Part shown: piece after piece, positions 1 through 64,000 of the stretch
Layout of the letters: every line of letters begins with the position of its first letter
Numbering within the stretch: position 1 is the stretch's first letter
Assembly: GCA_963771175.1 (NCBI GenBank)
Contig: CAVYSY010000026.1
Coordinates: 160,001-224,000, forward strand
Origin: an uncultured delta proteobacterium
GTDB lineage: Bacteria > Myxococcota > Myxococcia > Myxococcales > Myxococcaceae
Direction: 5' to 3'
DNA: 64,000 nt
The notes under the pieces: generated by a model
The model's input: the letters and a program-made list of their open reading frames with translations, nothing else
Database searches by the model: none
Told to the model about the DNA's origin: nothing
Translations under genes and position numbers: made by a program

Positions 1-562
1 GCGCGCGTCGGGCGCTCGGTGCGGTCCAACGCCTCCAGGGCCACCACCAGGAAGGCGGTGGACAGGGACTCGCCCAGCGTCCGGCCCGCGAAGATGAGCA
101 CCGGCCCATAAAGGCCCACGGCGAGGAGGAGAAGAGGCCCCCCGCGCGTCCGGCACGGCGCTCGGCGAAGCGGTAGACAGCCCAGAGCATCCACCCGTGC
201 AGCGCCGCCTGGGGTACGGCGAGCAGCGCCCGGTACGCCACCGGGTGCGAGAGGCCCAGCAGGTCCGCCAGCTTCAGAAACCCCGCGGCCACTCCCGGCG
301 CGGCCCAGTTGCGCAGGCCCACGCGCCACTCCCAGGCCAGCACCCCGTAGCCGTGCACGCGGAACCACGCCGGCTCGAGCAGTTGGTACACCTCATCCGG
401 GTGGATGCGGCCCAGTTGCGCCACCGCGATGACCGCGGGCAGCAGCCCCACCGCGCCCAGCAGCAGCACGAGAGGCCACCTTCGAGGTGCCACGGAGAGT
501 GGTGGCTCGGGGATGGAGTTGGCGTGCGACGGCGGAGCGGAAATGGGCGCGGGAGCGGTCAT
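1..562 (-). CDS. PigB/Alg9-like (GT22, GT-C fold) membrane glycosyltransferase, 5' part; runs off the window
   Basis: Not in the ORF track because it is open at the edge. Manual translation from ATG 562 gives a TM helix then HPDEVYQLLEPAWFRVHGYGVLAWEWRVGLRNW, resembling the PigB N-terminal motif. Confidence 0.7.
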   Translation of the reverse strand, partial: MTAPAPISAPPSHANSIPEPPLSVAPRRWPLVLLLGAVGLLPAVIAVAQLGRIHPDEVYQLLEPAWFRVHGYGVLAWEWRVGLRNWAAPGVAAGFLKLADLLGLSHPVAYRALLAVPQAALHGWMLWAVYRFAERRAGRAGGLFSSSPWAFMGRCSSSRAGRWASPCPPPSWWWPWRRWTAPSARRA

Positions 563-774
563 CGGAAGGGCCTCGCGACTCTCTCCGTCCTCTCAGGGAA
601 GCGCAAGCCGTGGGGCGGCTGTCCGCCCGCTCAGCACCGTCTCGGACGCGGAGTGTAAGGACCCGACTCCGGGCGTCCCTTTTCTGGACTCCCAGGCGTG
701 ACTTGAAAAGTAGAGCGGCCGACGCATGGAAACCGTGCGCCCGCGTGTTCTCCGTGTTTAGATTCACGCCCCCC

Positions 775-1989
775 ATGAGCTACCTCGTCCTCGCCCGTAA
801 ATGGCGCCCGCAGACTTTCGACGACATGACCGGCCAGGAGCACGTGGTCCGGACGGTCGCCAACGCCATCAAGATGAACCGGGTGGCGCACGCCTACCTG
901 TTCTGCGGCCCCCGCGGCGTCGGCAAGACCACCGCGGCCCGCCTGCTCGCCAAGGCGCTCAACTGCGAGAACGGCCCCACCCCCGAGCCCTGCGGCAAGT
1001 GCCAGGCGTGCACGGAGATCGCCGCGGGCACCTCGGTGGACGTGGCGGAGATCGACGGTGCCTCCAACAACGGCGTGGAGAACGTCCGCGAGATTCGCGA
1101 GAACGCCAAGTACCTGCCGCAGCGCGACCGGCACAAGATCTACATCATCGACGAGGTCCACATGCTCTCGGGGGCCGCGTTCAACGCGCTCCTGAAGACG
1201 CTGGAGGAGCCGCCCGGGCACGTGAAGTTCATCTTCGCCACCACCGAGGCGCACAAGCTCCCGGACACCATCCTCTCGCGCTGCCAGCGCCACAACTTCC
1301 GCCGCATCTCCGCGAAGGTGATGCTCGATCGCCTCAAGTACATCTGCGAGCAGGAGAAGGTGGCCATCTCGGAGCGGGCGCTCTCCATGGTGGTGCGCCA
1401 GTCCGAGGGCGGCATGCGCGACGCGCTCAGCCTCCTGGACCAGATCTTCTCCGCCTGCGGCCCCGATCCCAAGGACGAGGACGTGGCCGATGCGCTGGGC
1501 ACCATCGACCGCACCGTGGTGCAGGACTTCGCCGAGGCGCTGGTGCGCAAGGACGCGAAGCGCGTCCTGGAGCGCGTGGAGGAGGTCTTCAACCGCGGCG
1601 TGGACCTCAAGCGGCTCGCCGAGGAGCTCGCGCTGCAGCTCCGTCACCTCTTCGTGGCCAAGACGCTGGGCGAGGCCCCCGCGGAGCTCGCCGAGTCCGA
1701 GCGCACGGCGCTCGTCACGCTGGCGAAGGACGCGGACTCGGCTCAGATCTCGCGGCTCTTCGACGTGGTGCACGGCTGCGTGTGGGACGTGTCGCGCGCG
1801 GCCCAGCCCCGACTGGCGCTGGAGATGGCGCTGCTCAAGGCCATCCAGCTCTCGCCCGTCGGAGCCATCCCGGACCTCATCGCCCGGGTGGACCGCCTCG
1901 CCGCGGGACTGGGTTCCGATGATGCTCGCAAGGTAGCTGCCGGGGCGCCCGGAGGTCGCTCCGGTCCCGCCAACTTTCGCTCCCACTGA
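775..1989 (+). CDS. dnaX: DNA polymerase III gamma/tau, clamp-loader domains I-III (404 aa, gamma-sized)
   Basis: MSYLVLARKWRPQTF start, Walker A GPRGVGKT, Zn module, IIDEVHML, SRC motif. Confidence 0.98.
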   Translation: MSYLVLARKWRPQTFDDMTGQEHVVRTVANAIKMNRVAHAYLFCGPRGVGKTTAARLLAKALNCENGPTPEPCGKCQACTEIAAGTSVDVAEIDGASNNGVENVREIRENAKYLPQRDRHKIYIIDEVHMLSGAAFNALLKTLEEPPGHVKFIFATTEAHKLPDTILSRCQRHNFRRISAKVMLDRLKYICEQEKVAISERALSMVVRQSEGGMRDALSLLDQIFSACGPDPKDEDVADALGTIDRTVVQDFAEALVRKDAKRVLERVEEVFNRGVDLKRLAEELALQLRHLFVAKTLGEAPAELAESERTALVTLAKDADSAQISRLFDVVHGCVWDVSRAAQPRLALEMALLKAIQLSPVGAIPDLIARVDRLAAGLGSDDARKVAAGAPGGRSGPANFRSH

Positions 1990-2776
1990 GCGTCCTCCCG
2001 AGCCCGTCCGCCCTCCCCCCGCGCCCGTCGCGCGCTCGCCCGAGGCCCCCGCGCCCGCGCAGCCCATCGTGCGCGTGACGAACGTGCGCCTGCCGACGCC
2101 CCCGCCCGCCACGGAGGACGAGCGCTTCTTCCCCGAGGAGGGCTCCGCCGAAGGCTGTGCTTCCGGCGAGTGTCTCCCGGACGTGCCGCCCGTCCCTCTC
2201 GCCGAGCCGGAGCCGGAACCGGAAGCCGACTCCGTCCGGCCCTTCGACGTCCACCACGCCTCGGGCGCCGCGGCCCCCATGGCCACCTCGGGACGCGACA
2301 ACCCCCGACGTCCCCTCCAGGACCGGTGGCGCGCGGTGGTGGACACCGTGCGAGCCTCTTCCGGCCGGCACGCCCAGTCGCTCGCCAATGGTCGCCTCCT
2401 CTGGATTCGAGAGGGCGAGGTGGCGGTCGCCTATGTGCCCAAGGACGGCTTCCACAAGCTCATGGTGTCCAGCAACGGGCGCCCCGCCATCGAGAAGGCC
2501 CTCGCCGAGCACTTCGGTCGCCCGACGAAGCTCCTGGTGCAGGATGCGGCCGCGGACGACACCAGCCCCACCGCGGGCCTCATCAGCATCGCCCAGCAGG
2601 ACGCCCAGGAACGCACCGCCTACGAGAAGAGCACCGAGGGACGGGTCCGCAGTCACCCGGCCCTCCGCGCCACACTCAAGTTCCTCGGGGGCGAAATCGA
2701 GCACATCCAGGTGTACGACCAGCCTGCGCGCCCGGTGGCCGCCCCGACGAACGACTCTCCTGACGAGAGCCCCTGA
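1979..2776 (+). CDS. dnaX: Tau C-terminal region (Pro-rich linker plus domain V-like), in the +1 frame relative to dnaX
   Basis: Frame is open 1937-2776. It encodes WRAVVDTVR...IEKALAEHFGRPTKLLV and HPALRATLKFLGGEI, typical of tau C-termini. It lies between dnaX and ybaB. Confidence 0.75.
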   Translation, partial: APTERPPEPVRPPPAPVARSPEAPAPAQPIVRVTNVRLPTPPPATEDERFFPEEGSAEGCASGECLPDVPPVPLAEPEPEPEADSVRPFDVHHASGAAAPMATSGRDNPRRPLQDRWRAVVDTVRASSGRHAQSLANGRLLWIREGEVAVAYVPKDGFHKLMVSSNGRPAIEKALAEHFGRPTKLLVQDAAADDTSPTAGLISIAQQDAQERTAYEKSTEGRVRSHPALRATLKFLGGEIEHIQVYDQPARPVAAPTNDSPDESP

Positions 2777-2864
2777 CAACCGGCTCGCCCAACGCTAGGG
2801 TGCGCGCTTCGCACTTCATCGAGCGGTCCCCGATGCCCGCTCGCACGCCCTACTGAGGAAGCAC

Positions 2865-3182
2865 ATGCCCGGCATCGATCTGAACTACTTCATCCGTCAG
2901 GCCAACAAGCTCACGGAGAAGATCGAACAGCGTAAGAAGGAACTGGCTGAAGAGACCGTCGAGGCCAAGGCCGGCGACGGCCGCGTCACCGTGGTCGCCA
3001 ACTGCGTCCAGGAGATCAAGAGCATCAAGATCGACAAGTCGCTCGTCGACCCCAACGACCTGGGCATGCTCGAGGACCTGGTCACCGCCGGCGTCAACGC
3101 TGCCCTGGCGAGCAGCCGTGAGAAGATGCAGCGCGAGCTCGGCAAGATTTCCGGCGGCGTGAAGATCCCCGGCATTACTTGA
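2865..3182 (+). CDS. ybaB: YbaB/EbfC nucleoid-associated protein
   Basis: AGDGRVTVVAN...MLEDLVTAGVNAAL; dnaX-ybaB-recR synteny; SD GAGGA. Confidence 0.95.
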   Translation: MPGIDLNYFIRQANKLTEKIEQRKKELAEETVEAKAGDGRVTVVANCVQEIKSIKIDKSLVDPNDLGMLEDLVTAGVNAALASSREKMQRELGKISGGVKIPGIT

Positions 3183-3188
3183 TACGGA

Positions 3189-3782
3189 ATGACTCCTGAT
3201 CCGCTCAATCGCCTGGTCGCCCAGCTCGCGAAGCTCCCGGGTATCGGTGAGAAGACCGCGCAGCGGCTGGCGTTCCACATCCTCCGCGCCCCGAGCGAGT
3301 ACGCCTCGGACCTGTCCCAGGCCATCCGCGAGGTGAAGGAGCGGGTGCATTTGTGCACCCGCTGCTTCTCCCTCACTGACACGGAGCTGTGCGGCTTCTG
3401 TCGGGACAACAAGCGCGACGAGCGCGTCCTGTGCGTGGTGGAGACGTACGCGGACCTGATGGCGCTGGAGCGCACCCGCGAGTTCAAGGGGCGCTACCAC
3501 GTGCTGCACGGGGTGCTCTCCCCGCTGGACGGCGTGGGCCCGGAGCAGCTTCGCATCAAGGAGCTGCTGACCCGGCTCGGCGATGGCCACGTCGAGGAGA
3601 TCATCGTCGCCACCAACCCGGACGTGGAGGGCGAGGCCACCGCGCTCTACCTGACGCGCCTGCTCAAGCCCATGGGCATCCGCGTCAGCCGCATCGCCCA
3701 GGGCCTGCCCATGGGCGGTGACCTCGAGTACGCCGACCAGGCCACGCTGGCCAAGGCGCTCAGCGCCCGGCGCGAGCTGTGA
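3189..3782 (+). CDS. recR: Recombination mediator RecR
   Basis: LPGIGEKTAQRLAF HhH, C4 zinc finger, Toprim ATNPDVEGEAT, GGDLEYAD. Confidence 0.98.
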   Translation: MTPDPLNRLVAQLAKLPGIGEKTAQRLAFHILRAPSEYASDLSQAIREVKERVHLCTRCFSLTDTELCGFCRDNKRDERVLCVVETYADLMALERTREFKGRYHVLHGVLSPLDGVGPEQLRIKELLTRLGDGHVEEIIVATNPDVEGEATALYLTRLLKPMGIRVSRIAQGLPMGGDLEYADQATLAKALSARREL

Positions 3783-3791
3783 GGCTCCCGG

Positions 3792-5582
<1,791 letters not shown>

Positions 5583-5592
5583 TCCCAGGGCC

Positions 5593-7554
5593 TCACTTCA
5601 AGGTGCGCACCGTGTACACGTCCGGCGCACCCGATCTGGACAGCTTGAATACGATGAGGGGCGGCTGTCCCGAGGGGGCCACCCAGGTATCGAACCGGTG
5701 CTTCGAGTCGAGCGCCACGCGCTGCCCGTTCACGAGGAGTTGCGAGCCCACCGGGGCCACTCCGGCCACCCGCACCCGAGAACCCGCGCGCTGGCCCTCA
5801 CGGGGAGCGCTGACCACGAGCGTGGGCACCGAGTTGTCGAAGACGAGCTCCAGCTTGTTCATCCGCCCGCCTCGCAGCGGCCGTCCATTGGGCGCCAGCG
5901 GGGTGATGGACCAGAGGAAGTTGCCCTCCTTCAGGACGCCCGCCTCGAGCGGCACCTGCGACGCCGAGGCGGACCGCTCCACCACGGGCTTGCTCAGCGC
6001 CCCCTGCCGGTACACCGCCACCTTGTAGGAGGCCGCGCCCGGCTCCGCCTGACAGGTGAAGGTGACGGCCGGGGGCTTGTCCTGGAAGTAGATGGTCGTC
6101 TTCTCCGGGCCCTCGGGGACGCGGTTGCGCAGCCGGTCCAGCTCGCGCCTCGAGGAGCGCTCGGGACCGAAGGACGCACTGCCCCGGGCCACCTCCGAGC
6201 CATCCGTCCGCCGCACCCGCCAGTACAGCGCGCCTCGCTCGGGGGCCGTCACGTTGACGAAGCCTCCGCGGGCCACCCCCTCCAGCACCGTCCGCTGGAA
6301 GTCGGCATCCGAGGCCACCTCCACCCGCACCTCGCCCGTCTCCTCCCACGTGAGGGCCACCTCCGACCCGCGCCGCAGGAACACCTGCTGGCCCGGCACC
6401 GGGGACAACCCGAGCGGCGCCCGCGCCAGCGCCTCCACCCGCGCGGCGGCCTCGCCCTCCACCTTGGCGCGCTGGCCCGCGCGCAGGGGCTCGCGGGCCT
6501 CACCGCGCACCAGTGTCACGTCTCCGGCGCGCGAGGCCACGGTGAAGCCATCCTCCGTGCGCCGCACGTCGAGCCGGGCCGCGCCCTTGCTCTCCAGCGA
6601 GAGTCCCGGCAGCACCACCCGGCTCGAGCGACCCGGGGCCAGCGTCAGCCCGAGCTCGCCCTTGAGCAGATCCACCCGCGCCTCATCCGTCGAGCCGGCC
6701 TGGGATACGCCCTGCACCACCAGCTCGCCGCCCGAGAGCGAGAGCGTGGACTCCGAGCCCTCCAGCGTCAGCAGCGCCGTGCCCTGGCGCACGCGCACGG
6801 CATCTCCGGCCTTGAGCGCCTCGCCCTTCCGGTCCACCACACGCCACCGGGCACTGCCCTTCTCACGCCACTCCGTGCGGCCCGTCGCGGCGTGCACCGT
6901 CACCTCGACGGACGCCAGCTCCAGCACCCGCGTCGTCACGCCCTCGGCCTTCACCGAGACCGCCTGTCCCTGCGAGGCCCGCACCGACTGCCCGTTCTTC
7001 GCCACCACCTCCACGGAGCCGAGGAGCACCTCCACGCGCCCCTCGTTCTCGCCCACGCCCACCTGCACTTCGCTCTCGCTCGTGCCCACGCGGGTGAGTC
7101 CGAAGGGCGTGAGGATGGTGAGCCGCACCGCCGGGCCCACCTGCTCCCGAGCACCGGACGCGGGCACCCGCGACAGCACGAGGCCCCGCGCCACCTCCAG
7201 CACCACGCCGCTCGCGTCCTCGCCGAGGACAAAGCGCGCATCCGGCCCTACCTCCACCGTGCGCCCGTCGGCGAAGCGCACCGTGACACCGCCGTCCGCC
7301 CCCGTCTCCACCGCGTCCCCACGCCACAGCGGACCCTGGACCGCGGGCTCCAGCTTCCCTCCGCGCTCGAGCCGCACCTCGCCCTTCACCGTCACGAGCT
7401 GCGCGAGCGGAGCCACGCCCGCGTCCACCACCGCCGGCTCCTTCACCACCGCGGAGGGAAGAGGCTGCGCGGAGGGCAACGACTCTTCGTCTCCGCAGGC
7501 GGTCGCCAGCAGCAGGCAGAGCGAGGACATCCAGAGGGGATGAAGGGGGCTCAC
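5593..7554 (-). CDS. masB: FecR-domain lipoprotein
   Basis: Lipobox LATAC; two FecR-like repeats (GDAVETGADGGVTVRFADG; GDAVRVRQGTALL); operon position. Confidence 0.7.
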   Translation of the reverse strand: MSPLHPLWMSSLCLLLATACGDEESLPSAQPLPSAVVKEPAVVDAGVAPLAQLVTVKGEVRLERGGKLEPAVQGPLWRGDAVETGADGGVTVRFADGRTVEVGPDARFVLGEDASGVVLEVARGLVLSRVPASGAREQVGPAVRLTILTPFGLTRVGTSESEVQVGVGENEGRVEVLLGSVEVVAKNGQSVRASQGQAVSVKAEGVTTRVLELASVEVTVHAATGRTEWREKGSARWRVVDRKGEALKAGDAVRVRQGTALLTLEGSESTLSLSGGELVVQGVSQAGSTDEARVDLLKGELGLTLAPGRSSRVVLPGLSLESKGAARLDVRRTEDGFTVASRAGDVTLVRGEAREPLRAGQRAKVEGEAAARVEALARAPLGLSPVPGQQVFLRRGSEVALTWEETGEVRVEVASDADFQRTVLEGVARGGFVNVTAPERGALYWRVRRTDGSEVARGSASFGPERSSRRELDRLRNRVPEGPEKTTIYFQDKPPAVTFTCQAEPGAASYKVAVYRQGALSKPVVERSASASQVPLEAGVLKEGNFLWSITPLAPNGRPLRGGRMNKLELVFDNSVPTLVVSAPREGQRAGSRVRVAGVAPVGSQLLVNGQRVALDSKHRFDTWVAPSGQPPLIVFKLSRSGAPDVYTVRTLK

Positions 7555-9035
7555 CGGGACTTGGGAAAGAGATCGACGTTGAAGATGGTCTGCTCGCCGT
7601 CGTGCACGGTGACGACCTTCGTCTGGGAGAGGTGACCGGGAGCCGAGAAGATAAGACGATACCTACCCTGCTTGAGCTGGACCTGGAAAGCCCCCCGAGC
7701 GTCCGTCCGCCGGCGGATGTTCGCCTCCGGAATGACGAGCCAGGCCTGAAGCGGCTTGCCCTTACGGATGCTGCGCACCTGGCCAGACAGGGTGGCGAGC
7801 GCTCCCTGATTCGCGGAGGCGAGCGACACGGACAGTGGCGTCTCGGCGCCGGCGAGGATGACCACCGCCTCCTGTTCGGAGCGGAAGCCCTCGGCGGATA
7901 TTTTCACCTCCAGCGGCCCCGCCGAGAGTCCCTCCAGGCGCACCACGCCCGTCGCGTCGGTGAGAACCTGGGTGGAACCCATGGTGACGGTCGCCCTCGG
8001 CAGGGGCACCCCACTGCGCGCATCCAGCACGCTCACACGCAAGGTGCCCACCTGGGGCTCCCGGCGCGCCCGCACCACCAGCTCCGCGCGCCCACCGGCC
8101 GTCACCGAAATGCGACCTTCCGCGGGCTCGTAGCCCTCCGCGCTCACGCGGGCGAGCACCTCGCCCGGCGGCAGCATCACATCCGTCAACCGCCCATCCG
8201 TCCCCACCGCGCGCGGCGCCTGCGCCACACCGTCCGCCGTCAGCACCACCTGGGCACCAGGCAGCGCCATCCCGGACTCCGCGTCCACCACCGCGAGCAC
8301 GAGCGCGCCCAGCTCCGACCGCGCGGCGTCAGTTCCTCCGTAGGCGAGCTCGAACCCCACTCCCGCGCGACTGATGTCCTGCCGGGACGTCACCCCCTCG
8401 GCGGTCGTCAGGCTGTCGCGCACATATTGGTAGTCCAGCACCAGGGAGCCACCCCATTCGCCCCGGCGCACCACCGGAAGGAGCAGCGCGGCACCGGCCG
8501 CGAAACCACTGGACGTGGTGCCGATCGCCACGGGCACCTCCCCTCGCACCTCCGCGCGCAGGCGCCAGGGCAGCGGCACGACGACGCGGCCCCCCACCAG
8601 CGCGGCATGGCGCGCCACGGGAACGAGCCGCGCCTGCCCCGGGCCGGAGAAGGTCGGGAGCTGCGCGAAGCCATAGCCGGCGCTCAGCTCGGCGCGCACC
8701 GGCCCCAACGTGAACCGGGCCGCCGGCCCCACCGAGGCCCGCAGCAGTCCACCGCTGGTGACGAGGTCCGTCCCCTTCGAGAGACTGAAGCCCTCGCGCT
8801 GGACGCTGGCCCACGCGCCCCACCAGTTCTCGCCGAACACGGTGGCCCCGAGCGCCAGGTCGTTGGGCGTCATTCCCCCGTAGGACAGCGCCGGTCCGGC
8901 ATCCTGGGCCCCGTCCCGGAAGGCCAGGCCGTAGCGCAGCCGCAGCGCGACCCCCTGGGCGGAGGCGGTGATCGGCCCCCCCAAAGTGAGCACAAGTAGG
9001 AGGAGACGAAAAAAGGGGCGAGGATGGACCAGCAC
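7551..9035 (-). CDS. masA: Exported protein with putative OM beta-barrel and carboxypeptidase-regulatory-like (Ig) repeats
   Basis: Likely GTG start 9035 with signal peptide; amphipathic beta-strands; repeated VxDAxSGxPLP(G/R)AxV...SAEG(Y/F) units. Confidence 0.65.
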   Translation of the reverse strand: MLVHPRPFFRLLLLVLTLGGPITASAQGVALRLRYGLAFRDGAQDAGPALSYGGMTPNDLALGATVFGENWWGAWASVQREGFSLSKGTDLVTSGGLLRASVGPAARFTLGPVRAELSAGYGFAQLPTFSGPGQARLVPVARHAALVGGRVVVPLPWRLRAEVRGEVPVAIGTTSSGFAAGAALLLPVVRRGEWGGSLVLDYQYVRDSLTTAEGVTSRQDISRAGVGFELAYGGTDAARSELGALVLAVVDAESGMALPGAQVVLTADGVAQAPRAVGTDGRLTDVMLPPGEVLARVSAEGYEPAEGRISVTAGGRAELVVRARREPQVGTLRVSVLDARSGVPLPRATVTMGSTQVLTDATGVVRLEGLSAGPLEVKISAEGFRSEQEAVVILAGAETPLSVSLASANQGALATLSGQVRSIRKGKPLQAWLVIPEANIRRRTDARGAFQVQLKQGRYRLIFSAPGHLSQTKVVTVHDGEQTIFNVDLFPKSR

Positions 9036-9378
9036 GGCCGGAGTATAGTGAAGACCGGACAAGTCCCCTCGAAACAGGCAGCACCCGGCTGTTCGCGACC
9101 CCTCCATGGAGAGCAATGCCCCCCTTCAGCCCCTCTCGCCCTCCCACACACGGGATGTGGGCAGGCAGCCGATGCGGGCTCGTGCCTGGACGCCAGCCCC
9201 CGGAGCACGGGACTCCACGTCGCGAGGTGGCTTCTTGCCGGGTTGGAAGGGCTTTGCTAAAGCTCCACCGGTCGGGAGCGCCGCACCTAACCTCCGAAAT
9301 TCATTCCGGAAACCTACGGGGAACCCTCGGGGGCCGCGGAAGTACAGGTCGAGCGAACGCTTAGGAGCGTAAACGCCC

Positions 9379-9858
9379 ATGGGCACGCAACTGGTGATGT
9401 ATGAAGAGGAGTTCACCAAGATCAACGCGGTTTGCGACCGGCTGACCAAGGACGCGAACGCGAAGGTGGTGTTCCTCGTCGACAAGAACGGGCAGCTCAT
9501 CTCTTCCGCGGGGCAGACGCAGAACATCGACACCACCTCACTGGCCTCGCTGACGGCCGGTAACGTGGCGGCGATGGGCGGCCTCGCGAAGTTGATTGGC
9601 GAGAACGAGTTCCCCCATCAGTTCCATGAAGGGGCCAAGGACTCGCTCTACATGACCATCGTCGGGAGCCGGGTGGTGCTGGTTGTCATCTTCGACAACC
9701 GCACGAGCCTCGGTCTGGTGCGCCTGCGCATCAAGAAGGCCAGTGACGAGCTCACCAAGATTTTCGAGACCCTGGTCAAGAAAACGGATGGTCCCGGGGC
9801 TGGGTCGCCGTTCGCCGAGATTTCCGACGACGATATCGACAACCTCTTCAGCGAGTAA
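9379..9858 (+). CDS. mglB: MglB roadblock/LC7 GTPase-activating protein
   Basis: MGTQLVMYEEEFTKINAVCDRLTKDANAKVVFLVDKNGQLIS, recognisable as myxobacterial MglB; SD AGGAG. Confidence 0.98.
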   Translation: MGTQLVMYEEEFTKINAVCDRLTKDANAKVVFLVDKNGQLISSAGQTQNIDTTSLASLTAGNVAAMGGLAKLIGENEFPHQFHEGAKDSLYMTIVGSRVVLVVIFDNRTSLGLVRLRIKKASDELTKIFETLVKKTDGPGAGSPFAEISDDDIDNLFSE

Positions 9859-9869
9859 CCCGGGAAGCC

Positions 9870-10457
9870 ATGTCCTTCATCAACTACTCGTCTCGCGAAA
9901 TCAACTGCAAGATCGTCTACTACGGTCCCGGGTTGTGCGGGAAGACGACGAACCTGCAGTACATCTACAACAAGACCGCCGCGGATACGAAGGGCAAGCT
10001 CATCTCGCTCTCGACCGAGACGGATCGCACGCTCTTCTTCGACTTCCTGCCGCTGTCGCTCGGTGAGATCCGCGGATTCAAGACGCGCTTCCACCTGTAC
10101 ACGGTGCCCGGTCAGGTCTTCTACGACGCCAGCCGCAAGCTCATCCTCAAGGGTGTGGACGGCGTGGTGTTCGTGGCCGACAGCCAGGTCGAGCGCATGG
10201 AGGCCAACATGGAGTCGTTGGAGAACCTCCGCATCAACCTCGCCGAGCAGGGCTACGATCTGAACAAGATCCCCGCCGTGCTCCAGTACAACAAGCGCGA
10301 CCTCCCCAACGCGGTGACGATGGAGGAGATGCACAAGACGCTCAACCCGCGGAACATCCCTGAGTACCAGGCGGTGGCTCCCACGGGCGTGGGAGTGTTC
10401 GATACGCTCAAGGCCGTGGCCAAGCTCGTATTGACGGAGTTGAAGAAGGGCGGCTAA
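9870..10457 (+). CDS. mglA: Gliding-motility small GTPase MglA
   Basis: GPGLCGKTT, TVPGQVFY, NKRD; 195 aa; follows mglB. Confidence 0.99.
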   Translation: MSFINYSSREINCKIVYYGPGLCGKTTNLQYIYNKTAADTKGKLISLSTETDRTLFFDFLPLSLGEIRGFKTRFHLYTVPGQVFYDASRKLILKGVDGVVFVADSQVERMEANMESLENLRINLAEQGYDLNKIPAVLQYNKRDLPNAVTMEEMHKTLNPRNIPEYQAVAPTGVGVFDTLKAVAKLVLTELKKGG

Positions 10458-10502
10458 GGACGCAGGGCGGTCCCCTGGTCCGCCCGCAGACGAGGTCGCC
10501 GC

Positions 10503-11213
10503 TTGCGCTTCACTCCCTCCACCCTCCGTCTCCTGGCCCTGATTGGCACGGGCCTGTGGGCCCCCGCGTTCGCGCAGGGGCCCGCTGTCGTTTCCGCGCC
10601 CGCGTCCATGCCCGCGTCCTCGAAGCCCGAGGCCACGCCCACCGCGAAGACGGCCGAGGAGGCCTTCAACACCCGGGTGAGGACGCTGGAGGAGCAGGTC
10701 GTCGACCTCAAGGAGAAGATCTTCCGCTCCAAGGCGCGCCTGCAGCTCCTGCAGGAGACGGTGCTGGGAGGGGACCTGTCCACGGGCTCGCGCGCGGTGC
10801 TCCTCCACCGCAACGAGATGGGCAACTCGTTCGTGCTGGAGTCGGTGGCGTACGCGCTGGACGGCGCCCCCATCTTCACCCGCACGGATGAGAACGAGGA
10901 CCTCTCCAAGCACGAGGAGCTCGAGATCTTCAACGGCCGCATCGTGCCGGGCCAGCACCAGGTGGCCGTGAAGCTCGTCTACCGGGGCCATGGCTACGGG
11001 GTGTTCAGCTACCTCGAGGGCTACCGGTTCAAGGTGCAATCCAGCTACACCTTCAACGCGGAGCCCGGGAAGGTGACGACCGTGCGCGTGGTGGGGTTCG
11101 AGAAGGGCGGGCTGACCGCGGACCTGCAGGATCGTCCAGCGGTGCGCTACGACATCGAGTCGTCGCGTGAATCGGGCAAGAAGCAGCCCGCGGCCCCAGC
11201 CGAGACGAAGTAG
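10503..11213 (+). CDS. Exported coiled-coil plus beta-sandwich protein (myxobacterial conserved hypothetical)
   Basis: Signal peptide, coiled coil LEEQVVDLKEKIFRSKARLQLL, high GC3. Confidence 0.8.
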   Translation: MRFTPSTLRLLALIGTGLWAPAFAQGPAVVSAPASMPASSKPEATPTAKTAEEAFNTRVRTLEEQVVDLKEKIFRSKARLQLLQETVLGGDLSTGSRAVLLHRNEMGNSFVLESVAYALDGAPIFTRTDENEDLSKHEELEIFNGRIVPGQHQVAVKLVYRGHGYGVFSYLEGYRFKVQSSYTFNAEPGKVTTVRVVGFEKGGLTADLQDRPAVRYDIESSRESGKKQPAAPAETK

Positions 11214-11223
11214 GGAGTCGCAT

Positions 11224-13584
11224 GTGAGCACGTCGCGCCTCCATGCACTGGTGCTCGCGGCGGCCACCCTGGCGGCCTCCGGGCCCGCGCGAGCCGAGGA
11301 GAAGCCATCCCGCCCGTCCTCGCGCGAGCTGTCCGCGCGGCTGGACCAGGTGTCCGGACAGCTCAACGCGGCCGAGGAGAACCTCCGCTTCGTCGAGACG
11401 CAGTACATCGAGCGCCCCGAGCCCGGCGACGAGGAGGGCCTGCTACGGCGCTACTCCGACGGGGAGATTCAGTACCTGCTGGGCGATTGGGCCAACGCGT
11501 CGGTGCTCTTCTACGACCTGGTGAGCGACCCGAAGTTCCGCTCCCACGCGCGCTACCCGGACGCGCTCTTCTACCTGTCGGACTCGCTCTACCAGCAGCA
11601 GAACCACGTCGGCGCGCGGCTGTACCTGCGCGAGCTGCTCTCCCACTCCGACACGCGCCGCTACCGGGACGCGCTGGTGCGCTACCTGGAGATCGCCGGC
11701 CGGCTCAACCAGTTCACGGGACTGGACGAGTACATCGAGCGGGCGCGGCGCCTGTCGGGCGGGCAGATGCCGCCGGAGCTCGAGTACGTCTACGCCAAGT
11801 GGCTCTTCAAGCGGACGGATCTGCCCGACGCGGAGCGGCACGAGCGGGCCCGCGCGGCCTTCAAGCCGCTGGCCGCCACGGAAGGTGGGCGCTTCCAGAA
11901 GCAGAGCGCATACTTCCTCGGCGTGCTCTCCGTGCAGGAGGGCGACTACGCGGGCGCCGTGGAGCGGTTCCGTCCCCTCGCCTCCGACACGTCAACGGAG
12001 CCGGAGCTCAAACGGCTCAAGGAGCTCGCGAGCCTCTCCCTGGGGCGGCTGCTCTACGAGCTGGGGCGCTACGACGAGGCGCTCGACCGCTATACGGAGA
12101 TTCCGCGCGACAGCGACTCCTTCGTGGACTCGCTCTATGAGATTGCCTGGGTCCACGTGAAGAAGGGGGATCCCGAGAAGGCGAAGAACGCCACGGACAT
12201 CCTCCTGCTGGTGGCACCCGAGGCCCCCATCGCCCCCGACGCCCGCATCCTCCAGGGCCACCTGCAGCTCAAGCTGCGGCACTACGACGAGGCCACCGCC
12301 ACGTACGAGGAAGTCATCGGCACGTACAAGCCGGTGCGCGATCAGGTGGACGCGCTGCTGAAGGTGAACAAGGACCCCATCGCGTACTTCGACAACCTGC
12401 TGGCGCGCAACGAGCGCACCCTGGATGTCACCACGCTGCTGCCGCCGATGGCGCTGAAGTTCGCCACCACCCAGGAAGAGGTGGCGCAGGCGGTGGCGAT
12501 GGTGAAGGACATCGACACGAGTCGGCAGAGCGCGGACGAGTCGAAGGTCATCGCCACGCGCATCCTCCAGGCCCTGAACGAGCGAGGCCAGGAGGTCTTC
12601 CCCGAGTTGCAGGAGGGCTACCTGCGGGCGGAGTCGGTGGACAGCGCGCTCGCGCGGACGGAGCAGTGGCTGGTGCAGGTGGAGGCGGACGTGCTGAGGG
12701 AGCGGCTCACCCCCGAGGAGCGCACCGCCCTGGACGAGGTGCGCCGCGAAGCCGAGCCCCTGCGCATGCGCTTCGCCCGGCTGCCCACGAACCAGCAGGA
12801 GATGGATGCGCGGAAGGAGCGGATACAGGACCGGGTGGACGAGCTGGACCGCGATGCCTTCCGGCTGAGCTACGAGCTGCAGAGCATGACGGCCATCACC
12901 ACCGCGGTGCGCAAGTGGGTGGAGGACACGCGCTCGGAGCGCCAGAGCACTCCCGAGGAGGAGAAGGAGTTCTTCACCCAGCTCGGCAACGAGGAGCAGA
13001 CGGTGGTGGCGCTCCAGGCCGAGCTGCAGCAGCTCCGCTCGCGCCTGGCGGACGAGCGCGGCTCCGCCAACGCCTTCGTTTCCGGAGAGGACGTCATCCG
13101 CGCCCAGTACCGCGAGACGCTCCAGCGCGAGCACGCGCTGCTGGCCGCCGCCGAGGGCCGGCTGTCCGGGGACGACGCGGCGCTGGTGGGCCGCACCCAC
13201 GAGGCGCGCCAGCGAGCCGATGCCCTGCGCGCGCGGGTGGAGCTGTCCCGGCAGGTGCTGCGCGCCCAGGTGGAGCAGCGCGGCAAGCTCATCCGGGAGA
13301 AGGTGCTGGTCGAGCAGCAGCTCCTCCAGGGCTACCACCAGGAAGTGGCCGCCGTGGCCGGTGACGCGCGCAACCTGGTGGGCCGCATCGCCTTCGAGAG
13401 CTTCAAGAAGGTGCGCCAGCAGTTCTATGACTTCGTCCTCAAGGCGGACGTGGGACTGGTCGACGTGGCCTTCACCCGCAAGCAGGACAAGACGACGGAG
13501 ATCCAGAAGCTGTCCTCGCAGAAGGACCAGGAGCTGCACTCCCTGGAAGAGGAGTTCAAGGAAGTCCTCGAGGACACCCACTAG
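11224..13584 (+). CDS. Exported TPR/coiled-coil protein (GltC-like paralog)
   Basis: GTG start after GGGAG; signal peptide; TPR motifs (DALFYL, LGRLLYELGRYDEAL); long coiled coil. Confidence 0.8.
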   Translation: MSTSRLHALVLAAATLAASGPARAEEKPSRPSSRELSARLDQVSGQLNAAEENLRFVETQYIERPEPGDEEGLLRRYSDGEIQYLLGDWANASVLFYDLVSDPKFRSHARYPDALFYLSDSLYQQQNHVGARLYLRELLSHSDTRRYRDALVRYLEIAGRLNQFTGLDEYIERARRLSGGQMPPELEYVYAKWLFKRTDLPDAERHERARAAFKPLAATEGGRFQKQSAYFLGVLSVQEGDYAGAVERFRPLASDTSTEPELKRLKELASLSLGRLLYELGRYDEALDRYTEIPRDSDSFVDSLYEIAWVHVKKGDPEKAKNATDILLLVAPEAPIAPDARILQGHLQLKLRHYDEATATYEEVIGTYKPVRDQVDALLKVNKDPIAYFDNLLARNERTLDVTTLLPPMALKFATTQEEVAQAVAMVKDIDTSRQSADESKVIATRILQALNERGQEVFPELQEGYLRAESVDSALARTEQWLVQVEADVLRERLTPEERTALDEVRREAEPLRMRFARLPTNQQEMDARKERIQDRVDELDRDAFRLSYELQSMTAITTAVRKWVEDTRSERQSTPEEEKEFFTQLGNEEQTVVALQAELQQLRSRLADERGSANAFVSGEDVIRAQYRETLQREHALLAAAEGRLSGDDAALVGRTHEARQRADALRARVELSRQVLRAQVEQRGKLIREKVLVEQQLLQGYHQEVAAVAGDARNLVGRIAFESFKKVRQQFYDFVLKADVGLVDVAFTRKQDKTTEIQKLSSQKDQELHSLEEEFKEVLEDTH

Positions 13585-16500
13585 ATGCGCCGCCCCCTCC
13601 TGCTCACCCTCCTGACGCTGGCCACCACGCGCGCCGCCGCGCAGGACGCGGCACGTCCGGAGTCGGTGGCCGAGGCCCCGGTACAGCAGGCGCGCTCGCG
13701 CTTCGCGGGCCTGGGTCGCACGCCCGAGCAGGAGAAGCTGCTGGAGGAGCTGAGCGAGGCCGTCCAGCGCTACGAGGAGGAGTCGCGCGAGTACAAGCGC
13801 TCGGTGCAGCGCCTCATCGAGAAGAAGTACCAGGAGCGGCGCGAGCGGCTGTCGGAGTCGTACGAGAAGGCCATCTCCACCCTGGAGGCCCAGGAGCGCC
13901 AGGAACGCCAGGACGCCATCGCGCGTTTCGAGGAGTTCCTCCGGCGCTACCCCGACGAGCCGCGCTACTCGCCGGACGTGATGTTCCGCCTGGCGGAGCT
14001 GTACTACGAGCGCTCCAGCGATGCGCACCTGGAGGCCATGCGCGGGTTCGAGGAGAAGCTGCGCACCCTCCCCGAGAGCGCCGAGCCCCCTCCCGAGCCA
14101 CAGCCGGACTTCAACCCGTCCATCGCGCTCTACCGGAAGCTCCTCGAGCGCTTCCCGGAGTACCGGCTCAACGACGGCGCGTACTACCTGCTCGGCTACT
14201 GCCTGGAGAAGCAGAACGCCTTCGAGGAGAGCCGCGCCACCTACCAGCGGCTCATCGCGCGCTACCCCACCAGCCGCTTCACCACCGAGGCGTGGGTCCG
14301 TATCGGCGAGTACTACTTCGACGCCTACGACGAGCCGGATGCGCTCGCCAAGGCGGCCGAGGCCTACGAGGCGGCCGTGCGCGACACCTCGCACCCGCTC
14401 TACGACAAGGCGCTCTACAAGCTGGGTTGGACGTACTACCGCATGGACCGCTACGACGAGGCGGTCGCTCGCTTCGTCGCGCTGATGGACGTCTACGAGG
14501 CCCAGCGCGTCGCCAGGGGCGACGAGGCCGGCGGCGGCGACCTGCGCACGGAAGCACTCCAGTACACGGCCATCTCCTTCACCGACGAGACGTGGGGCGG
14601 CCTCGACAAGGTCCAGGCATTCTTCGCGAGGATCGGCCCCCGTCCCTACGAGGCCGAGGTGTACCGGCGCGTGGGTGACGTCTTCTTCGACCAGACCCAG
14701 CACGAGGCGGCCATCGCGGCCTACCGGCTGGTGCTGCGGAAGGACCCGCTCGCCCCGGACGCGCCCCAGATTCAACAGAAGATCGTCCAGGCGTACGAGC
14801 GTGACCGCAAGCTGACGGAGTCCTCCTCCGAGTCCCAGAAGCTCTCCGAGCTCTACTCGCCCGGCTCCCAGTGGTACCAGCAGCACCAGAACGATCCGGA
14901 CGCGCTCGCCACCGCCAACGACCTGACCGAGAAGAGCCTCTACTCCAGCGCCATCTACCACCACCAGCAGGCGCTCGTGTTCAAGCAGGAGGGCCGGTTC
15001 GACCAGGCCAAATCGAGCTTCGAGCTGGCCGCCACCTCCTACGGCAAGTACCTGGAGCGCTTCCCGCGCAGCAAGAACGCCTACGAGATGGAGTTCTATT
15101 ACGCGGAGTGCCTCTACAACTCGCTGCAGTTCGGCGCGGCGGCGAAGCACTACGAGGTGGTGCGCGACTCGACCCTGGGCGACAAGTACTTCGCCGAGTC
15201 GGCCTTCAGCGCGGTGCTCGCCTGGCAGAAGCAGCTCGAGGCGGAGCTCAAGGCGGGCACCCTCCCCCCGCGCTCCCCGCTGCGCTCCACCGAGCGCCCC
15301 GAGGGCCAGAAGGTCCAGCCCTCCCCGCTCTCCGAGCTGGAGACGAAGCTGGTGGCCGCCTCGGACCTCCACGTGGCGAAGTTCCCGAAGAGCGAGCGCT
15401 CGCCCGGCATCGCCTACAAGGCGGCGGAGCTGTACTACGCCCACGACGACTTCCCCGAGGCCCGCAAGCGCTTCGAGGCCATCGTGAAGGCGTACCCCCA
15501 GAACGAGGTGGCCCGCTTCTCCACCAACCTCATCGTCGAGACCTTCCTCATCGACCAGGACTGGAAGAGCGTCGAGGACGTCAGCGGCACCCTCGCCGCC
15601 AACAAGGAGGTCATCGACCCCAACAGCGACCTCCACAAGGACCTGGTCCGCTTCAAGCTCGCCGGCCGCTTCAAGCTCGCCGACCAGCTCCTCGCCGAGG
15701 GCAAGTACGACGAGGCCGCCACCAAGTACATCGAGCTCGTCAACGAGGCTCCTCGCCACGAGTTCGCCGACAAGGCCCTCAACAACGCCGCCGTCGCCTA
15801 CGAGAAGACGCGCCGCTTCGACTCGGCCCTCAAGCTCTACGAGCGCATCTACCGCGAGTACCCCTCCTCGCCCCTGGCCGACGGAGCCCTCTTCCGCGTG
15901 GCCGTCAACGCGGAGAACTCGTACGACTTCGACCGGGCGGTGGTGAGCTACCAGAAGCTCGTGAAGGACTACCCCGCCTCGAAGGACCGCGAGGCCGCCC
16001 TCTTCAACGCCGCGCGCCTGCTCGAGGGCCAGCAGCGCTACGCCGAGGCCGCCTCCGCCTTCCAGCGCTACGCCGACCTCTTCCCCAACGCCGAGGACGC
16101 GCCGCGCAACCAGTTCCGCGCCGCCCTCATCCTCGAGAAGCGCGAGGACTGGAAGGGGGAGATCCGCGCCCTGGAGGCCTTCGTCCGCAAGTTCGCCGCC
16201 CAGCCCGCCCAGGCGGAACTGGTGGTGGACGCCAAGCGCCGCATCGGCGACGCGTGGCGGAAGCTCGGCAACGAGCGCTCCGCGCTCCAGTCCTACGAGG
16301 CCTCCGCCAGCGAGTTCGACCGCCGCAAGCTCCAGCCGGACACCCAGCCGATCGCCGCGGACGCCGCCGCCTACAGCCGCTTCCAGCTCGCCGAGGTCGA
16401 GTTCCGCAAGTTCGACAAGCTGAAGATTGGCGGCAAGGGCAAGGCGCTGGAGCGCAGCTTCACCACCAAGCGCTCCGCGGTGAAGTCCGTCAACGACGCC

Positions 16501-16884
16501 TATGCCCGCGTCTTTACCTACAAGCGGCTGGAGTGGACGCTGGCCGCGCTCTACCGCCGCGGCCATGCCCTGGAGCGCTTCGCCAACACCATCATCGAAA
16601 CCCCCATCCCCCCGGATGTGAAGCGGCTCGGTGAGGAGGGGATCGTGGCCTACCAGGACCTGCTCGCCCAGCAGACCGCGACGCTCGAGGACGCGGCCGT
16701 GGAGAGCTACGCCGCCACCCTCCAGGAGGCGCGCAAGAACCACATCACCAACGAGTGGACCCGCCGCACGCTCGAGTCGCTCCACCGCTTCCGGCCCAAG
16801 GAGTACCCGGTGCTCAAGGAGCCGAAGGACGCCATCGCCTCGGACCAGCTCTACCCCGAGGGCATCCTGGGAGATGGGACATGA
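13585..16884 (+). CDS. Large periplasmic TPR protein (GltD/AgmU-like paralog)
   Basis: 1099 aa; signal peptide; many BamD-like TPR repeats; abuts the previous stop. Confidence 0.8.
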   Translation: MRRPLLLTLLTLATTRAAAQDAARPESVAEAPVQQARSRFAGLGRTPEQEKLLEELSEAVQRYEEESREYKRSVQRLIEKKYQERRERLSESYEKAISTLEAQERQERQDAIARFEEFLRRYPDEPRYSPDVMFRLAELYYERSSDAHLEAMRGFEEKLRTLPESAEPPPEPQPDFNPSIALYRKLLERFPEYRLNDGAYYLLGYCLEKQNAFEESRATYQRLIARYPTSRFTTEAWVRIGEYYFDAYDEPDALAKAAEAYEAAVRDTSHPLYDKALYKLGWTYYRMDRYDEAVARFVALMDVYEAQRVARGDEAGGGDLRTEALQYTAISFTDETWGGLDKVQAFFARIGPRPYEAEVYRRVGDVFFDQTQHEAAIAAYRLVLRKDPLAPDAPQIQQKIVQAYERDRKLTESSSESQKLSELYSPGSQWYQQHQNDPDALATANDLTEKSLYSSAIYHHQQALVFKQEGRFDQAKSSFELAATSYGKYLERFPRSKNAYEMEFYYAECLYNSLQFGAAAKHYEVVRDSTLGDKYFAESAFSAVLAWQKQLEAELKAGTLPPRSPLRSTERPEGQKVQPSPLSELETKLVAASDLHVAKFPKSERSPGIAYKAAELYYAHDDFPEARKRFEAIVKAYPQNEVARFSTNLIVETFLIDQDWKSVEDVSGTLAANKEVIDPNSDLHKDLVRFKLAGRFKLADQLLAEGKYDEAATKYIELVNEAPRHEFADKALNNAAVAYEKTRRFDSALKLYERIYREYPSSPLADGALFRVAVNAENSYDFDRAVVSYQKLVKDYPASKDREAALFNAARLLEGQQRYAEAASAFQRYADLFPNAEDAPRNQFRAALILEKREDWKGEIRALEAFVRKFAAQPAQAELVVDAKRRIGDAWRKLGNERSALQSYEASASEFDRRKLQPDTQPIAADAAAYSRFQLAEVEFRKFDKLKIGGKGKALERSFTTKRSAVKSVNDAYARVFTYKRLEWTLAALYRRGHALERFANTIIETPIPPDVKRLGEEGIVAYQDLLAQQTATLEDAAVESYAATLQEARKNHITNEWTRRTLESLHRFRPKEYPVLKEPKDAIASDQLYPEGILGDGT

Positions 16885-18131
16885 GCCCGCGCCGACTGCT
16901 CGCCCCGGGCCTCCTGCTGCTCGCCTCGGCCTGCGCCACCACGCCCAAGGCGGGCCCGGAGACCCCAACCCCCACCGCCGCCGCCATCTCCTCCGCCACT
17001 CCGAGCGGTGACGCCGGGAAGGCCGCCGACCCGCAGCAACAGGCCACCAAGGCCGCCGAGAAGACCACCGCAGCCCCGAGCGGGAAGGACGACACCGAGT
17101 GGACGAACCTCGGCATCGCCCAGGAGCGCCTCGGCAAGAATGACGAGGCCGAGCGCGCCTACCGCCAGGCCCTGGAGCTGAAGCCCGAGCAGCAGGCCGC
17201 CTGGGACAACCTCACCCGCCTCCAGTGCCGCACCGGCCGCGCCGCCCAGGCCGAGGCCCAACTTCGCGAGCGGCTCCAGGCCAACGCCGAGGCCCTCGCC
17301 CCACGCACCGCGCTCGTGCTGGCGCTGCTGTGCCAGAAGAAGTTCGACGCGGCCGCCATCGAGGCCAAGCGCGTCCTCAAGGCGGACGAGCGCAACGTGC
17401 GGGCCATGCAGCTCCTCGCCCAGGTGTACTACCGCGAGCGCAAGTTCGAGCTGGCCAAGATGGTGCTGGAGAACGCCCGCGCCATCGCCCCCAACGAGCC
17501 CGCCACGCACAACGCCCTGGGGCTGGTGCAGCTCGCGCTCGGGACGAAGCCCGCCGCCCTGGAGTCCTTCAAGAAGGCCTCGGAGCTGAAGCCGGACTTC
17601 GCCGAGGCACGCAACAACTTCGGTGCCCTGCTCAACGAGGCCCAGGACTACCCCGCCGCCCTCCGCGAGCTGGAGGCCGCCGTGCAAGCCGCTCCGGACT
17701 TCGTCTCCGCCCGGCTCAACCTCGGCAACGCCTACCGCGGCCAGGGGGACTTCGCCCGCGCCCTCAACGAGTACCAGCAGGTGCTGCGCCTCGCCCCAAG
17801 CCTGCCGGACACCTACTTCAACCTCGCCATCCTCCACCTCGACGCCGAGCCCCAGGACCTGGACACCCTCGTCCGGCTCCAGTCCTCCCTCTCCTTCTTC
17901 GAGCAGTACCGCTCCAAGGGTGGCCGCGACGAGCGCGTGGACGACTACGTCAAGGACGCCAAAAAGGGCATCGAGAAGGAGGAGCGGCGGCGCGAGCGCG
18001 AGAAGCGGGAGCAGCTCCGCAAGTCCCAGAAGGCCGAGGAGGAGCAGAATCCTACATCTGCCTCCAAGGAAGGCGCGCCCCCTGCCCGCCCGGTCTCCGG
18101 CTCGGATAAAGTCGCCTCGGACAAGAAGTGA
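16881..18131 (+). CDS. TPR lipoprotein (GltE/AglT-like paralog)
   Basis: ATGA overlap; lipobox LASAC; TPRs; position after the GltD-like gene. Confidence 0.8.
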   Translation: MSPRRLLAPGLLLLASACATTPKAGPETPTPTAAAISSATPSGDAGKAADPQQQATKAAEKTTAAPSGKDDTEWTNLGIAQERLGKNDEAERAYRQALELKPEQQAAWDNLTRLQCRTGRAAQAEAQLRERLQANAEALAPRTALVLALLCQKKFDAAAIEAKRVLKADERNVRAMQLLAQVYYRERKFELAKMVLENARAIAPNEPATHNALGLVQLALGTKPAALESFKKASELKPDFAEARNNFGALLNEAQDYPAALRELEAAVQAAPDFVSARLNLGNAYRGQGDFARALNEYQQVLRLAPSLPDTYFNLAILHLDAEPQDLDTLVRLQSSLSFFEQYRSKGGRDERVDDYVKDAKKGIEKEERRREREKREQLRKSQKAEEEQNPTSASKEGAPPARPVSGSDKVASDKK

Positions 18132-18421
18132 GCCTGCCCATGCGCCCTGCCCTCGCCCTCGCCCTCGTGCTCCTGCTCGCCGCCGCGCCCGTGCTCGCGG
18201 AGGATGGCGCCACGTCCTCCACCCCGGCCACGGCCAAGGACAAGGAGCCCGCCAAGAAGAAGAAGGTCATCCGCCTGGATGCCATCACCGTCGAGGGGCG
18301 CATCCAGAAGCCGCAGGCCTTCTACATCCTCCAGCGCTCCAACCTGGACTTCGACGAAATCAACAAGGCCGAGAGCTTCGTGCCCAAGGTCGTCAAGAGC
18401 GTGGAGAAGGAACCTTTCTAG
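18128..18421 (+). CDS. Small exported protein (GltF-like)
   Basis: Signal peptide; IRLDAITVEGRIQKPQAFYIL and SFVPKVVKSV motifs. Confidence 0.7.
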   Translation: MSLPMRPALALALVLLLAAAPVLAEDGATSSTPATAKDKEPAKKKKVIRLDAITVEGRIQKPQAFYILQRSNLDFDEINKAESFVPKVVKSVEKEPF

Positions 18422-18447
18422 AGTAGGAAGGGTCCTAGAGACGAGAC

Positions 18448-19809
18448 ATGGCTTCCACCCAGCAGAGCCGAATCCTCCGCGTCGGCCTCCTCCACCAGGA
18501 CGGACGCATCATCGAGGAGCGCCACCTGCGCCGGCCCGGGGATTTCACCGTCGGCCGCGACGCGAAGAGCACCCTCGTGCTGCCGCTGTCGGAGGACATG
18601 CCGGCCAGCTTCACCGTCTTCGAGTACCGGGCCAACCAGTACAACCTCGTCTTCAACGAGGGCATGAAGGGCCGCGTCCACCTCGGCTCCTCGGACGTGG
18701 ATTTCGACGCCCTGCGCGCCGATGGCATGGCCATGCAGCGCGGCGACCAGTATGTGCTGCCCCTGCAGGAGAGCGCCCGCGGGCTGGTGGAGCTCGACGA
18801 CGACCTGCGCCTGTTCTTCCAGTTCGTCCCCCTCCCGCCCAAGTCCGAGAAGCCGCGGCTCCCGCCGGACCTCCAGGGCGGCCTGTGGCGGACCATGGAT
18901 CGGGTCTTCTTCGGCATCCTGGCCGCCTCGCTGCTGCTCCACTTCTCCGGCGCGGCGCTCATCATCGCCTCCGATCCTCCGCCCGAGCCCGAGCTGTCCC
19001 TCGACGAGCTGCCGGACCGCTTCGCCCGGGTGCTCATGCCCCCGAAGCCCGAGGAGCCCAAGCCGCAGGCCGCCGAGAAGGCCCAGGCCGCCGCGGCCAC
19101 CGAGGAGAAGCCCAAGTCGAATGACGCGGAGGACAAGCCCGCCGAGGCCACCAAGCCCGCCAACGCCCAGGAGGCGGCCGCCCGGCGCGCCGAGGTGGTG
19201 AAGAAGGTGGAGGGCAAGGGACTCCTGAAGATCCTCGGCTCCTCGGGCAGCGGCGGCGGGGGCGCGTTCGCGGACGTGCTCGGCGGCAGCACCGGGGGCG
19301 GGGAGATCGCGGCGGCGCTGGCCGGCGCGGGCGGCGTGGGCATCGCCACCGAGGCCTCGGTGGGCGCCAACGGCCCGCGAGGCGGCGGCACCGGCAAGGT
19401 GGCCGGCATCGGCGAGCTGGGCACCAGCGGCGCCGGCAAGGTGGACCTGGGCTCCTCCAAGAAGGAGGTCGAGGTCTCCGGTCGCGTCACCAGCTCCACC
19501 CCCGAGGTGGAGAGCTCGGACGTGGACCGCGAGGCGCTCGCCCGCTACGTCAAGGCGCGCCTCAAGGCCATCCAGAACTGCTACGAGAAGGAGCTCAAGC
19601 GCAACCCGAGCCTCAAGGGCAAGGTGATGGTGCGCTTCAACATCCTGCCCTCCGGTCGCACCGGAGACATCGAAATCGAGGAAAACACCCTGGGCAACGA
19701 CGCGGTGGGGAGCTGCATCCGCACCGTCATCCGGAGCTGGGTGTTTCCCTTCAAACCAGACGACGAAGTCCCGGTGGCATACCCGTTCGTGTTCTCGCCA
19801 GCGGGGTAG
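18448..19809 (+). CDS. GltG/PglI-like protein (FHA-like N-terminus, TM, linker, TonB-C/AgmX C-terminal domain)
   Basis: TM FFGILAASLLLHF; Gly/Pro-rich linker; CYEKELKRNPSLKGKVMVRFNI...CI...W(V)FP. Confidence 0.85.
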   Translation: MASTQQSRILRVGLLHQDGRIIEERHLRRPGDFTVGRDAKSTLVLPLSEDMPASFTVFEYRANQYNLVFNEGMKGRVHLGSSDVDFDALRADGMAMQRGDQYVLPLQESARGLVELDDDLRLFFQFVPLPPKSEKPRLPPDLQGGLWRTMDRVFFGILAASLLLHFSGAALIIASDPPPEPELSLDELPDRFARVLMPPKPEEPKPQAAEKAQAAAATEEKPKSNDAEDKPAEATKPANAQEAAARRAEVVKKVEGKGLLKILGSSGSGGGGAFADVLGGSTGGGEIAAALAGAGGVGIATEASVGANGPRGGGTGKVAGIGELGTSGAGKVDLGSSKKEVEVSGRVTSSTPEVESSDVDREALARYVKARLKAIQNCYEKELKRNPSLKGKVMVRFNILPSGRTGDIEIEENTLGNDAVGSCIRTVIRSWVFPFKPDDEVPVAYPFVFSPAG

Positions 19810-19846
19810 AATCGGGCCAGCAATCCGCATCCCGGGGGTCGGGGAC

Positions 19847-20296
19847 ATGGAGAAGCTGGCCGTCATTTCGTCGTCACCGCTGTTCGAGATGCTCTCCAGC
19901 ACGGAGCTGGCGCACCTGGCCGAGCTGGCCGAGCAGCGGCGTCATCCCTCCGGGGATGTCGTCTTCGAGGAGGGAGAGCTGGGCGACAGTCTCTACGTCA
20001 TCGTCCGCGGGGAGGTGGAGGTGACGCGGCGCGACGGAGGCGGCGTGCCCCGGGCCCTCACGGTGCTCACCGCCCCGGACTTCTTCGGGGAGATGAGCCT
20101 CATCGACAAGGAGTACCGCTCCGCCACGGTGCGGGCGCGCTCGGAGACGGTGCTGCTGCGGCTCACCACCCAACACCTGGCCACCTTCCGCCAGGCGCAC
20201 CGCGACGGCTTCACCTTCGTCGTCATCAACATCGCGCGCATCCTCTCGGCGCGGGTGCGCGAGGCCAATGCCCGGCTCGCGGCCAGGCAGGCCTGA
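19847..20296 (+). CDS. Stand-alone cyclic nucleotide-binding domain protein
   Basis: FEEGELGDSLYVIVRGEV, FFGEMSLID..RSATVRA; no HTH. Confidence 0.9.
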   Translation: MEKLAVISSSPLFEMLSSTELAHLAELAEQRRHPSGDVVFEEGELGDSLYVIVRGEVEVTRRDGGGVPRALTVLTAPDFFGEMSLIDKEYRSATVRARSETVLLRLTTQHLATFRQAHRDGFTFVVINIARILSARVREANARLAARQA

Positions 20297-20308
20297 GCAC
20301 CCCCCACG

Positions 20309-20337
20309 TTGACACCCCCTCCCCTCCTCTCTAGCGT
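20309..20337 (+). promoter_or_regulatory. Sigma70-type promoter
   Basis: TTGACA (20309-14), N17, TAGCGT (20332-37); ATG 7 nt downstream at 20345. Confidence 0.7.
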
Positions 20338-20344
20338 CCAGGCC

Positions 20345-20926
20345 ATGCGCCTCGGCCCCCGAGCACAACACATGCGCTACATCGGAATGCTGGCGGTGCT
20401 ACTCACGAGCGGACTCGCCCTGGCCCAGCCTGCCCCGCGTCCAGCCCCCATCGCCTCGCCCTTCCTGGAGAAGGCCAGCGACGTGCCGGACGCGCAGAAG
20501 CTCGAGCGCGGCACCAAGGCCCTCGCCTCCATGCGCGAGGTGCTCCGGGACGTGCTGGGCAAGCTGGAGGAGGCCCGGCGCGCCAAGGACGTGGTGAAGC
20601 TCAACTGCGTCAACGAGAAGCTCACTCAAATCAAGGGCTTGCTGCGCATCTCCGAGCAGGCGGACATCGCGCTCCAGGAGGCCGTGGCCCGCCGCGAGTC
20701 CACCTCCAGCGAGCACGAGTACACCAAGCTGGTGATCGCCCAACAGAAGGTGTCCCAGCTTCGCAGCGAGGCCGAGGCCTGCATCGGGCAGCTCGCCTTC
20801 CGCACGGACGAGAACCTTTCGGTGGAGGTGGAGGAGCCCAAGAACCTTCCCGGTGGGGACCCCACCCAGCCCCAGCCCGTCGAGACCATCACCATCCGCC
20901 CCCCTCCTTCCAGCGCCGTCCGGTGA
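20345..20926 (+). CDS. Exported helical protein with paired Cys, upstream of the export genes
   Basis: Signal peptide (alternative start 20372); KLNCVNEK...EACIGQ; high GC3. Confidence 0.8.
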   Translation: MRLGPRAQHMRYIGMLAVLLTSGLALAQPAPRPAPIASPFLEKASDVPDAQKLERGTKALASMREVLRDVLGKLEEARRAKDVVKLNCVNEKLTQIKGLLRISEQADIALQEAVARRESTSSEHEYTKLVIAQQKVSQLRSEAEACIGQLAFRTDENLSVEVEEPKNLPGGDPTQPQPVETITIRPPPSSAVR

Positions 20927-21046
20927 CGCCTCCCAGACACCTCACCTGTCTTACAAGCGACCCCTGTAGCCGCCAGTCCAGGGAAGTCTTTCGAGCACAC
21001 CCGATGTGCGTGGTATGAGCCCAGGGCTGGGGTCCTCAACCGATTC

Positions 21047-22293
21047 ATGACGCAGCCCGCCCACAAGTGGAAGGCCTGGTGCCTGCTGGCCATGGCAGCG
21101 TTGTGGCCCGCGCTCGGGCACGCCCAACAGGTGGGCGGCAACGGCCTCAAGATCGGTGAGGGCAGGCTGCACCCCACCTTCGACTTCGAGACGCGCATCG
21201 ACAGCGCGGCTGGCTACTTCCCGCCCCCGGGCAGCACGGACGGCAACACGGTGTCCGACCAGCTCTCCGGAGAGGCCGTGCTGCACTTCCGGCCCGGACT
21301 GGGACTGGATCTGCCCGGCTCCAAGGTCGCCGTGAATCTGCGGGGTTACGCCGACTATGTCCACTACACCGGCCTGCTGACGCCCGGCTCCAGCAACACC
21401 TCGCACCTGGAGGGGCTGGCGGACTTGACCGTCCACTTCAACCGGGAAGCGCCCGTGTCGGTGGTGGTGGCGGACCATTTCGAGCGCTCGGATCGCACGC
21501 GCAGCGTGGCGCTCGGCGCGGGCGTGCTGTCGCTCTACAACGAGGCGCGACTGAGCATGCCGCTGCGGCCCGGCGGTGGCGCCATCTCGGTGACGCCCCA
21601 GGTGGCATGGGGCCTCGAGCGCTTCAAGTCTCTCGCGGCCCTGTTCCCGGTAGGCTGCGACACGCCGGTGTGCGACCCCGCCGCGGTGGACCAGTTCGAC
21701 TACAGCAACCTTCGGGCGAGCCTGGAGGGCCGCTGGCGCTTCCTGCCCAAGACGGCGGTGGTGGTGGACGCCCAGTTCAACTACCGCACCTACGCCCGGG
21801 ACAGCACCCCGGAGGCCCTGCTGCTGCACACCAGAGCGGGGCTGGCGGGACTGGTGTCCCCGAGGATCTCCGTGACGGCCCTGGTGGGCTGGGGCCAGGA
21901 CTTCGGCGCGGCCGGGGCGGTGCCCTCCTCGCCCAGCTCGAGGGCGCCTACCAGCTGAGCCAGACGGCCAGCGTGAAGTTCGGCTATGCACGCACCCTGG
22001 AGCCCGTGGCCGCCTTCGGCCTGTTCCGAGATGATCGCGGCTACCTGGAGGCGCAGGCCCTGCTCGGCGGCCGACTCACCGTGAGGGGCATGACCGGCGT
22101 CAACCACCTGAGCTTCCAGGGGACCCGGCGCGACAACCTCTTCGAGTTGGATCTGGGACCCCAGTACCAGTTCAAGCGCTGGCTCATTGGAGGGACCGGC
22201 TACCTGTTGGGGTGGCGGTCGTCCAACGAATCCGGTGCCGGCATCAACTACGTCCGGCACGAAGGGTATGTTCGGATGACCGTGACGTACTGA
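21047..22293 (+). CDS. wzpB: OM beta-barrel partner of an OPX protein (WzpB/EpsX-like), broken by a 1-nt frameshift near 21915
   Basis: ORFs 21047-21958 and 21607-22293 join at a G run; signal peptide; terminal aromatic strand VRMTVTY; directly upstream of the OPX gene. Confidence 0.65.
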
Positions 22294-22306
22294 GACAGCC
22301 ACTGTG

Positions 22307-22903
22307 ATGCGCATCCTCTCCCTGCTCATACTGCTGCTCGCCGCGCCGACCGCGTGCCGCACCGCCATGCCCCCCCTCGCGACCGAGGCCGCGGCGGCCA
22401 AGGAGGACTCCGACACCCGCCGCACCCTGGGCGCGGGAGACCTGGTGGACGTGCGCGTCTACCTGGAGCCGGACCACTCGGGCGTGTGGGCCGTGTCCCC
22501 CGAGGGCACCATCGACTACCCGCTGTGCGGGAAGATCCACCTGGCGGGCCGCACCTCCGGCACCGCCGCCGACGCCCTGCGCGAGTGCCTCGTCCGCTAC
22601 CTGCGCCACCCCGACGTGTCCGTGGCCATCCGCGAGTACAACTCGAAAAAGGTCTTCGTCTTCGGCGAGGTGCAGAAGCCGGGCACGTTCACCTACGTGG
22701 AGGGGATGACCATCATCGAGGCGATTACCATGGCCGGAGGCCTCACCAAGCTGGCCTCGCCCAACGGCACCACCGTGGCGAGGCAGGGAGAGGGCCAGCA
22801 GCAGAAGGTCCGCGTCCCGGTGAAGGACATCCGCGACGGCCAGGAGAAGAACTTCCCCCTCCAGCCGGGCGACATCGTCTTCGTGCCGGAGAGCTTCTTC
22901 TAG
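22307..22903 (+). CDS. wzaB: Short OPX/Wza polysaccharide export lipoprotein
   Basis: [47 protein letters not shown]; lacks the C-terminal OM helix. Confidence 0.8.
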
Positions 22904-22907
22904 GCGC

Positions 22908-23732
22908 TCAGGCGCGCGGGGCCGGGGGCGTCCAGCCGATGTCGGCGAGGAAGCCCTGGCACTCAGCGATGAGCGCGGAAGCCAGGCCCGGGGCGCAGGC
23001 GAGCACGTCCCCGTGGCCCACCTGGAAGGGGGCTCCGTCGATGCGCACCATCGTCCCGCCCGCCTCCTTCACCAGCAGCGCCCCGGCGGCCACGTCCCAG
23101 GGCTTGAGGCCGAACTCGAAGAAGCCGTCGAAGCGGCCGGCGGCCACGTAGGCCAGGTCCAGCGCGGCGCTGCCCGTGCGGCGGATGCCCTGCGCCTGGA
23201 CGATGAAGCGCCGCAGCAGCCCCACCGGGCCCTCGGGCCGCTGGTGCACGTCGTAGGGAAAGCCCGTGCACAGCAGGGCGCGCGACAGTTCCGGGGTGTC
23301 CGAGGCCCGCAGGGGCCGGCCGTTGAGCGTGGCCCCCTCGCCTCGCGCGGCGGAGAAGAGCTCGTTCAGCATCGGGTCGTAGATGGCGCCGGCGAGCAGC
23401 CCGTCCGGCCCCTCCACCCCCACGCTCACGCAGAAGTGCGGCACCCGGTGCGAGTAGTTGGTGGTGCCGTCCAGCGGATCGACGATCCACCGGAAGCCCG
23501 AGCCCTGGGAGGCCCCGCTCTCCTCGGCCAGCACCGCGTGGCCGGGGTAGCGCTGGCGGATGAAGCCGAGCACCGCCTCCTCGGCCGCGCGGTCCGCGTC
23601 GGTGACGAGGTCGATGCCGCCCTTGTACTCGATGGTGCGCTCGCCCAGGAAACGCTCGGCGAGCACCCGGCCGGCGAGCCGGGCCCCCTCCTCGGCGGTG
23701 CGGCGAAGGGTGGCGGGCGACTCATCGGACAT
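22908..23732 (-). CDS. suhB: Inositol monophosphatase
   Basis: DLVTDAD, EE, WIVDPLDGTTNY, GSAALDL, WDVAAG. Confidence 0.93.
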   Translation of the reverse strand: MSDESPATLRRTAEEGARLAGRVLAERFLGERTIEYKGGIDLVTDADRAAEEAVLGFIRQRYPGHAVLAEESGASQGSGFRWIVDPLDGTTNYSHRVPHFCVSVGVEGPDGLLAGAIYDPMLNELFSAARGEGATLNGRPLRASDTPELSRALLCTGFPYDVHQRPEGPVGLLRRFIVQAQGIRRTGSAALDLAYVAAGRFDGFFEFGLKPWDVAAGALLVKEAGGTMVRIDGAPFQVGHGDVLACAPGLASALIAECQGFLADIGWTPPAPRA

Positions 23733-23749
23733 GGCGGCTCCTCCCTCTT

Positions 23750-24310
23750 CTATTTGTCGGCGGGCTCGGCGAGCAGCTGCTCGATCTGCGCCTGGTACTT
23801 GGCGAGGAACTCCTCGGCGAAGCCCTCGTGTACGTAGCGCACCACGCCCTTGCGGTCGATCAGCAGCGTGGTGGGCATGGAGCGGACCCGCAGCACCTTG
23901 TCCGCCACCTCGGCGTTGGTGTCGACGAGGATGGGCAGGCTCACCTTCGTCTCCTTGAGGAAGGGAGGAATGGCGCGGGAGTCCTCGTCCACGTTGAGGG
24001 CGTACACCTTGAGGCCGCGCGAGGCGTAGTGCTTCGCGAGGTCCTCGTAGATGGGGAGCGCGTCGCGGCAGGGCTCGCACCAGGTGGCCCACACGTCGAG
24101 CAGCACCACGTCGCCGCGGTCGCTGGCGATGGCGTGGGGCTCGCCGCCTGGGTAGCGCTTGACGGTGAACTGCAGCGGGGCGGGCGCGTCGGAGGCCAGG
24201 GCCGCCGAGGAGGCCGTCGGGAGCGCGGGGCCGGTGAGCGTCGGCATCTTCTGGGCGCAGCCGGAGAGGGCGAGCGCGGCCAGGGCGAGGTGGAGGGGGC
24301 GCATGCTCAC
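23750..24310 (-). CDS. TlpA-family thioredoxin lipoprotein
   Basis: Lipobox LSGC; WATWCEPC. Confidence 0.92.
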   Translation of the reverse strand: MSMRPLHLALAALALSGCAQKMPTLTGPALPTASSAALASDAPAPLQFTVKRYPGGEPHAIASDRGDVVLLDVWATWCEPCRDALPIYEDLAKHYASRGLKVYALNVDEDSRAIPPFLKETKVSLPILVDTNAEVADKVLRVRSMPTTLLIDRKGVVRYVHEGFAEEFLAKYQAQIEQLLAEPADK

Positions 24311-25773
24311 TTCTCTCCCATGCGGGCGCGCAGCGCGACGAGCAGTTTGTCGATGAAGCCGCCGAAGGCGCCGTTGCTCATGACGAGCAGCACGTCCCCG
24401 GGCTGGGCCTCGCGCGCGGTGCGCTCGACGAGCGTGGGCACGTCCGAGGCGTAGTCCGCGGCGATGCCCTGCTTCTTCAGCTCCTCGGTCACGCGAGGCA
24501 CGTCCAGCTCCTCGTTGGTGGGCACCTTGTCATGGTGCTCGGGCACCTTGAGGCTGGCCCTCGAGGCACCGGTGAAGGAGTGCGCGTAGTCCTCCTGGTG
24601 GATGTTGCGACGGCTCGTGTTGGAGCGGGGCTCGAAGATGGCCCACAGCCGGCGATCCGCGTAGCGGTGGCGGATGGCGGCGATCGTCTCGCGCACGGCC
24701 GTGGGGTGGTGCGCGAAGTCGTCCACCACGAGGATGCCGCCGACCTCCGCGCGCACCTCCTGGCGGCGCTTCACCCCCTGGAAGGTGGCGAGCCCCTTGG
24801 CGATCTCCTCGAAGGAGAGACCCAGGCCGCGCGCCGCGCCAATGACGCCGAGCGTGTTCTCCACGTTGTGCAGGCCGGAGAGCGGCAGCAGCACGGTGCC
24901 GAGCACGGTGCCACGCTCGAGCACCTCGAAGCGGGCGCCCTCGGGGCCGAAGCGCACGTTGCGCGGGGTGTAGTCGGCCTCGGCGCCCTCCTTGGCCACG
25001 TAGGTGACGACCTGACCGGGGCAGGCCTTCGCCAGTTGCACGGCGTTGGGGTACGCGGCGCACACCACGAGCCGGCCGTCCCGCGGAATCAACCGGACGA
25101 ACTTGTCGAAGGTGGACTCGTAGTGCGGCAGGTCCCGGAAGATGTCCGCGTGGTCGAACTCCACGCTGGTGAGGATGGCCGTCTTCGGCCGGTAGTGGAG
25201 GAACTTGGAGCCCTTGTCCCAGTAGGCCGTGTCGTACTCGTCGCCCTCGACGACGAAGTGCGGGCCCTTCCCCACCCGGTAGTTGCCCGAGTAGTTCTGC
25301 GTCACACCGCCCACGAGGAAGGACGGATCCCTCCCCGCCTCCACGAGGACGTGGGCCATCAGCGAGGACGTGGTCGTCTTCCCGTGGGTGCCCGCCACCA
25401 CGACGGAGTGCGAGCGGTCCAGGAAGAGCGAGCCCAGCGCGGCCGGGAAGCTCATCTGGGGAATGCGGCGCTCGCGGACGGCGGTGGCCTCGGGGTTCAC
25501 CCGGCGGATGACGTTGCCGATGATGACGAGGTCCGGCTTCGCCACATCGAGGTTCCCCGGGCTGTAGGGGGTGAGCGCTTGAATCCCCCAGTTGCGGAGC
25601 ATGTCGCTCATGGGCGGGTAGACGTTCTCGTCACTGCCGGTGACTTCGTAGCCGGCGGCCTTGAGCATGCCCGCGAACGAGCCCATGCCCGTACCGGCCA
25701 CGCCGACGAGGTGGATGCGGCGCACCGCGCCGGGGGTGATGGTTTCGAGGACGTTGCCGTTGTCGTCAGCCAT
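24307..25773 (-). CDS. mpl: Murein tripeptide ligase
   Basis: GVAGTGMG, YPPMS, AGTHGKTTT, EGDEYDTA, DDFAHHPTA, EPRSNT, SNGAFGG. Confidence 0.93.
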   Translation of the reverse strand: MADDNGNVLETITPGAVRRIHLVGVAGTGMGSFAGMLKAAGYEVTGSDENVYPPMSDMLRNWGIQALTPYSPGNLDVAKPDLVIIGNVIRRVNPEATAVRERRIPQMSFPAALGSLFLDRSHSVVVAGTHGKTTTSSLMAHVLVEAGRDPSFLVGGVTQNYSGNYRVGKGPHFVVEGDEYDTAYWDKGSKFLHYRPKTAILTSVEFDHADIFRDLPHYESTFDKFVRLIPRDGRLVVCAAYPNAVQLAKACPGQVVTYVAKEGAEADYTPRNVRFGPEGARFEVLERGTVLGTVLLPLSGLHNVENTLGVIGAARGLGLSFEEIAKGLATFQGVKRRQEVRAEVGGILVVDDFAHHPTAVRETIAAIRHRYADRRLWAIFEPRSNTSRRNIHQEDYAHSFTGASRASLKVPEHHDKVPTNEELDVPRVTEELKKQGIAADYASDVPTLVERTAREAQPGDVLLVMSNGAFGGFIDKLLVALRARMGEK

Positions 25774-26941
25774 TTGCTTTCGGGGTGAGGTCATGGAGGC
25801 CAAGGGCCTGCACGACGAGGTCGTGGAAGACGGGGCGGAAATCGCGGATGCGCACTTCCTGGCGGCCGAGCGCCACGCGATTGGTGACGAGCGCCACCAC
25901 CAGGGAGCGGCGCAGGTCCACCCAGAGGCTCGTGCCGGTGAAGCCGAGGTGGCCCACCGCGCCCGGAGGGGTGTCGCCGATGAAGTGGCCCGCGCTGGAC
26001 AGGCGCTCGGAGGGCGAGTCGAAGCCCATGGAGCGGGTGCTGCCCTCCAAGAGGGGATCGCTCGCCAGCGCGCGGTACCAGAGGGGACCGGGGGCGAGGG
26101 CCGCGTCTCCCGCGCACCCCGCGAGGATGGCCTGGCCAAAGCGGGCCACGTCCACCGCGGTGCCGAAGAGGCCGGCGTGGCCGCTGACGCCATCCATCAC
26201 CCAGGCGTTGTCATCATCCACCTCGCCGGGCACGGAGGGATGGGAGGGAAGCTCGCCCCACATCTTCTCCTGGCCGGGAGCGGGCTCGCGGGGACGGGTG
26301 GCCCCGGTGGGCGCGACCTGGCCGTCGGTGGGGAAATCGGTGAGGCGGTGGAAGCGCGCGGAGAGGCCGAGCGGCTCGGCGACATGGCGCGAGAAGAGGA
26401 CGTCCAGGGGCGCACCACCCGCGCGGGCGAGGATCTCCCCCAAGAGGATGAAGCCCACGTCGCTGTAGGCGGTGCAGGTGCGCAGCGGGGCCACGAGCGG
26501 GGTGCGCGCGGCGGCCTGGATGACCTCGTCCCGAACGCGGGCGCGGGTGGCCGAGGGACAGGCCGGGTCGAGGAGCTCGGGGGTGGAGGTGAGCGCCTCG
26601 GCGAAGAAGGGCACGAAGGGCGGCAGACCCGAGCGGTGGTAGAGCAGGTCCGCCACCGTGGCCCCCGCCTCCCCCACGGGCGAGCCCGGGAAGAAGCGGG
26701 CCACCGGGGTCTCGGGCCCCACCTTCCCCTCGGTCCAGAAGCGCAGGAAGAGCGAGGTGGTGCAGAGCACCTTGGTGACGGAGGCCAGGTCGAAGCGGGT
26801 GTCGCCGGTGACGTTGCCGGCCACGCCGCCGAAGACCTGGGCGCCCCGGTGCAGCACCACGGCCTGCGCTGCCGGGAAGATGCCGAGCGTGATGGCCTCC
26901 TCCAGCGCACTCTGGAGATCGGCGATGGGGTGACTGCTCAT
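25766..26941 (-). CDS. Beta-lactamase-like serine hydrolase
   Basis: ASVTK (SxxK), YSD, GHAGLF, GHLGFTGT. Confidence 0.9.
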   Translation of the reverse strand: MSSHPIADLQSALEEAITLGIFPAAQAVVLHRGAQVFGGVAGNVTGDTRFDLASVTKVLCTTSLFLRFWTEGKVGPETPVARFFPGSPVGEAGATVADLLYHRSGLPPFVPFFAEALTSTPELLDPACPSATRARVRDEVIQAAARTPLVAPLRTCTAYSDVGFILLGEILARAGGAPLDVLFSRHVAEPLGLSARFHRLTDFPTDGQVAPTGATRPREPAPGQEKMWGELPSHPSVPGEVDDDNAWVMDGVSGHAGLFGTAVDVARFGQAILAGCAGDAALAPGPLWYRALASDPLLEGSTRSMGFDSPSERLSSAGHFIGDTPPGAVGHLGFTGTSLWVDLRRSLVVALVTNRVALGRQEVRIRDFRPVFHDLVVQALGLHDLTPKANG

Positions 26942-27849
26942 GCCTGCACCGCTCCTTCCAGGAAGGTGAGGCGGGCGGCGCTGGCATCCAACCTCACGTG
27001 AGTGCCGAGGGCGATGGGGTAGTTGGGCGTGTCGTGGCCGACCGGGAAGCCAGCGGCACACGGGAGGCCCGTCTCCTCGGCGAGCGAGCGCAGGACATCG
27101 GCGCTGCCGTAGGGAGCGTCCTTCACCTCGCAGTCGGTGAAGTCACCGAGCACGAGGCCGCGCACGCGCTCGAACACGCCGGCGAGCTTCAGGTGGGTCC
27201 ACATGCGGTCGAGCCGGTAGGGGCGCTCGCCCACGTCCTCGAGGAAGAGGACGGCGCCGTCGAGCGGCGGCATGTAGGGAGTGCCCAGCAGCCGGGAGAA
27301 GACGGAGAGGTTGCCACCGAGGAGCCGTCCCTCGACGACGCCGGGGACGTAGGTGGCCTTGCCCTGGAGGGGCGGAGGGGCCTCGGGGGACTCCAGAAGT
27401 CGGAAGAGGTACTCCTGGACCTCGGGAGGCTGCTTGCCCAGGTGGGTGATGACGGGCCCGTGAATGGTGACGCGACCGAGCCCCTGGAGCGGCAGGTGGA
27501 TGGCGGTGAGGTCGGAGAAGCCGACGAGCGCCGTGGGAACCATGTCCGCGAGCGGGAGGGACGGGAGGAGGCGCATGCTCCCGTAGCCACCGCGGGCGCA
27601 GAAGACGGCGCGGGCGCCCCGGTCGGTGATGGCGTGGGCGAGCTCCTCGGCACGACGGGCATCGGTGCCGGCGAGGTAGCGCCAGCTCTCGTAGAGGTCG
27701 GGCCGGAAGACGGGCGAGTAGCGCTGACCGAGGACGTTGAGACCGACCTCGAAGCTGGGGCGGTCGAAAGGGCCGGCGGGAGCGACGACGTGGACGGTGT
27801 CGCGAGGACGCAGCGGAAGGGGCTTGAGCCAACGCACGGGCGCCTTCAT
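26938..27849 (-). CDS. ldcA: LD-carboxypeptidase (S66)
   Basis: ARGGYGSMRLL, GFSDLT, GGNL, FLEDVGE, GH. Confidence 0.9.
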   Translation of the reverse strand: MKAPVRWLKPLPLRPRDTVHVVAPAGPFDRPSFEVGLNVLGQRYSPVFRPDLYESWRYLAGTDARRAEELAHAITDRGARAVFCARGGYGSMRLLPSLPLADMVPTALVGFSDLTAIHLPLQGLGRVTIHGPVITHLGKQPPEVQEYLFRLLESPEAPPPLQGKATYVPGVVEGRLLGGNLSVFSRLLGTPYMPPLDGAVLFLEDVGERPYRLDRMWTHLKLAGVFERVRGLVLGDFTDCEVKDAPYGSADVLRSLAEETGLPCAAGFPVGHDTPNYPIALGTHVRLDASAARLTFLEGAVQA

Positions 27850-27899
27850 AGCACCGGGGGAGCAGGTGTCCCCGTGCTTCGAACACCTCATGTCTGGGT

Positions 27900-27945
27900 G
27901 ACAACCTCCCCCCTCCCCCCGGAGGAAGGCCAGGGTGAGGTTGTC
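27900..27945. repeat. REP-like intergenic palindrome
   Basis: GACAACCTC...GAGGTTGTC inverted ends enclosing a CCTCACCC/C-rich-G-rich core. Confidence 0.4.
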
Positions 27946-27952
27946 TGGTCCC

Positions 27953-29221
27953 CTACCCACCCGTGCGTTCGAGCACGGCGGCGAAGAACCCATCGGTCCC
28001 GTGCAGGTGCGGCGCGCAGAACAGGAAGCCCTCCCGGATGCACGAGGGGTCCAACCACCCCGCCCCGGGGGCGACCGTCCGGAACTCGGGGGCCGAGCGC
28101 AGGAACTCCGAGACGACCTCCTCGTTCTCGGCACGATTCACGGTGCAGGTCGCGTAGACGAGCCGCCCCCCGGGACGCACGAGTGGGCGCGCGCGAGCGA
28201 GGATGTCGAGCTGGACCCGAGGCAGCTCGGAGAGCTTGGCGGGGTCGATGCGGAACCGCAGGTCGGGCCCGCGACGCAGGGAGCCCAGCTCCGAGCACGG
28301 GGCGTCCACGAGCACCCGGTCGGCGAGCACGCCCTCTGGAGGCGCCCGGAGCACCTGGACATTCGAGACCCCCGCGCGAGAGCACCGCTGCAGGAGCCGG
28401 TCGAGCCGCTCGGCATCCGGGTCGTACGCGAGGAGCCGCCCCCGGTTCTCCAGGGCGGCGCCGAGCTGGAGCGTCTTGCCCCCGGCCCCGGCGCACAGGT
28501 CGAGCACGGTCTCCCCGGGCCGGGCCTCGACGAGGAGCCCGAGGAGCTGACTGCCCTCGTCCTGCACCTCGAAGAGACCCTCCCGCAGCGAGGCGAGCCC
28601 ATACAGATTGGGCCTGGGGCCCACGACATGGAGCGCGAGGGGGCTGAGCACCCCAGGCCGGGTCTCGACGCCCTCGGCGCGCAACCGCTCCGCCAGGGCT
28701 TCACGGGTCGTGCGGAGCCGGTTCACCCGGAGCGTGATGGGACCGGGGACGTTGAGGTGGGCGCAGAAGTCCTCGGCGGAGGGGCCGAGCTCGCGGGTGA
28801 AGTGCTCGGCGAGCCAGTCAGGCAGGGAGTAACGGAGACCGAGCGACGGAGGCTCCCCGGCGACGAGGGCCAGCGGCGCCCCGATGCCCGCGAGCCGGGC
28901 GGCCTCCTCGGCCGGGAGGCCTACGAGCCGATGGAGGAAGGCGAAGAGCAGCGCGGGAGCGGGAGCGTCGGGGTTGCCCAGATGGAACCCGAGCCGGCGA
29001 CGCCAGAGACCGACGTTGAAGACGGCCTCGGCGAGAACCTGGCGCTGCTCGCGGGAAAGTTGCCGGTGCGCACGCAGGGTTCGGTCCAGCACGCGCTCCG
29101 CGGAGCCGCCCCCAGAGAGGACGTGCGAGAGGGCCTCGGCGACGATGGGAGCAATCCCTTCGAGCGCCGGCCAGGGAACCGGGCGAAGTCGTGAGAGCGG
29201 GTCAAAACGGGATGTTGACAG
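27953..29221 (-). CDS. RsmB/NOL1/NOP2 RNA m5C methyltransferase
   Basis: QDEGSQL, DLCAGAGGKT, VDAPCS, YATCT. Frame is open up to CTG 29221 with GGAG upstream; first GTG is 29092. Confidence 0.9.
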   Translation of the reverse strand: MSTSRFDPLSRLRPVPWPALEGIAPIVAEALSHVLSGGGSAERVLDRTLRAHRQLSREQRQVLAEAVFNVGLWRRRLGFHLGNPDAPAPALLFAFLHRLVGLPAEEAARLAGIGAPLALVAGEPPSLGLRYSLPDWLAEHFTRELGPSAEDFCAHLNVPGPITLRVNRLRTTREALAERLRAEGVETRPGVLSPLALHVVGPRPNLYGLASLREGLFEVQDEGSQLLGLLVEARPGETVLDLCAGAGGKTLQLGAALENRGRLLAYDPDAERLDRLLQRCSRAGVSNVQVLRAPPEGVLADRVLVDAPCSELGSLRRGPDLRFRIDPAKLSELPRVQLDILARARPLVRPGGRLVYATCTVNRAENEEVVSEFLRSAPEFRTVAPGAGWLDPSCIREGFLFCAPHLHGTDGFFAAVLERTGG

Positions 29222-29243
29222 GACGGACTCCGTTCTTTAGAAA
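29215..29243 (+). promoter_or_regulatory. Sigma70-type promoter of tRNA-Asn
   Basis: TTGACA, N17, TAGAAA about 50 nt upstream of the tRNA. Confidence 0.65.
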
Positions 29244-29294
29244 GCACCTCGTTGTCGCGGCGGTTCACCAACGGCCGACGCGCAGCGGACATAT

Positions 29295-29367
29295 TCCCCG
29301 ATAGCTCAGCCGGTAGAGCGGGTGACTGTTAATCACTAGGTCCGAGGTTCGAGTCCTCGTCGGGGAG
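29295..29367 (+). tRNA. tRNA-Asn (GTT); CCA not encoded
   Basis: Acceptor stem TCCCCGA/TCGGGGA, D-arm, anticodon GTT 29328-30, T-loop GGTTCGAGTCC. Confidence 0.97.
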
Positions 29368-29369
29368 CA
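29324..29369 (+). repeat. attL core (46 bp)
   Basis: Identical to 39558-39603. Confidence 0.92.
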
Positions 29370-29387
29370 AGATTCACCAGTAATTTC

Positions 29388-29418
29388 AGGGCCTTGGACG
29401 AAAGTTCAAGGCCCTTTT
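29388..29418 (+). terminator. Intrinsic terminator after the tRNA
   Basis: AGGGCCTTGGAC-GAAA-GTTCAAGGCCCT then a T run. Confidence 0.8.
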
Positions 29419-29493
29419 CATTTGCCCTCCCCTGCCCGTGGGCAAAATACGGGCAACCCCCCGGACGTTCTCCCCAATGGAGGGCGCGGGCGC

Positions 29494-30546
29494 ATGGGTG
29501 AGAGCACGGGCAAGAGCCAGGACTACGCGGAGACGTGGGAAGGCGGGTTCATCCGCCACGACTCGAAGGGTCGCAAGGTCTACGTCATCCGCCGGATGAT
29601 CAACGGGCGAAGCTACAAGGTCAGCACGCGGGCGACCACGCTCCGGGCGGCCATGGAGCAGCTCAAGCGGTTCGAGGCTGATCCGGAGCACTACAACCCG
29701 GCGGGCTCGCTCCACGAGCAGCCCATCTACCTGGACGCGCCGCTCGCGGCTGAGTTCCTCGCCTACTCGCGCGACGTGGACAAGAACAGCCCCACCTGGG
29801 TGACGAAGCAGCAGGGCTATCTCGCGTGGTGGGCCGACCAGCTCAAGGGTCGGGACCTGCGGAAGGCCACGCTCCTCGATGACATCCTCCCCGCCCTGGA
29901 GGGAGCAAAGGCCCGGGGTCATCGAATCGCGGTCCTCAAGCGCGTCTACTCCTGGCTGCGCAAGGTGAAGCACGTCCTCTCGGTGGCCGAGGATCCGACC
30001 TTCGGACGGCTCACCGTGCCCCAGGCTCGGCCCGAGCAGTGGAAGCGGATCAAGGTCATTCCCCGGGAGCACTACCTGCTCGCCCACGAACACCTTGCGC
30101 CTCACTGGCGCGACGGGATGGACGTGCAGGCGGGCACCGGCTGGCACGTCTCGGAGCTGGTGCGCTTCGCCAGGATGGGCAGCGTGGAGCCGTACCGGGG
30201 CGAGGCCGAGGGGATCGCGGGCGTGCTGGTGTGCCCGCAGACCAAGAGCGGCGAGCCCTTGCGCACCGCCGTGTCCGCCGAGGTGCTGGAGGCCGGAAAG
30301 CGGCTGCTGGAGCGCGGCTCGTTCAGCTCCGAGAAGTACGGTCTCGCCATCAAGGGAGCCTGCAACGCGGCGGGCATCCCGCCCTTCACCCCGGGACGGT
30401 TCCGGCACTCCGTCGCCACCTGGGCCATCGAGAAGGGAGCGGACCCGGCATCGGTGGCGGCCTTCTTCAATCACAAGAGCCCGGCTACCACGCGAAGCTT
30501 CTACGCGACGCACGCGGTCCCGGCGAAGATTCCTACGTTACGGTGA
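29494..30546 (+). CDS. Tyrosine recombinase/integrase (350 aa)
   Basis: SD GGAGG; TGWHVSEL, TKSG, RFRHSVAT, NHKSPATTRSFY; adjacent to att. Confidence 0.88.
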   Translation: MGESTGKSQDYAETWEGGFIRHDSKGRKVYVIRRMINGRSYKVSTRATTLRAAMEQLKRFEADPEHYNPAGSLHEQPIYLDAPLAAEFLAYSRDVDKNSPTWVTKQQGYLAWWADQLKGRDLRKATLLDDILPALEGAKARGHRIAVLKRVYSWLRKVKHVLSVAEDPTFGRLTVPQARPEQWKRIKVIPREHYLLAHEHLAPHWRDGMDVQAGTGWHVSELVRFARMGSVEPYRGEAEGIAGVLVCPQTKSGEPLRTAVSAEVLEAGKRLLERGSFSSEKYGLAIKGACNAAGIPPFTPGRFRHSVATWAIEKGADPASVAAFFNHKSPATTRSFYATHAVPAKIPTLR

Positions 30547-30607
30547 AACTCGGCCCCGGCATCCCCACCAGTCATGGGGACACCGGGGGCCGGAGAACGA
30601 GTGCTTA

Positions 30608-31042
30608 CTAGCGGGCACGGCGAGCAGCGGTCCTCCGCTTCCTCGTAGAGGAGGTGCCCTGGCTGTCCACTACCTCGTGAGAGGCAGGCGGGCTCAGGCG
30701 CGCCGGGACAGGCCTGGGCCTAGGCTTGGGCTTGGACGTCGAGGACTTCAGCAACGCCGTCACACCGAGACCGAGGAGCACGCCAAGGCCGACGTGGACA
30801 AGCGCGTTGCCAGTGCCCACGACCTTCTGCTGCTCGAAGCCACAACCGTTGCAGCGCATGTAGTCCAGCTCCACGTGAACGTGGTTCACGTTGTCCCCGC
30901 CGCAATGCGGACACACGGGAGGCGCGACGATGTGCTCCGGGAGCGTGTCGAGCCCACGTCGAGCAAGCTCGTTCTGCGCCTTCACCGCGTTCTCGTACGC
31001 CCACTCCGGCACCTTCACCGTCTTGTACTTCATCTTCACCAT
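30608..31042 (-). CDS. Hypothetical: RHH-like N-terminus, Zn ribbon and TM helix
   Basis: YKTVKVPEWAYE; CPHC...CNGC; LVHVGLGVLLGLGVTALL; SD AGGAG. Confidence 0.7.
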   Translation of the reverse strand: MVKMKYKTVKVPEWAYENAVKAQNELARRGLDTLPEHIVAPPVCPHCGGDNVNHVHVELDYMRCNGCGFEQQKVVGTGNALVHVGLGVLLGLGVTALLKSSTSKPKPRPRPVPARLSPPASHEVVDSQGTSSTRKRRTAARRAR

Positions 31043-31235
31043 GGTGCTTCTCCTTTCCACCTCATTCTACCTTTGACTACCTGGGTGTCAAGGGAGCGGG
31101 CAATCGCCTGTAGGCGTGGGCTCAGGCTGTATGCTGCTGGACCCGTAGCGGCAGCGTGGCCATGCATTGCGCTCGTGGCGAGCGCGGCCTGTCCAGCGCA
31201 CGCCGCTCACCGCCAACGAGCAACGAGGAGACGCA

Positions 31236-31718
31236 ATGGGCAAGAAGCAGCTTGAGGCGACGACGACGTGGAAGTGCGATGCCTGTGGCCAAAAGATCAA
31301 GAGCAAGAAGGACGGCTGGGTCGAGTGGCTGCACTTCTTCCCGGGGACCGGCTCAGGCCCAAAAGGGCGCGGCCTCCGCCTCGTGCATAACGGTGGGACG
31401 AGCCCCCGTGGGCGCTCGGGTTGCCAGTACGGACGGAACCCTAAAGAGCTGGTGAAGGATCTCGACCTCGAATCTTTCCTGGGTGCTGATGGGCTCATGC
31501 AGCTTCTTGCACTCATCTACGACCAGGAGGTGCCCACCGAGGAGGTGCTGGAGATGATCAAGCGCCTGCACATCCCGGGTTATGAGGAAGCGCGTCTCCA
31601 CTTCAAGAGCGCCATGGCAGCGGGCGAATACGAACCGAACACCGCACCTGGATTCCCGTTCCAGGACCAGATTGCTGGGGTTCTGGAGTTCGCGCGACGC
31701 CGCCAGTCGGATGAGTAA
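31236..31718 (+). CDS. Hypothetical metal-binding protein
   Basis: SD GAGGAG; WKCDACG...H...C. Confidence 0.7.
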   Translation: MGKKQLEATTTWKCDACGQKIKSKKDGWVEWLHFFPGTGSGPKGRGLRLVHNGGTSPRGRSGCQYGRNPKELVKDLDLESFLGADGLMQLLALIYDQEVPTEEVLEMIKRLHIPGYEEARLHFKSAMAAGEYEPNTAPGFPFQDQIAGVLEFARRRQSDE

Positions 31719-31753
31719 ATACCCGCTCACGGGAAGGCGAGACGGCTCCCTCC

Positions 31754-32029
31754 ATGAACGAAAAGCTGCAACGTCTCCTGGATGATGCGGCACGAGCTGC
31801 TCGCCTGCGGCTGGGGCTCACACAGGCGGAGGTGGCCAAGAAGGTGGGCTTGAAGTCCGGCGTCTACGGGCGGGTCGAGCGCGGGATGATGACGCCCAGC
31901 GTGCCCACGCTGCGACGGATGTGCGAGCCCCTGGGCATCTCCTCGGACGCGCTCCTGTCCCTGGGTGTCCAGGCTCCCGAGGCGACGGCACCGGCCCTCC
32001 GCCCTGGGCCTGTGAGCACCCTGAGCTGA
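31754..32029 (+). CDS. XRE-family HTH regulator
   Basis: RLRLGLTQAEVAKKVGLKSGVYGRVERGMMTPSVPTL. Confidence 0.85.
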   Translation: MNEKLQRLLDDAARAARLRLGLTQAEVAKKVGLKSGVYGRVERGMMTPSVPTLRRMCEPLGISSDALLSLGVQAPEATAPALRPGPVSTLS

Positions 32030-32125
32030 AGTAGGGCTGAGGAGATTCATTCCCCCGGCCAGTAGAGGCCCACCACTGGGTGCTCAGCTCAAAACGGGGC
32101 CATGCGCGTCATCATCGGCAGGGCA

Positions 32126-32350
32126 TCACGCCAGGATCTCGATTCCGACCAGGACTCCATCCTGGTCGAAGTCGAGCACCACATCGGGGCCCGTGTAGGA
32201 ACCCAGGAGTTCGGCCAGCCTGATCGACTTCGACATCTTGCAGGTCTCACCGGGGTGACTCGGGAGGCGCAAATAGGCCACGTCCTGATCGTCCTCGGAG
32301 ACTCGCAGCTCGAAGCGCCCGAGCGTCTTCTTTGAATCCGTCTGCCCCAT
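32126..32350 (-). CDS. DUF2283-like protein, putative immunity for the upstream toxin
   Basis: DVAYLRL...DVVLDFDQDGVLVGIEIL; TAATG coupling to the toxin stop. Confidence 0.8.
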   Translation of the reverse strand: MGQTDSKKTLGRFELRVSEDDQDVAYLRLPSHPGETCKMSKSIRLAELLGSYTGPDVVLDFDQDGVLVGIEILA

Positions 32351-33666
32351 TACGGCCTCCACTGCAAAACGGTCTTCAGCTTCAATACACCATCCCTGAG
32401 CTGATAGACGACCGCACCACCTCGGCCAAAGCCAGGAACGATGACGCGGTCCGCGTGGGCCGTGTCCCGAATGGTTCCGGGCGGAAGCCCCGACTTCTCG
32501 ATCTGTCGGCCGAACTCCTGCAAGGCCGCGCGAGCATCCTGCACGCTTGAGAAACCAGCCCGTTCAACCGCACGTTCCGCCGCGTGCGGCATGTTGCTGT
32601 TGACCACCTTGTCAACGTGGATATCCGACGCGCCTCCTGTCAGCTCGCCCGTGACATGACCGTTGCCTCGGCCATCTCCGGCCGACATCGCGACCGCATT
32701 GGGGGCAAGGGTGATGGTGACGGCCTCGGCACTCACGGCAACCGTCTCTATCTCCCCCACTGCCGCGAGGCGGAGGCCCACCTGCGTCTCCGCCTGCGCC
32801 GCCGCCTGCATCGCACCGGGCAGCGTCGGCACCTTCGCCGCCAACCCCGTCGCCGTGTTGCCGAGCGCCACCGTGGCCAGCATGGCGAACGCACGCGCTG
32901 CGTTGCGGCCCATGACCTTCCCGTACCGCTCCCCGGCCTCGCGCAGCTCATTGAACGTGGTGGCCCGATCCGCCGCGTCCATCAGCCGCTTGAAGCCCAC
33001 GACGAGGCCCCAGAAGGTGTCGACGCCCACGTAGGAGATGAGGGTAGCGGTCATCACCGCCGCGAGACCCTTCGAGACCGTCACGTCGGGAATCGAGATG
33101 AGGAGCATGTACGTGGTCCAGGTCCAGAGCACCGCCGCCACCATGGCGTGGGGGTCGGCCATGTCCTTGAACGCCTCCAGCATCTCGTCGAGCACGGCGC
33201 CCTTGGCGAGGGCCAGGGCCAGCGCGAAACGGCCGTCCCCGTTGACGATGGAGCTCTCCGTCAGCAGGCGGAGACAGTCTCCGGGCCTGCCGGTGCGCTC
33301 GCACCAGCGCAGATAGTCGCGCGTCAACTCCACCTCCGCCGCCGATGGTGCCCCCTCCAGATGTTCGTCCGGCCCGAGCGGAGTGACGCGGCGGCTGCGT
33401 GTCTCGTACGTGTACGAACCACTCCGCGCCTCGACCTCGAACAACTTCCGGGCGGCCTCCTGGGGCCGAGCGGAGGGCCGAACCTCCCAGGCACGCTTCG
33501 CCACGGCCTCCTTGAACTCGTCGCCGTTCAACCTCACCGGCTCGGCACCGGAGCGTGGGGTGAAAACGAGAGTGTCGGCCTGGCCCGTGTCCAGGCGCAC
33601 GACCCGAGAAGCGGTAGCACACCCGGCGAGGAGCACCAGCAGCGCCGCCGTCCAGCCCAGCTTCAT
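32350..33666 (-). CDS. sitA5: SitA5-type polymorphic lipoprotein toxin (438 aa)
   Basis: Lipobox LAGC; SRVVRLDTG, YLRWCERTGRPGDCL, GRNAARAF, AVAM junction, then a variable ~90-aa tip. Confidence 0.8.
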   Translation of the reverse strand: MKLGWTAALLVLLAGCATASRVVRLDTGQADTLVFTPRSGAEPVRLNGDEFKEAVAKRAWEVRPSARPQEAARKLFEVEARSGSYTYETRSRRVTPLGPDEHLEGAPSAAEVELTRDYLRWCERTGRPGDCLRLLTESSIVNGDGRFALALALAKGAVLDEMLEAFKDMADPHAMVAAVLWTWTTYMLLISIPDVTVSKGLAAVMTATLISYVGVDTFWGLVVGFKRLMDAADRATTFNELREAGERYGKVMGRNAARAFAMLATVALGNTATGLAAKVPTLPGAMQAAAQAETQVGLRLAAVGEIETVAVSAEAVTITLAPNAVAMSAGDGRGNGHVTGELTGGASDIHVDKVVNSNMPHAAERAVERAGFSSVQDARAALQEFGRQIEKSGLPPGTIRDTAHADRVIVPGFGRGGAVVYQLRDGVLKLKTVLQWRP

Positions 33667-33889
33667 GGGAATTCCCCCTGATGATGGCCACCCCCTGATG
33701 GGTAGCCAGTCCAACTGTGTACCCTATTGGTCTGACAACTCCCGGTGTTCGCCGCTCTCGGCGGCGTCATTCGAGGGGCTCATCAAGAGCGCCCGTGCTT
33801 CGGCATAAGGACCTTGGCGGTCATCCCCGCTGACGTCCTGGCTGGTCGGCCAGTGCGTCTTCATCCAATCCACCCGAGGAGGAATGCAG

Positions 33890-34260
33890 ATGGAACACGT
33901 CAGCCTCTCCGCTGAGCTGGGGGAAATTCGTTACGCCATCGAGGGCGCCCACTGGATCGCGGACAGCGTCGCCATGGGCGCGGTGCCCGACCCGGATCGG
34001 GTGCACAGCGCGCCCGTCATCATCAGCGCCATCCTGCTGCTGGTGGAGACCAGGCTGCATCAGCTCGGCCGTGTGCTCCGAGGCGAGGAGAACCCGGCGC
34101 ACCTGTTGACGCCGCACAACGTCACCGCCGGGGAGAACGCGGACAGGGATGACGTGGTTCTGCGGCCTTGGGACTGGAGCGCCGCGCCGAGGCCGTCTCC
34201 GTCCGAGAAGAAGGAGACCGAGCAGCCCCGTCCAGTAGCGGGAACCGAGTCCCCCGTCCG
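33890..34260 (+). CDS. Element-conserved hypothetical divergent from sitA5 (3' end uncertain)
   Basis: SD GAGGAGG; first ~93 aa nearly identical to the product of 43124-43403. Confidence 0.6.
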
Positions 34261-34385
34261 TTGGAGGAGAGCCCTCCCGCCCAGCCCGGCACGCAGGGGG
34301 CGCAACCGCCCCCCACCGGGGAGCCGGGCTGATCGGCTGCGGCCTGTATCGTGCCTGGAGTACCAGGGGAAGGGAGGTGAAGACG

Positions 34386-34499
34386 ATGCTGGGTGCCGTG
34401 AAGAAGCTGGCCGCCTCACCAATCACCCTCCGGGTGGCAGCGGCCATTTTGATCGGACTGGCCGAGCACCTGCGCGAGGTGACGCGGCACGGGCGGTGA
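34386..34499 (+). CDS. 37-aa hydrophobic peptide
   Basis: Strong SD GGAGGTGA; MLGAVKKLAASPITLRVAAAILIGLAEHLREVTRHGR. Confidence 0.45.
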   Translation: MLGAVKKLAASPITLRVAAAILIGLAEHLREVTRHGR

Positions 34500-35005
34500 A
34501 GATGCCCGGAGTTGAAGCACGGTCCCCGTCGCACCAACACCAGCGTGATGCTCCCGGTCTTGGCCGGGTGGTGTGGCGGGGGCCGGTTCGTCTCCACGGG
34601 CTCCGATCCCGGTGGCACCAGCTCCGGTGCAGTTCCACCGCCGGAGGTCCCCGGTCACTTCTCCCGGTGGTCCTCCAGATTTTTAAGTATCAGGGGCGCC
34701 CTACCCCCTCGTGCGCGAGGAGCTGGAGGGCGAACACTGGGTACGGCCATCAGTAACCCCTGGGCGAAGATCGCCAGGGACCGCGTACCGGGGAGCAGCC
34801 CGCTGGAGAGTCCCCCCGAAAAATCTTGAGAGCCCCCATCCCCCCAGGGGCGCGAAGAAGACCAGGGGGCTTACAGGTGGACCTGCGACAAGGGAACCCC
34901 AGTCCCCCCATCCCCGGGGGTGCTCACCCAGGTTGGATAGGGCTACCGATTAGCGAGTCAGGGCGAAGAGGGCCCGGGAGAGGCGTCAAAACGAACCCGA
35001 GGGCG

Positions 35006-35872
35006 TCACTTCACGAGCCGCAGGCGTCACGCGCAGCTCCTTGGCCTCGGCCGGGTTCTCGGCCTTCACGGTGGCCACCTGGGCGCGGAGCTGGTCGAGG
35101 AGCCCGAGCTGCCGCTGCATGGCGGTCTCCAGCAGCTTGCGGTGGCGCTCCAGCTTCCGCAGGTCCGCGTCTTCCAGCAGCAGCACCTCGGCGGCCAGCC
35201 GTTCGCGCACCGGCGCGAGCGCGCCCTCGTCCTCGGCCAGCTTCGCGGAGAGGGCGCCCTTCACACCTGGGCCGCGTTTCCCAGGTCTCGGTAGACGGCC
35301 GGGGGGATGCGCTCCGTCCTTGAGTTCTCCTGGGCATGTGTTGAGCGCGAAGGCCAGGGGCTCCACCACGACCATCGGCAGGCCCGGCACCTCGCGCAGC
35401 ACGGTCACGGTCTTCTCCACGCCGGTGAGGAAGGCGTCGGTCTGCTCCGCGTCCTTCGGCGGTGGGGAGGCATCCACGAACTCGACGAAGGCGCTCACCG
35501 CCAGCGCCCGGCGGGTGAGGTCGTAGGTCTTGAACTCGTCCGTCTTCTCCAGCTCCTCCTCCAGCCGGGCCCGGATCCGGCCGTTCTCCACCCGGCTCAG
35601 CCGCTCCAGCTTCCAGGCCGTGTCCGCGAGCTGCGCCACGATGGTGGCCTCGGGCAGGGTGGTGGGCGAAGCTGGAGAACCACGAGTCCACGTGCGCCTC
35701 GTACTCGGCGGCATCCTCTCCGGGAAGGAGCAGATGCGTGGCGCTCAACCCGTGGCGGAGGGAATTGAGCGAGGATGTAACCTTCCCCTCGGGGGTCTTC
35801 GGGCCGTTCGAGCGGGCCCCATTGAGCGCGCTGGTGAGCGGCCTGTCGGGCGGAGCGGACGGAGGGGTTCAT
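35006..35872 (-). pseudogene. Helical protein with an NGARSNGPKTPEGK..S..N..RHG motif (possible TerS-like); several frameshifts
   Basis: High-GC3 pieces in successive frames join from ATG 35872 to LRLVK-stop at 35006. Confidence 0.55.
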
Positions 35873-36069
35873 ACGGGAATTCTCCGGTCTGGCTCGCACA
35901 CTCGTGGGAAGAGGAACGTATAGCCTCAGACGCGGATGGCCCCATGACGGTGCTACTGCACCAATGAGGAAGGCGAGCGAGGGCTGGGCTCCCTGCTCGT
36001 CACTTCCATTGGGCACAGAGAGCCAATCCGACGCCTCTTCGGATTAAGGGTCGAGGGGTCTATCCGGCT

Positions 36070-36496
36070 CTTTGTATGTTGTAAATCCAGGGTCTCTTCT
36101 GGAGCGAGGCCAGGACTAGTTCTTCAAGGGCTTCGTTCCGAAGAACTCCTGGTATCTTGTAGTTTCTGCTCCCTCTCCGAAATCGAGAGAAAGGACCTTC
36201 AGTCCTTTCTCTCTTTCTCTATTCTCCTTATATGATGCAATTACAAGATATAAAGAGATTGAAGAATGAATGAACGAGGACTTGGAATAGAGTCCTCGTT
36301 CTTGGACGAAAGAGAGTAGGGGAATTACAAGATACAATGGCTGCTTGAACCCCTCGCCCTTGAATCCACCGAGGCATTTGGAGGGGTGAAGAAGGCACCT
36401 GGATTACAACATTCAAGATGTTCCCGGAGAGGCGCCCTTGATCTCCACCAAGACCTCGCCGGAAGAAGAAGACGCCCGGAATTACAAGATGCAAAG
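36070..36496. repeat. Six 19-bp iteron-like repeats (2 inverted, 4 direct) with two hairpins; putative replication origin
   Basis: Consensus GGAATTACAAGATACAAAG at 36070(-), 36148(-), 36237, 36321, 36400, 36478; AT-rich; inverted repeats 36185-36213 and 36272-36301. Confidence 0.75.
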
Positions 36497-36504
36497 AGTC
36501 CGAG

Positions 36505-37552
36505 TTAGCTGGTGCGTACGGGCTTCTTGTTCCTGAGTTGGAGCCCATAGGCGTCCCTAGCCGCGTCCTCCTCGGTGTACCGACCCGTATCCGGCACCCA
36601 CCTCAACTTGTAAGTGGCTGCCCTCGTGCCAGCCGAGTGGCCCTCGTACAGCTCGAAGACGTGGGAGCCGAAGAATTTCCGTAAGAACTCTGGAGTGCCC
36701 GGAGGCTCCAAGGATGGCCTCTTCGTTCGTTCCGGCGCCGCGCAGCCAATCCGATCTCCACCGAACCAAGTAGCCCTGGGCCTGAGCATTCCATTGCATG
36801 TAGGCGGCCATTCGTTGGAGGCACCTGAAGAGATAGAAGGCGACTATGGGGCCATGCGTCTGGCTTACCCGATGGACCCACTCCATGCTGCTGGGCCCCA
36901 TCTTGGCGAATAGAACTTCGGGATGCTCGTTGAGTAGGTTATTCCTGAAGCCGGCGAGCTGTCCCCTGAGCCCTCGAAGGGTATTACCATCCGTGACGCC
37001 GCTCGCTTGAGCCCATACCTGGAGGAAACTGAAATAATCAGGCACTCCATCTTCGGGGTGGTACTCGACCGCCTTACGTAGCCTCTCGCTTCGCATCAGC
37101 ACCCCGGCCGAGAGATAGAACGGCTTTCCTTTCGGCCATGGAGGACTCCCCAGATGACGAGGGTATCCTCTTCGTTGATACTCGGAGGGGTGGCCCCCTC
37201 GGCAGCTTCGACCAGGTTCGTTCGGAGCTTGTAGAGCGGGGTGCCCCTGCATGGATGCCGAGTGGCTGGGCCATCAACCAGTTCCACTCCGCGTCACCCA
37301 CCTGTCGAGTGAGCCCGAACCGGGTGATGACGCCTCCTGCCAGTACGTGGAGGGGGCGTAGCGACAGGCCAGCACCGAGCTCCTGCACGCTCATCACTCC
37401 TTGGAGCCTTAGGTCCACGTCACCCAGGAACGGAAAGACGTCCAGCACGCTCCCGGTGGGGAGCGGAGTCCTGGGAGGCAGTCACGCTGGTAGTAGGGGA
37501 TTTTCTTGCGTCGGCTGACGCTGGGGATGTCGCATGTCTGTACGTCGCTCAT
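36505..37552 (-). pseudogene. Frameshifted putative replication initiator
   Basis: Overlapping minus-strand fragments from ATG 37552 to stop 36505; ends next to the iterons; C-terminal GHSAGTRAATYKLRW resembles a wHTH wing. Function is inferred. Confidence 0.4.
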
Positions 37553-37744
37553 GGCTCTGCTCCTTCTTGTGCACGCTGCAACGGGAGCTGGTGGCCCTGC
37601 CCGTGCACTTCTCAATGAATCAACCCGGCGAGCAGGACAGGCACTAATCCAAGGTTGCTCTGCCGTGGACCGTCCTGCCTGACGGGCCCTCGGTAGTGGG
37701 GTCCAGCGGGCCGTCCTAGTGTTTCCCTGTTGAGGAGATGAGCG

Positions 37745-38448
37745 ATGGCGAAGCTCACGGATGAATCGACCATGGAGTCCCTGCCACCAGCCGGGAGCCT
37801 GGAGCCTCCGGGAGGGGAGCCCGGGACGGGCAGCGAGCGTCCCAAACCCCTTCCCCCCATTCCCCTCGGGTACTCGTGCGCGCCACCGCCACCGCCGCTT
37901 CCGGAGTACCTCCGTCCTCCGCTTCCCGTGAGGCGGGGGCGTCCCGATGGATGGGTGTGCAGACGATGCACGGAGTGGTGGGAGTGGCACCCGTACCGGC
38001 CTCCGACAGAGCAGGAACTCGACACGCCCTGCGTTGAATGCCGCAAGGCGATGGAGCCCGAGGAGCGCGCGGTGGAGGTGAACCGGCACCTGCTGGCGAG
38101 GCTCAGCGCGGGATTGGGCTGCCTGGCCCTGCCGACGCCCACTATGTCTCCGGTCCCAGGCCGGCGGCAGCGCACAGACCAGCTGCCGAGCTGTTGTCGA
38201 AGAAGTCGGCTGCGCGTCTCCTGGGCGTGGACCGGGCAACGACCTTGGAGGAGTGGATTGCCACTGGCCGTATCAAGGTGGTGGACCTCGACGGCCGAGT
38301 CCGCATCCCACTGGCGGAGGTCGAGCGCATCTTGAACGAGGGCATCCCGGCTCAAGAGGTGCGCTCCAAGCCCCATCGCTCAGCGAGAGCGGCTGCGTCT
38401 GTGCCATCCGAATCTCCAGGGAATGCGATTCGAAAGTTGAAGGTCTAG
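37745..38448 (+). CDS. Zn-finger plus excisionase-like (HTH_17/MerR-like) protein; frameshift near 38160
   Basis: CRRC...CVEC, then LLSKKSAARLLGVDRATTLEEWIATGRIKVV...RIP. Confidence 0.65.
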
Positions 38449-38497
38449 AGTGAGTTATACGCGATCTTCTGGCTACTATCGGTCGATGGGGAGGCTA

Positions 38498-39442
38498 ATG
38501 AGTTCCGACATGAAGGCGGTCTCAATTATTCAGAACGCTCTACCAGGGCTGGAGATTGAACTTCAGCGGGTGCACGAAGCACTACACGAGGTGGAAGAGT
38601 ACGAGTTCAACCGCATTCACGGGAGAGAGCTCGGTCTCATCCAGAAGAAGACTTGGCTAGAGAGATCTTCACGTCCAGAATGAAAAGGCTCTCGCGGCTT
38701 GTGCTCATATGCCTTGATGCTGCTGGCATGGTGGCGACGCGCGATGACTTCCGGGAAACATGGGCCAAATTCACCCTAACGGAAACCGAGTACGTCCACG
38801 AACTCGATGTGCTGCATAGCGAGCCATCCATCTACCTGGGAGACATGATTGACGGCCTACGCCTCATCGCAACTAGAGGCGAAAGCCCAACCGAAAAGGT
38901 GGATCTTCAGCGACTTCAGGATATGCTGCAAGCAACGCCCACGCTAATGCACAGGAGGAATATCGTTCCCCAGCGGGAGCACGACATCCAGTTGGTTATG
39001 GCTGATTATCTGGAGGCATGTTTCCCACGAGAGTTCGTGCCCTCTCCAGGTGTCCCCGGCTTCATCAAGAACTTCAAAGCCGATGCCGGGGATACGGCAT
39101 CTCAAAGCAGCGGTGGAATTCAAGTTCGCCTCTACTCCCACCGAATTGAAGCAAGCAGTATCTGGAATCTTCGAGGACACAGCGGGGTACAAGGGATCCC
39201 TCGATTGGACCCGCTTCTACTCGGTTATTTATATGACTGAACCGTTCGAGTCGCCTGCTCGCTTCCACGCGGATATGAGCCGAGCGGGGGCTCTGAACTG
39301 GACCGTGATCCCGGTTAGTGGAGCGGGCGAAAAGCAGCGGAGGTTCCGGAAAGGGAAGGGTAAGGTAGAGCCAGTCGAGCCGAAGAAGGCCGAGCCAGTC
39401 GAGCAGAAGAAGGCCGAGCCAAGCGAGCCGAAGAAGGAGTAA
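38498..39442 (+). CDS. PD-(D/E)XK nuclease-domain protein (frameshifts near 38640 and 39090)
   Basis: EHDIQ...KADAGIRHLKAAVEFK...IFED; low GC; three C-terminal EPxExKK repeats. Confidence 0.6.
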
Positions 39443-39557
39443 CTCACCGCTGTTAGGAAGCCGGTCATGGGCAAATTACGGGCAACCACCTCTCCCGTTT
39501 TCGACGGTTCCAACCCCCTCTCCAGGGGAGGAGTGGCGGTGCCCCCGGCCTTTTCAC

Positions 39558-39603
39558 GACTGTTAATCACTAGGTCCGAGGTTCGAGTCCTCGTCGGGGA
39601 GCA
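39558..39603 (+). repeat. attR core: duplicated 3' part of tRNA-Asn
   Basis: GACTGTTAATCACTAGGTCCGAGGTTCGAGTCCTCGTCGGGGAGCA identical to 29324-29369. Confidence 0.92.
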
Positions 39604-39607
39604 CAAG

Positions 39608-39644
39608 AAGGGCGTCAGACGAAAGTCTGGCGCCCTTTTCTTTT
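39608..39644 (+). terminator. Intrinsic terminator after attR
   Basis: AAGGGCGTCAGAC-GAAA-GTCTGGCGCCCTT then TTCTTTT. Confidence 0.8.
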
Positions 39645-39688
39645 GCCCTCTCTGCCCCATCGGCACAACACGGGCAACCCCCTTCGAG

Positions 39689-40308
39689 CGCGGTCCTCAA
39701 GCGCGTCTACTCCTGGTTGCGCAAGGTGAAGCACGTCCTCTCGGTGGCCGAGGACCCGACCTTCGAGCGGCTCACCGTGCCCCAGGCCCGGCCCGAGCAG
39801 TGGAAGCGGACCAAGGTGATTCCCCGGGAGCACTACCTGCTCGCCCGCGAGCACCTCGCGCCTCACTGGCGCGACGGGATGGACGTGCAAGCGGGCACCG
39901 GCTGGCACGTCTCGGGAGCTGGTGCGCTTCGCCAGGATGGGCAGCGTGGAGCCATACCGGGGCGAGGCCGAGGGGATCGCGGGCGTGCTGGTGTGTCCGC
40001 AGACCAAGAGCGGCGAGCCCTTGCGCACTGCCGTGTCCGCCGAGGTGCAGGAGGCCGGGAAGCGGCTGCTGGAGCGCGGCTCGTTCAGCTTCGAGAAGTA
40101 CGGTCTGGCCATCAAGGGAGCCTGCAACGCGGCGGGCATCCCGGCCTTCACGCCGGGACGGTTCCGGCACTCCGTCGCCACCTGGGCCATCGAGAAGGGA
40201 GCGGACCCGGCTTCCGTGGCGGCCTTCCTCAACCACAAGAGCCCGACCACCACGCGGCGCTTCTATGCGACGCACGCTGTCCCGGTGAAGATCCCCACCC
40301 TGGCATAG
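39689..40308 (+). pseudogene. 5'-deleted, frameshifted integrase paralog
   Basis: Near-identical to about 29928-30540; N-terminal ~145 codons missing; extra G near 39915. Confidence 0.88.
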
Positions 40309-40503
40309 GACACCGAGAGCGACGGTTTCCTAACCCTTGAAGGGCCCCTCGGTCCTCGGGTGGAGCCGGGTAAACCCCCGAGATTACTGGACGCTGGCGT
40401 TCATCCACGTTCACCCGCGACCGACCGATTACGTACAGATTACGTACTGGTCGAACCGATTCCGGGACTTTCGTCCCGAGTCGTGGCAACCCAGGTTTCA
40501 GGG

Positions 40504-40839
40504 ATGAGTTCCAACAACAGCACGGTCAGTCCAGAACTCCAGCACTACATGCGCTGCACTGCATGTAAGCGGCGCGTAAGCGAGCACGCTCCTGGTAAGT
40601 GCCTCTACCAGGAAACGGCTCTCGCTCCGTTGACACACAACAATTTTTGTTGCGACACCTTCAAGTCCATTGATTCAGAACTGAGCGCTGATCTGCTTGG
40701 TCGGAAGGAAGACGAGCAGCTCTACGTCAAGCGTCACAATGAACTCGTCGCACTGTGCCCGCATCCACCAAATCGAGTGAGCACGGGCGAATACGGCCTG
40801 GAGTTCTGTACCTGCTGTAACTCCGTCATCGAGAGCTAG
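40504..40839 (+). CDS. Cys-rich hypothetical protein
   Basis: CTAC...H...C, CPHPP...CTCC; lower GC. Confidence 0.55.
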   Translation: MSSNNSTVSPELQHYMRCTACKRRVSEHAPGKCLYQETALAPLTHNNFCCDTFKSIDSELSADLLGRKEDEQLYVKRHNELVALCPHPPNRVSTGEYGLEFCTCCNSVIES

Positions 40840-40848
40840 ACGGGCTCG

Positions 40849-40900
40849 ATGAACGAGAAGCTGCAACGCACTCCAAGGGAGGCGGCTCGGGCTGCTCGCC
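40849..40900 (+). pseudogene. 5' remnant of the XRE HTH gene
   Basis: MNEKLQRTPREAARAAR matches the start of 31754-32029, then is deleted. Confidence 0.6.
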
Positions 40901-40918
40901 GTCATCGTCGGCAGGGCA

Positions 40919-41143
40919 TCACGCCAGGATCTCGATTCCGACCAGGACTCCATCCTGGTCGAAGTCGAGCACCACATCGGGACCCGTGTACGAGCCCATG
41001 AGTTCGGCCAGCTTGATCGACTTCGACATCTTGCAGGTCTCTCCGGGGTGACTCGGGAGGCGCAAATAGGCGACGTCCTGATCGTCCTCAGAGACTTGCA
41101 GCTCGAAGCGCCCGAGCTTCTTCTTGGAATCCGCCTGCCCCAT
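40919..41143 (-). CDS. DUF2283-like protein, orphan immunity copy
   Basis: Only a few residues differ from 32126-32350. Confidence 0.8.
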   Translation of the reverse strand: MGQADSKKKLGRFELQVSEDDQDVAYLRLPSHPGETCKMSKSIKLAELMGSYTGPDVVLDFDQDGVLVGIEILA

Positions 41144-41163
41144 TACGGCCTCCAGGCCATGAA

Positions 41164-41598
41164 CTACGGCGTTTCCCCCAGCTCACGGAGCTTGCCGCGT
41201 GCAATCTCGTTCAGCGGCTCCTTCTGGAGGATGCGACGGTAGAGCCGCACTTTCTCGGCCGGCTCACGTGCCAGCGCCGCCTCCAAGGTGAGAACCTGCA
41301 CGTGCTCCGGGTCCAACGCCTGGGCCATGCCGAGCTGCCGACTCGCTTCGCCGTCTTCTCCCATGAGGAAATAGATGAATCCGAATTCAACCCGTGCGAG
41401 CACATCCTTGGGCATCAGCTCCAAGAGTCGTTCATAGGTGGGCACCGATACCTCGGGCTCAGCGTAGAACTTTCCTGCAAGCACCGGGAGTACAGCGGGA
41501 TCGGAAACGTGACGGAGCGCATCGCGGAAGGCCCGCTCTGCCTCTGCTCCTCCTGTCTCCAGCACTCGCTTCGCCAGATATTCGAAATGGTCCGTCAT
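41164..41598 (-). CDS. TPR-like putative immunity protein for toxin 2
   Basis: ATGA overlap with the toxin stop; YERLLELMPKD, ALDPEH, ILQKEPLN TPR-like repeats. Confidence 0.7.
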   Translation of the reverse strand: MTDHFEYLAKRVLETGGAEAERAFRDALRHVSDPAVLPVLAGKFYAEPEVSVPTYERLLELMPKDVLARVEFGFIYFLMGEDGEASRQLGMAQALDPEHVQVLTLEAALAREPAEKVRLYRRILQKEPLNEIARGKLRELGETP

Positions 41599-42900
41599 GG
41601 GGGAATGAAAGCGGTGTTGATGGTGATTCGACCGTCCGTGTACTTGAACCAGCGAATGGTCAGGTTCGCAATCCCCCCGAACCTATCATTGATCTTGAGG
41701 GTGCTCTCGAAGATGGACCCTTTGGGGGTTGTGGCCAATGCGCTCACCTTCCCATCGAGCTGGCGGACAGCGTCGATGAGGAACTGTCGTTGCTCTGGCC
41801 ACGTTGGAGCCAGGCGGTCCAGGTTGTGCTTGGGAACGTCTACGTGCGCATCTTTGACCGAGATGTCATCACCGCTCGCCGGGAGCGGAGCGCTCGTGGC
41901 ACCCGACCCCTGAGCCGACATCGCCACGGCGCCCGGAGTAAGTGCGATGGTGACGGCCTCGGCACTCACGGCAACCGTCTCGACCTCCCCCACTGCCGCG
42001 AGGCGGAGGCCCACCTGCGTCTCCGCCTGCGCCGCCGCCTGCATCGCACCGGGCAGCGTCGGCACCTTCGCCGCTAATCCCGTCGCCGTGTTGCCGAGCA
42101 CCACCGTGGCCAGCATGGCGAACGCACGCGCTGCGTTGCGCCCCATGACCTTCCCGTACCGCTCCCCGGCCCCGCGCAGCTCGTTGAACGTGGCGGCCCG
42201 ATCCACCTCGTCCATCAGCCGCTTGAAGCCCACGACGAGGCCCCAGAAGGTGTCGACGCCCACGTAGGAGATGAGGGTGGCGGTCATCACCGCCGCGAGA
42301 CCCTTCGAGACCGTCACGTCGGGAATCGGAGATGAGGAGCATGTACGTGGTCCAGGTCCAGAGAACCGCCGCCACCATGGCGTGGGGGTCGGCCATGTCC
42401 TTGAACGCCTCCAGCATCTCGTCGAGCACGGCGCCCTTGGCAAGGGCCAGGGCCAGGGCGAAACGGCCGTCCCCGTTGACGATGGGGCTCTCCGTCAGCA
42501 GGCGGAGACAGTCTCCGGGCCTGCCGGTGCGCTCGCACCAGCGCAGATAGTCGCGCGTCAACTCCACCTCCGCCGCCGGTGGTGCCCCCTCCAGATGTTC
42601 GTCCGGCCCGAGCGGAGTGACGCGGCGGCTGTGTGTCTCGTACGTGTACGAACCACTCCGCGCCTCGACCTCGAACAACTTCCGGGCGGCCTCCTGGGGC
42701 CGAGCGGAGGGCCGAATCTCCCAGGCACGCTTCGCCACGGCCTCCTTGAACTCGTCGCCGTTCAACTTCACCGGCTCGGCACCGGAGCGTGGGGTGAAAA
42801 CGAGAGTGTCGGCCTGGCCCGTGTCCAGGCGCACGACCCGAGAAGCGGTAGCACACCCGGCGAGGAGCACCAGCAGCGCCGCCGTCCAGCCCAGCTTCAT
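41595..42900 (-). CDS. sitA5: Second SitA5-type toxin with a different C-terminal tip; 1-nt insertion near 42328
   Basis: N-terminal region nearly identical to toxin 1 up to AVAMSA; tip HVDVPKHNLDRL...ITINTAFIPP. Confidence 0.78.
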
Positions 42901-43123
42901 GGGAATTCCCCCTGATGATGGCCACTCCCTGATTGGTAGCCATTCCAACTGTGTACCCTATTGGTCTGACAACGCCCGGTGTCCGCCGCTCTCGGCGGCG
43001 TCAATCGAGGGGCTCATCAAGAGCGCCCGTGCTTCGGCATAAGGACCTTGGCGGTCATCCCCGCTGACGTCCTGGCTGGTTGGCCAGTTCGTCTTCATCC
43101 AACCCACCCGAGGAGGAATCCAG

Positions 43124-43403
43124 ATGGAACACGTCAGCCTCTCCGCCGAGTTGGGGGAGATTCGTTATGCCATCGAGGGCGCCCACTGGATCGCGGACAG
43201 CGTCGCCATGGGCGCGGTGCCCGACCCGGAGCGGACGCACAGCGCGCCCGTCATCATCAGCGCCATCCTGCTGCTGGTGGAGACCAGGCTGCATCAACTC
43301 GGCCGTGTACTTCGAGGCGAGGAGAATCCGGGGCACTTGTTGACGCCGCACAACGCCACCACCCAGGAGGAGGCGGACAAGGATGACGTGGTTCTGCGGG
43401 CCT
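43124..43403 (+). pseudogene. Truncated copy of the element-conserved hypothetical
   Basis: Matches 33890-34170, then similarity ends abruptly. Confidence 0.6.
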
Positions 43404-43412
43404 GGGTCCAGG

Positions 43413-43736
43413 TCACTTCGGTGCGAGCACCTTCGCGCGGTTCGCCGCGCTCATCGCGTTTGGCCACCCTGCGTAGAACGCGAGGTGCGTGATCATCTCG
43501 ACCAGCTCCTCCTGCGTGACGCCGTTCGCGAGGGCCTTCGGGAAGTGGAAGTCCATCTGCTCGGTCTTGCCCATCGCGATGAGGGCCGCGCAGGTGATGA
43601 GACTCCGGTCGCGCTTGCTGAGCTGCGGTCGCTCCCAGACATCGGCAAAGAGGACTTCATCGGTGAGCTCCACGAGCTTCGGCGCGAAGTCCCCGAGTGC
43701 CTGCTGGGCAGCGGTGGGTTCGGACTTGGTACTCAT
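43413..43736 (-). CDS. Carboxymuconolactone decarboxylase/AhpD family protein
   Basis: LFADVWERPQLSKRDRSLIT, HLAFYAGWP. Confidence 0.9.
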   Translation of the reverse strand: MSTKSEPTAAQQALGDFAPKLVELTDEVLFADVWERPQLSKRDRSLITCAALIAMGKTEQMDFHFPKALANGVTQEELVEMITHLAFYAGWPNAMSAANRAKVLAPK

Positions 43737-43782
43737 GGTGTCTGCTCCTTCTCGGGCGGCAGGTTGCACATCTGACGCGGCT

Positions 43783-44292
43783 TCACGGCGCCTCCTCGGC
43801 CAGCTCGAAGCGGACCACAAAGCCGCCGCGGGCTCCCGCCAGCTTCTCGACCCCCGACTCGATGTGGCCCAGCTTGACGAGCCCGCTCGAGTATCCGAAG
43901 TCGCGATAGAAGATCGCCAGGTTTCCCCACGGGGCGTAGTACGTGAGATCGCCGATCTCTGGGTCCACGCCCGGCGGCGTGCCGCTGGTCGAAAGCCGCC
44001 TCGGCAAGTCGCTCACCTTCTCCGTCCCCGCGTAGTCGCGCAGCGTGAGGTTGAGCGGCAGCAGCGAGACGAAGTCACGCGTCGCGGCGTTGTCGTCCAA
44101 CGTGGCGGTCAAGACCGTGTCTTCCGTGATCAGTCGGAGCTTCATGGTGGCAACCTGTCGGGGTGAACTGTCGGTATCGGTCGAAGGCGACGGTGGGCTC
44201 TCGGCATCCGCCGCACGAGACGGCCCAGTACAGTCGCAGCTCGCCAGGGCGAGGACAGCGAGCACGAGCTTGATGGTCGAACGCCTACGCAT
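43783..44292 (-). CDS. Cyclophilin-like fold protein with N-terminal signal/lipobox
   Basis: RDFVSLLPL...YAGTEK...GDLTYYAPWGNLAIFY. Confidence 0.85.
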   Translation of the reverse strand: MRRRSTIKLVLAVLALASCDCTGPSRAADAESPPSPSTDTDSSPRQVATMKLRLITEDTVLTATLDDNAATRDFVSLLPLNLTLRDYAGTEKVSDLPRRLSTSGTPPGVDPEIGDLTYYAPWGNLAIFYRDFGYSSGLVKLGHIESGVEKLAGARGGFVVRFELAEEAP

Positions 44293-44309
44293 CGGCTCCT
44301 CCCAAGCAC

Positions 44310-45327
44310 TCACGGCCGCAGGAGCGTCTTGATGGCGCGCCTTTCGTCCATCGCGCGGTAGCCCTCGGCGACCTGGTCGAGGGGCAGCGTGAGGTCGAAG
44401 ACCTTTCCGGGTTCGACCTTCCGGTTCCAGACGAGGTCGATGAGGTTCGGCAGGTAGCGGCGCACCGGCGCGGGGCCGCCGTGCAGATGGACGTGCGTGA
44501 AGAACAGGCTCTGCCCGTCGAGGGTGACGCCATGCGGCACGCCGACGTAGCTCACGTAGCCCCCGGGGCGCGTGGCGCCGATCGCCTGCTGCATCGACTC
44601 CTGCGTGCCCACGCACTCGAGCACCGCGTCGGCGCCCACGCCCCTGGTGAGGTCTTTGATGCGCGCGACGCCCTCGGCGCCACGCTCGGTCACGATGTCC
44701 GTCGCGCCGTACTCGCGCGCGAGCCTCTGCCGGGAGGCGTGCCGGCTCATCGCGATGATGCGCTCGGCGCCCATCTGCTTTGCGGCGAGCACGGCGAGGA
44801 GGCCGACCGCTCCGTCGCCCACGACGGTGACGGTCATCCCGGGTTTCACGTTGGCCGCGTCGGCCGCGAACCAGCCGGTCCCGAACACATCGGACGCAGC
44901 CAGCAGGCTCGGCACGAGGTCGTCCGGTGGGACCTCGGGCGTCGCGACGAGCGTCCCGTCGGCGAGCGGGACGCGAAGCCTGGGGGCCTGCGCGCCGACG
45001 ACGGACTCTCGGTGCTGACACGACGTCTGGTAGCCCGCTTTGCAGTGAGGGCAGGTGTTGTCGGAAGCGAAGAAGGAGCCGATGACGAACTGGCCCGGTT
45101 TGACCGAGGTGACGGCGCGTGCCGACCTCCTCGACGATGCCGCAGTACTCGTGGCCCATCGGCGTCGGCTCGGTCACCTCCTGTACGCCTCGATAGGGCC
45201 AGAGGTCCGAGCCGCAGACGCACGTGGCCGAGATCCGGATGACGGCGTCCGTCGGCGTGAGGATCTTCGGGTCGGCTCGCTCTTCGAAACGTACGTCACC
45301 GGGCCTGTAGAGAACGGTGGCTCGCAT
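44310..45327 (-). CDS. Zn-dependent alcohol dehydrogenase family; frameshift near 45120
   Basis: CVCGSDLW, GHE, GDGAVG in two joined frames. Confidence 0.85.
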
Positions 45328-45399
45328 GGCAGTTCCTTTCGTCGTGGCTCGTGGAAGAAACATGCGCCTCCGCGGCCGCACGGAGAAGGCCCGGGTGCG

Positions 45400-45428
45400 G
45401 GATGGGCTGTTAAGCCAGGATTGACAAT
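45400..45428. promoter_or_regulatory. Putative LysR operator 1
   Basis: TGTTAA-N7-TTGACA dyad; repeated at 46478-46506. Confidence 0.6.
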
Positions 45429-45466
45429 CGTCACTGGGGCGGGGATGTAGATCGCAGGCCCAGCCC

Positions 45467-46396
45467 GTGAACACGACCCTGTTTCCCCAGCTCCAAGCCT
45501 TCCTCGCCGTCGCTCGGTCGCGGAGCTTCAGCGGCGCCGCACGCGAGCTCGGTGTCTCGCGCTCGGCGGTGAGCCAAAGCGTGCGCCAGCTCGAGGAGGA
45601 GCTCCGAGTGACCCTCGTTGCACGCACGACGCGCAGCGTGTCCCTCACCGATGCGGGAAGGCGCCTCTTGGAGTCTGCGGGCCCGGCCGTCGCACAGGTG
45701 CGCGCGGCACTCACGGAGGTCACCGCGAAACCTGGGGAGGTGGTCGGCCGCGTGCGGTTGACGGTGCCCCGCTCAGCGTTCCACTTCGTGATCGAGCCCG
45801 TCTTGCCGAAGTTCCGAGAGCGCCATCCTCGCATCGAGGTCGAGCTTGTCTTCGAAGATCGACGGGTGGACATCGTCGGTGAGGGCTACGACGCGGGCAT
45901 TCGCCTGAGTGAGTTCGTCGAGCGCGACATGGTGAGCGTCCGACTCACCGACTCCTTTCGGTTCATCGTCATCGGTGCCCCCGACTACCTCGACAAGCAC
46001 GGGACTCCAGAGCGCCCCGAAGATCTCCTTCATCATGAGTGCCTGACGTTTCGCTCGGACACCACGGGCTCGCTGTATGCGTGGGAGTTCGAACGGGGCC
46101 GCCGGACGTGGCGCGTTCCGGTTCGAGGAAGCCTTGTCGTCAATGACGGTCTTTTCTGCACGGCATGGGCTGAGCAGGGGCTCGGCCTGGCGTACGCGAT
46201 GGAACCTCTGGTCAACGAGCAGCTCCGCACGGGAAGTCTTCGGCGCGTGCTCGAGCCGTACGCTGCGGCTGTTCCCGGCTTCTTTCTCTACTATCCCAGT
46301 CGAGCCCAGAGCTCCGCCCCGCTCCGGCTCTTCGTCGAGACGGTTCGTGAGCTGACCGGGAAGCCGCCGTCGGCGAAGACGCGGCCTCAGCCTTGA
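45467..46396 (+). CDS. LysR regulator (CrgA-like)
   Basis: SFSGAARELGVSRSAVSQ...RTTRSVSLTDAG. Confidence 0.95.
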   Translation: MNTTLFPQLQAFLAVARSRSFSGAARELGVSRSAVSQSVRQLEEELRVTLVARTTRSVSLTDAGRRLLESAGPAVAQVRAALTEVTAKPGEVVGRVRLTVPRSAFHFVIEPVLPKFRERHPRIEVELVFEDRRVDIVGEGYDAGIRLSEFVERDMVSVRLTDSFRFIVIGAPDYLDKHGTPERPEDLLHHECLTFRSDTTGSLYAWEFERGRRTWRVPVRGSLVVNDGLFCTAWAEQGLGLAYAMEPLVNEQLRTGSLRRVLEPYAAAVPGFFLYYPSRAQSSAPLRLFVETVRELTGKPPSAKTRPQP

Positions 46397-46477
46397 GGCC
46401 ATCTCCGGCCTCGCCGTCGAGGTCGTCGAAACCGGGGCGATTTCAACGCGCCGACCCGCCGGCCGACGCCGTCGCGC

Positions 46478-46506
46478 ACTGTCAAGCTCCGCTTAACAGC
46501 CCATCC
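46478..46506. promoter_or_regulatory. Putative LysR operator 2
   Basis: TGTCAA-N7-TTAACAGCCCATCC; 16 nt identical to the reverse complement of operator 1. Confidence 0.6.
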
Positions 46507-46613
46507 ATCAACCGACGCCTAGTTCGTTGACGAGAGCGAGCGCATGTTCCTGTTGCAGCGGTCAGGAGGGCAACAGCGACTGCGGCGATGACGTCACGAC
46601 AAGGAGATCAACG

Positions 46614-47729
46614 ATGGAAACCAGGTCTGATGCCGCGGAAAACGCGGCTCCAAAGCAATCCGTAGGCCTGAGCGTCAGCCGACGCCACCTTGTGAAGTTG
46701 GCAGGTGTCGCTGCCGCCCTGGGGGCGCTCGCTTGCCAGAGTGCGGCGCATCCCACGCGAGGCGCTGCGTTCGCGCAGGGCACCGGGGTCTGGGACAAGA
46801 CCTTTCCGCAAAGCGCTCTGGTGAATCACGAGAAGGTGTCCTTCAACAATCGACTCGGTATCAAGCTCGTCGCTGATCTGTACGTACCCAAGAACCTGGA
46901 CCGGAAGAAGCGCTCCCCCGCCATCGTCGTCGGACACCCGTTCGGTGGCGTAAAGGAACAGACGTCGGGGCTCTACGCCCAGACGATGGCCGAGCGAGGC
47001 TTCGTCACCCTGGCCTTCGACGCTTCCTACAACGGAGAGAGCGGCGGCCAGCCCCACTTCATCGCGTCACCGGAAGCCTTCGTCGAGGATTTCAGCGCCG
47101 CCGTGGACTACCTCGGCCTGAACCCGCTGGTCGACCGGAACCGCCTCGGCGTCATCGGCATCTGCGGCAGCGGCGGATTCGCGCTCAGTGCGGCGCAGAT
47201 CGACCCGCGGATGAAGGCCATCGCGACGGTCAGCATGTACGACATGGGGCGCGATCGCCGGCAAGGCTTTGGCGACACGATGTCCGAGGCGGATCGCAGG
47301 AACGCGCTCGAGGACATCGCCCAGCAGCGCTGGATCGAGGCCGAGGGCGGCGAGAAGAAGTACGTCATCGGGACACCCGAGAAGATCACCGCCGATTCGC
47401 CCGACGCTGCGAAGGAGTTCTACGACTACTACCGCACGCCGCGCGGCCAGCACCCCCGCTCGACGACGGCCATGTCATTGACCAGCAACGGCGCGCTGAT
47501 GCAGTTCTACCCGTTCGAGCACCTCGAGATGATCTCCCCGCGCCCGCTCCTCCTCATCGCGGGCGAGGTCGCCAACTCACGGTACTTCAGCGAGGAAGCG
47601 TTCCGCCGCGCCGCCGAACCGAAGGAACTCTACATCGTACCGGGTGCCGGCCACGTGGATCTGTACGACCGCGTGCAGCTCATCCCCTGGGACAAGCTCA
47701 CGTCGTTCTTCAACGAGCATCTTCGCTGA
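46614..47729 (+). CDS. Tat-exported alpha/beta hydrolase (YcjY-like)
   Basis: SRRHLVK Tat motif; GICGSGG nucleophile elbow; GHVDLYD. Confidence 0.9.
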   Translation: METRSDAAENAAPKQSVGLSVSRRHLVKLAGVAAALGALACQSAAHPTRGAAFAQGTGVWDKTFPQSALVNHEKVSFNNRLGIKLVADLYVPKNLDRKKRSPAIVVGHPFGGVKEQTSGLYAQTMAERGFVTLAFDASYNGESGGQPHFIASPEAFVEDFSAAVDYLGLNPLVDRNRLGVIGICGSGGFALSAAQIDPRMKAIATVSMYDMGRDRRQGFGDTMSEADRRNALEDIAQQRWIEAEGGEKKYVIGTPEKITADSPDAAKEFYDYYRTPRGQHPRSTTAMSLTSNGALMQFYPFEHLEMISPRPLLLIAGEVANSRYFSEEAFRRAAEPKELYIVPGAGHVDLYDRVQLIPWDKLTSFFNEHLR

Positions 47730-47791
47730 ACAGAAGCGCGCACCCCGGGAATGCGTTGAGCGCGTCGGCTGCGCTGAGTGGAGGAAAGACC

Positions 47792-48565
47792 ATGAGTACA
47801 TCGGAAGAGAAGAGGGACTTCGACGGCAAAGTGGCATTCGTGACCGGCGCCGGAACTGGAATCGGCCGCGCCACGGCGCTGGCATTTGCGCGAGGGGGCG
47901 CCAGCGTGGTGGCCACCGGGCTCTCGGAGCAGCACGTACAGGAAACGGCCCACTTGATCGAAGAGGTCGGCGGGCGAGCCCTCGCCGTGAAGTGTGATGT
48001 CACGCGCACGGAGGACGTGCAGTCGGCGCTGGGTAAGACCATCGAGGTCTTCGGGCGCCTGGATTTCGCGTTCAACAACGCAGGGGTGGAGCAGGCGATC
48101 ACGGCGACGGCGGACCTCACAGAGGAGGAGTGGGACCGGATCGTCAACATCAATCTGCGAGCGGTGTTTGTCTGCATGAAGTACGAGATCCCGCTGATCC
48201 TCGAGCAAGGCGGTGGGGCGATCATCAACACCTCTTCGGGCGCTGGCGTGAAGGGCTTTGCTGGTCAAGCCGCCTACGCTGCGGCGAAGCATGGCGTGAT
48301 CGGTCTCACCCGGTCGGCTGCGCTCGACTACGCGAGCTCGAAACTACGCATCAACGCAGTATGTCCCGGGATCATCGCCACGCCGATGATGGATCGGTTT
48401 ACCGGCGGCACTGCAGAAGGCAGGCAGCGCGTGATCTCCCAGGAGCCGGTCGGTCGCATGGGGCAGCCCGAAGAGATCGCCGCGGCGGTGGTCTGGCTGT
48501 GTTCGGAACCGGCCGCCTTCGTCGTCGGACACGCCATGGTGATCGACGGCGGTCAAACGGCGTAG
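47792..48565 (+). CDS. SDR oxidoreductase
   Basis: TGAGTGIG, NNAG, YAAAK. Confidence 0.95.
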   Translation: MSTSEEKRDFDGKVAFVTGAGTGIGRATALAFARGGASVVATGLSEQHVQETAHLIEEVGGRALAVKCDVTRTEDVQSALGKTIEVFGRLDFAFNNAGVEQAITATADLTEEEWDRIVNINLRAVFVCMKYEIPLILEQGGGAIINTSSGAGVKGFAGQAAYAAAKHGVIGLTRSAALDYASSKLRINAVCPGIIATPMMDRFTGGTAEGRQRVISQEPVGRMGQPEEIAAAVVWLCSEPAAFVVGHAMVIDGGQTA

Positions 48566-48729
48566 CGGTGACTGCACGCCCCCGACAGGTCGCTCTACGC
48601 GCCGGGACAGTCCAGGCGAATGGACGGCTCGCACGTTGTTGAACGTGTCCCTGCTCAGCGACAACTACACCTCCCCATCCTGAGTAACGGCAGCCGTCGG
48701 TAGAACCCGGTGACTCCTGAGGCTCGGCG

Positions 48730-49063
48730 TCAGCCGGTCTCATTCTTCAGCCAGTAGGCGCGACCATCACGAAGTGCCCGCACCAGGAAGTCCGAGAAGG
48801 AGGTGGCGATCTGATCGCAATACTTCGGGTCCGGCCACGCCTCGTGCCAGCCGTCGATAACGGGATAGCGGCCATTCTCCTGCCGGGCCACATCCACCAG
48901 CAGGTAGTTGCCGTCCTGCACGTCGCAGATGGCGTACACCGAAGCCGGACCCCATCTATCGTCATCCTCACCGTAGATTGCCACCCGGGCCCGGACTATC
49001 TCCGAGAGAGGAAGTATCTGGTAGGGTGAATCAGGTAGCCGTTCAATCGAGCAAGCTGCTCAT
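48730..49063 (-). pseudogene. SMI1/KNR4-type immunity gene with an internal deletion
   Basis: ATG AGC AGC TTG CTC fused out of frame to PYQILPLSEI...CDVQDGNY...IATSFSDFLVRAL. Confidence 0.65.
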
Positions 49064-49168
49064 TGGCGTGGCCATCATCAATTGTCCGTGTAGGGCAGCT
49101 CGGGTCCCACTGCATTCCAGGGGGCTTTGCCTTCATGCTTGAAGTCCGGCGTCTACATCGGCGCATGG

Positions 49169-50314
49169 CTAATGAGCCGTCGGTGAAGCGTCATTCTCGA
49201 GGGAAGTCTCCACGAGTCCCTCGGTCTGCCCCTCCCGCGCACGCACGGCCCGGGGCAGGTGCAGACGGAAGGTGCTGCCCCGGCCCAGCTCGCTCTCCAG
49301 TTCCAGCGTCCCGCCCTGCGCCACCGCGGCACGGAAAGCGATGCTCAAGCCCAGCCCAACGCCACCGGGTTGCCCGGGCCGCACGGGCCGGAAAAGCTCT
49401 CGCTGGCGCTCGGGGCTGATGCCGGGGCCGGAGTCCTCCACCTTGAACACCACCTCGTCCTCCTGCTCCTCCAGCGTGACGCGCACGAAGCCCTTTTCGG
49501 TGTACTTGATGGCGTTCTGGATGAGGTTTCCGAGCGCGTCCACCAACAGGTCCCGGTCCACCCGCATGCGCGCGGACCGGTTGGCGGAGATGTCGAGCCG
49601 CAAGCCCTTGCCGCTGGCATCGTGCTCGTAATCCGCGACGAGCTGGTCGATGACCTGGGCCGGGGCGAGGGTCTCCGGGTGGACCGGCAGCTCCTCGGGT
49701 TTGAAGCGCTCCAGCCGGAGGATGCCGTCGACAAGCCGGCTCAGCCGGCCCACCGTGCGGCGTAGCCGCTCCACGGCCCGGGTGTCCGGCGCGCCCTGCC
49801 CTCTTTCTAGCTGCTGGACATACAGGTTCAGCGTGGAGACAGGCGTGCGCAACTGGTGTGCGATGCCCGCCACGTACTCCGAGCGCTCACGGGCCACCTC
49901 CTCCGCCTGGTACTTCGCGAACCGGCGCGCCGACTCGGCGGCGAGATCGAAGATGGCGATGGAGAAGAACGAGTAATCCTGGACGGAAACCTGCTCGTCC
50001 CGCTCGTCAAGCCAGATGCGGACCGCCTCGATGACGTAGGCGTACTCGCGCACCACCTCCTCGATGGGCACCGCATCGCGCACGCGCTGCTCGGGGTCCA
50101 TCCGTCCGTGGTGCTCCCACAACTTCCGGGGAGACTCAGAGGCTCCTCCCTCGCGCAGCGCACCGCCGATGGTCCGGAGTTGGACGGGCAGGTGGTTCTT
50201 GATTGCGGCCTCCGTCATTTCCGGGATCGCGGGCCCCTCCTGACACCACCGCTCGTACCACCGTTGCACGAGCTCGTCGGTATGGTTGCAGAGCAGCTCT
50301 CCGAGTGAGGCCAT
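49169..50314 (-). CDS. Sensor histidine kinase (RsbRD_N-like, HisKA, HATPase)
   Basis: IAHQLRTP, NAIKYT, DSGPGI, GLGL. Confidence 0.92.
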   Translation of the reverse strand: MASLGELLCNHTDELVQRWYERWCQEGPAIPEMTEAAIKNHLPVQLRTIGGALREGGASESPRKLWEHHGRMDPEQRVRDAVPIEEVVREYAYVIEAVRIWLDERDEQVSVQDYSFFSIAIFDLAAESARRFAKYQAEEVARERSEYVAGIAHQLRTPVSTLNLYVQQLERGQGAPDTRAVERLRRTVGRLSRLVDGILRLERFKPEELPVHPETLAPAQVIDQLVADYEHDASGKGLRLDISANRSARMRVDRDLLVDALGNLIQNAIKYTEKGFVRVTLEEQEDEVVFKVEDSGPGISPERQRELFRPVRPGQPGGVGLGLSIAFRAAVAQGGTLELESELGRGSTFRLHLPRAVRAREGQTEGLVETSLENDASPTAH

Positions 50315-50443
50315 TCCTCGCCTTCCCATGGGGCACCAGGCCACAGAGGAAGATGGCGATTGCGACCGTTATTGCCCACACCGCCCCCGGTGCCCCATCG
50401 AGAAGGGGGCAGCCGACCGAGCAGGGACGCCTGTTGAACCAGC

Positions 50444-51614
50444 TCACCGCACCTGGCTCAGACGCGTCCAGGCCTCGGCGAGGGCATGCGCGGCGGCGAC
50501 CACGTCCTCCCGGGTCGTCGTCCGCCCCAGGGACAGGCGCACCGAGCCGAGCGCCGCTCGCGGCTCGACGCCCATCGCCGTGAGCACGGAGGAAGCGGAC
50601 TCCTCGCCCGCGTGGCACGCCGAGCCCGTGGACGCGGCGACCTCGGGAGTCGCCGCCAGGAGCGCCGCGCCGCTCACGCCGGGGAAGCGCACGTTCAGCG
50701 TGTTGGGCAGCCGCTCCGTCGGGATGACCGTTGAGCGCGAGCCCGGGGACGCGCGTCCGCAGCCGCTCCCAGCAGCTCGTCGCGCAGTGCGCGCACCCGC
50801 GTCGGCCTCCTGCCTCCAGGTCGCGGCGGGCCACGCTCGCACGCGACCCCGAGCCCCACGATGGACGGCCACGTTCTCGGTGCCCGGGCGCAGGCCGCGC
50901 TCGTGCCCGGCGCCGAGCAGCACCGGGCGCAGCGGCGTACCCGCGGCGCACGTACAGCGCGCCGACGCCCTTGGGCGCGTAGAGCTTGTGCCCGGCGACC
51001 GAGAGCAGGTCGACGCCGAGCTCGTCCACACGGTGGCGGCATCTTGCCGACGGACTGGGCCGCGTCGGTGTGCACCAGCGCGCCCGCGCGCGCGGGCGAC
51101 GTCGCGCAATCTCGGCGATCGGCTGCAGCACGCCGGTCTCGTTGTTGGCGTGCATCACCGTGACGAGCGCCGTGTCGTCGTCGCAGCGCGCGCGCACCGC
51201 CTCGGCGACACGGACCCGCCCGTGCTCGTCCACGCGCGACGCGACGTCACCCGCACGCCGTGCGCTCCAGGTCACGCGCACGGCTCCGCGGTGGCCGGGT
51301 GCTCGATGACCGAGGTCACGAGGTGCCGCTTCTCCGGCGAGCGCGTCCGCGACGCCGCGGATCGCGAGGTTGTTCGGCCTCGGTCCCGCCGCGACGTGAA
51401 GACGATCTCGTCCGGCTGCGCAGCCGAGCAGCGCCGCCACCTGCGCCCGCGCGCGCGTCGACGGCGCTCGTGCGCCCGCGCCCGTAGACGTGCGCGCTCG
51501 ACGGGTTGCCGAAGTGCTCGCGCAGGTACGGCAGCATCGCGTCGACGCACCTCCGGGCAGCACCGGCGTCGTCGCGTTGTGGTCGAGGTAGATGGGGTCG
51601 CGAGGCGCGGTCAT
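50444..51614 (-). CDS. Cysteine desulfurase (IscS/NifS group), many indels
   Basis: YLDHNATT, FGNPSS, HANNETG, AGHKLYAPKG, STGSACH scattered over three frames. Confidence 0.85.
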
Positions 51615-51648
51615 GGCGCCGGCATTCTCTCCCATCCGGAGCCCGGGT

Positions 51649-52345
51649 TCACGGTTTCCCGGCGAGCCCCGGCACGTCCTCCTTCACACACTGGAACGTC
51701 CCCGAGGGGAATGACTTGCAGCGCAACGCCGTACCCGCGGGCAGGTTCCCGGCCTTGCCTTGCTTCCTCACGCACACCAGCTCGTCGTAATCCGGCTCAC
51801 ATCGCAGCTCGCTGGCGTCCCGCGGAGGGCCCCAGCTCCTGTCGGGCGAGAACGCCTCATTGCAGACGGTGTGCCCCGTCCCCGCCGGCTCACACGTCAG
51901 GGTGGTGGGCTCCTCGGGGTCTGGACGCAGAGAGGTGCAGGGCCTCTGTGAGACGACGGCCGCACATTTCCGACCCCCTCCCGCGGGATCACTGTCGTAC
52001 CAGAGCCTCGACAACGACCCATCCGTCCGGCGGACGAACGCGGCGCGGATGGTCGAGTCGATACCGGCCAGGTCGAAGCCCACATGGAAGGGCTTTCCCG
52101 CTGCCTCTGCCTTTCGGGCACACGCGACGGCGGTCTCCCGCTGCGCCTCCTCGTGTGCCCACCCGCAGTCCACGGCGATCGCCGCCCGCGACCTGCCGAG
52201 CGAGCACTTCGATATCACAGGGATCGCAGCGCGAGTCCTGCAGGAGCCTGAACGTCGGGCGAGCCGCTGCGCTCCGATGGCCGCAGGCACTCACCCACAG
52301 ACACGAGACCACGAGGAAGACCACACGAACGGTGGAGAGGTGCAT
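51649..52345 (-). CDS. Cys-rich lipoprotein; frameshift near 52180
   Basis: Lipobox VSAC; continues into ORF 51649-52290. Confidence 0.55.
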
Positions 52346-52403
52346 GCTCCCGAGCCTAGAGCGCACCGCCCGCGGACGGGAGGTGCTATGCCCGGTTGTC
52401 GCC

Positions 52404-52976
52404 ATGACCCGCACCCTCACCATCGTCCCCCGTTGGGCCGGTCACTCCGACTCGGACTTCTATCCCTGGCTCATGCTCGAACGGCCCTCGGGATTCGACA
52501 CTGTGCGCGCGCTGGACATGCCGGACCCGAAGCAGCCCACCATCGACGCCTGGGTCTCCGCGCTCACCACCGCCGTGAGCCCGTCGCCCGCGTCCGGAAC
52601 CGTGCTCCTGGGACACAGCGTCGGGTGCCAGGCGGTGCTGCGCTACCTCGCGACGCTGCCTCCGGGCTGTACCGTGGACGGCGTGCTGCTCGTGGCCGGC
52701 TGGTGGAGCGTGGACAAGCCGTGGGACAGCCTCCGCCCGTGGACGGACACGCCGGTGGACCTCGCGCGGGCCCGGGCCGCCTCGCGCCGCTTCGTCGTCC
52801 TGCTGTCCGACAACGACCCCTTCACCTCGGACTTCCGCGAGAACGGCCGCCTCTGGCGGGAGCGCCTCGGCGCCGAGGTGGTGCTCGTGCCCGGTGCGCG
52901 TCACTTCAACGGCGCGCAGGAGCCCTCGGTGCTCGACGCACTGCGTTCCTTCTCCCAGCCACTGACCAATCCCTGA
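52404..52976 (+). CDS. RBBP9/YdeN alpha/beta hydrolase
   Basis: GHSVG, SDNDP, HF. Confidence 0.9.
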   Translation: MTRTLTIVPRWAGHSDSDFYPWLMLERPSGFDTVRALDMPDPKQPTIDAWVSALTTAVSPSPASGTVLLGHSVGCQAVLRYLATLPPGCTVDGVLLVAGWWSVDKPWDSLRPWTDTPVDLARARAASRRFVVLLSDNDPFTSDFRENGRLWRERLGAEVVLVPGARHFNGAQEPSVLDALRSFSQPLTNP

Positions 52977-53096
52977 CGAGCCGTCAGGGCCCCCCCTGGT
53001 GGGACGTCCGATACCCGACGCCCAGCCGCCATGCAGGCAGGGCTTGGACCGAGCTTGGTTGACCGGCCACACGCTGGGTCAAAGGATTGAGACGTC

Positions 53097-53504
53097 ATGA
53101 GCACGCTAGAGCCGAAGATCGTCGTCACGTCGTCCGACATGGAGCGGCTGCGGACCCTCATCGACACGACCGCGGGCGACCGGGCGGACGTGCTCGACGC
53201 GGAGCTGATGCGCGCCGTGGTGGTCGAACCCTCCGAGGTTCCACCGGACGTCGTCACCATGAACAGCCGCGTCGTCTACAGGGACGAGGACTCCCACGAG
53301 ACGCGCGAGGTGACGCTCTCGTACCCGAAGGATGCCTCCCTTGAGCAGGGACGGGTATCCGTGCTGGCGCCCGTGGGTGCGGCGCTGCTCGGGCTCTCGG
53401 TGGGGCAGGAAATCGAGTGGTTGCTGCCCGGGGGGAAGCACAAGCGCCTGCGCATCATCTCGGTCCCCTATCAGCCGCAGGCGGCGGGCAACACCCACCA
53501 CTGA
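53097..53504 (+). CDS. rnk: Nucleoside diphosphate kinase regulator (GreA/B C-terminal)
   Basis: DVVTMNSRV, SVLAPVGAALLGL, YQP. Confidence 0.92.
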   Translation: MSTLEPKIVVTSSDMERLRTLIDTTAGDRADVLDAELMRAVVVEPSEVPPDVVTMNSRVVYRDEDSHETREVTLSYPKDASLEQGRVSVLAPVGAALLGLSVGQEIEWLLPGGKHKRLRIISVPYQPQAAGNTHH

Positions 53505-53619
53505 GCGGAGCGGGAGGAGGGGTTCCATCCCCTCGGGTTGAACCCCAGCAACCGGCTCCGGGGCGAGAGCAGGAGCTCGGAGCACGAGCCCGGCCTCCTC
53601 TGCTACAAGCCCCCCGCGC

Positions 53620-55095
53620 ATGTCGGTTCCCCGCTCCCCTCCCCCGCCCCCGCTGTCTCGTGAGCGCTTCGAGGCCCTCGTGGCGGAGGGCTACAACCAG
53701 GTCCCCCTGGTCCGCCGGCTCGCGAGTGACGGGCTCCGACCGCTGGACCTGCTGCGAGCCCTGCCCCCGGGACATCGCTTCCTCCTGGAGAGCACCCGCG
53801 CCTCCACCGAGGGCCGCTACTCCTACGTGGGGGCAAAGCCCTTCCTCACCTTCCGGGCCAAGGGCTCGCGGTGCGAGGTGAACGGCGAGCCGCATCCGGG
53901 TGAGCCCCTGTCCACCCTGCGCGAGCTGCTGAAGCGCTGGCGGGGCGTGCGGCTGCCGGGGATGCCCCTCTTCTGCGGCGGCGCGGTGGGCTTCTTCGCC
54001 TACGAGGCCGCCCACTATTTCGAGTCCCTCCCGCGCCACCCGAACGACGACCTGGGCCTGCCGGACATCGCCCTCGACTTCGTGGACACCTTCGTGGCGG
54101 TGGATCACCAGGAGGGGCACGCGCTGGTGGTGGCCACGGGCGACGACTACGACGACTGCACCCGGCGGGTGGAGGCGCTGGAGCGCGTGGTGCGTGGTGT
54201 CCTGGCCACCGAGCCTCCTGCCCCTTCCTGGCACCTCGCGGACGGGCAGACGCCGGACGTGGCGTGGCGCTCCAACTTCACCCAGGAGGACTACCTGCGC
54301 GCGGTGGAGCGCGTGCGCGAGTACATCCGCGCGGGAGACACCTACCAGGTCAACCTCTCGCAGCGGTTGGAGGTGGAGCCGAGGCTGCCCGCGCTGGCGC
54401 TGTACGAGGCGCTGTCCGCCCTCAACCCGGTCCACTTCGCCAGCTACCTGGAGGTGGACGGCGTCGAGGTGGTGAGCGCCTCGCCCGAGCGGCTGGTGCG
54501 GGTGGAGGACGGCCAGGCCATCACCCGGCCCATCGCGGGCACGCGCCGCAAGGGCACGCCGGAGGAGAACGCGCGCTTCGTCCACGAGCTGCGCACCAAC
54601 GAGAAGGAGCGCGCCGAGCACGCGATGCTGGTGGACCTGGAGCGCAACGACCTGGGGCGCGTCTGCGCCTACGGCAGCGTCCAGGTGACGAAGCTGATGG
54701 AAATCATCGAGTACGCCCACGTCATCCACATCGAGTCCGAGGTGGTGGGCCGGCTGGCCCCGGGCGTGGAGCCGCTCGACGTGGTGGCGGCGGTGTTCCC
54801 GGGCGGCACCATCACCGGGCGTGCCGAAGATTCGCACCAGCAGCTCATCACCGAGCTGGAGCCACATGCCCGAGGGCTCTACACGGGCTCGCTCGGCTAC
54901 CTGAGCTTCACGGGCGAGCTGGACCTGAACATCGTCATCCGCACGATGGTGCTGAAGGGCGGCCGGGCCTGGGTGCAGGTGGGCGCGGGCATCGTCCACG
55001 ACTCGGAGCCGAGACGCGAGTACCAGGAGACGCTGCACAAGGCGCGCTCGTTGCTGCTCGCGCTGTCCGCGCGCCCGGTGGAGGACGCGGCATGA
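53620..55095 (+). CDS. pabB: Aminodeoxychorismate/anthranilate synthase component I
   Basis: [36 protein letters not shown]; clustered with PabA- and PabC-like genes. Confidence 0.8.
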
Positions 55096-55661
55096 TGCTG
55101 CTCATCGACAACTTCGACTCCTTCACCTTCAACCTCGTCCAGGCGCTGGGCAGCCTCGGGGCGGAGCTGAAGGTGGTGCGCAACGACGCCCTCACCCTCG
55201 CCGACGTGGAGGCGCTGCGGCCGGACCACATCGTCATCTCCCCGGGCCCGTGCACTCCGAACGAGGCCGGCATCTCGCTGGACGTCATCCGCGCCTTCGC
55301 GGGCCGGGTGCCCGTGCTCGGGGTGTGCCTGGGTCACCAGTCCATCGGACAGGTGTTCGGCGGGCGCGTCGTCCGGGCCCCGGTGCCCGTCCACGGCAAG
55401 ACGGCCGACATCCACCACGATGGCCGGGGTGTCTTCCGGGGTCTGCCCAACCCGTTCGTCGCCGCGCGCTACCACTCGCTGGTGGTGGACCGGGCGAGCC
55501 TCCCGGACTGCCTGGAGGTGTCGGCCTGGTGCGGCGACCTGGTGATGGGCCTGCGGCACCGCGAGTACCCGTGGCTGGAGGGCATCCAGTTCCATCCCGA
55601 GTCCTTCCTCACGCCGCACGGGAACCAGTTGCTCGCCCGGTTCCTGGAGGCACGGCTCTGA
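55092..55661 (+). CDS. pabA: Glutamine amidotransferase component II
   Basis: [30 protein letters not shown]. Confidence 0.85.
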
Positions 55662-56530
55662 TGATGGAAACCGTCGCGGTGAACGGAGAGGTGCGAAGGC
55701 TGGGGGACCTGCGGCTCCAGGACTTCCTCCAGTCCTTCTTCTTCGGCGCGGGGTTCTTCGAGACGTTCCTCGTCACCGAGGGCGCCCCGATGTTCCTCGA
55801 GCGGCACCTCGCACGGCTGCGGGCGAGTCTCGCGGCCCATCACGACTGCGTGCGCCCTCCCCCGCCGGAAGCCCTCACCGCCGAGGCCGTCCTCGAGGCC
55901 CTGCGCCGATGCCTGGAGGCGGATGCCAGCCTGGGGCCGCGCTTCACCGGCGTGGGCAAGCTGGTGGCGGGAGATGGCCGGCTGCTGCTGTCCTTCCGTC
56001 CCCTCCCAAGCGACCACGAGCGCACCCTGCGCGAGGGTCGCGTCCACGATGAGTTGGAGCGCCAGGGTTACCGACGGGGTGACCCCACGCTGAAGCACAA
56101 GAGCGTCTCGTACCTCCGGCAGTACGCGCACCTCGGGCGGGGAACGGTCTTCTGCAACGAGCTCGGGGAGCTCTGCGAGGCGCCGAACGGGAACCTGTTC
56201 TTCCTCGTGGAGGACGCGGTGGTGACGCCGCCGCTGGAGGCCCCGTGCCTCCCGGGCATCATCCGCTCCGTACTGCTGGAGGAGGGGCGGCTCGGGGAGA
56301 TGCCCGTCGTGGAGCGCGCGGTGCCGCTGGAGCGGCTGGAGGACGTGCGCGGGTGTGTCCTCACCAACTCCGTCAGCCTCGCGCTGGCCGTCCCGCGATT
56401 GCTCGGGCGGGAGCTGCCCGCGAGCCGGGAGCTGGCCGAGCGCGCTCGGGCCGTGGCCCTCGTCCAGGGGGAGCGGGTCCTTACGCGGGCCCCTGGAAGT
56501 CGAGGCCCTGTCGCACCTCGGCGTCCGTGA
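55661..56530 (+). CDS. Aminotransferase class IV (ADC lyase-like)
   Basis: GFFETF, HLARL, HKSVSY, E..NGNLF, LPGIIR, TNS. Confidence 0.85.
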   Translation: MMETVAVNGEVRRLGDLRLQDFLQSFFFGAGFFETFLVTEGAPMFLERHLARLRASLAAHHDCVRPPPPEALTAEAVLEALRRCLEADASLGPRFTGVGKLVAGDGRLLLSFRPLPSDHERTLREGRVHDELERQGYRRGDPTLKHKSVSYLRQYAHLGRGTVFCNELGELCEAPNGNLFFLVEDAVVTPPLEAPCLPGIIRSVLLEEGRLGEMPVVERAVPLERLEDVRGCVLTNSVSLALAVPRLLGRELPASRELAERARAVALVQGERVLTRAPGSRGPVAPRRP

Positions 56531-57281
56531 GCAACCGGTAGGAGCCCTCCGGCACGTCGAGCGTCACCTCGCCCACGGCCTCGCGGTGCAGCGTCCGCAC
56601 CGGGTGCCCCACCGCCGCCAGCATCCGCTTCACCTGGTGGTGCCGTCCCTCGGTGAGCACCAGCTCGACCCGACTGGGAGTCAGCAGCCGAGCCCCCGCT
56701 GGCCGGGTGGGCCCATCCTCGAGCACCACGCCCTCCGCGCAGCCTCGCAGGGCCTCCTCCGAGGGCTGTCCCTCGACCTCCGTCACGTACCGCTTGGAGA
56801 CGTGCGTCTCCGGAGAGGTCGCGTGCGCCACCAGTCGCTCCTCGTTGGTGAAGAGCAGCAACCCCGTCGTGTCCCGGTCCAACCGCCCCACCGCGTACCA
56901 CTCGTAACCGCGCAGCTCCGGCGGCAGCACCGCCCGTAGACGCTCGAAGACCGTTCCGATGCCCTCGGGGTCGTGCCCCGCCACCACCACGCCCGCGGGC
57001 TTGTGGAACATCAGCACCAGCGTCCGCGCCTCCAGCGAGCGCGGCTGCCCCTCCACCCGCACCGCGCTCCCCGCGTGCACCGGCGCGAAGGGGTCTCGCT
57101 CCACGCGTCCGTCCACCTCCACGCGGCCCTCCTGGATGGCCTGCTCCGCCTCGGCCCGGGGCAGCACTCCCGCTCGCCCCAGCGCACGCGCGAGCCAGTC
57201 CACGCGGCTTCCCTCCGGCACCGGCTCCTTGCGCCGACGCGCGGCCTCCAGCCACCGCGGCGTCTTCGACTTCCTCGCCAT
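56481..57281 (-). CDS. RsuA-family pseudouridine synthase
   Basis: HKPAG, VGRLDRDTTGLL, EGRHHQVKRM. Confidence 0.93.
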   Translation of the reverse strand: MARKSKTPRWLEAARRRKEPVPEGSRVDWLARALGRAGVLPRAEAEQAIQEGRVEVDGRVERDPFAPVHAGSAVRVEGQPRSLEARTLVLMFHKPAGVVVAGHDPEGIGTVFERLRAVLPPELRGYEWYAVGRLDRDTTGLLLFTNEERLVAHATSPETHVSKRYVTEVEGQPSEEALRGCAEGVVLEDGPTRPAGARLLTPSRVELVLTEGRHHQVKRMLAAVGHPVRTLHREAVGEVTLDVPEGSYRLLTDAEVRQGLDFQGPA

Positions 57282-57467
57282 CCCCGACTCCTTCTCCAGC
57301 GTCCGTATCTTCTATTCCCCGACCCCGCGTGCGCCCCTCCGCTGCCCGCCACACGAGCGCGCCCGACCTGATTCCTGGCACTTGCCCACGCATGCCTACC
57401 TTGAACCATGTGTGGGTCAGCCCCGGCATGCGCAGCATCCATTCCCAACCTACTCGGAGGAGACTGC

Positions 57468-57911
57468 ATGGCAACCGTGACTGAAGGAGGAATCCAGGGC
57501 ACCACCCATGCCGGCAGCAGCACCGGCGCATCGCCAGGCTCCAGTGAGGTCTCGTCCCAGCAGTCAGACATCGGCATCACCGCCCAGGGCAAGGAGCAGG
57601 TGAAGCGCGTCACCGGAGTGACCCGGGAGCGGGTCTACCACCAGGTGGACAACAAGAAGGAAGATCTCATCAAGGGCCTGCACGGCTTCGTCTCCACGTT
57701 GGAGAACGCCTCGCGGAACACCGAGGGCTTCTCGCAGCAGTTGCTGGGTGGCGCCGTGGGCTACGTCCGCAAGTTCTCGGACCGCATCGAGAACGGCTCC
57801 ACCGAGGAACTGGTGCAGGAGGCCCGGCAATTCATCCGCGAGCGGCCCGTGCCCTTCTTCGCCGGCTGCATCGCCGTGGGGTTCCTCGCTGCCCGAGTCC
57901 TGAAGGAATAG
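57468..57911 (+). CDS. ElaB/YqjD-like tail-anchored protein
   Basis: FIRERPVPFFAGCIAVGFLAARVLK C-terminal anchor. Confidence 0.7.
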   Translation: MATVTEGGIQGTTHAGSSTGASPGSSEVSSQQSDIGITAQGKEQVKRVTGVTRERVYHQVDNKKEDLIKGLHGFVSTLENASRNTEGFSQQLLGGAVGYVRKFSDRIENGSTEELVQEARQFIRERPVPFFAGCIAVGFLAARVLKE

Positions 57912-57921
57912 GGAGGACACG

Positions 57922-58398
57922 ATGCAGCCCTACAACACAGACAACCGAGGCAGCCCCCGCTACGAGGACCGCACCGTCCCGGGCGATGGCTCGTCGGGCC
58001 GTGAGTTCGGCTCGCTCCTGGGTGAGTTCTTCGACCAGGGCAAGCGGCTGATCCGCGCGGAAGTCACCCTCGCGAAGACCGAGCTGCGCGATGAGCTGAC
58101 GAAGTTCAAGGCGGGCGGCGCGATGGTGGGCGCGGGTGGCGCGCTGCTCTTCATCGGAGGCATCGCCTTCATGCTCTTCGCCTGCACCGCGCTGGCGCTG
58201 GTGATGCCCTTCTGGGCCGCGGCCCTCATCGTCACGGTGCTCTTCCTCGCCGTGGGTGGAGGCATCGCCTACGCCGGCATCCAGCGCATGAAGAAGCTCC
58301 ACGCACCCGAGAAAACCATCCAGACCCTCAAGGAGGACAATCAATGGGCGAGCAGGACGTTCCAATCCGTGAAATCTCAGATGCACGGGCACGCATGA
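57922..58398 (+). CDS. Phage-holin-family (YqjE-like) membrane protein
   Basis: LIRAEVTLAKTEL, two TMs, PEKTIQTLKED. Confidence 0.85.
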   Translation: MQPYNTDNRGSPRYEDRTVPGDGSSGREFGSLLGEFFDQGKRLIRAEVTLAKTELRDELTKFKAGGAMVGAGGALLFIGGIAFMLFACTALALVMPFWAAALIVTVLFLAVGGGIAYAGIQRMKKLHAPEKTIQTLKEDNQWASRTFQSVKSQMHGHA

Positions 58399-59309
58399 GC
58401 GAGCTCGCCGACGAAATGGCCCGCCGCATGGAACCGGAGCACCTCAAGGCGATCGCCGCCGAGAAGGTCTCCGATTTCAAGGAGCAGGCCCGAGAGCGAG
58501 CGACGGAGAAGGTCGACGAAATCAAGACGCACGCCAAGGAGGCGGTCATGCGCAGGACAACGGAAATCAGGGAGCGAGCGGACACTCCCAAGGGATGGAG
58601 CATGCTCGGAGCCATTCTAGGCGCCGGGGTCGGCTCGCTGCTGATGAAGAAGGCCTTCGACGTGCGCCGAGAGTCCGGCGGGCACATGGGCTACCAGGGC
58701 CGGCGCATGTACGGCCGCTATGACCTGGAGACGCCGGAGCTGGTGCCCGCCCCCGAAGGTGGCCTGATGCGGCCCACCGGTGACGTGCGCGGCACGCTGG
58801 GCAGCGACATCGGCGTGCGGACCAGCACGGACGTGGGCAGCGTGGACACGGGAGAAGGCGGGCTGAAGGCTCGCGCCTCGGATGTCATCGACACGGCGAA
58901 GGAGAAAGCCTCCGAGCTCAAGGGACGCGCGAGCGACCTCGTGGACCGGGCCACGGAGAAGACCCATGGGCTGCGTGAGCGCATTCCGGATCGGGGCGAG
59001 CTGCGGCACCAGGCCTCGGACTGGTACGGCACCGTGAAAGACAACCCGGTGCTGCTGGCCATCGGCGGCCTCGCGGTCGGCGCGCTGTTCGCCAGCTTCA
59101 TCCCGGTGACCAACCGCGAGCGCCAGCTCTTCGAGCCGGCCAAGAGCAAGGTGAAGGAGCGCATCTCCACCCTCGGCGACCAGCTCGAGAGCAAAATCTC
59201 AGGCCAGGAGGAGGAAGTCGAGGCGTCCGCCGCCTCGGAGAGCGAGCGCGAGCGCGGCACCATTCCGCCGCTGCCGCCGCTTGACGACTACACCTCCACC
59301 ATTCACTGA
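58395..59309 (+). CDS. DUF3618/LEA-like protein
   Basis: ATGA overlap; hydrophilic repeats; NPVLLAIGGLAVGA..PVTNRE. Confidence 0.7.
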   Translation: MSELADEMARRMEPEHLKAIAAEKVSDFKEQARERATEKVDEIKTHAKEAVMRRTTEIRERADTPKGWSMLGAILGAGVGSLLMKKAFDVRRESGGHMGYQGRRMYGRYDLETPELVPAPEGGLMRPTGDVRGTLGSDIGVRTSTDVGSVDTGEGGLKARASDVIDTAKEKASELKGRASDLVDRATEKTHGLRERIPDRGELRHQASDWYGTVKDNPVLLAIGGLAVGALFASFIPVTNRERQLFEPAKSKVKERISTLGDQLESKISGQEEEVEASAASESERERGTIPPLPPLDDYTSTIH

Positions 59310-59367
59310 GCAGGGTGCGGAGCGCACGAGGCCGGACGGGGAGACCACCGCCTCGCCCGGCCTTGCG

Positions 59368-59943
59368 CTATCCGCCGTCCACCGGAGCCGCGGCGCGTGC
59401 CCGCCACTCCCGATCGAGGACGGCGTAGATGAGCGAGTCGCACCACTCGCCCTTGATGAAGGCGTTCTCGCGGAAGTGTGCCTCCTGGCGCATGCCCAGC
59501 TTCTCCATCACCCGGACGGAAGCGGGGTTGCGCGGATCACAGTCTGCCCACACGCGGTGCAGGCCGAGCGTCCCGAAGCCGAAGTCCACGAGCGCCCGCG
59601 CCGCCTCGGGGATGTAGCCCCGGCCCCACTGAGAGCGGTCGAGGATGTACCAGAGGGTGGCCTCGCGCAGCTCGGGGTCGGTGATGTTCATGCCACAGCG
59701 CCCGATGAGCTGGTTGCCATCACGCAGCACCACGGCCAGGTCATAGATGCGCCGGGGCGTCTCACGCGCCACGGCCCTCACGCGGCGGATGTAGTCCCGG
59801 CTCTCCTCGGGAGTGCGGACCCCGTGGGACTGGTAGCGCACCACCTCCGGATCGGACTCGTAGGGGTGGGTGGCGCGCCAGTCGTCCTCCTCGAACTCGC
59901 GCAGCAGCAGGCGAGGCGTGGTCAGCGGCGAGGTGAACAGCAT
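59368..59943 (-). CDS. RimJ/RimL-type GNAT acetyltransferase
   Basis: TPRLLLREF, WGRGY, NPASVRVMEKLGM. Confidence 0.92.
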   Translation of the reverse strand: MLFTSPLTTPRLLLREFEEDDWRATHPYESDPEVVRYQSHGVRTPEESRDYIRRVRAVARETPRRIYDLAVVLRDGNQLIGRCGMNITDPELREATLWYILDRSQWGRGYIPEAARALVDFGFGTLGLHRVWADCDPRNPASVRVMEKLGMRQEAHFRENAFIKGEWCDSLIYAVLDREWRARAAAPVDGG

Positions 59944-59947
59944 GACG

Positions 59948-60529
59948 TCAGGCCTCCTGGGCCGGAGCACCGGGGAAAAAGGCGTGGGCCTTGCCCTGCG
60001 CGTCGATGTAGCTGAAGTCCTGGAAGCGCGCGGCATCGGGGGAGTCCGGGTGCTGGCGAGCCTCCGCGAGTCGCGCGTACGAGAGGGAGTCGATGTCCTC
60101 CTCCTTCACGCCCGCGAGCGCGAGGAACCCGGGGCGGCTGTCCCCATCGCGCAGGAGCGTGGGCCGGTGGCCCTTGAAGTCGAGGGCGGTGGACACCCGC
60201 TGGAGGGCGGCATGGGCCTGGGAGAGCTGCTTCGCGGTGCGCATCCGCAGGGCCACCTCCTCGCGGGTCTGGCAGCTCCCGTCCACGTGGACGCTGACCC
60301 GCAGACTGTCCTCGGTGACGGAGAAGACGAGGACGCGGCTCTTGGGGAGCTCGCGGGAGAGGGTGGTCGCGGCCTCCTCGGCGGCCTCGCCCTCTGCGTG
60401 GGGCCACAGCCGCAGCGCCTTGCCCGGACCGGCGGCGAGGAAGGCCGACAACTGGCGGGAGCCGAGCCAGCGCTGCACCTTGGTGCGGGCCGCTCCCAGC
60501 ACGATGAATCCCTGCGCGAAGTCACTCAT
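59948..60529 (-). CDS. Hypothetical protein
   Basis: High-GC3 ORF co-oriented with the GNAT gene. Confidence 0.65.
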   Translation of the reverse strand: MSDFAQGFIVLGAARTKVQRWLGSRQLSAFLAAGPGKALRLWPHAEGEAAEEAATTLSRELPKSRVLVFSVTEDSLRVSVHVDGSCQTREEVALRMRTAKQLSQAHAALQRVSTALDFKGHRPTLLRDGDSRPGFLALAGVKEEDIDSLSYARLAEARQHPDSPDAARFQDFSYIDAQGKAHAFFPGAPAQEA

Positions 60530-60562
60530 GGGGCGCAAGAGCACGTCGAAGCAGCGTTCTCG

Positions 60563-61060
60563 TCAAGAGGCAGGAACGATTCGCCACGCTTCGGAGCCCT
60601 TGCCTTCTTCGGCAACCATCCGGACCGGCCTGGCCTCGACGAGTCCCGTCTCCTCGAGCGGGTACTCCTCGATGGGCTTGTCCACCATCACCATGAGCCG
60701 CAGGAGCCTCTCGGCAGGCTGACCCATGGGCGCCGGAGCATCGACGCGCTCCCACTTGGAGACGGTCGTCTTGTCGACCCCCATCTTGTCCGCGAAGTCC
60801 TTGCTGGAGAGCCCGAGGTATTTCCGCAAGAAGCGGATCTCCTTCGGACCGAGCTTCTCCCGACGCCTGGCCACCGTCATGGCCAGACGGCGGTGCAGCT
60901 CTTCAATCTTGAAGATGCCCACCTCGCGCTCGCCGCACTTGGGGCACCGGTAGACCATGACCCCCTTCAAAGTGACGTTATCCAACCCGATGAGGTCGTC
61001 CTTGATGTTCTCCCGGGTCCCCTTCATGGGCGTGCCGCACATGAGACACTTGTCGTTCAC
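60563..61060 (-). CDS. MqsA/YgiT-type Zn-finger plus HTH antitoxin
   Basis: CLMCG...CPKCGE; IRFLRKYLGLSSKDFADKMGVDKTTVSKWE. Confidence 0.85.
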   Translation of the reverse strand: MNDKCLMCGTPMKGTRENIKDDLIGLDNVTLKGVMVYRCPKCGEREVGIFKIEELHRRLAMTVARRREKLGPKEIRFLRKYLGLSSKDFADKMGVDKTTVSKWERVDAPAPMGQPAERLLRLMVMVDKPIEEYPLEETGLVEARPVRMVAEEGKGSEAWRIVPAS

Positions 61061-61342
61061 CGGTTCCTCCGCATGGCGGTCACCACCACGAGCGTGCTCT
61101 CGTCCGAAAGGCGATGACCACGCGAATCATCGAAGTCTCGACGTGGTACCGCCAGCTCCCGTTCTCCCACTCCGGCTCACGCACTACGCCTCCGCGGAGC
61201 ACGTTTTCCACGTCCCTTCGTGAGAGCTCGTCCTTTCGCATTTCGTCTTCGGCGTGATTGCTGAAGAAATCACCCTCCTTCAGGATGGCCTGACCAGCTT
61301 CTTGGCATCACCTGCCCGGAGTTGACCTGTAACGTCGTACAT
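61057..61342 (-). CDS. DUF4258-like toxin with two apparent 1-nt deletions
   Basis: FSNHAEDEMRKDELSRRDVENVLRGG...WRYHVET...LVVVTAMR; GTGA overlap with the antitoxin. Confidence 0.7.
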
Positions 61343-61577
61343 TGGGAAAATACCAACTCTTGGAGAAACCTCAACTGCGCTCGCCTGCTCTCCGGGCGTT
61401 CTGCAAGCTGCTCGCCAGTTCGGACCCCAAGGGATTTCGCGCCTTTGCCGTACTGCACATGGCTCACGACTGAGACGGGTGAGCGCCTCCTCGGACGCTG
61501 GCCCGAGGACAGGCTGGCGGCGAACCTTCACGGAGGCTTCGTTTGACTCCCCCGGGGGCCTCTGCCATGTGCGCCCC

Positions 61578-62819
61578 GTGCTCCCCGCGGAACAACTCGT
61601 TGCACTCCAGGAACCGCCTCCGGTGCCGGCGGTGGCGTTCACGCTGCGGCTCGGACAGGCGCTGCATCGCTACGGCACTCCGGCCCACCAACTGGAGGAG
61701 CAGATGCGGCTGGTCTCGCAACGGTTGGGGCTGGAGGCTCGCTTCTTCTCCACGCCCACCTCCATCTTCGCGTCCTTCGGTCCTCCCGAGGCGCTGCGCA
61801 CCAGCCTCATCCGCGTGGAGCCGGGGGAGCTGGACCTCGGACGGCTCGCCCACCTGGACGCGCTGGCGAACTCGGTCATCCGCGGTGAGCTCTCCCCCGA
61901 GGAGGGTGCGGAGCGCGTGGAGGCCGTCCTCTCCGAGCCCCCTCGCTACGGCAACGCCCTCCTCCTGCTGTGCTGGGCGCTCGCGGCGAGCGGCGGGGCC
62001 CGGCTCTTCGGCGGTGGCCCCCGGGAGATGGGCGTGGCGGCGGTCATCAGCCTCCTCATCGGCGGGTTGGATCTGTGGACGCGGCGAAAGCCCTCGACGG
62101 TCTGGGTGCTGGAGCCCGTGGCCGCCGTCCTCTCCTCGGCGCTCGCGGTCGTGGCGGCGAGCCTCCTGGGGCCCCTGTCCGTGCAGATCGTCACGCTCGC
62201 CGGCCTCATCGTGCTGCTGCCCGGCCTCAGCCTCACGGTGGCCATCAACGAGCTCGCCACGCGCAACCTCATCTCCGGCACGTCCCGGCTCATGGGCGCG
62301 GCGCTCGTGTTCCTGGAGCTCGGCTTCGGCGTGGCGCTGGGCACCCGGTTGACGGAGCTGTTCCCGCTGCCCGCGAAGCTCGGCCCGGTGCCCGCGCTCC
62401 CGGGGTGGACCGAGCCCCTCTCCCTCGTGCTGATGCTGTTCGCGGTGAGCATCCTCTTCCGGGCCCGGCCTCGGGACTGGGGGTGGATCGCCGTGGCCGG
62501 GACGCTCTCCTACGCGGGCTCCCGCCTGGGTGCGCAGGTCCTCGGGCCGCAGCTCGGCGCGTTCCTCGGCGCGCTCACCGTGGGGCTCGTCACCAACCTG
62601 CTCGCGCGGGCGCGCAACCGGCCCACCGTCATCACCCTGGTGCCCGCCATCATGCTGCTGGTGCCCGGCAGCATCGGGTTCCGCAGCATGGAGTCCCTGC
62701 TCGCCCGCGATGTGCTCGCGGGCGTGGACACCGCCTTCTCCATGCTCATGGTGGCGGTGGCCCTGGTGGCGGGCCTCCTGTTCGCCAACACCCTCTACCA
62801 GCCGCGCAAGGTGCTCTGA
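61578..62819 (+). CDS. ThrE-family threonine/serine exporter
   Basis: LHRYGTPAHQLE, LFGGG, LLPG...AINEL, LLVPGS; many TMs. Confidence 0.9.
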   Translation: MLPAEQLVALQEPPPVPAVAFTLRLGQALHRYGTPAHQLEEQMRLVSQRLGLEARFFSTPTSIFASFGPPEALRTSLIRVEPGELDLGRLAHLDALANSVIRGELSPEEGAERVEAVLSEPPRYGNALLLLCWALAASGGARLFGGGPREMGVAAVISLLIGGLDLWTRRKPSTVWVLEPVAAVLSSALAVVAASLLGPLSVQIVTLAGLIVLLPGLSLTVAINELATRNLISGTSRLMGAALVFLELGFGVALGTRLTELFPLPAKLGPVPALPGWTEPLSLVLMLFAVSILFRARPRDWGWIAVAGTLSYAGSRLGAQVLGPQLGAFLGALTVGLVTNLLARARNRPTVITLVPAIMLLVPGSIGFRSMESLLARDVLAGVDTAFSMLMVAVALVAGLLFANTLYQPRKVL

Positions 62820-62825
62820 GCCGCC

Positions 62826-64000
62826 TCAGCGCGGCGCGGCCCGGGCCTGCTCCACCGCGCGAAGGATGGCCTCCGGCGTCGCGGGCGAGGCCAGCTCCAC
62901 CGGCGTGCGCGGCGGCCCGAAGGCGGCGACCGCCTGCCGCAGCGCCGTCACCGCGCCGATGGCCAGCATGAAGGGAGGCTCTCCCACTGCCTTGCTGCCG
63001 TGGATGGTGTCGTCCTGCGGCGCGCGCTCCAGCAGCGAGACGCGGAAGTCCTCGGGCGCGTCCCCCACCGCCGGAATCTTGTACGTGTCCGGCGAGTGCG
63101 TGAGGAGCCGCCCCTTGGAGTCGAACAGCACCTCCTCGCACGTGAGCCACCCCAGGCCCTGGATGAAGCCGCCCTCCACCTGGCCCCGGTCGATGCTCGG
63201 CACGAGCGAGGTGCCCACGTCGTGGAGGATGTCCACCCGCCGCACGCGGTGCTCGCCGGTGAGGCCGCTCACCTCCACCTCCACCACGGCGGCACCGAAG
63301 GCGTAGTAGTGGAAGGGCTTCCCGCGCCCGGCCACCCGGTCGTACGTGATGTCCGGCGTGCGGTAGTAGCCCGTGGCCGACAGCGACACCTGCGCGAGGT
63401 ACGCGGCATGCACCACCTCGGCGAAGGACGCCGAGCGCTCGGGGCGCGAGTGCAGGAAGACGCGGCCCCCGGCGAAGACGAGCGCATCCGCCTCGCCGCC
63501 CCGCTCGAGTTGCAGCAGCCGCGCCGCCACCGGGCGCAGCCGCTCCCGGAGGACCTCGCACGCCTGCTTCACCGCCTGCCCGTTGAGGTCCGAGCCGCTG
63601 GAGGCCGCCGTGGCCGAGGTGTTGGGCACCTTGTCCGTGGCGGTGTGCATCACCCGCACGCGCTCGGGGAGCACGCCCAGCTCGTGGGCGCACACGGCCC
63701 GCATCTTGGTGTGCAGTCCCTGCCCCATCTCGGTGCCACCGTGGTTGAGCTGCACGGTGCCGTCCGTGTACACGACCACCAGGGCGCCGGCCTGGTTGAG
63801 GAAGCTCGTGGTGAAGGAGATGCCGAACTTCACCGGCTGGAAGCCGATGCCCCGCTTCGTCCACCGCGAGCTGGCATTGAAGGCGTCGATTTCCGCGCGG
63901 CGCCGGGCATAGTCGCTGGAGGCCAGCAGCTCCGCGTGGATGCGCTGCAGGCGGTTGCCCTCGACGACCTGGCCGTACTGGGTGACGTTCGCGGGCGCGT
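62826..64000 (-). CDS. xdhB: Xanthine dehydrogenase molybdopterin subunit, 3' part
   Basis: GGTEMGQGL, PNTSATAASSGSDLNG, GQVEGGFIQGLG, SKAVGEPP. Confidence 0.95.
   Translation of the reverse strand, partial: APANVTQYGQVVEGNRLQRIHAELLASSDYARRRAEIDAFNASSRWTKRGIGFQPVKFGISFTTSFLNQAGALVVVYTDGTVQLNHGGTEMGQGLHTKMRAVCAHELGVLPERVRVMHTATDKVPNTSATAASSGSDLNGQAVKQACEVLRERLRPVAARLLQLERGGEADALVFAGGRVFLHSRPERSASFAEVVHAAYLAQVSLSATGYYRTPDITYDRVAGRGKPFHYYAFGAAVVEVEVSGLTGEHRVRRVDILHDVGTSLVPSIDRGQVEGGFIQGLGWLTCEEVLFDSKGRLLTHSPDTYKIPAVGDAPEDFRVSLLERAPQDDTIHGSKAVGEPPFMLAIGAVTALRQAVAAFGPPRTPVELASPATPEAILRAVEQARAAPR

Follow-up and report, generated by a model that had tools for sequence, protein, structure and literature searches.

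The tRNA-Asn gene of an uncultured delta proteobacterium of the Myxococcaceae (GCA_963771175.1, contig CAVYSY010000026.1, positions 160,001-224,000 of the forward strand; these 64,000 nucleotides are called the window) is followed by a 10,234-bp segment, called E1. The question raised by this locus is what kind of element E1 is, whether it is intact, and how it could replicate and be retained.

E1 is bounded by exact repeats at a tRNA-Asn gene

E1 is delimited by exact 46-bp direct repeats (29324-29369 and 39558-39603), which had been predicted from the DNA and proved to be the only two matches in the whole window at up to three mismatches; none of 100 shuffles contained two or more. The left copy makes up the 3' part of tRNA-Asn, and the tRNA is present at this copy only. 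The following features mark the boundaries.

29295..29368, plus strand: tRNA-Asn (GTT), the integration target, regenerated by E1 (ARAGORN; Rfam RF00005, 69.2 bits)
29324..29369, plus strand: attL core, exact 46-bp repeat
29388..29423, plus strand: E1-borne hairpin and T-run following the regenerated tRNA (77% similarity to the native counterpart at 39609-39682)
29440..29458, plus strand: arm-type 19-mer GGGCAAAATACGGGCAACC, candidate integrase arm site, recurring at 39469-39487 and, in the second unit, at 39661-39679
39558..39603, plus strand: attR core (displaced tRNA-Asn 3' fragment)
39604..43406, plus strand: older decayed tandem unit

E1 has the features of a tRNA-integrating genomic island, with a tyrosine integrase gene (PF00589, phrog_1) at one end, adjoining the 46-bp core identical to the tRNA end; the tRNA gene is intact on the left, and an identical 3' fragment lies displaced on the right. 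The arm-type 19-mer, located just inside each end of E1, had three matches at up to three mismatches against none expected, and related 9-mers were found near both ends of two relatives (L036 and L037). A 'tRNA-Glu' reported by ARAGORN at 39520-39602 is a chimera of the end of E1 and the displaced tRNA-Asn fragment, and Rfam detected no tRNA there at E<=0.1. None of the public sequencing runs contained E1, the best share of words being 0.17.

The unit beyond attR was missed by the original prediction. It consists of the native tRNA terminator, an integrase without the initial ~470 bp, a DUF2283 gene left as an orphan (40919-41143; a 95% copy of the immunity candidate of E1 spans 40900-41154), a TPR gene (41167-41598), another sitA5 gene (41598-42948) that is in two frames and differs in its C-terminal domain, and the 5' part of the p148 gene; no right-hand att copy survives in it. 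The sequence after attR is the native post-tRNA terminator of genome G015, where only 4.2 kb separate tRNA-Asn from the conserved flank and neither an integrase nor a backbone match occurs. E1, which lies nearest the tRNA, is therefore the newest unit. Other genomes, too, have stacks of integrase remnants at tRNA-Asn. We consider it likely that the segment is a copy, intact or not, of a compact site-specific integrative element in the tRNA-Asn 3' end, which arrived after an older relative. E1 carries in both the tRNA 3' end and a terminator hairpin of its own.

Gene content of E1

The genes of E1, together with one repeat array, are as follows.

29422..30546, plus strand: tyrosine integrase, 374-aa ORF (PF00589, E 7.3e-10; phrog_1 over residues 45-364)
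30608..31060, minus strand: zinc-ribbon 150-aa protein with a hydrophobic segment, cargo (sub-threshold zinc-ribbon matches only)
31167..31718, plus strand: 183-aa protein without a family match (GC3 0.76)
31754..32029, plus strand: XRE-type HTH regulator (HTH_3, 1.1e-12)
32126..32362, minus strand: SitI-type immunity candidate, DUF2283 (PF10049, 1.3e-9)
32350..33714, minus strand: SitA5 lipoprotein toxin (NCBIfam NF050093, 370 bits against a cut-off of 160)
33884..34324, plus strand: p148, backbone protein of ~147 aa (the ORF extends to 34756 in this assembly)
34986..35900, minus strand: p242-family backbone protein, placed by alignment with relatives
36072..36494, no strand: TTACAAnAT half-site array (two inverted, AT-rich palindrome, three direct)
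36505..37552, minus strand: BbC, ~346-aa candidate DNA-binding initiator or regulator, read through seven single-base indels
37745..38448, plus strand: Xis/AlpA-like protein with a zinc-ribbon (CxxC...CxxC) and HTH_17 (ORF 38038-38448)
38450..38683, plus strand: 77-aa ORF, from the frame plot
38653..39442, plus strand: PD-(D/E)XK-like protein, in two frames in E1 (intact homologues P0159 and P0160)

The predicted integrase, XRE regulator, xis-like gene and SitA5/immunity pair were all recovered by family matches, the last as genes. Relatives of the integrase align from about residue 10-35 of the ORF; in locus L031 the integrase copy is 95% identical and a 71% homologue of the XRE regulator occupies the same position. 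The Xis-like gene also matches phrog_66 (excisionase/regulator) at 1.7e-9. The protein is encoded by a single 228-229-aa ORF in L031 and L038 and has 173-221 aa, by start choice, in L037; the E1 copy carries a net +2 nt near 38172. The TerS-like gene that had been thought possible found no support: its sole signal, phrog_57 at 6.6e-5, falls on this HTH_17 stretch, where the excisionase match is the stronger. The 77-aa ORF had no relatives by tblastn in the loci examined. The proposed nuclease cargo stood only in part, as PD-(D/E)XK-like similarity, since P0159 and P0160 score 22 and 18.5 bits against REase_DpnII-MboI, short of its cut-off of 27; the gene has a C-terminal 24-nt tandem repeat at 39362-39437.

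The SitA5 protein is composed of an escort domain and an unclassified C-terminal domain of ~110 aa with no Pfam match, and its translation shows a lipoprotein signal bearing a lipobox cysteine (MKLGWTAALLVLLAGC, LLAGC after MKLGW). The DUF2283 ORF lies directly downstream in the same operon and overlaps the SitA5 stop, as expected of a candidate immunity gene.

For excision, the integrase would act with the zinc-ribbon-HTH_17 protein as a directionality factor or activator, and in the circle the integrase and Xis-like genes would adjoin across attP, as in relatives at tRNA-Met.

A family with a fixed backbone and a swappable slot

Sequence comparison places E1 in a family that spans Myxococcaceae genera, which the original prediction missed. 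Integrase matches at E<=1e-30 came from 46 of 201 genomes, and the targets of 20 integrase loci were tRNA-Phe (8), tRNA-Asn (7), tRNA-Thr (1) and tRNA-Lys (1), with no tRNA detected at three. In four of the 17 tRNA-bearing loci, 43-50-bp repeats bound elements of 5.9-13.8 kb, so the modules are not confined to larger prophages. As judged by alignment, the family shares a fixed backbone, made up of p148, a divergent p242-family protein, one swappable slot, the Xis-like gene and the integrase, to which variable cargo is added. Two genomes from different genera share one backbone at 97.3% identity over 3,978 nt, compared with 90.9% at their rpoB loci.

The p148 protein is 85-95% identical to ORFs of 145-147 aa in L081, L089 and L031, the alignments covering residues 1-146 or 1-122, and all of its 40 homologues are annotated 'hypothetical'. 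The p242 family occurs in 39 of 201 genomes (14,690 representative clusters) and is ~281-290 aa long in relatives, while the frame in E1 is interrupted at either end as well as in the middle; its model is all-helical (pLDDT 93). That p242 is single-copy in the source genome counts against our reading of E1.

The slot is occupied by BbC and the array in E1, L081, L085, L090, L093 and L097-L103, by an HNH_3 protein in L036, L038, L083 and L084, by a PF03175 PolB-like protein in L088, L089 and L092, and by a family A polymerase (PolA) in L086. An integrase follows in each of the polymerase-bearing loci, and tRNA-Pro lies beyond it in L086, L088 and L092; no tRNA was found within locus L089. The PolB-like proteins have DxxSLYP, but their motif C is non-canonical (STDA) and KTRG is present in none of the three, so they may not be active replicases. 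Cargo across the family consists of conflict genes: SitA5 in E1, and AHH with Imm11, PAAR-like toxins, a PDC-S35 TIR defence gene (316 bits) and Mza-like genes in relatives.

BbC and the half-site array

The predicted repeat array is real: TTACAAGAT had eight matches in the window at up to one mismatch against 1.09 expected, seven of them within 36076-36613, and no shuffle of 100 reached eight. An AT-rich palindrome (about 36225-36262) forms its center, the three direct half-sites are spaced 78-89 bp apart, and two inward-facing terminator-like hairpins flank its core (36185-36213, plus strand; 36301-36272, minus strand). The same architecture is found in L097-L102, and the hairpins are conserved among relatives in structure while differing in sequence. 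The array is tied to BbC and was found only where BbC occurs: five to seven half-sites adjoin p242 in all three BbC-bearing loci tested, and 14 other loci, among them L090 with its BbC-like gene on the other strand, have at most one half-site by p242 and none in 13.

BbC itself, with 331 of 343 residues identical to the intact P0004 and eight homologues, was not confirmed as rep-like, since its gene matches nothing in Pfam, PHROG, PADLOC or PDB and shows no homology to any Rep. Its model (pLDDT 87) has a winged-helix-like C-terminal part and no significant match to a Rep, primase or other known fold (best Foldseek E 0.2); the best VIA Z was 6.2, for a helical stretch, and the winged-helix-like part reached Z 5.0 to CooA, with no Rep listed. 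Like iteron plasmid replicons (RepA/pi/RepE), E1 has a candidate DNA-binding protein gene adjoining an array of putative sites and an AT-rich stretch, although BbC, winged-helix-like in its C-terminal part, has no sequence or clear fold match. Classical iterons are tandem and 17-22 bp long, whereas the sites of E1 are 9-bp half-sites ~80 bp apart with mirror symmetry, a spacing that counts against our reading.

We tentatively propose, at somewhat less than an even chance, that the backbone slot is a replication module, in which BbC of E1 would act on half-sites set symmetrically about the palindrome so that the excised circle replicates, the two hairpins insulating the palindrome from transcription. 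The same symmetric half-sites around a palindrome would suit cooperative looping or a partition complex, and the resemblance of BbC to a winged-helix DNA binder and the position of the array upstream of p242 are also consistent with a switch in which a repressor and its operator control the divergent backbone genes, or with a partition site resembling a centromere. We regard this as rather improbable: DNA polymerase-like genes occupy the same slot in sister elements, inward-facing terminator-like hairpins that shield the AT-rich core are ill-suited to a promoter, and no ParA-type ATPase was found in E1 or the related loci.

Integrative island, remnant or phage satellite

Frame breaks in E1 are confined to its right half, with seven in BbC, at least one in the Xis-like gene and several in p242, and none in the left-half integrase and sitA5 genes. 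This distribution counts against our reading. It would fit an immobile remnant, in which the backbone is dead and the segment survives solely as a toxin-immunity island whose integrase gene is still open, and the plainly decayed adjoining unit and the recurrent integrase-remnant stacks at tRNA-Asn point the same way. However, the same assembly splits rpoB into three frame pieces and rpoC into four; single-base indels in it, which the original prediction did not take into account, are thus errors of assembly that fall about once per 1.5 kb in these two genes, so the many frameshifts of E1 do not in themselves demonstrate decay, although the backbone may have decayed in part. The seven indels of BbC against 12 substitutions over 343 residues, relative to the intact allele, are also a ratio unlike natural decay, and the att repeats are identical across 46 bp. 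A remnant is unlikely. As an alternative, a helper myxophage could induce, replicate and package E1 as a satellite, the uncharacterized backbone proteins being hijacking functions. PICIs/SaPIs and P4-like satellites share with E1 its size (6-14 kb here, about 10-15 kb for PICIs), tRNA integration, an integrase with an AlpA/Xis-type HTH_17 gene, a hotspot of defense or conflict cargo near int and a lack of virion genes; E1 also has no means of transfer of its own, and the family has spread across genera. The parallel with PICIs/SaPIs drawn in the original prediction nevertheless failed at the level of modules. No primase-helicase (pri-rep) was found among 119 ORFs with Pfam or 46 ORFs with PHROGs and NCBIfam, and no TerS, capsid, portal, head-size (cpm, ppi) or cos-related family, or other phage-derived module, among the same ORFs with Pfam and PHROGs, the lone TerS signal reflecting a shared HTH fold. 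The same families were absent from 22 sister-backbone proteins, and the P4 alpha primase and sid/psu/delta were not found in E1 by Pfam or PHROGs. The integrase, p242 and BbC had no tblastn match in 50,697 phage records, a pattern scan of IMG/VR found no p242, and no paper in the literature searched paired 'Myxococcota' with 'phage satellite'. We therefore consider a phage satellite very unlikely.

The expected lack of virion and conjugation genes was confirmed, with no such family among 119 ORFs (Pfam) or 46 ORFs (PHROGs). A search of E1 and of 101 ORFs from 14 related loci likewise found none of the relaxase, coupling protein and type IV secretion genes that distinguish ICEs and IMEs. E1 is probably a self-replicating integrative island. 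Its transfer between cells by transduction, helper-dependent packaging or natural transformation is possible.

Relationship to known elements

As far as the available descriptions of tRNA-integrating islands with tandem accretion (Islander; ICE/CIME arrays) go, E1 shares with them a tyrosine integrase, a tRNA 3'-end target, a regenerated tRNA and a displaced fragment as boundaries, and a newest unit beside the tRNA with an older unit decayed, whereas the conserved p148/p242 backbone with its swappable slot belongs to the E1 family and not to the general class. Pipolins are described in the main text of two papers (Redrejo-Rodriguez 2017, Mateo-Caceres 2024; PMC11551731, PMC5695915) as short piPolB-encoding elements that lie between direct repeats at tRNA genes and encode a tyrosine recombinase and DNA-binding proteins of the HTH/Zn-finger type, with a core that is small and defence cargo that can be exchanged; 'Myxococc' is absent from the main text of both. 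E1 resembles them in its repeats at a tRNA gene, tyrosine recombinase, HTH/Zn-finger protein and exchangeable cargo, and its sister elements carry PolB-like genes in the slot, but E1 has no polymerase by Pfam and the sister proteins lack the piPolB-defining KTRG (KH-x8-KTRG).

Mx-alpha and other mobile DNA of Myxococcus carry sitAI cassettes, are arranged in tandem and, in the available text of PMC5562445, are proposed to be retained through sibling killing. E1 likewise carries a SitA toxin/immunity cassette in a tandem arrangement; Mx-alpha units, however, are prophage-like and ~100 kb, whereas E1 is 10 kb, without phage genes and with a SitA5-family toxin.

Implications

Because SitA5/SitI cargo may poison kin lacking E1 through TraA/TraB-dependent outer-membrane exchange, by analogy with published SitA biology, retention of E1 would be favored. 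This idea is not new: the same available text already presents killing of element-free siblings as a means of mobile-DNA retention (PMC5562445), and sitAI loci are described as often located on mobile DNA, where they may help its retention (PMC5562445, PMC8546572). The family of compact, shared-backbone islands to which E1 belongs is undescribed, in agreement with the original prediction, and no account of it was found in the literature searched. More speculatively, and with considerable doubt, Myxococcaceae may harbor undescribed compact self-replicating integrative elements, cousins of pipolins, whose replication module would be freely exchanged (PolB-like, PolA, HNH protein, or the new initiator BbC with a mirror-symmetric half-site origin), whose p148 and p242 would serve transfer or helper exploitation, and which may shuttle kin-discrimination toxins and anti-phage genes between genera.

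Boundaries and gene content of E1

E1, the SitA5-carrying element at tRNA-Asn, is a real, bounded integrative element that belongs to a conserved family, one that spreads horizontally and carries conflict genes. The exact 46-bp att repeats that the original prediction had placed at this tRNA gene were present, and their start-to-start distance gives a length of 10,234 bp. The att sequence has two matches in the whole window at up to three mismatches, a number reached in 0 of 100 shuffles. Genes were called by third-position GC; Pfam was scanned with every ORF of 75 aa or more from 29.3 to 51 kb (119 in all), and NCBIfam and PHROGs with a subset of 46. The following features were identified, and the five genes among them are firm calls.

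Features of E1 (window coordinates)
29295-29368: tRNA-Asn(GTT), called by ARAGORN
29324-29369 and 39558-39603: exact 46-bp att repeats, the first starting inside tRNA-Asn
29422-30546: tyrosine integrase (int), firm call
31754-32029: XRE regulator, firm call
32350-33714, minus strand: SitA5 toxin, score 370 bits (cut-off 160), lipobox in the translation
overlapping the stop of the SitA5 toxin: DUF2283 gene, likely immunity gene
38038-38448: HTH_17 protein, best phage-library match an excisionase/regulator

The integrase, XRE regulator and SitA5/immunity pair that had been predicted were thereby recovered, as was the xis-like gene, in the form of the HTH_17 protein. Nothing resembling capsid, terminase, portal, relaxase or secretion genes was found among the 119 ORFs searched with Pfam or the 46 searched with NCBIfam and PHROGs, which agrees with the claimed lack of virion and conjugation genes. 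The proposed TerS-like gene fell away, since it rests on phrog_57 (6.6e-5), a weaker match of an HTH stretch that scores best as an excisionase/regulator. The proposed nuclease cargo (38653-39442) was weakly supported: two intact homologues of this PD-(D/E)XK-like gene match the DpnII/MboI restriction-enzyme fold, at a level below threshold. Its product ends in KAEPVEPKK-like units, which come from three 24-nt tandem repeats at 39362-39437.

The C-terminal domain of SitA5 matched no Pfam family at E ≤ 0.01, and the idea of a DUF4258-like toxin paired with DUF2283 was borne out by no search. A second tRNA call by ARAGORN (39520-39602) is chimeric, joining the end of E1 to a tRNA fragment; Rfam places a tRNA at the left site only. 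The stretch 34265-34830, after the gene for the conserved protein p148, is 89–97% alike in translation to loci L081 and L089, where it lies in other frames.

Frame breaks and assembly quality

Frame changes are many in the right half of E1, and none lies in int or sitA5. The Xis-like gene has a net +2 nt in E1; it is a single ORF of 228–229 aa in the related loci L031 and L038, and of 173–221 aa in L037 according to which start is taken. The gene for p242, the other conserved backbone protein, has frame breaks at its two ends and in between, and seven single-base shifts are needed to read through the gene for BbC, a protein of about 346 aa (36505-37552, minus strand), of which 331 of 343 residues are identical to an intact 346-aa protein of another assembly. 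In the host assembly, G000 (completeness 81.7% by marker genes), the frame of rpoB is also broken up into three pieces and that of rpoC into four (G000:C25:92475-100856), and a 768-aa flanking gene is broken relative to its counterpart in a relative. Because rpoB and rpoC are split in the same assembly, the single-base indels are largely assembly errors, so that the gene breaks in E1 say nothing on decay, and we dropped them as proof of it. Some real decay of the backbone may have occurred, because the breaks are denser there than in int and sitA5. Frequent single-base indel errors mean that pseudogene calls anywhere in this assembly need care.

A family of elements with a conserved backbone and varied cargo

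Of 201 genomes from the bacterial family of the host, 46 carry relatives of the integrase (E ≤ 1e-30); for the host genus the figure is 14 of 17. Among 20 loci, the tRNA gene beside the integrase was Phe in eight, Asn in seven, and Thr and Lys in one each, with none detected in three; in four of the 17 tRNA-bearing loci, repeats of 43–50 bp delimit an element, with lengths of 5.9, 7.6 (L036), 9.3 (L037) and 13.8 kb. Searches by tblastn with the E1 proteins revealed a common gene order of int, cargo, p148, p242 (on the opposite strand), one variable gene and a zinc-ribbon-HTH_17 gene. The same backbone module was found in 14 further loci at tRNA-Met, Pro or Asp, accompanied by different integrases (about 31% identical or unrelated), and in these the Xis-like gene adjoins int, as the two would in the circular form of E1. 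DUF932 genes (phrog_1221) lie between p148 and p242 in L082, L086, L093 and L094.

The cargo after int varies by copy. It includes a TIR protein that matches the candidate defence system PDC-S35 (316 bits) with an RNase H, DUF3800 and GNAT genes, an Mza-like cluster with Dcm and Vsr and, elsewhere, AHH+Imm11 and PAAR-like toxins. In the closest relative the PDC-S35 match (PADLOC) is full-length, at L031:9185-9928 on the minus strand, and is followed in the cargo position by the RNase H gene. Of about 18 loci with p242, 5 have a sitA5 gene on the cargo side. The host genome has 41 matches to the SitA5-escort model, 19 of them above the cut-off, against one copy of p242; most of its SitA5 loci are therefore not on E1-type elements.

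The p242 gene is present in 39 of the 201 genomes, and its protein family spans 14,690 representative clusters at E ≤ 0.001; no Pfam model covers it. The predicted structure is confident (pLDDT 93) and all-helical. Its fold had no informative match, the best Foldseek hit (E 0.018) being a designed or cryo-EM helical protein; its profile returned helical-bundle noise only from PDB sequences, and an atlas search yielded 30 clusters, none of them named. An N-terminal motif, GP.T..GK..S..NA..HGL, is conserved (for example at L089:11649-12491). The family could merit a domain definition of its own. p242 is widespread, and the context of the E1 family links it to mobile elements. Homologues of p148 number 40; every one is annotated as hypothetical, and the source names are Archangium, Corallococcus, Myxococcus and Cystobacter.

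A swappable slot with a candidate replication module

The slot between p242 and the recombination genes of E1 is occupied by BbC, preceded by an AT-richer spacer of 790 bp. The spacer begins with two inverted TTACAAnAT half-sites, continues with an AT-rich palindrome between two hairpins and closes with three direct half-sites, at intervals of 78–89 bp; both hairpins score as terminators and face inward. This architecture recurs beside BbC in genomes of four genera, where the hairpin sequences differ and the stems are kept. Half-sites were clustered beside p242 in all three BbC-bearing loci tested, and the other 14 loci had at most one each; these 14 include L090, whose BbC-like gene is on the other strand. 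No exact 9-mer arrays were found in relatives lacking BbC.

Elsewhere in the family the slot is taken by an HNH_3 protein (four loci), a PolB-like protein (three loci) or a family A polymerase (one locus).

Polymerase genes in the slot of other members
L088:13794-16235, L089:13811-16093 and L092:13384-15765: divergent PolB-like proteins (PF03175), 761–814 aa, inside sister elements
L086:15033-16964: family A DNA polymerase (phrog_17, 3.7e-47), next to an SNF2/PLD helicase cargo gene

Mainly because polymerase-like and HNH genes hold the equivalent position, we tentatively read BbC and its array as a replication module that could comprise a candidate origin and its initiator. The eight homologues of BbC are all unnamed. 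Its model is confident (pLDDT 87) and has a winged-helix-like C-terminal part (Z 5.0), and structural searches gave nothing significant (best Foldseek PDB match Cre recombinase, E 0.2, TM 0.18; best BFVD match E 0.045), with weak matches only in the atlas.

The PolB-like proteins keep DxxSLYP, but STDA stands where motif C is expected, and KTRG, the motif of piPolB, is missing; they had no PHROG match and no PDB sequence match. They also carry a K..N...GK motif and a C-terminal HTH, and their loci have tRNA-Pro at L088 and L092, with no tRNA found within L089. E1 resembles pipolins in platform design, but without the defining polymerase. Myxococc* does not appear in the main text of two pipolin papers (PMC11551731, PMC5695915).

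Layers of island DNA at tRNA-Asn

Directly 3' of attR, the segment 39604-43406 repeats parts of E1 at 94–96% identity. This second unit comprises an integrase without its first ~470 bp, a DUF2283 gene copy that is an orphan, a TPR gene, another sitA5 with a C-terminal domain that differs from that of E1 and likewise matches no Pfam family at E ≤ 0.01, and the first part of p148. A third att copy was sought for it at up to three mismatches and by blastn-short, and none was found. In G015, a congeneric genome, the terminator hairpin after tRNA-Asn is the one that lies after attR here. The conserved right flank (from window position 50459) starts 4.2 kb on, with no integrase or backbone match between. 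Since G015 has the native terminator and 4.2 kb only, about 21 kb here is island DNA, of which E1 is the newest layer. An Rfam match to ctRNA_p42d at 39606-39646 (37.3 bits against 50) was rejected as a plasmid RNA, being the native tRNA terminator hairpin.

The segment of ~7 kb that separates the second, decayed unit from the conserved flank (43407-50458) is missing at the corresponding site in G015. It has a lower GC of 0.64–0.70 and contains CMD, cyclophilin-like/ADH (frame-split), LysR, alpha/beta hydrolase, SDR and histidine kinase genes and SUKH fragments; it is probably older island DNA. Integrase remnants are stacked at tRNA-Asn in other genomes, together with the same SUKH-gene fragments as at 48.7–49.1 kb. 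These SUKH (SMI1_KNR4) immunity-gene fragments (48733-49134) lie just after the remnants in five other genomes (L032, L033, L043, L049 and L050).

Mobility and the nature of the element

A backbone stretch of 3,978 nt (BbC, array and p242) is 97.3% identical across two genera, and the rpoB loci of the same genomes are 90.9% identical. Between E1 and L031, in another genus, the sitA5 region is 93–96% identical and the backbone 81–82%, a difference that marks the two as mosaic.

The original prediction of a satellite or integrative replicon holds as regards an integrative element. That E1 is also a phage satellite is improbable, and nothing speaks positively for it: tblastn with the integrase, p242 and BbC against 50,697 phage records gave no match, a pattern scan of IMG/VR found no p242, and no paper was found that names both Myxococcota and phage satellite. 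In plasmids p242 had one match, weak and partial, and the 20 public sequencing runs that share words with E1 share 0.10–0.17 of them, none reaching half. For the integrative element, retention driven by the toxin is plausible, an idea already published in general form.

Significance

Dozens of sitAI loci per genome underlie the social identity of myxobacteria, with 25–80 given in passages of PMC5562445 and PMC8546572, which also place these loci often on mobile DNA, prophage-like or other, and credit them with a possible part in its retention; plasmid and prophage carriers are listed in PMC10047993. We found no description of the E1 family in the literature searched. Plasmids in myxobacteria are reported from two organisms only, according to one paper, and the candidate origin, if working, might serve as a replicon tool in these bacteria. 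Published work places such loci often on mobile DNA and goes no further; E1 is a concrete, small and bounded vehicle for sitAI, and its family offers a searchable backbone, evidence of spread across genera and a candidate origin with its initiator.
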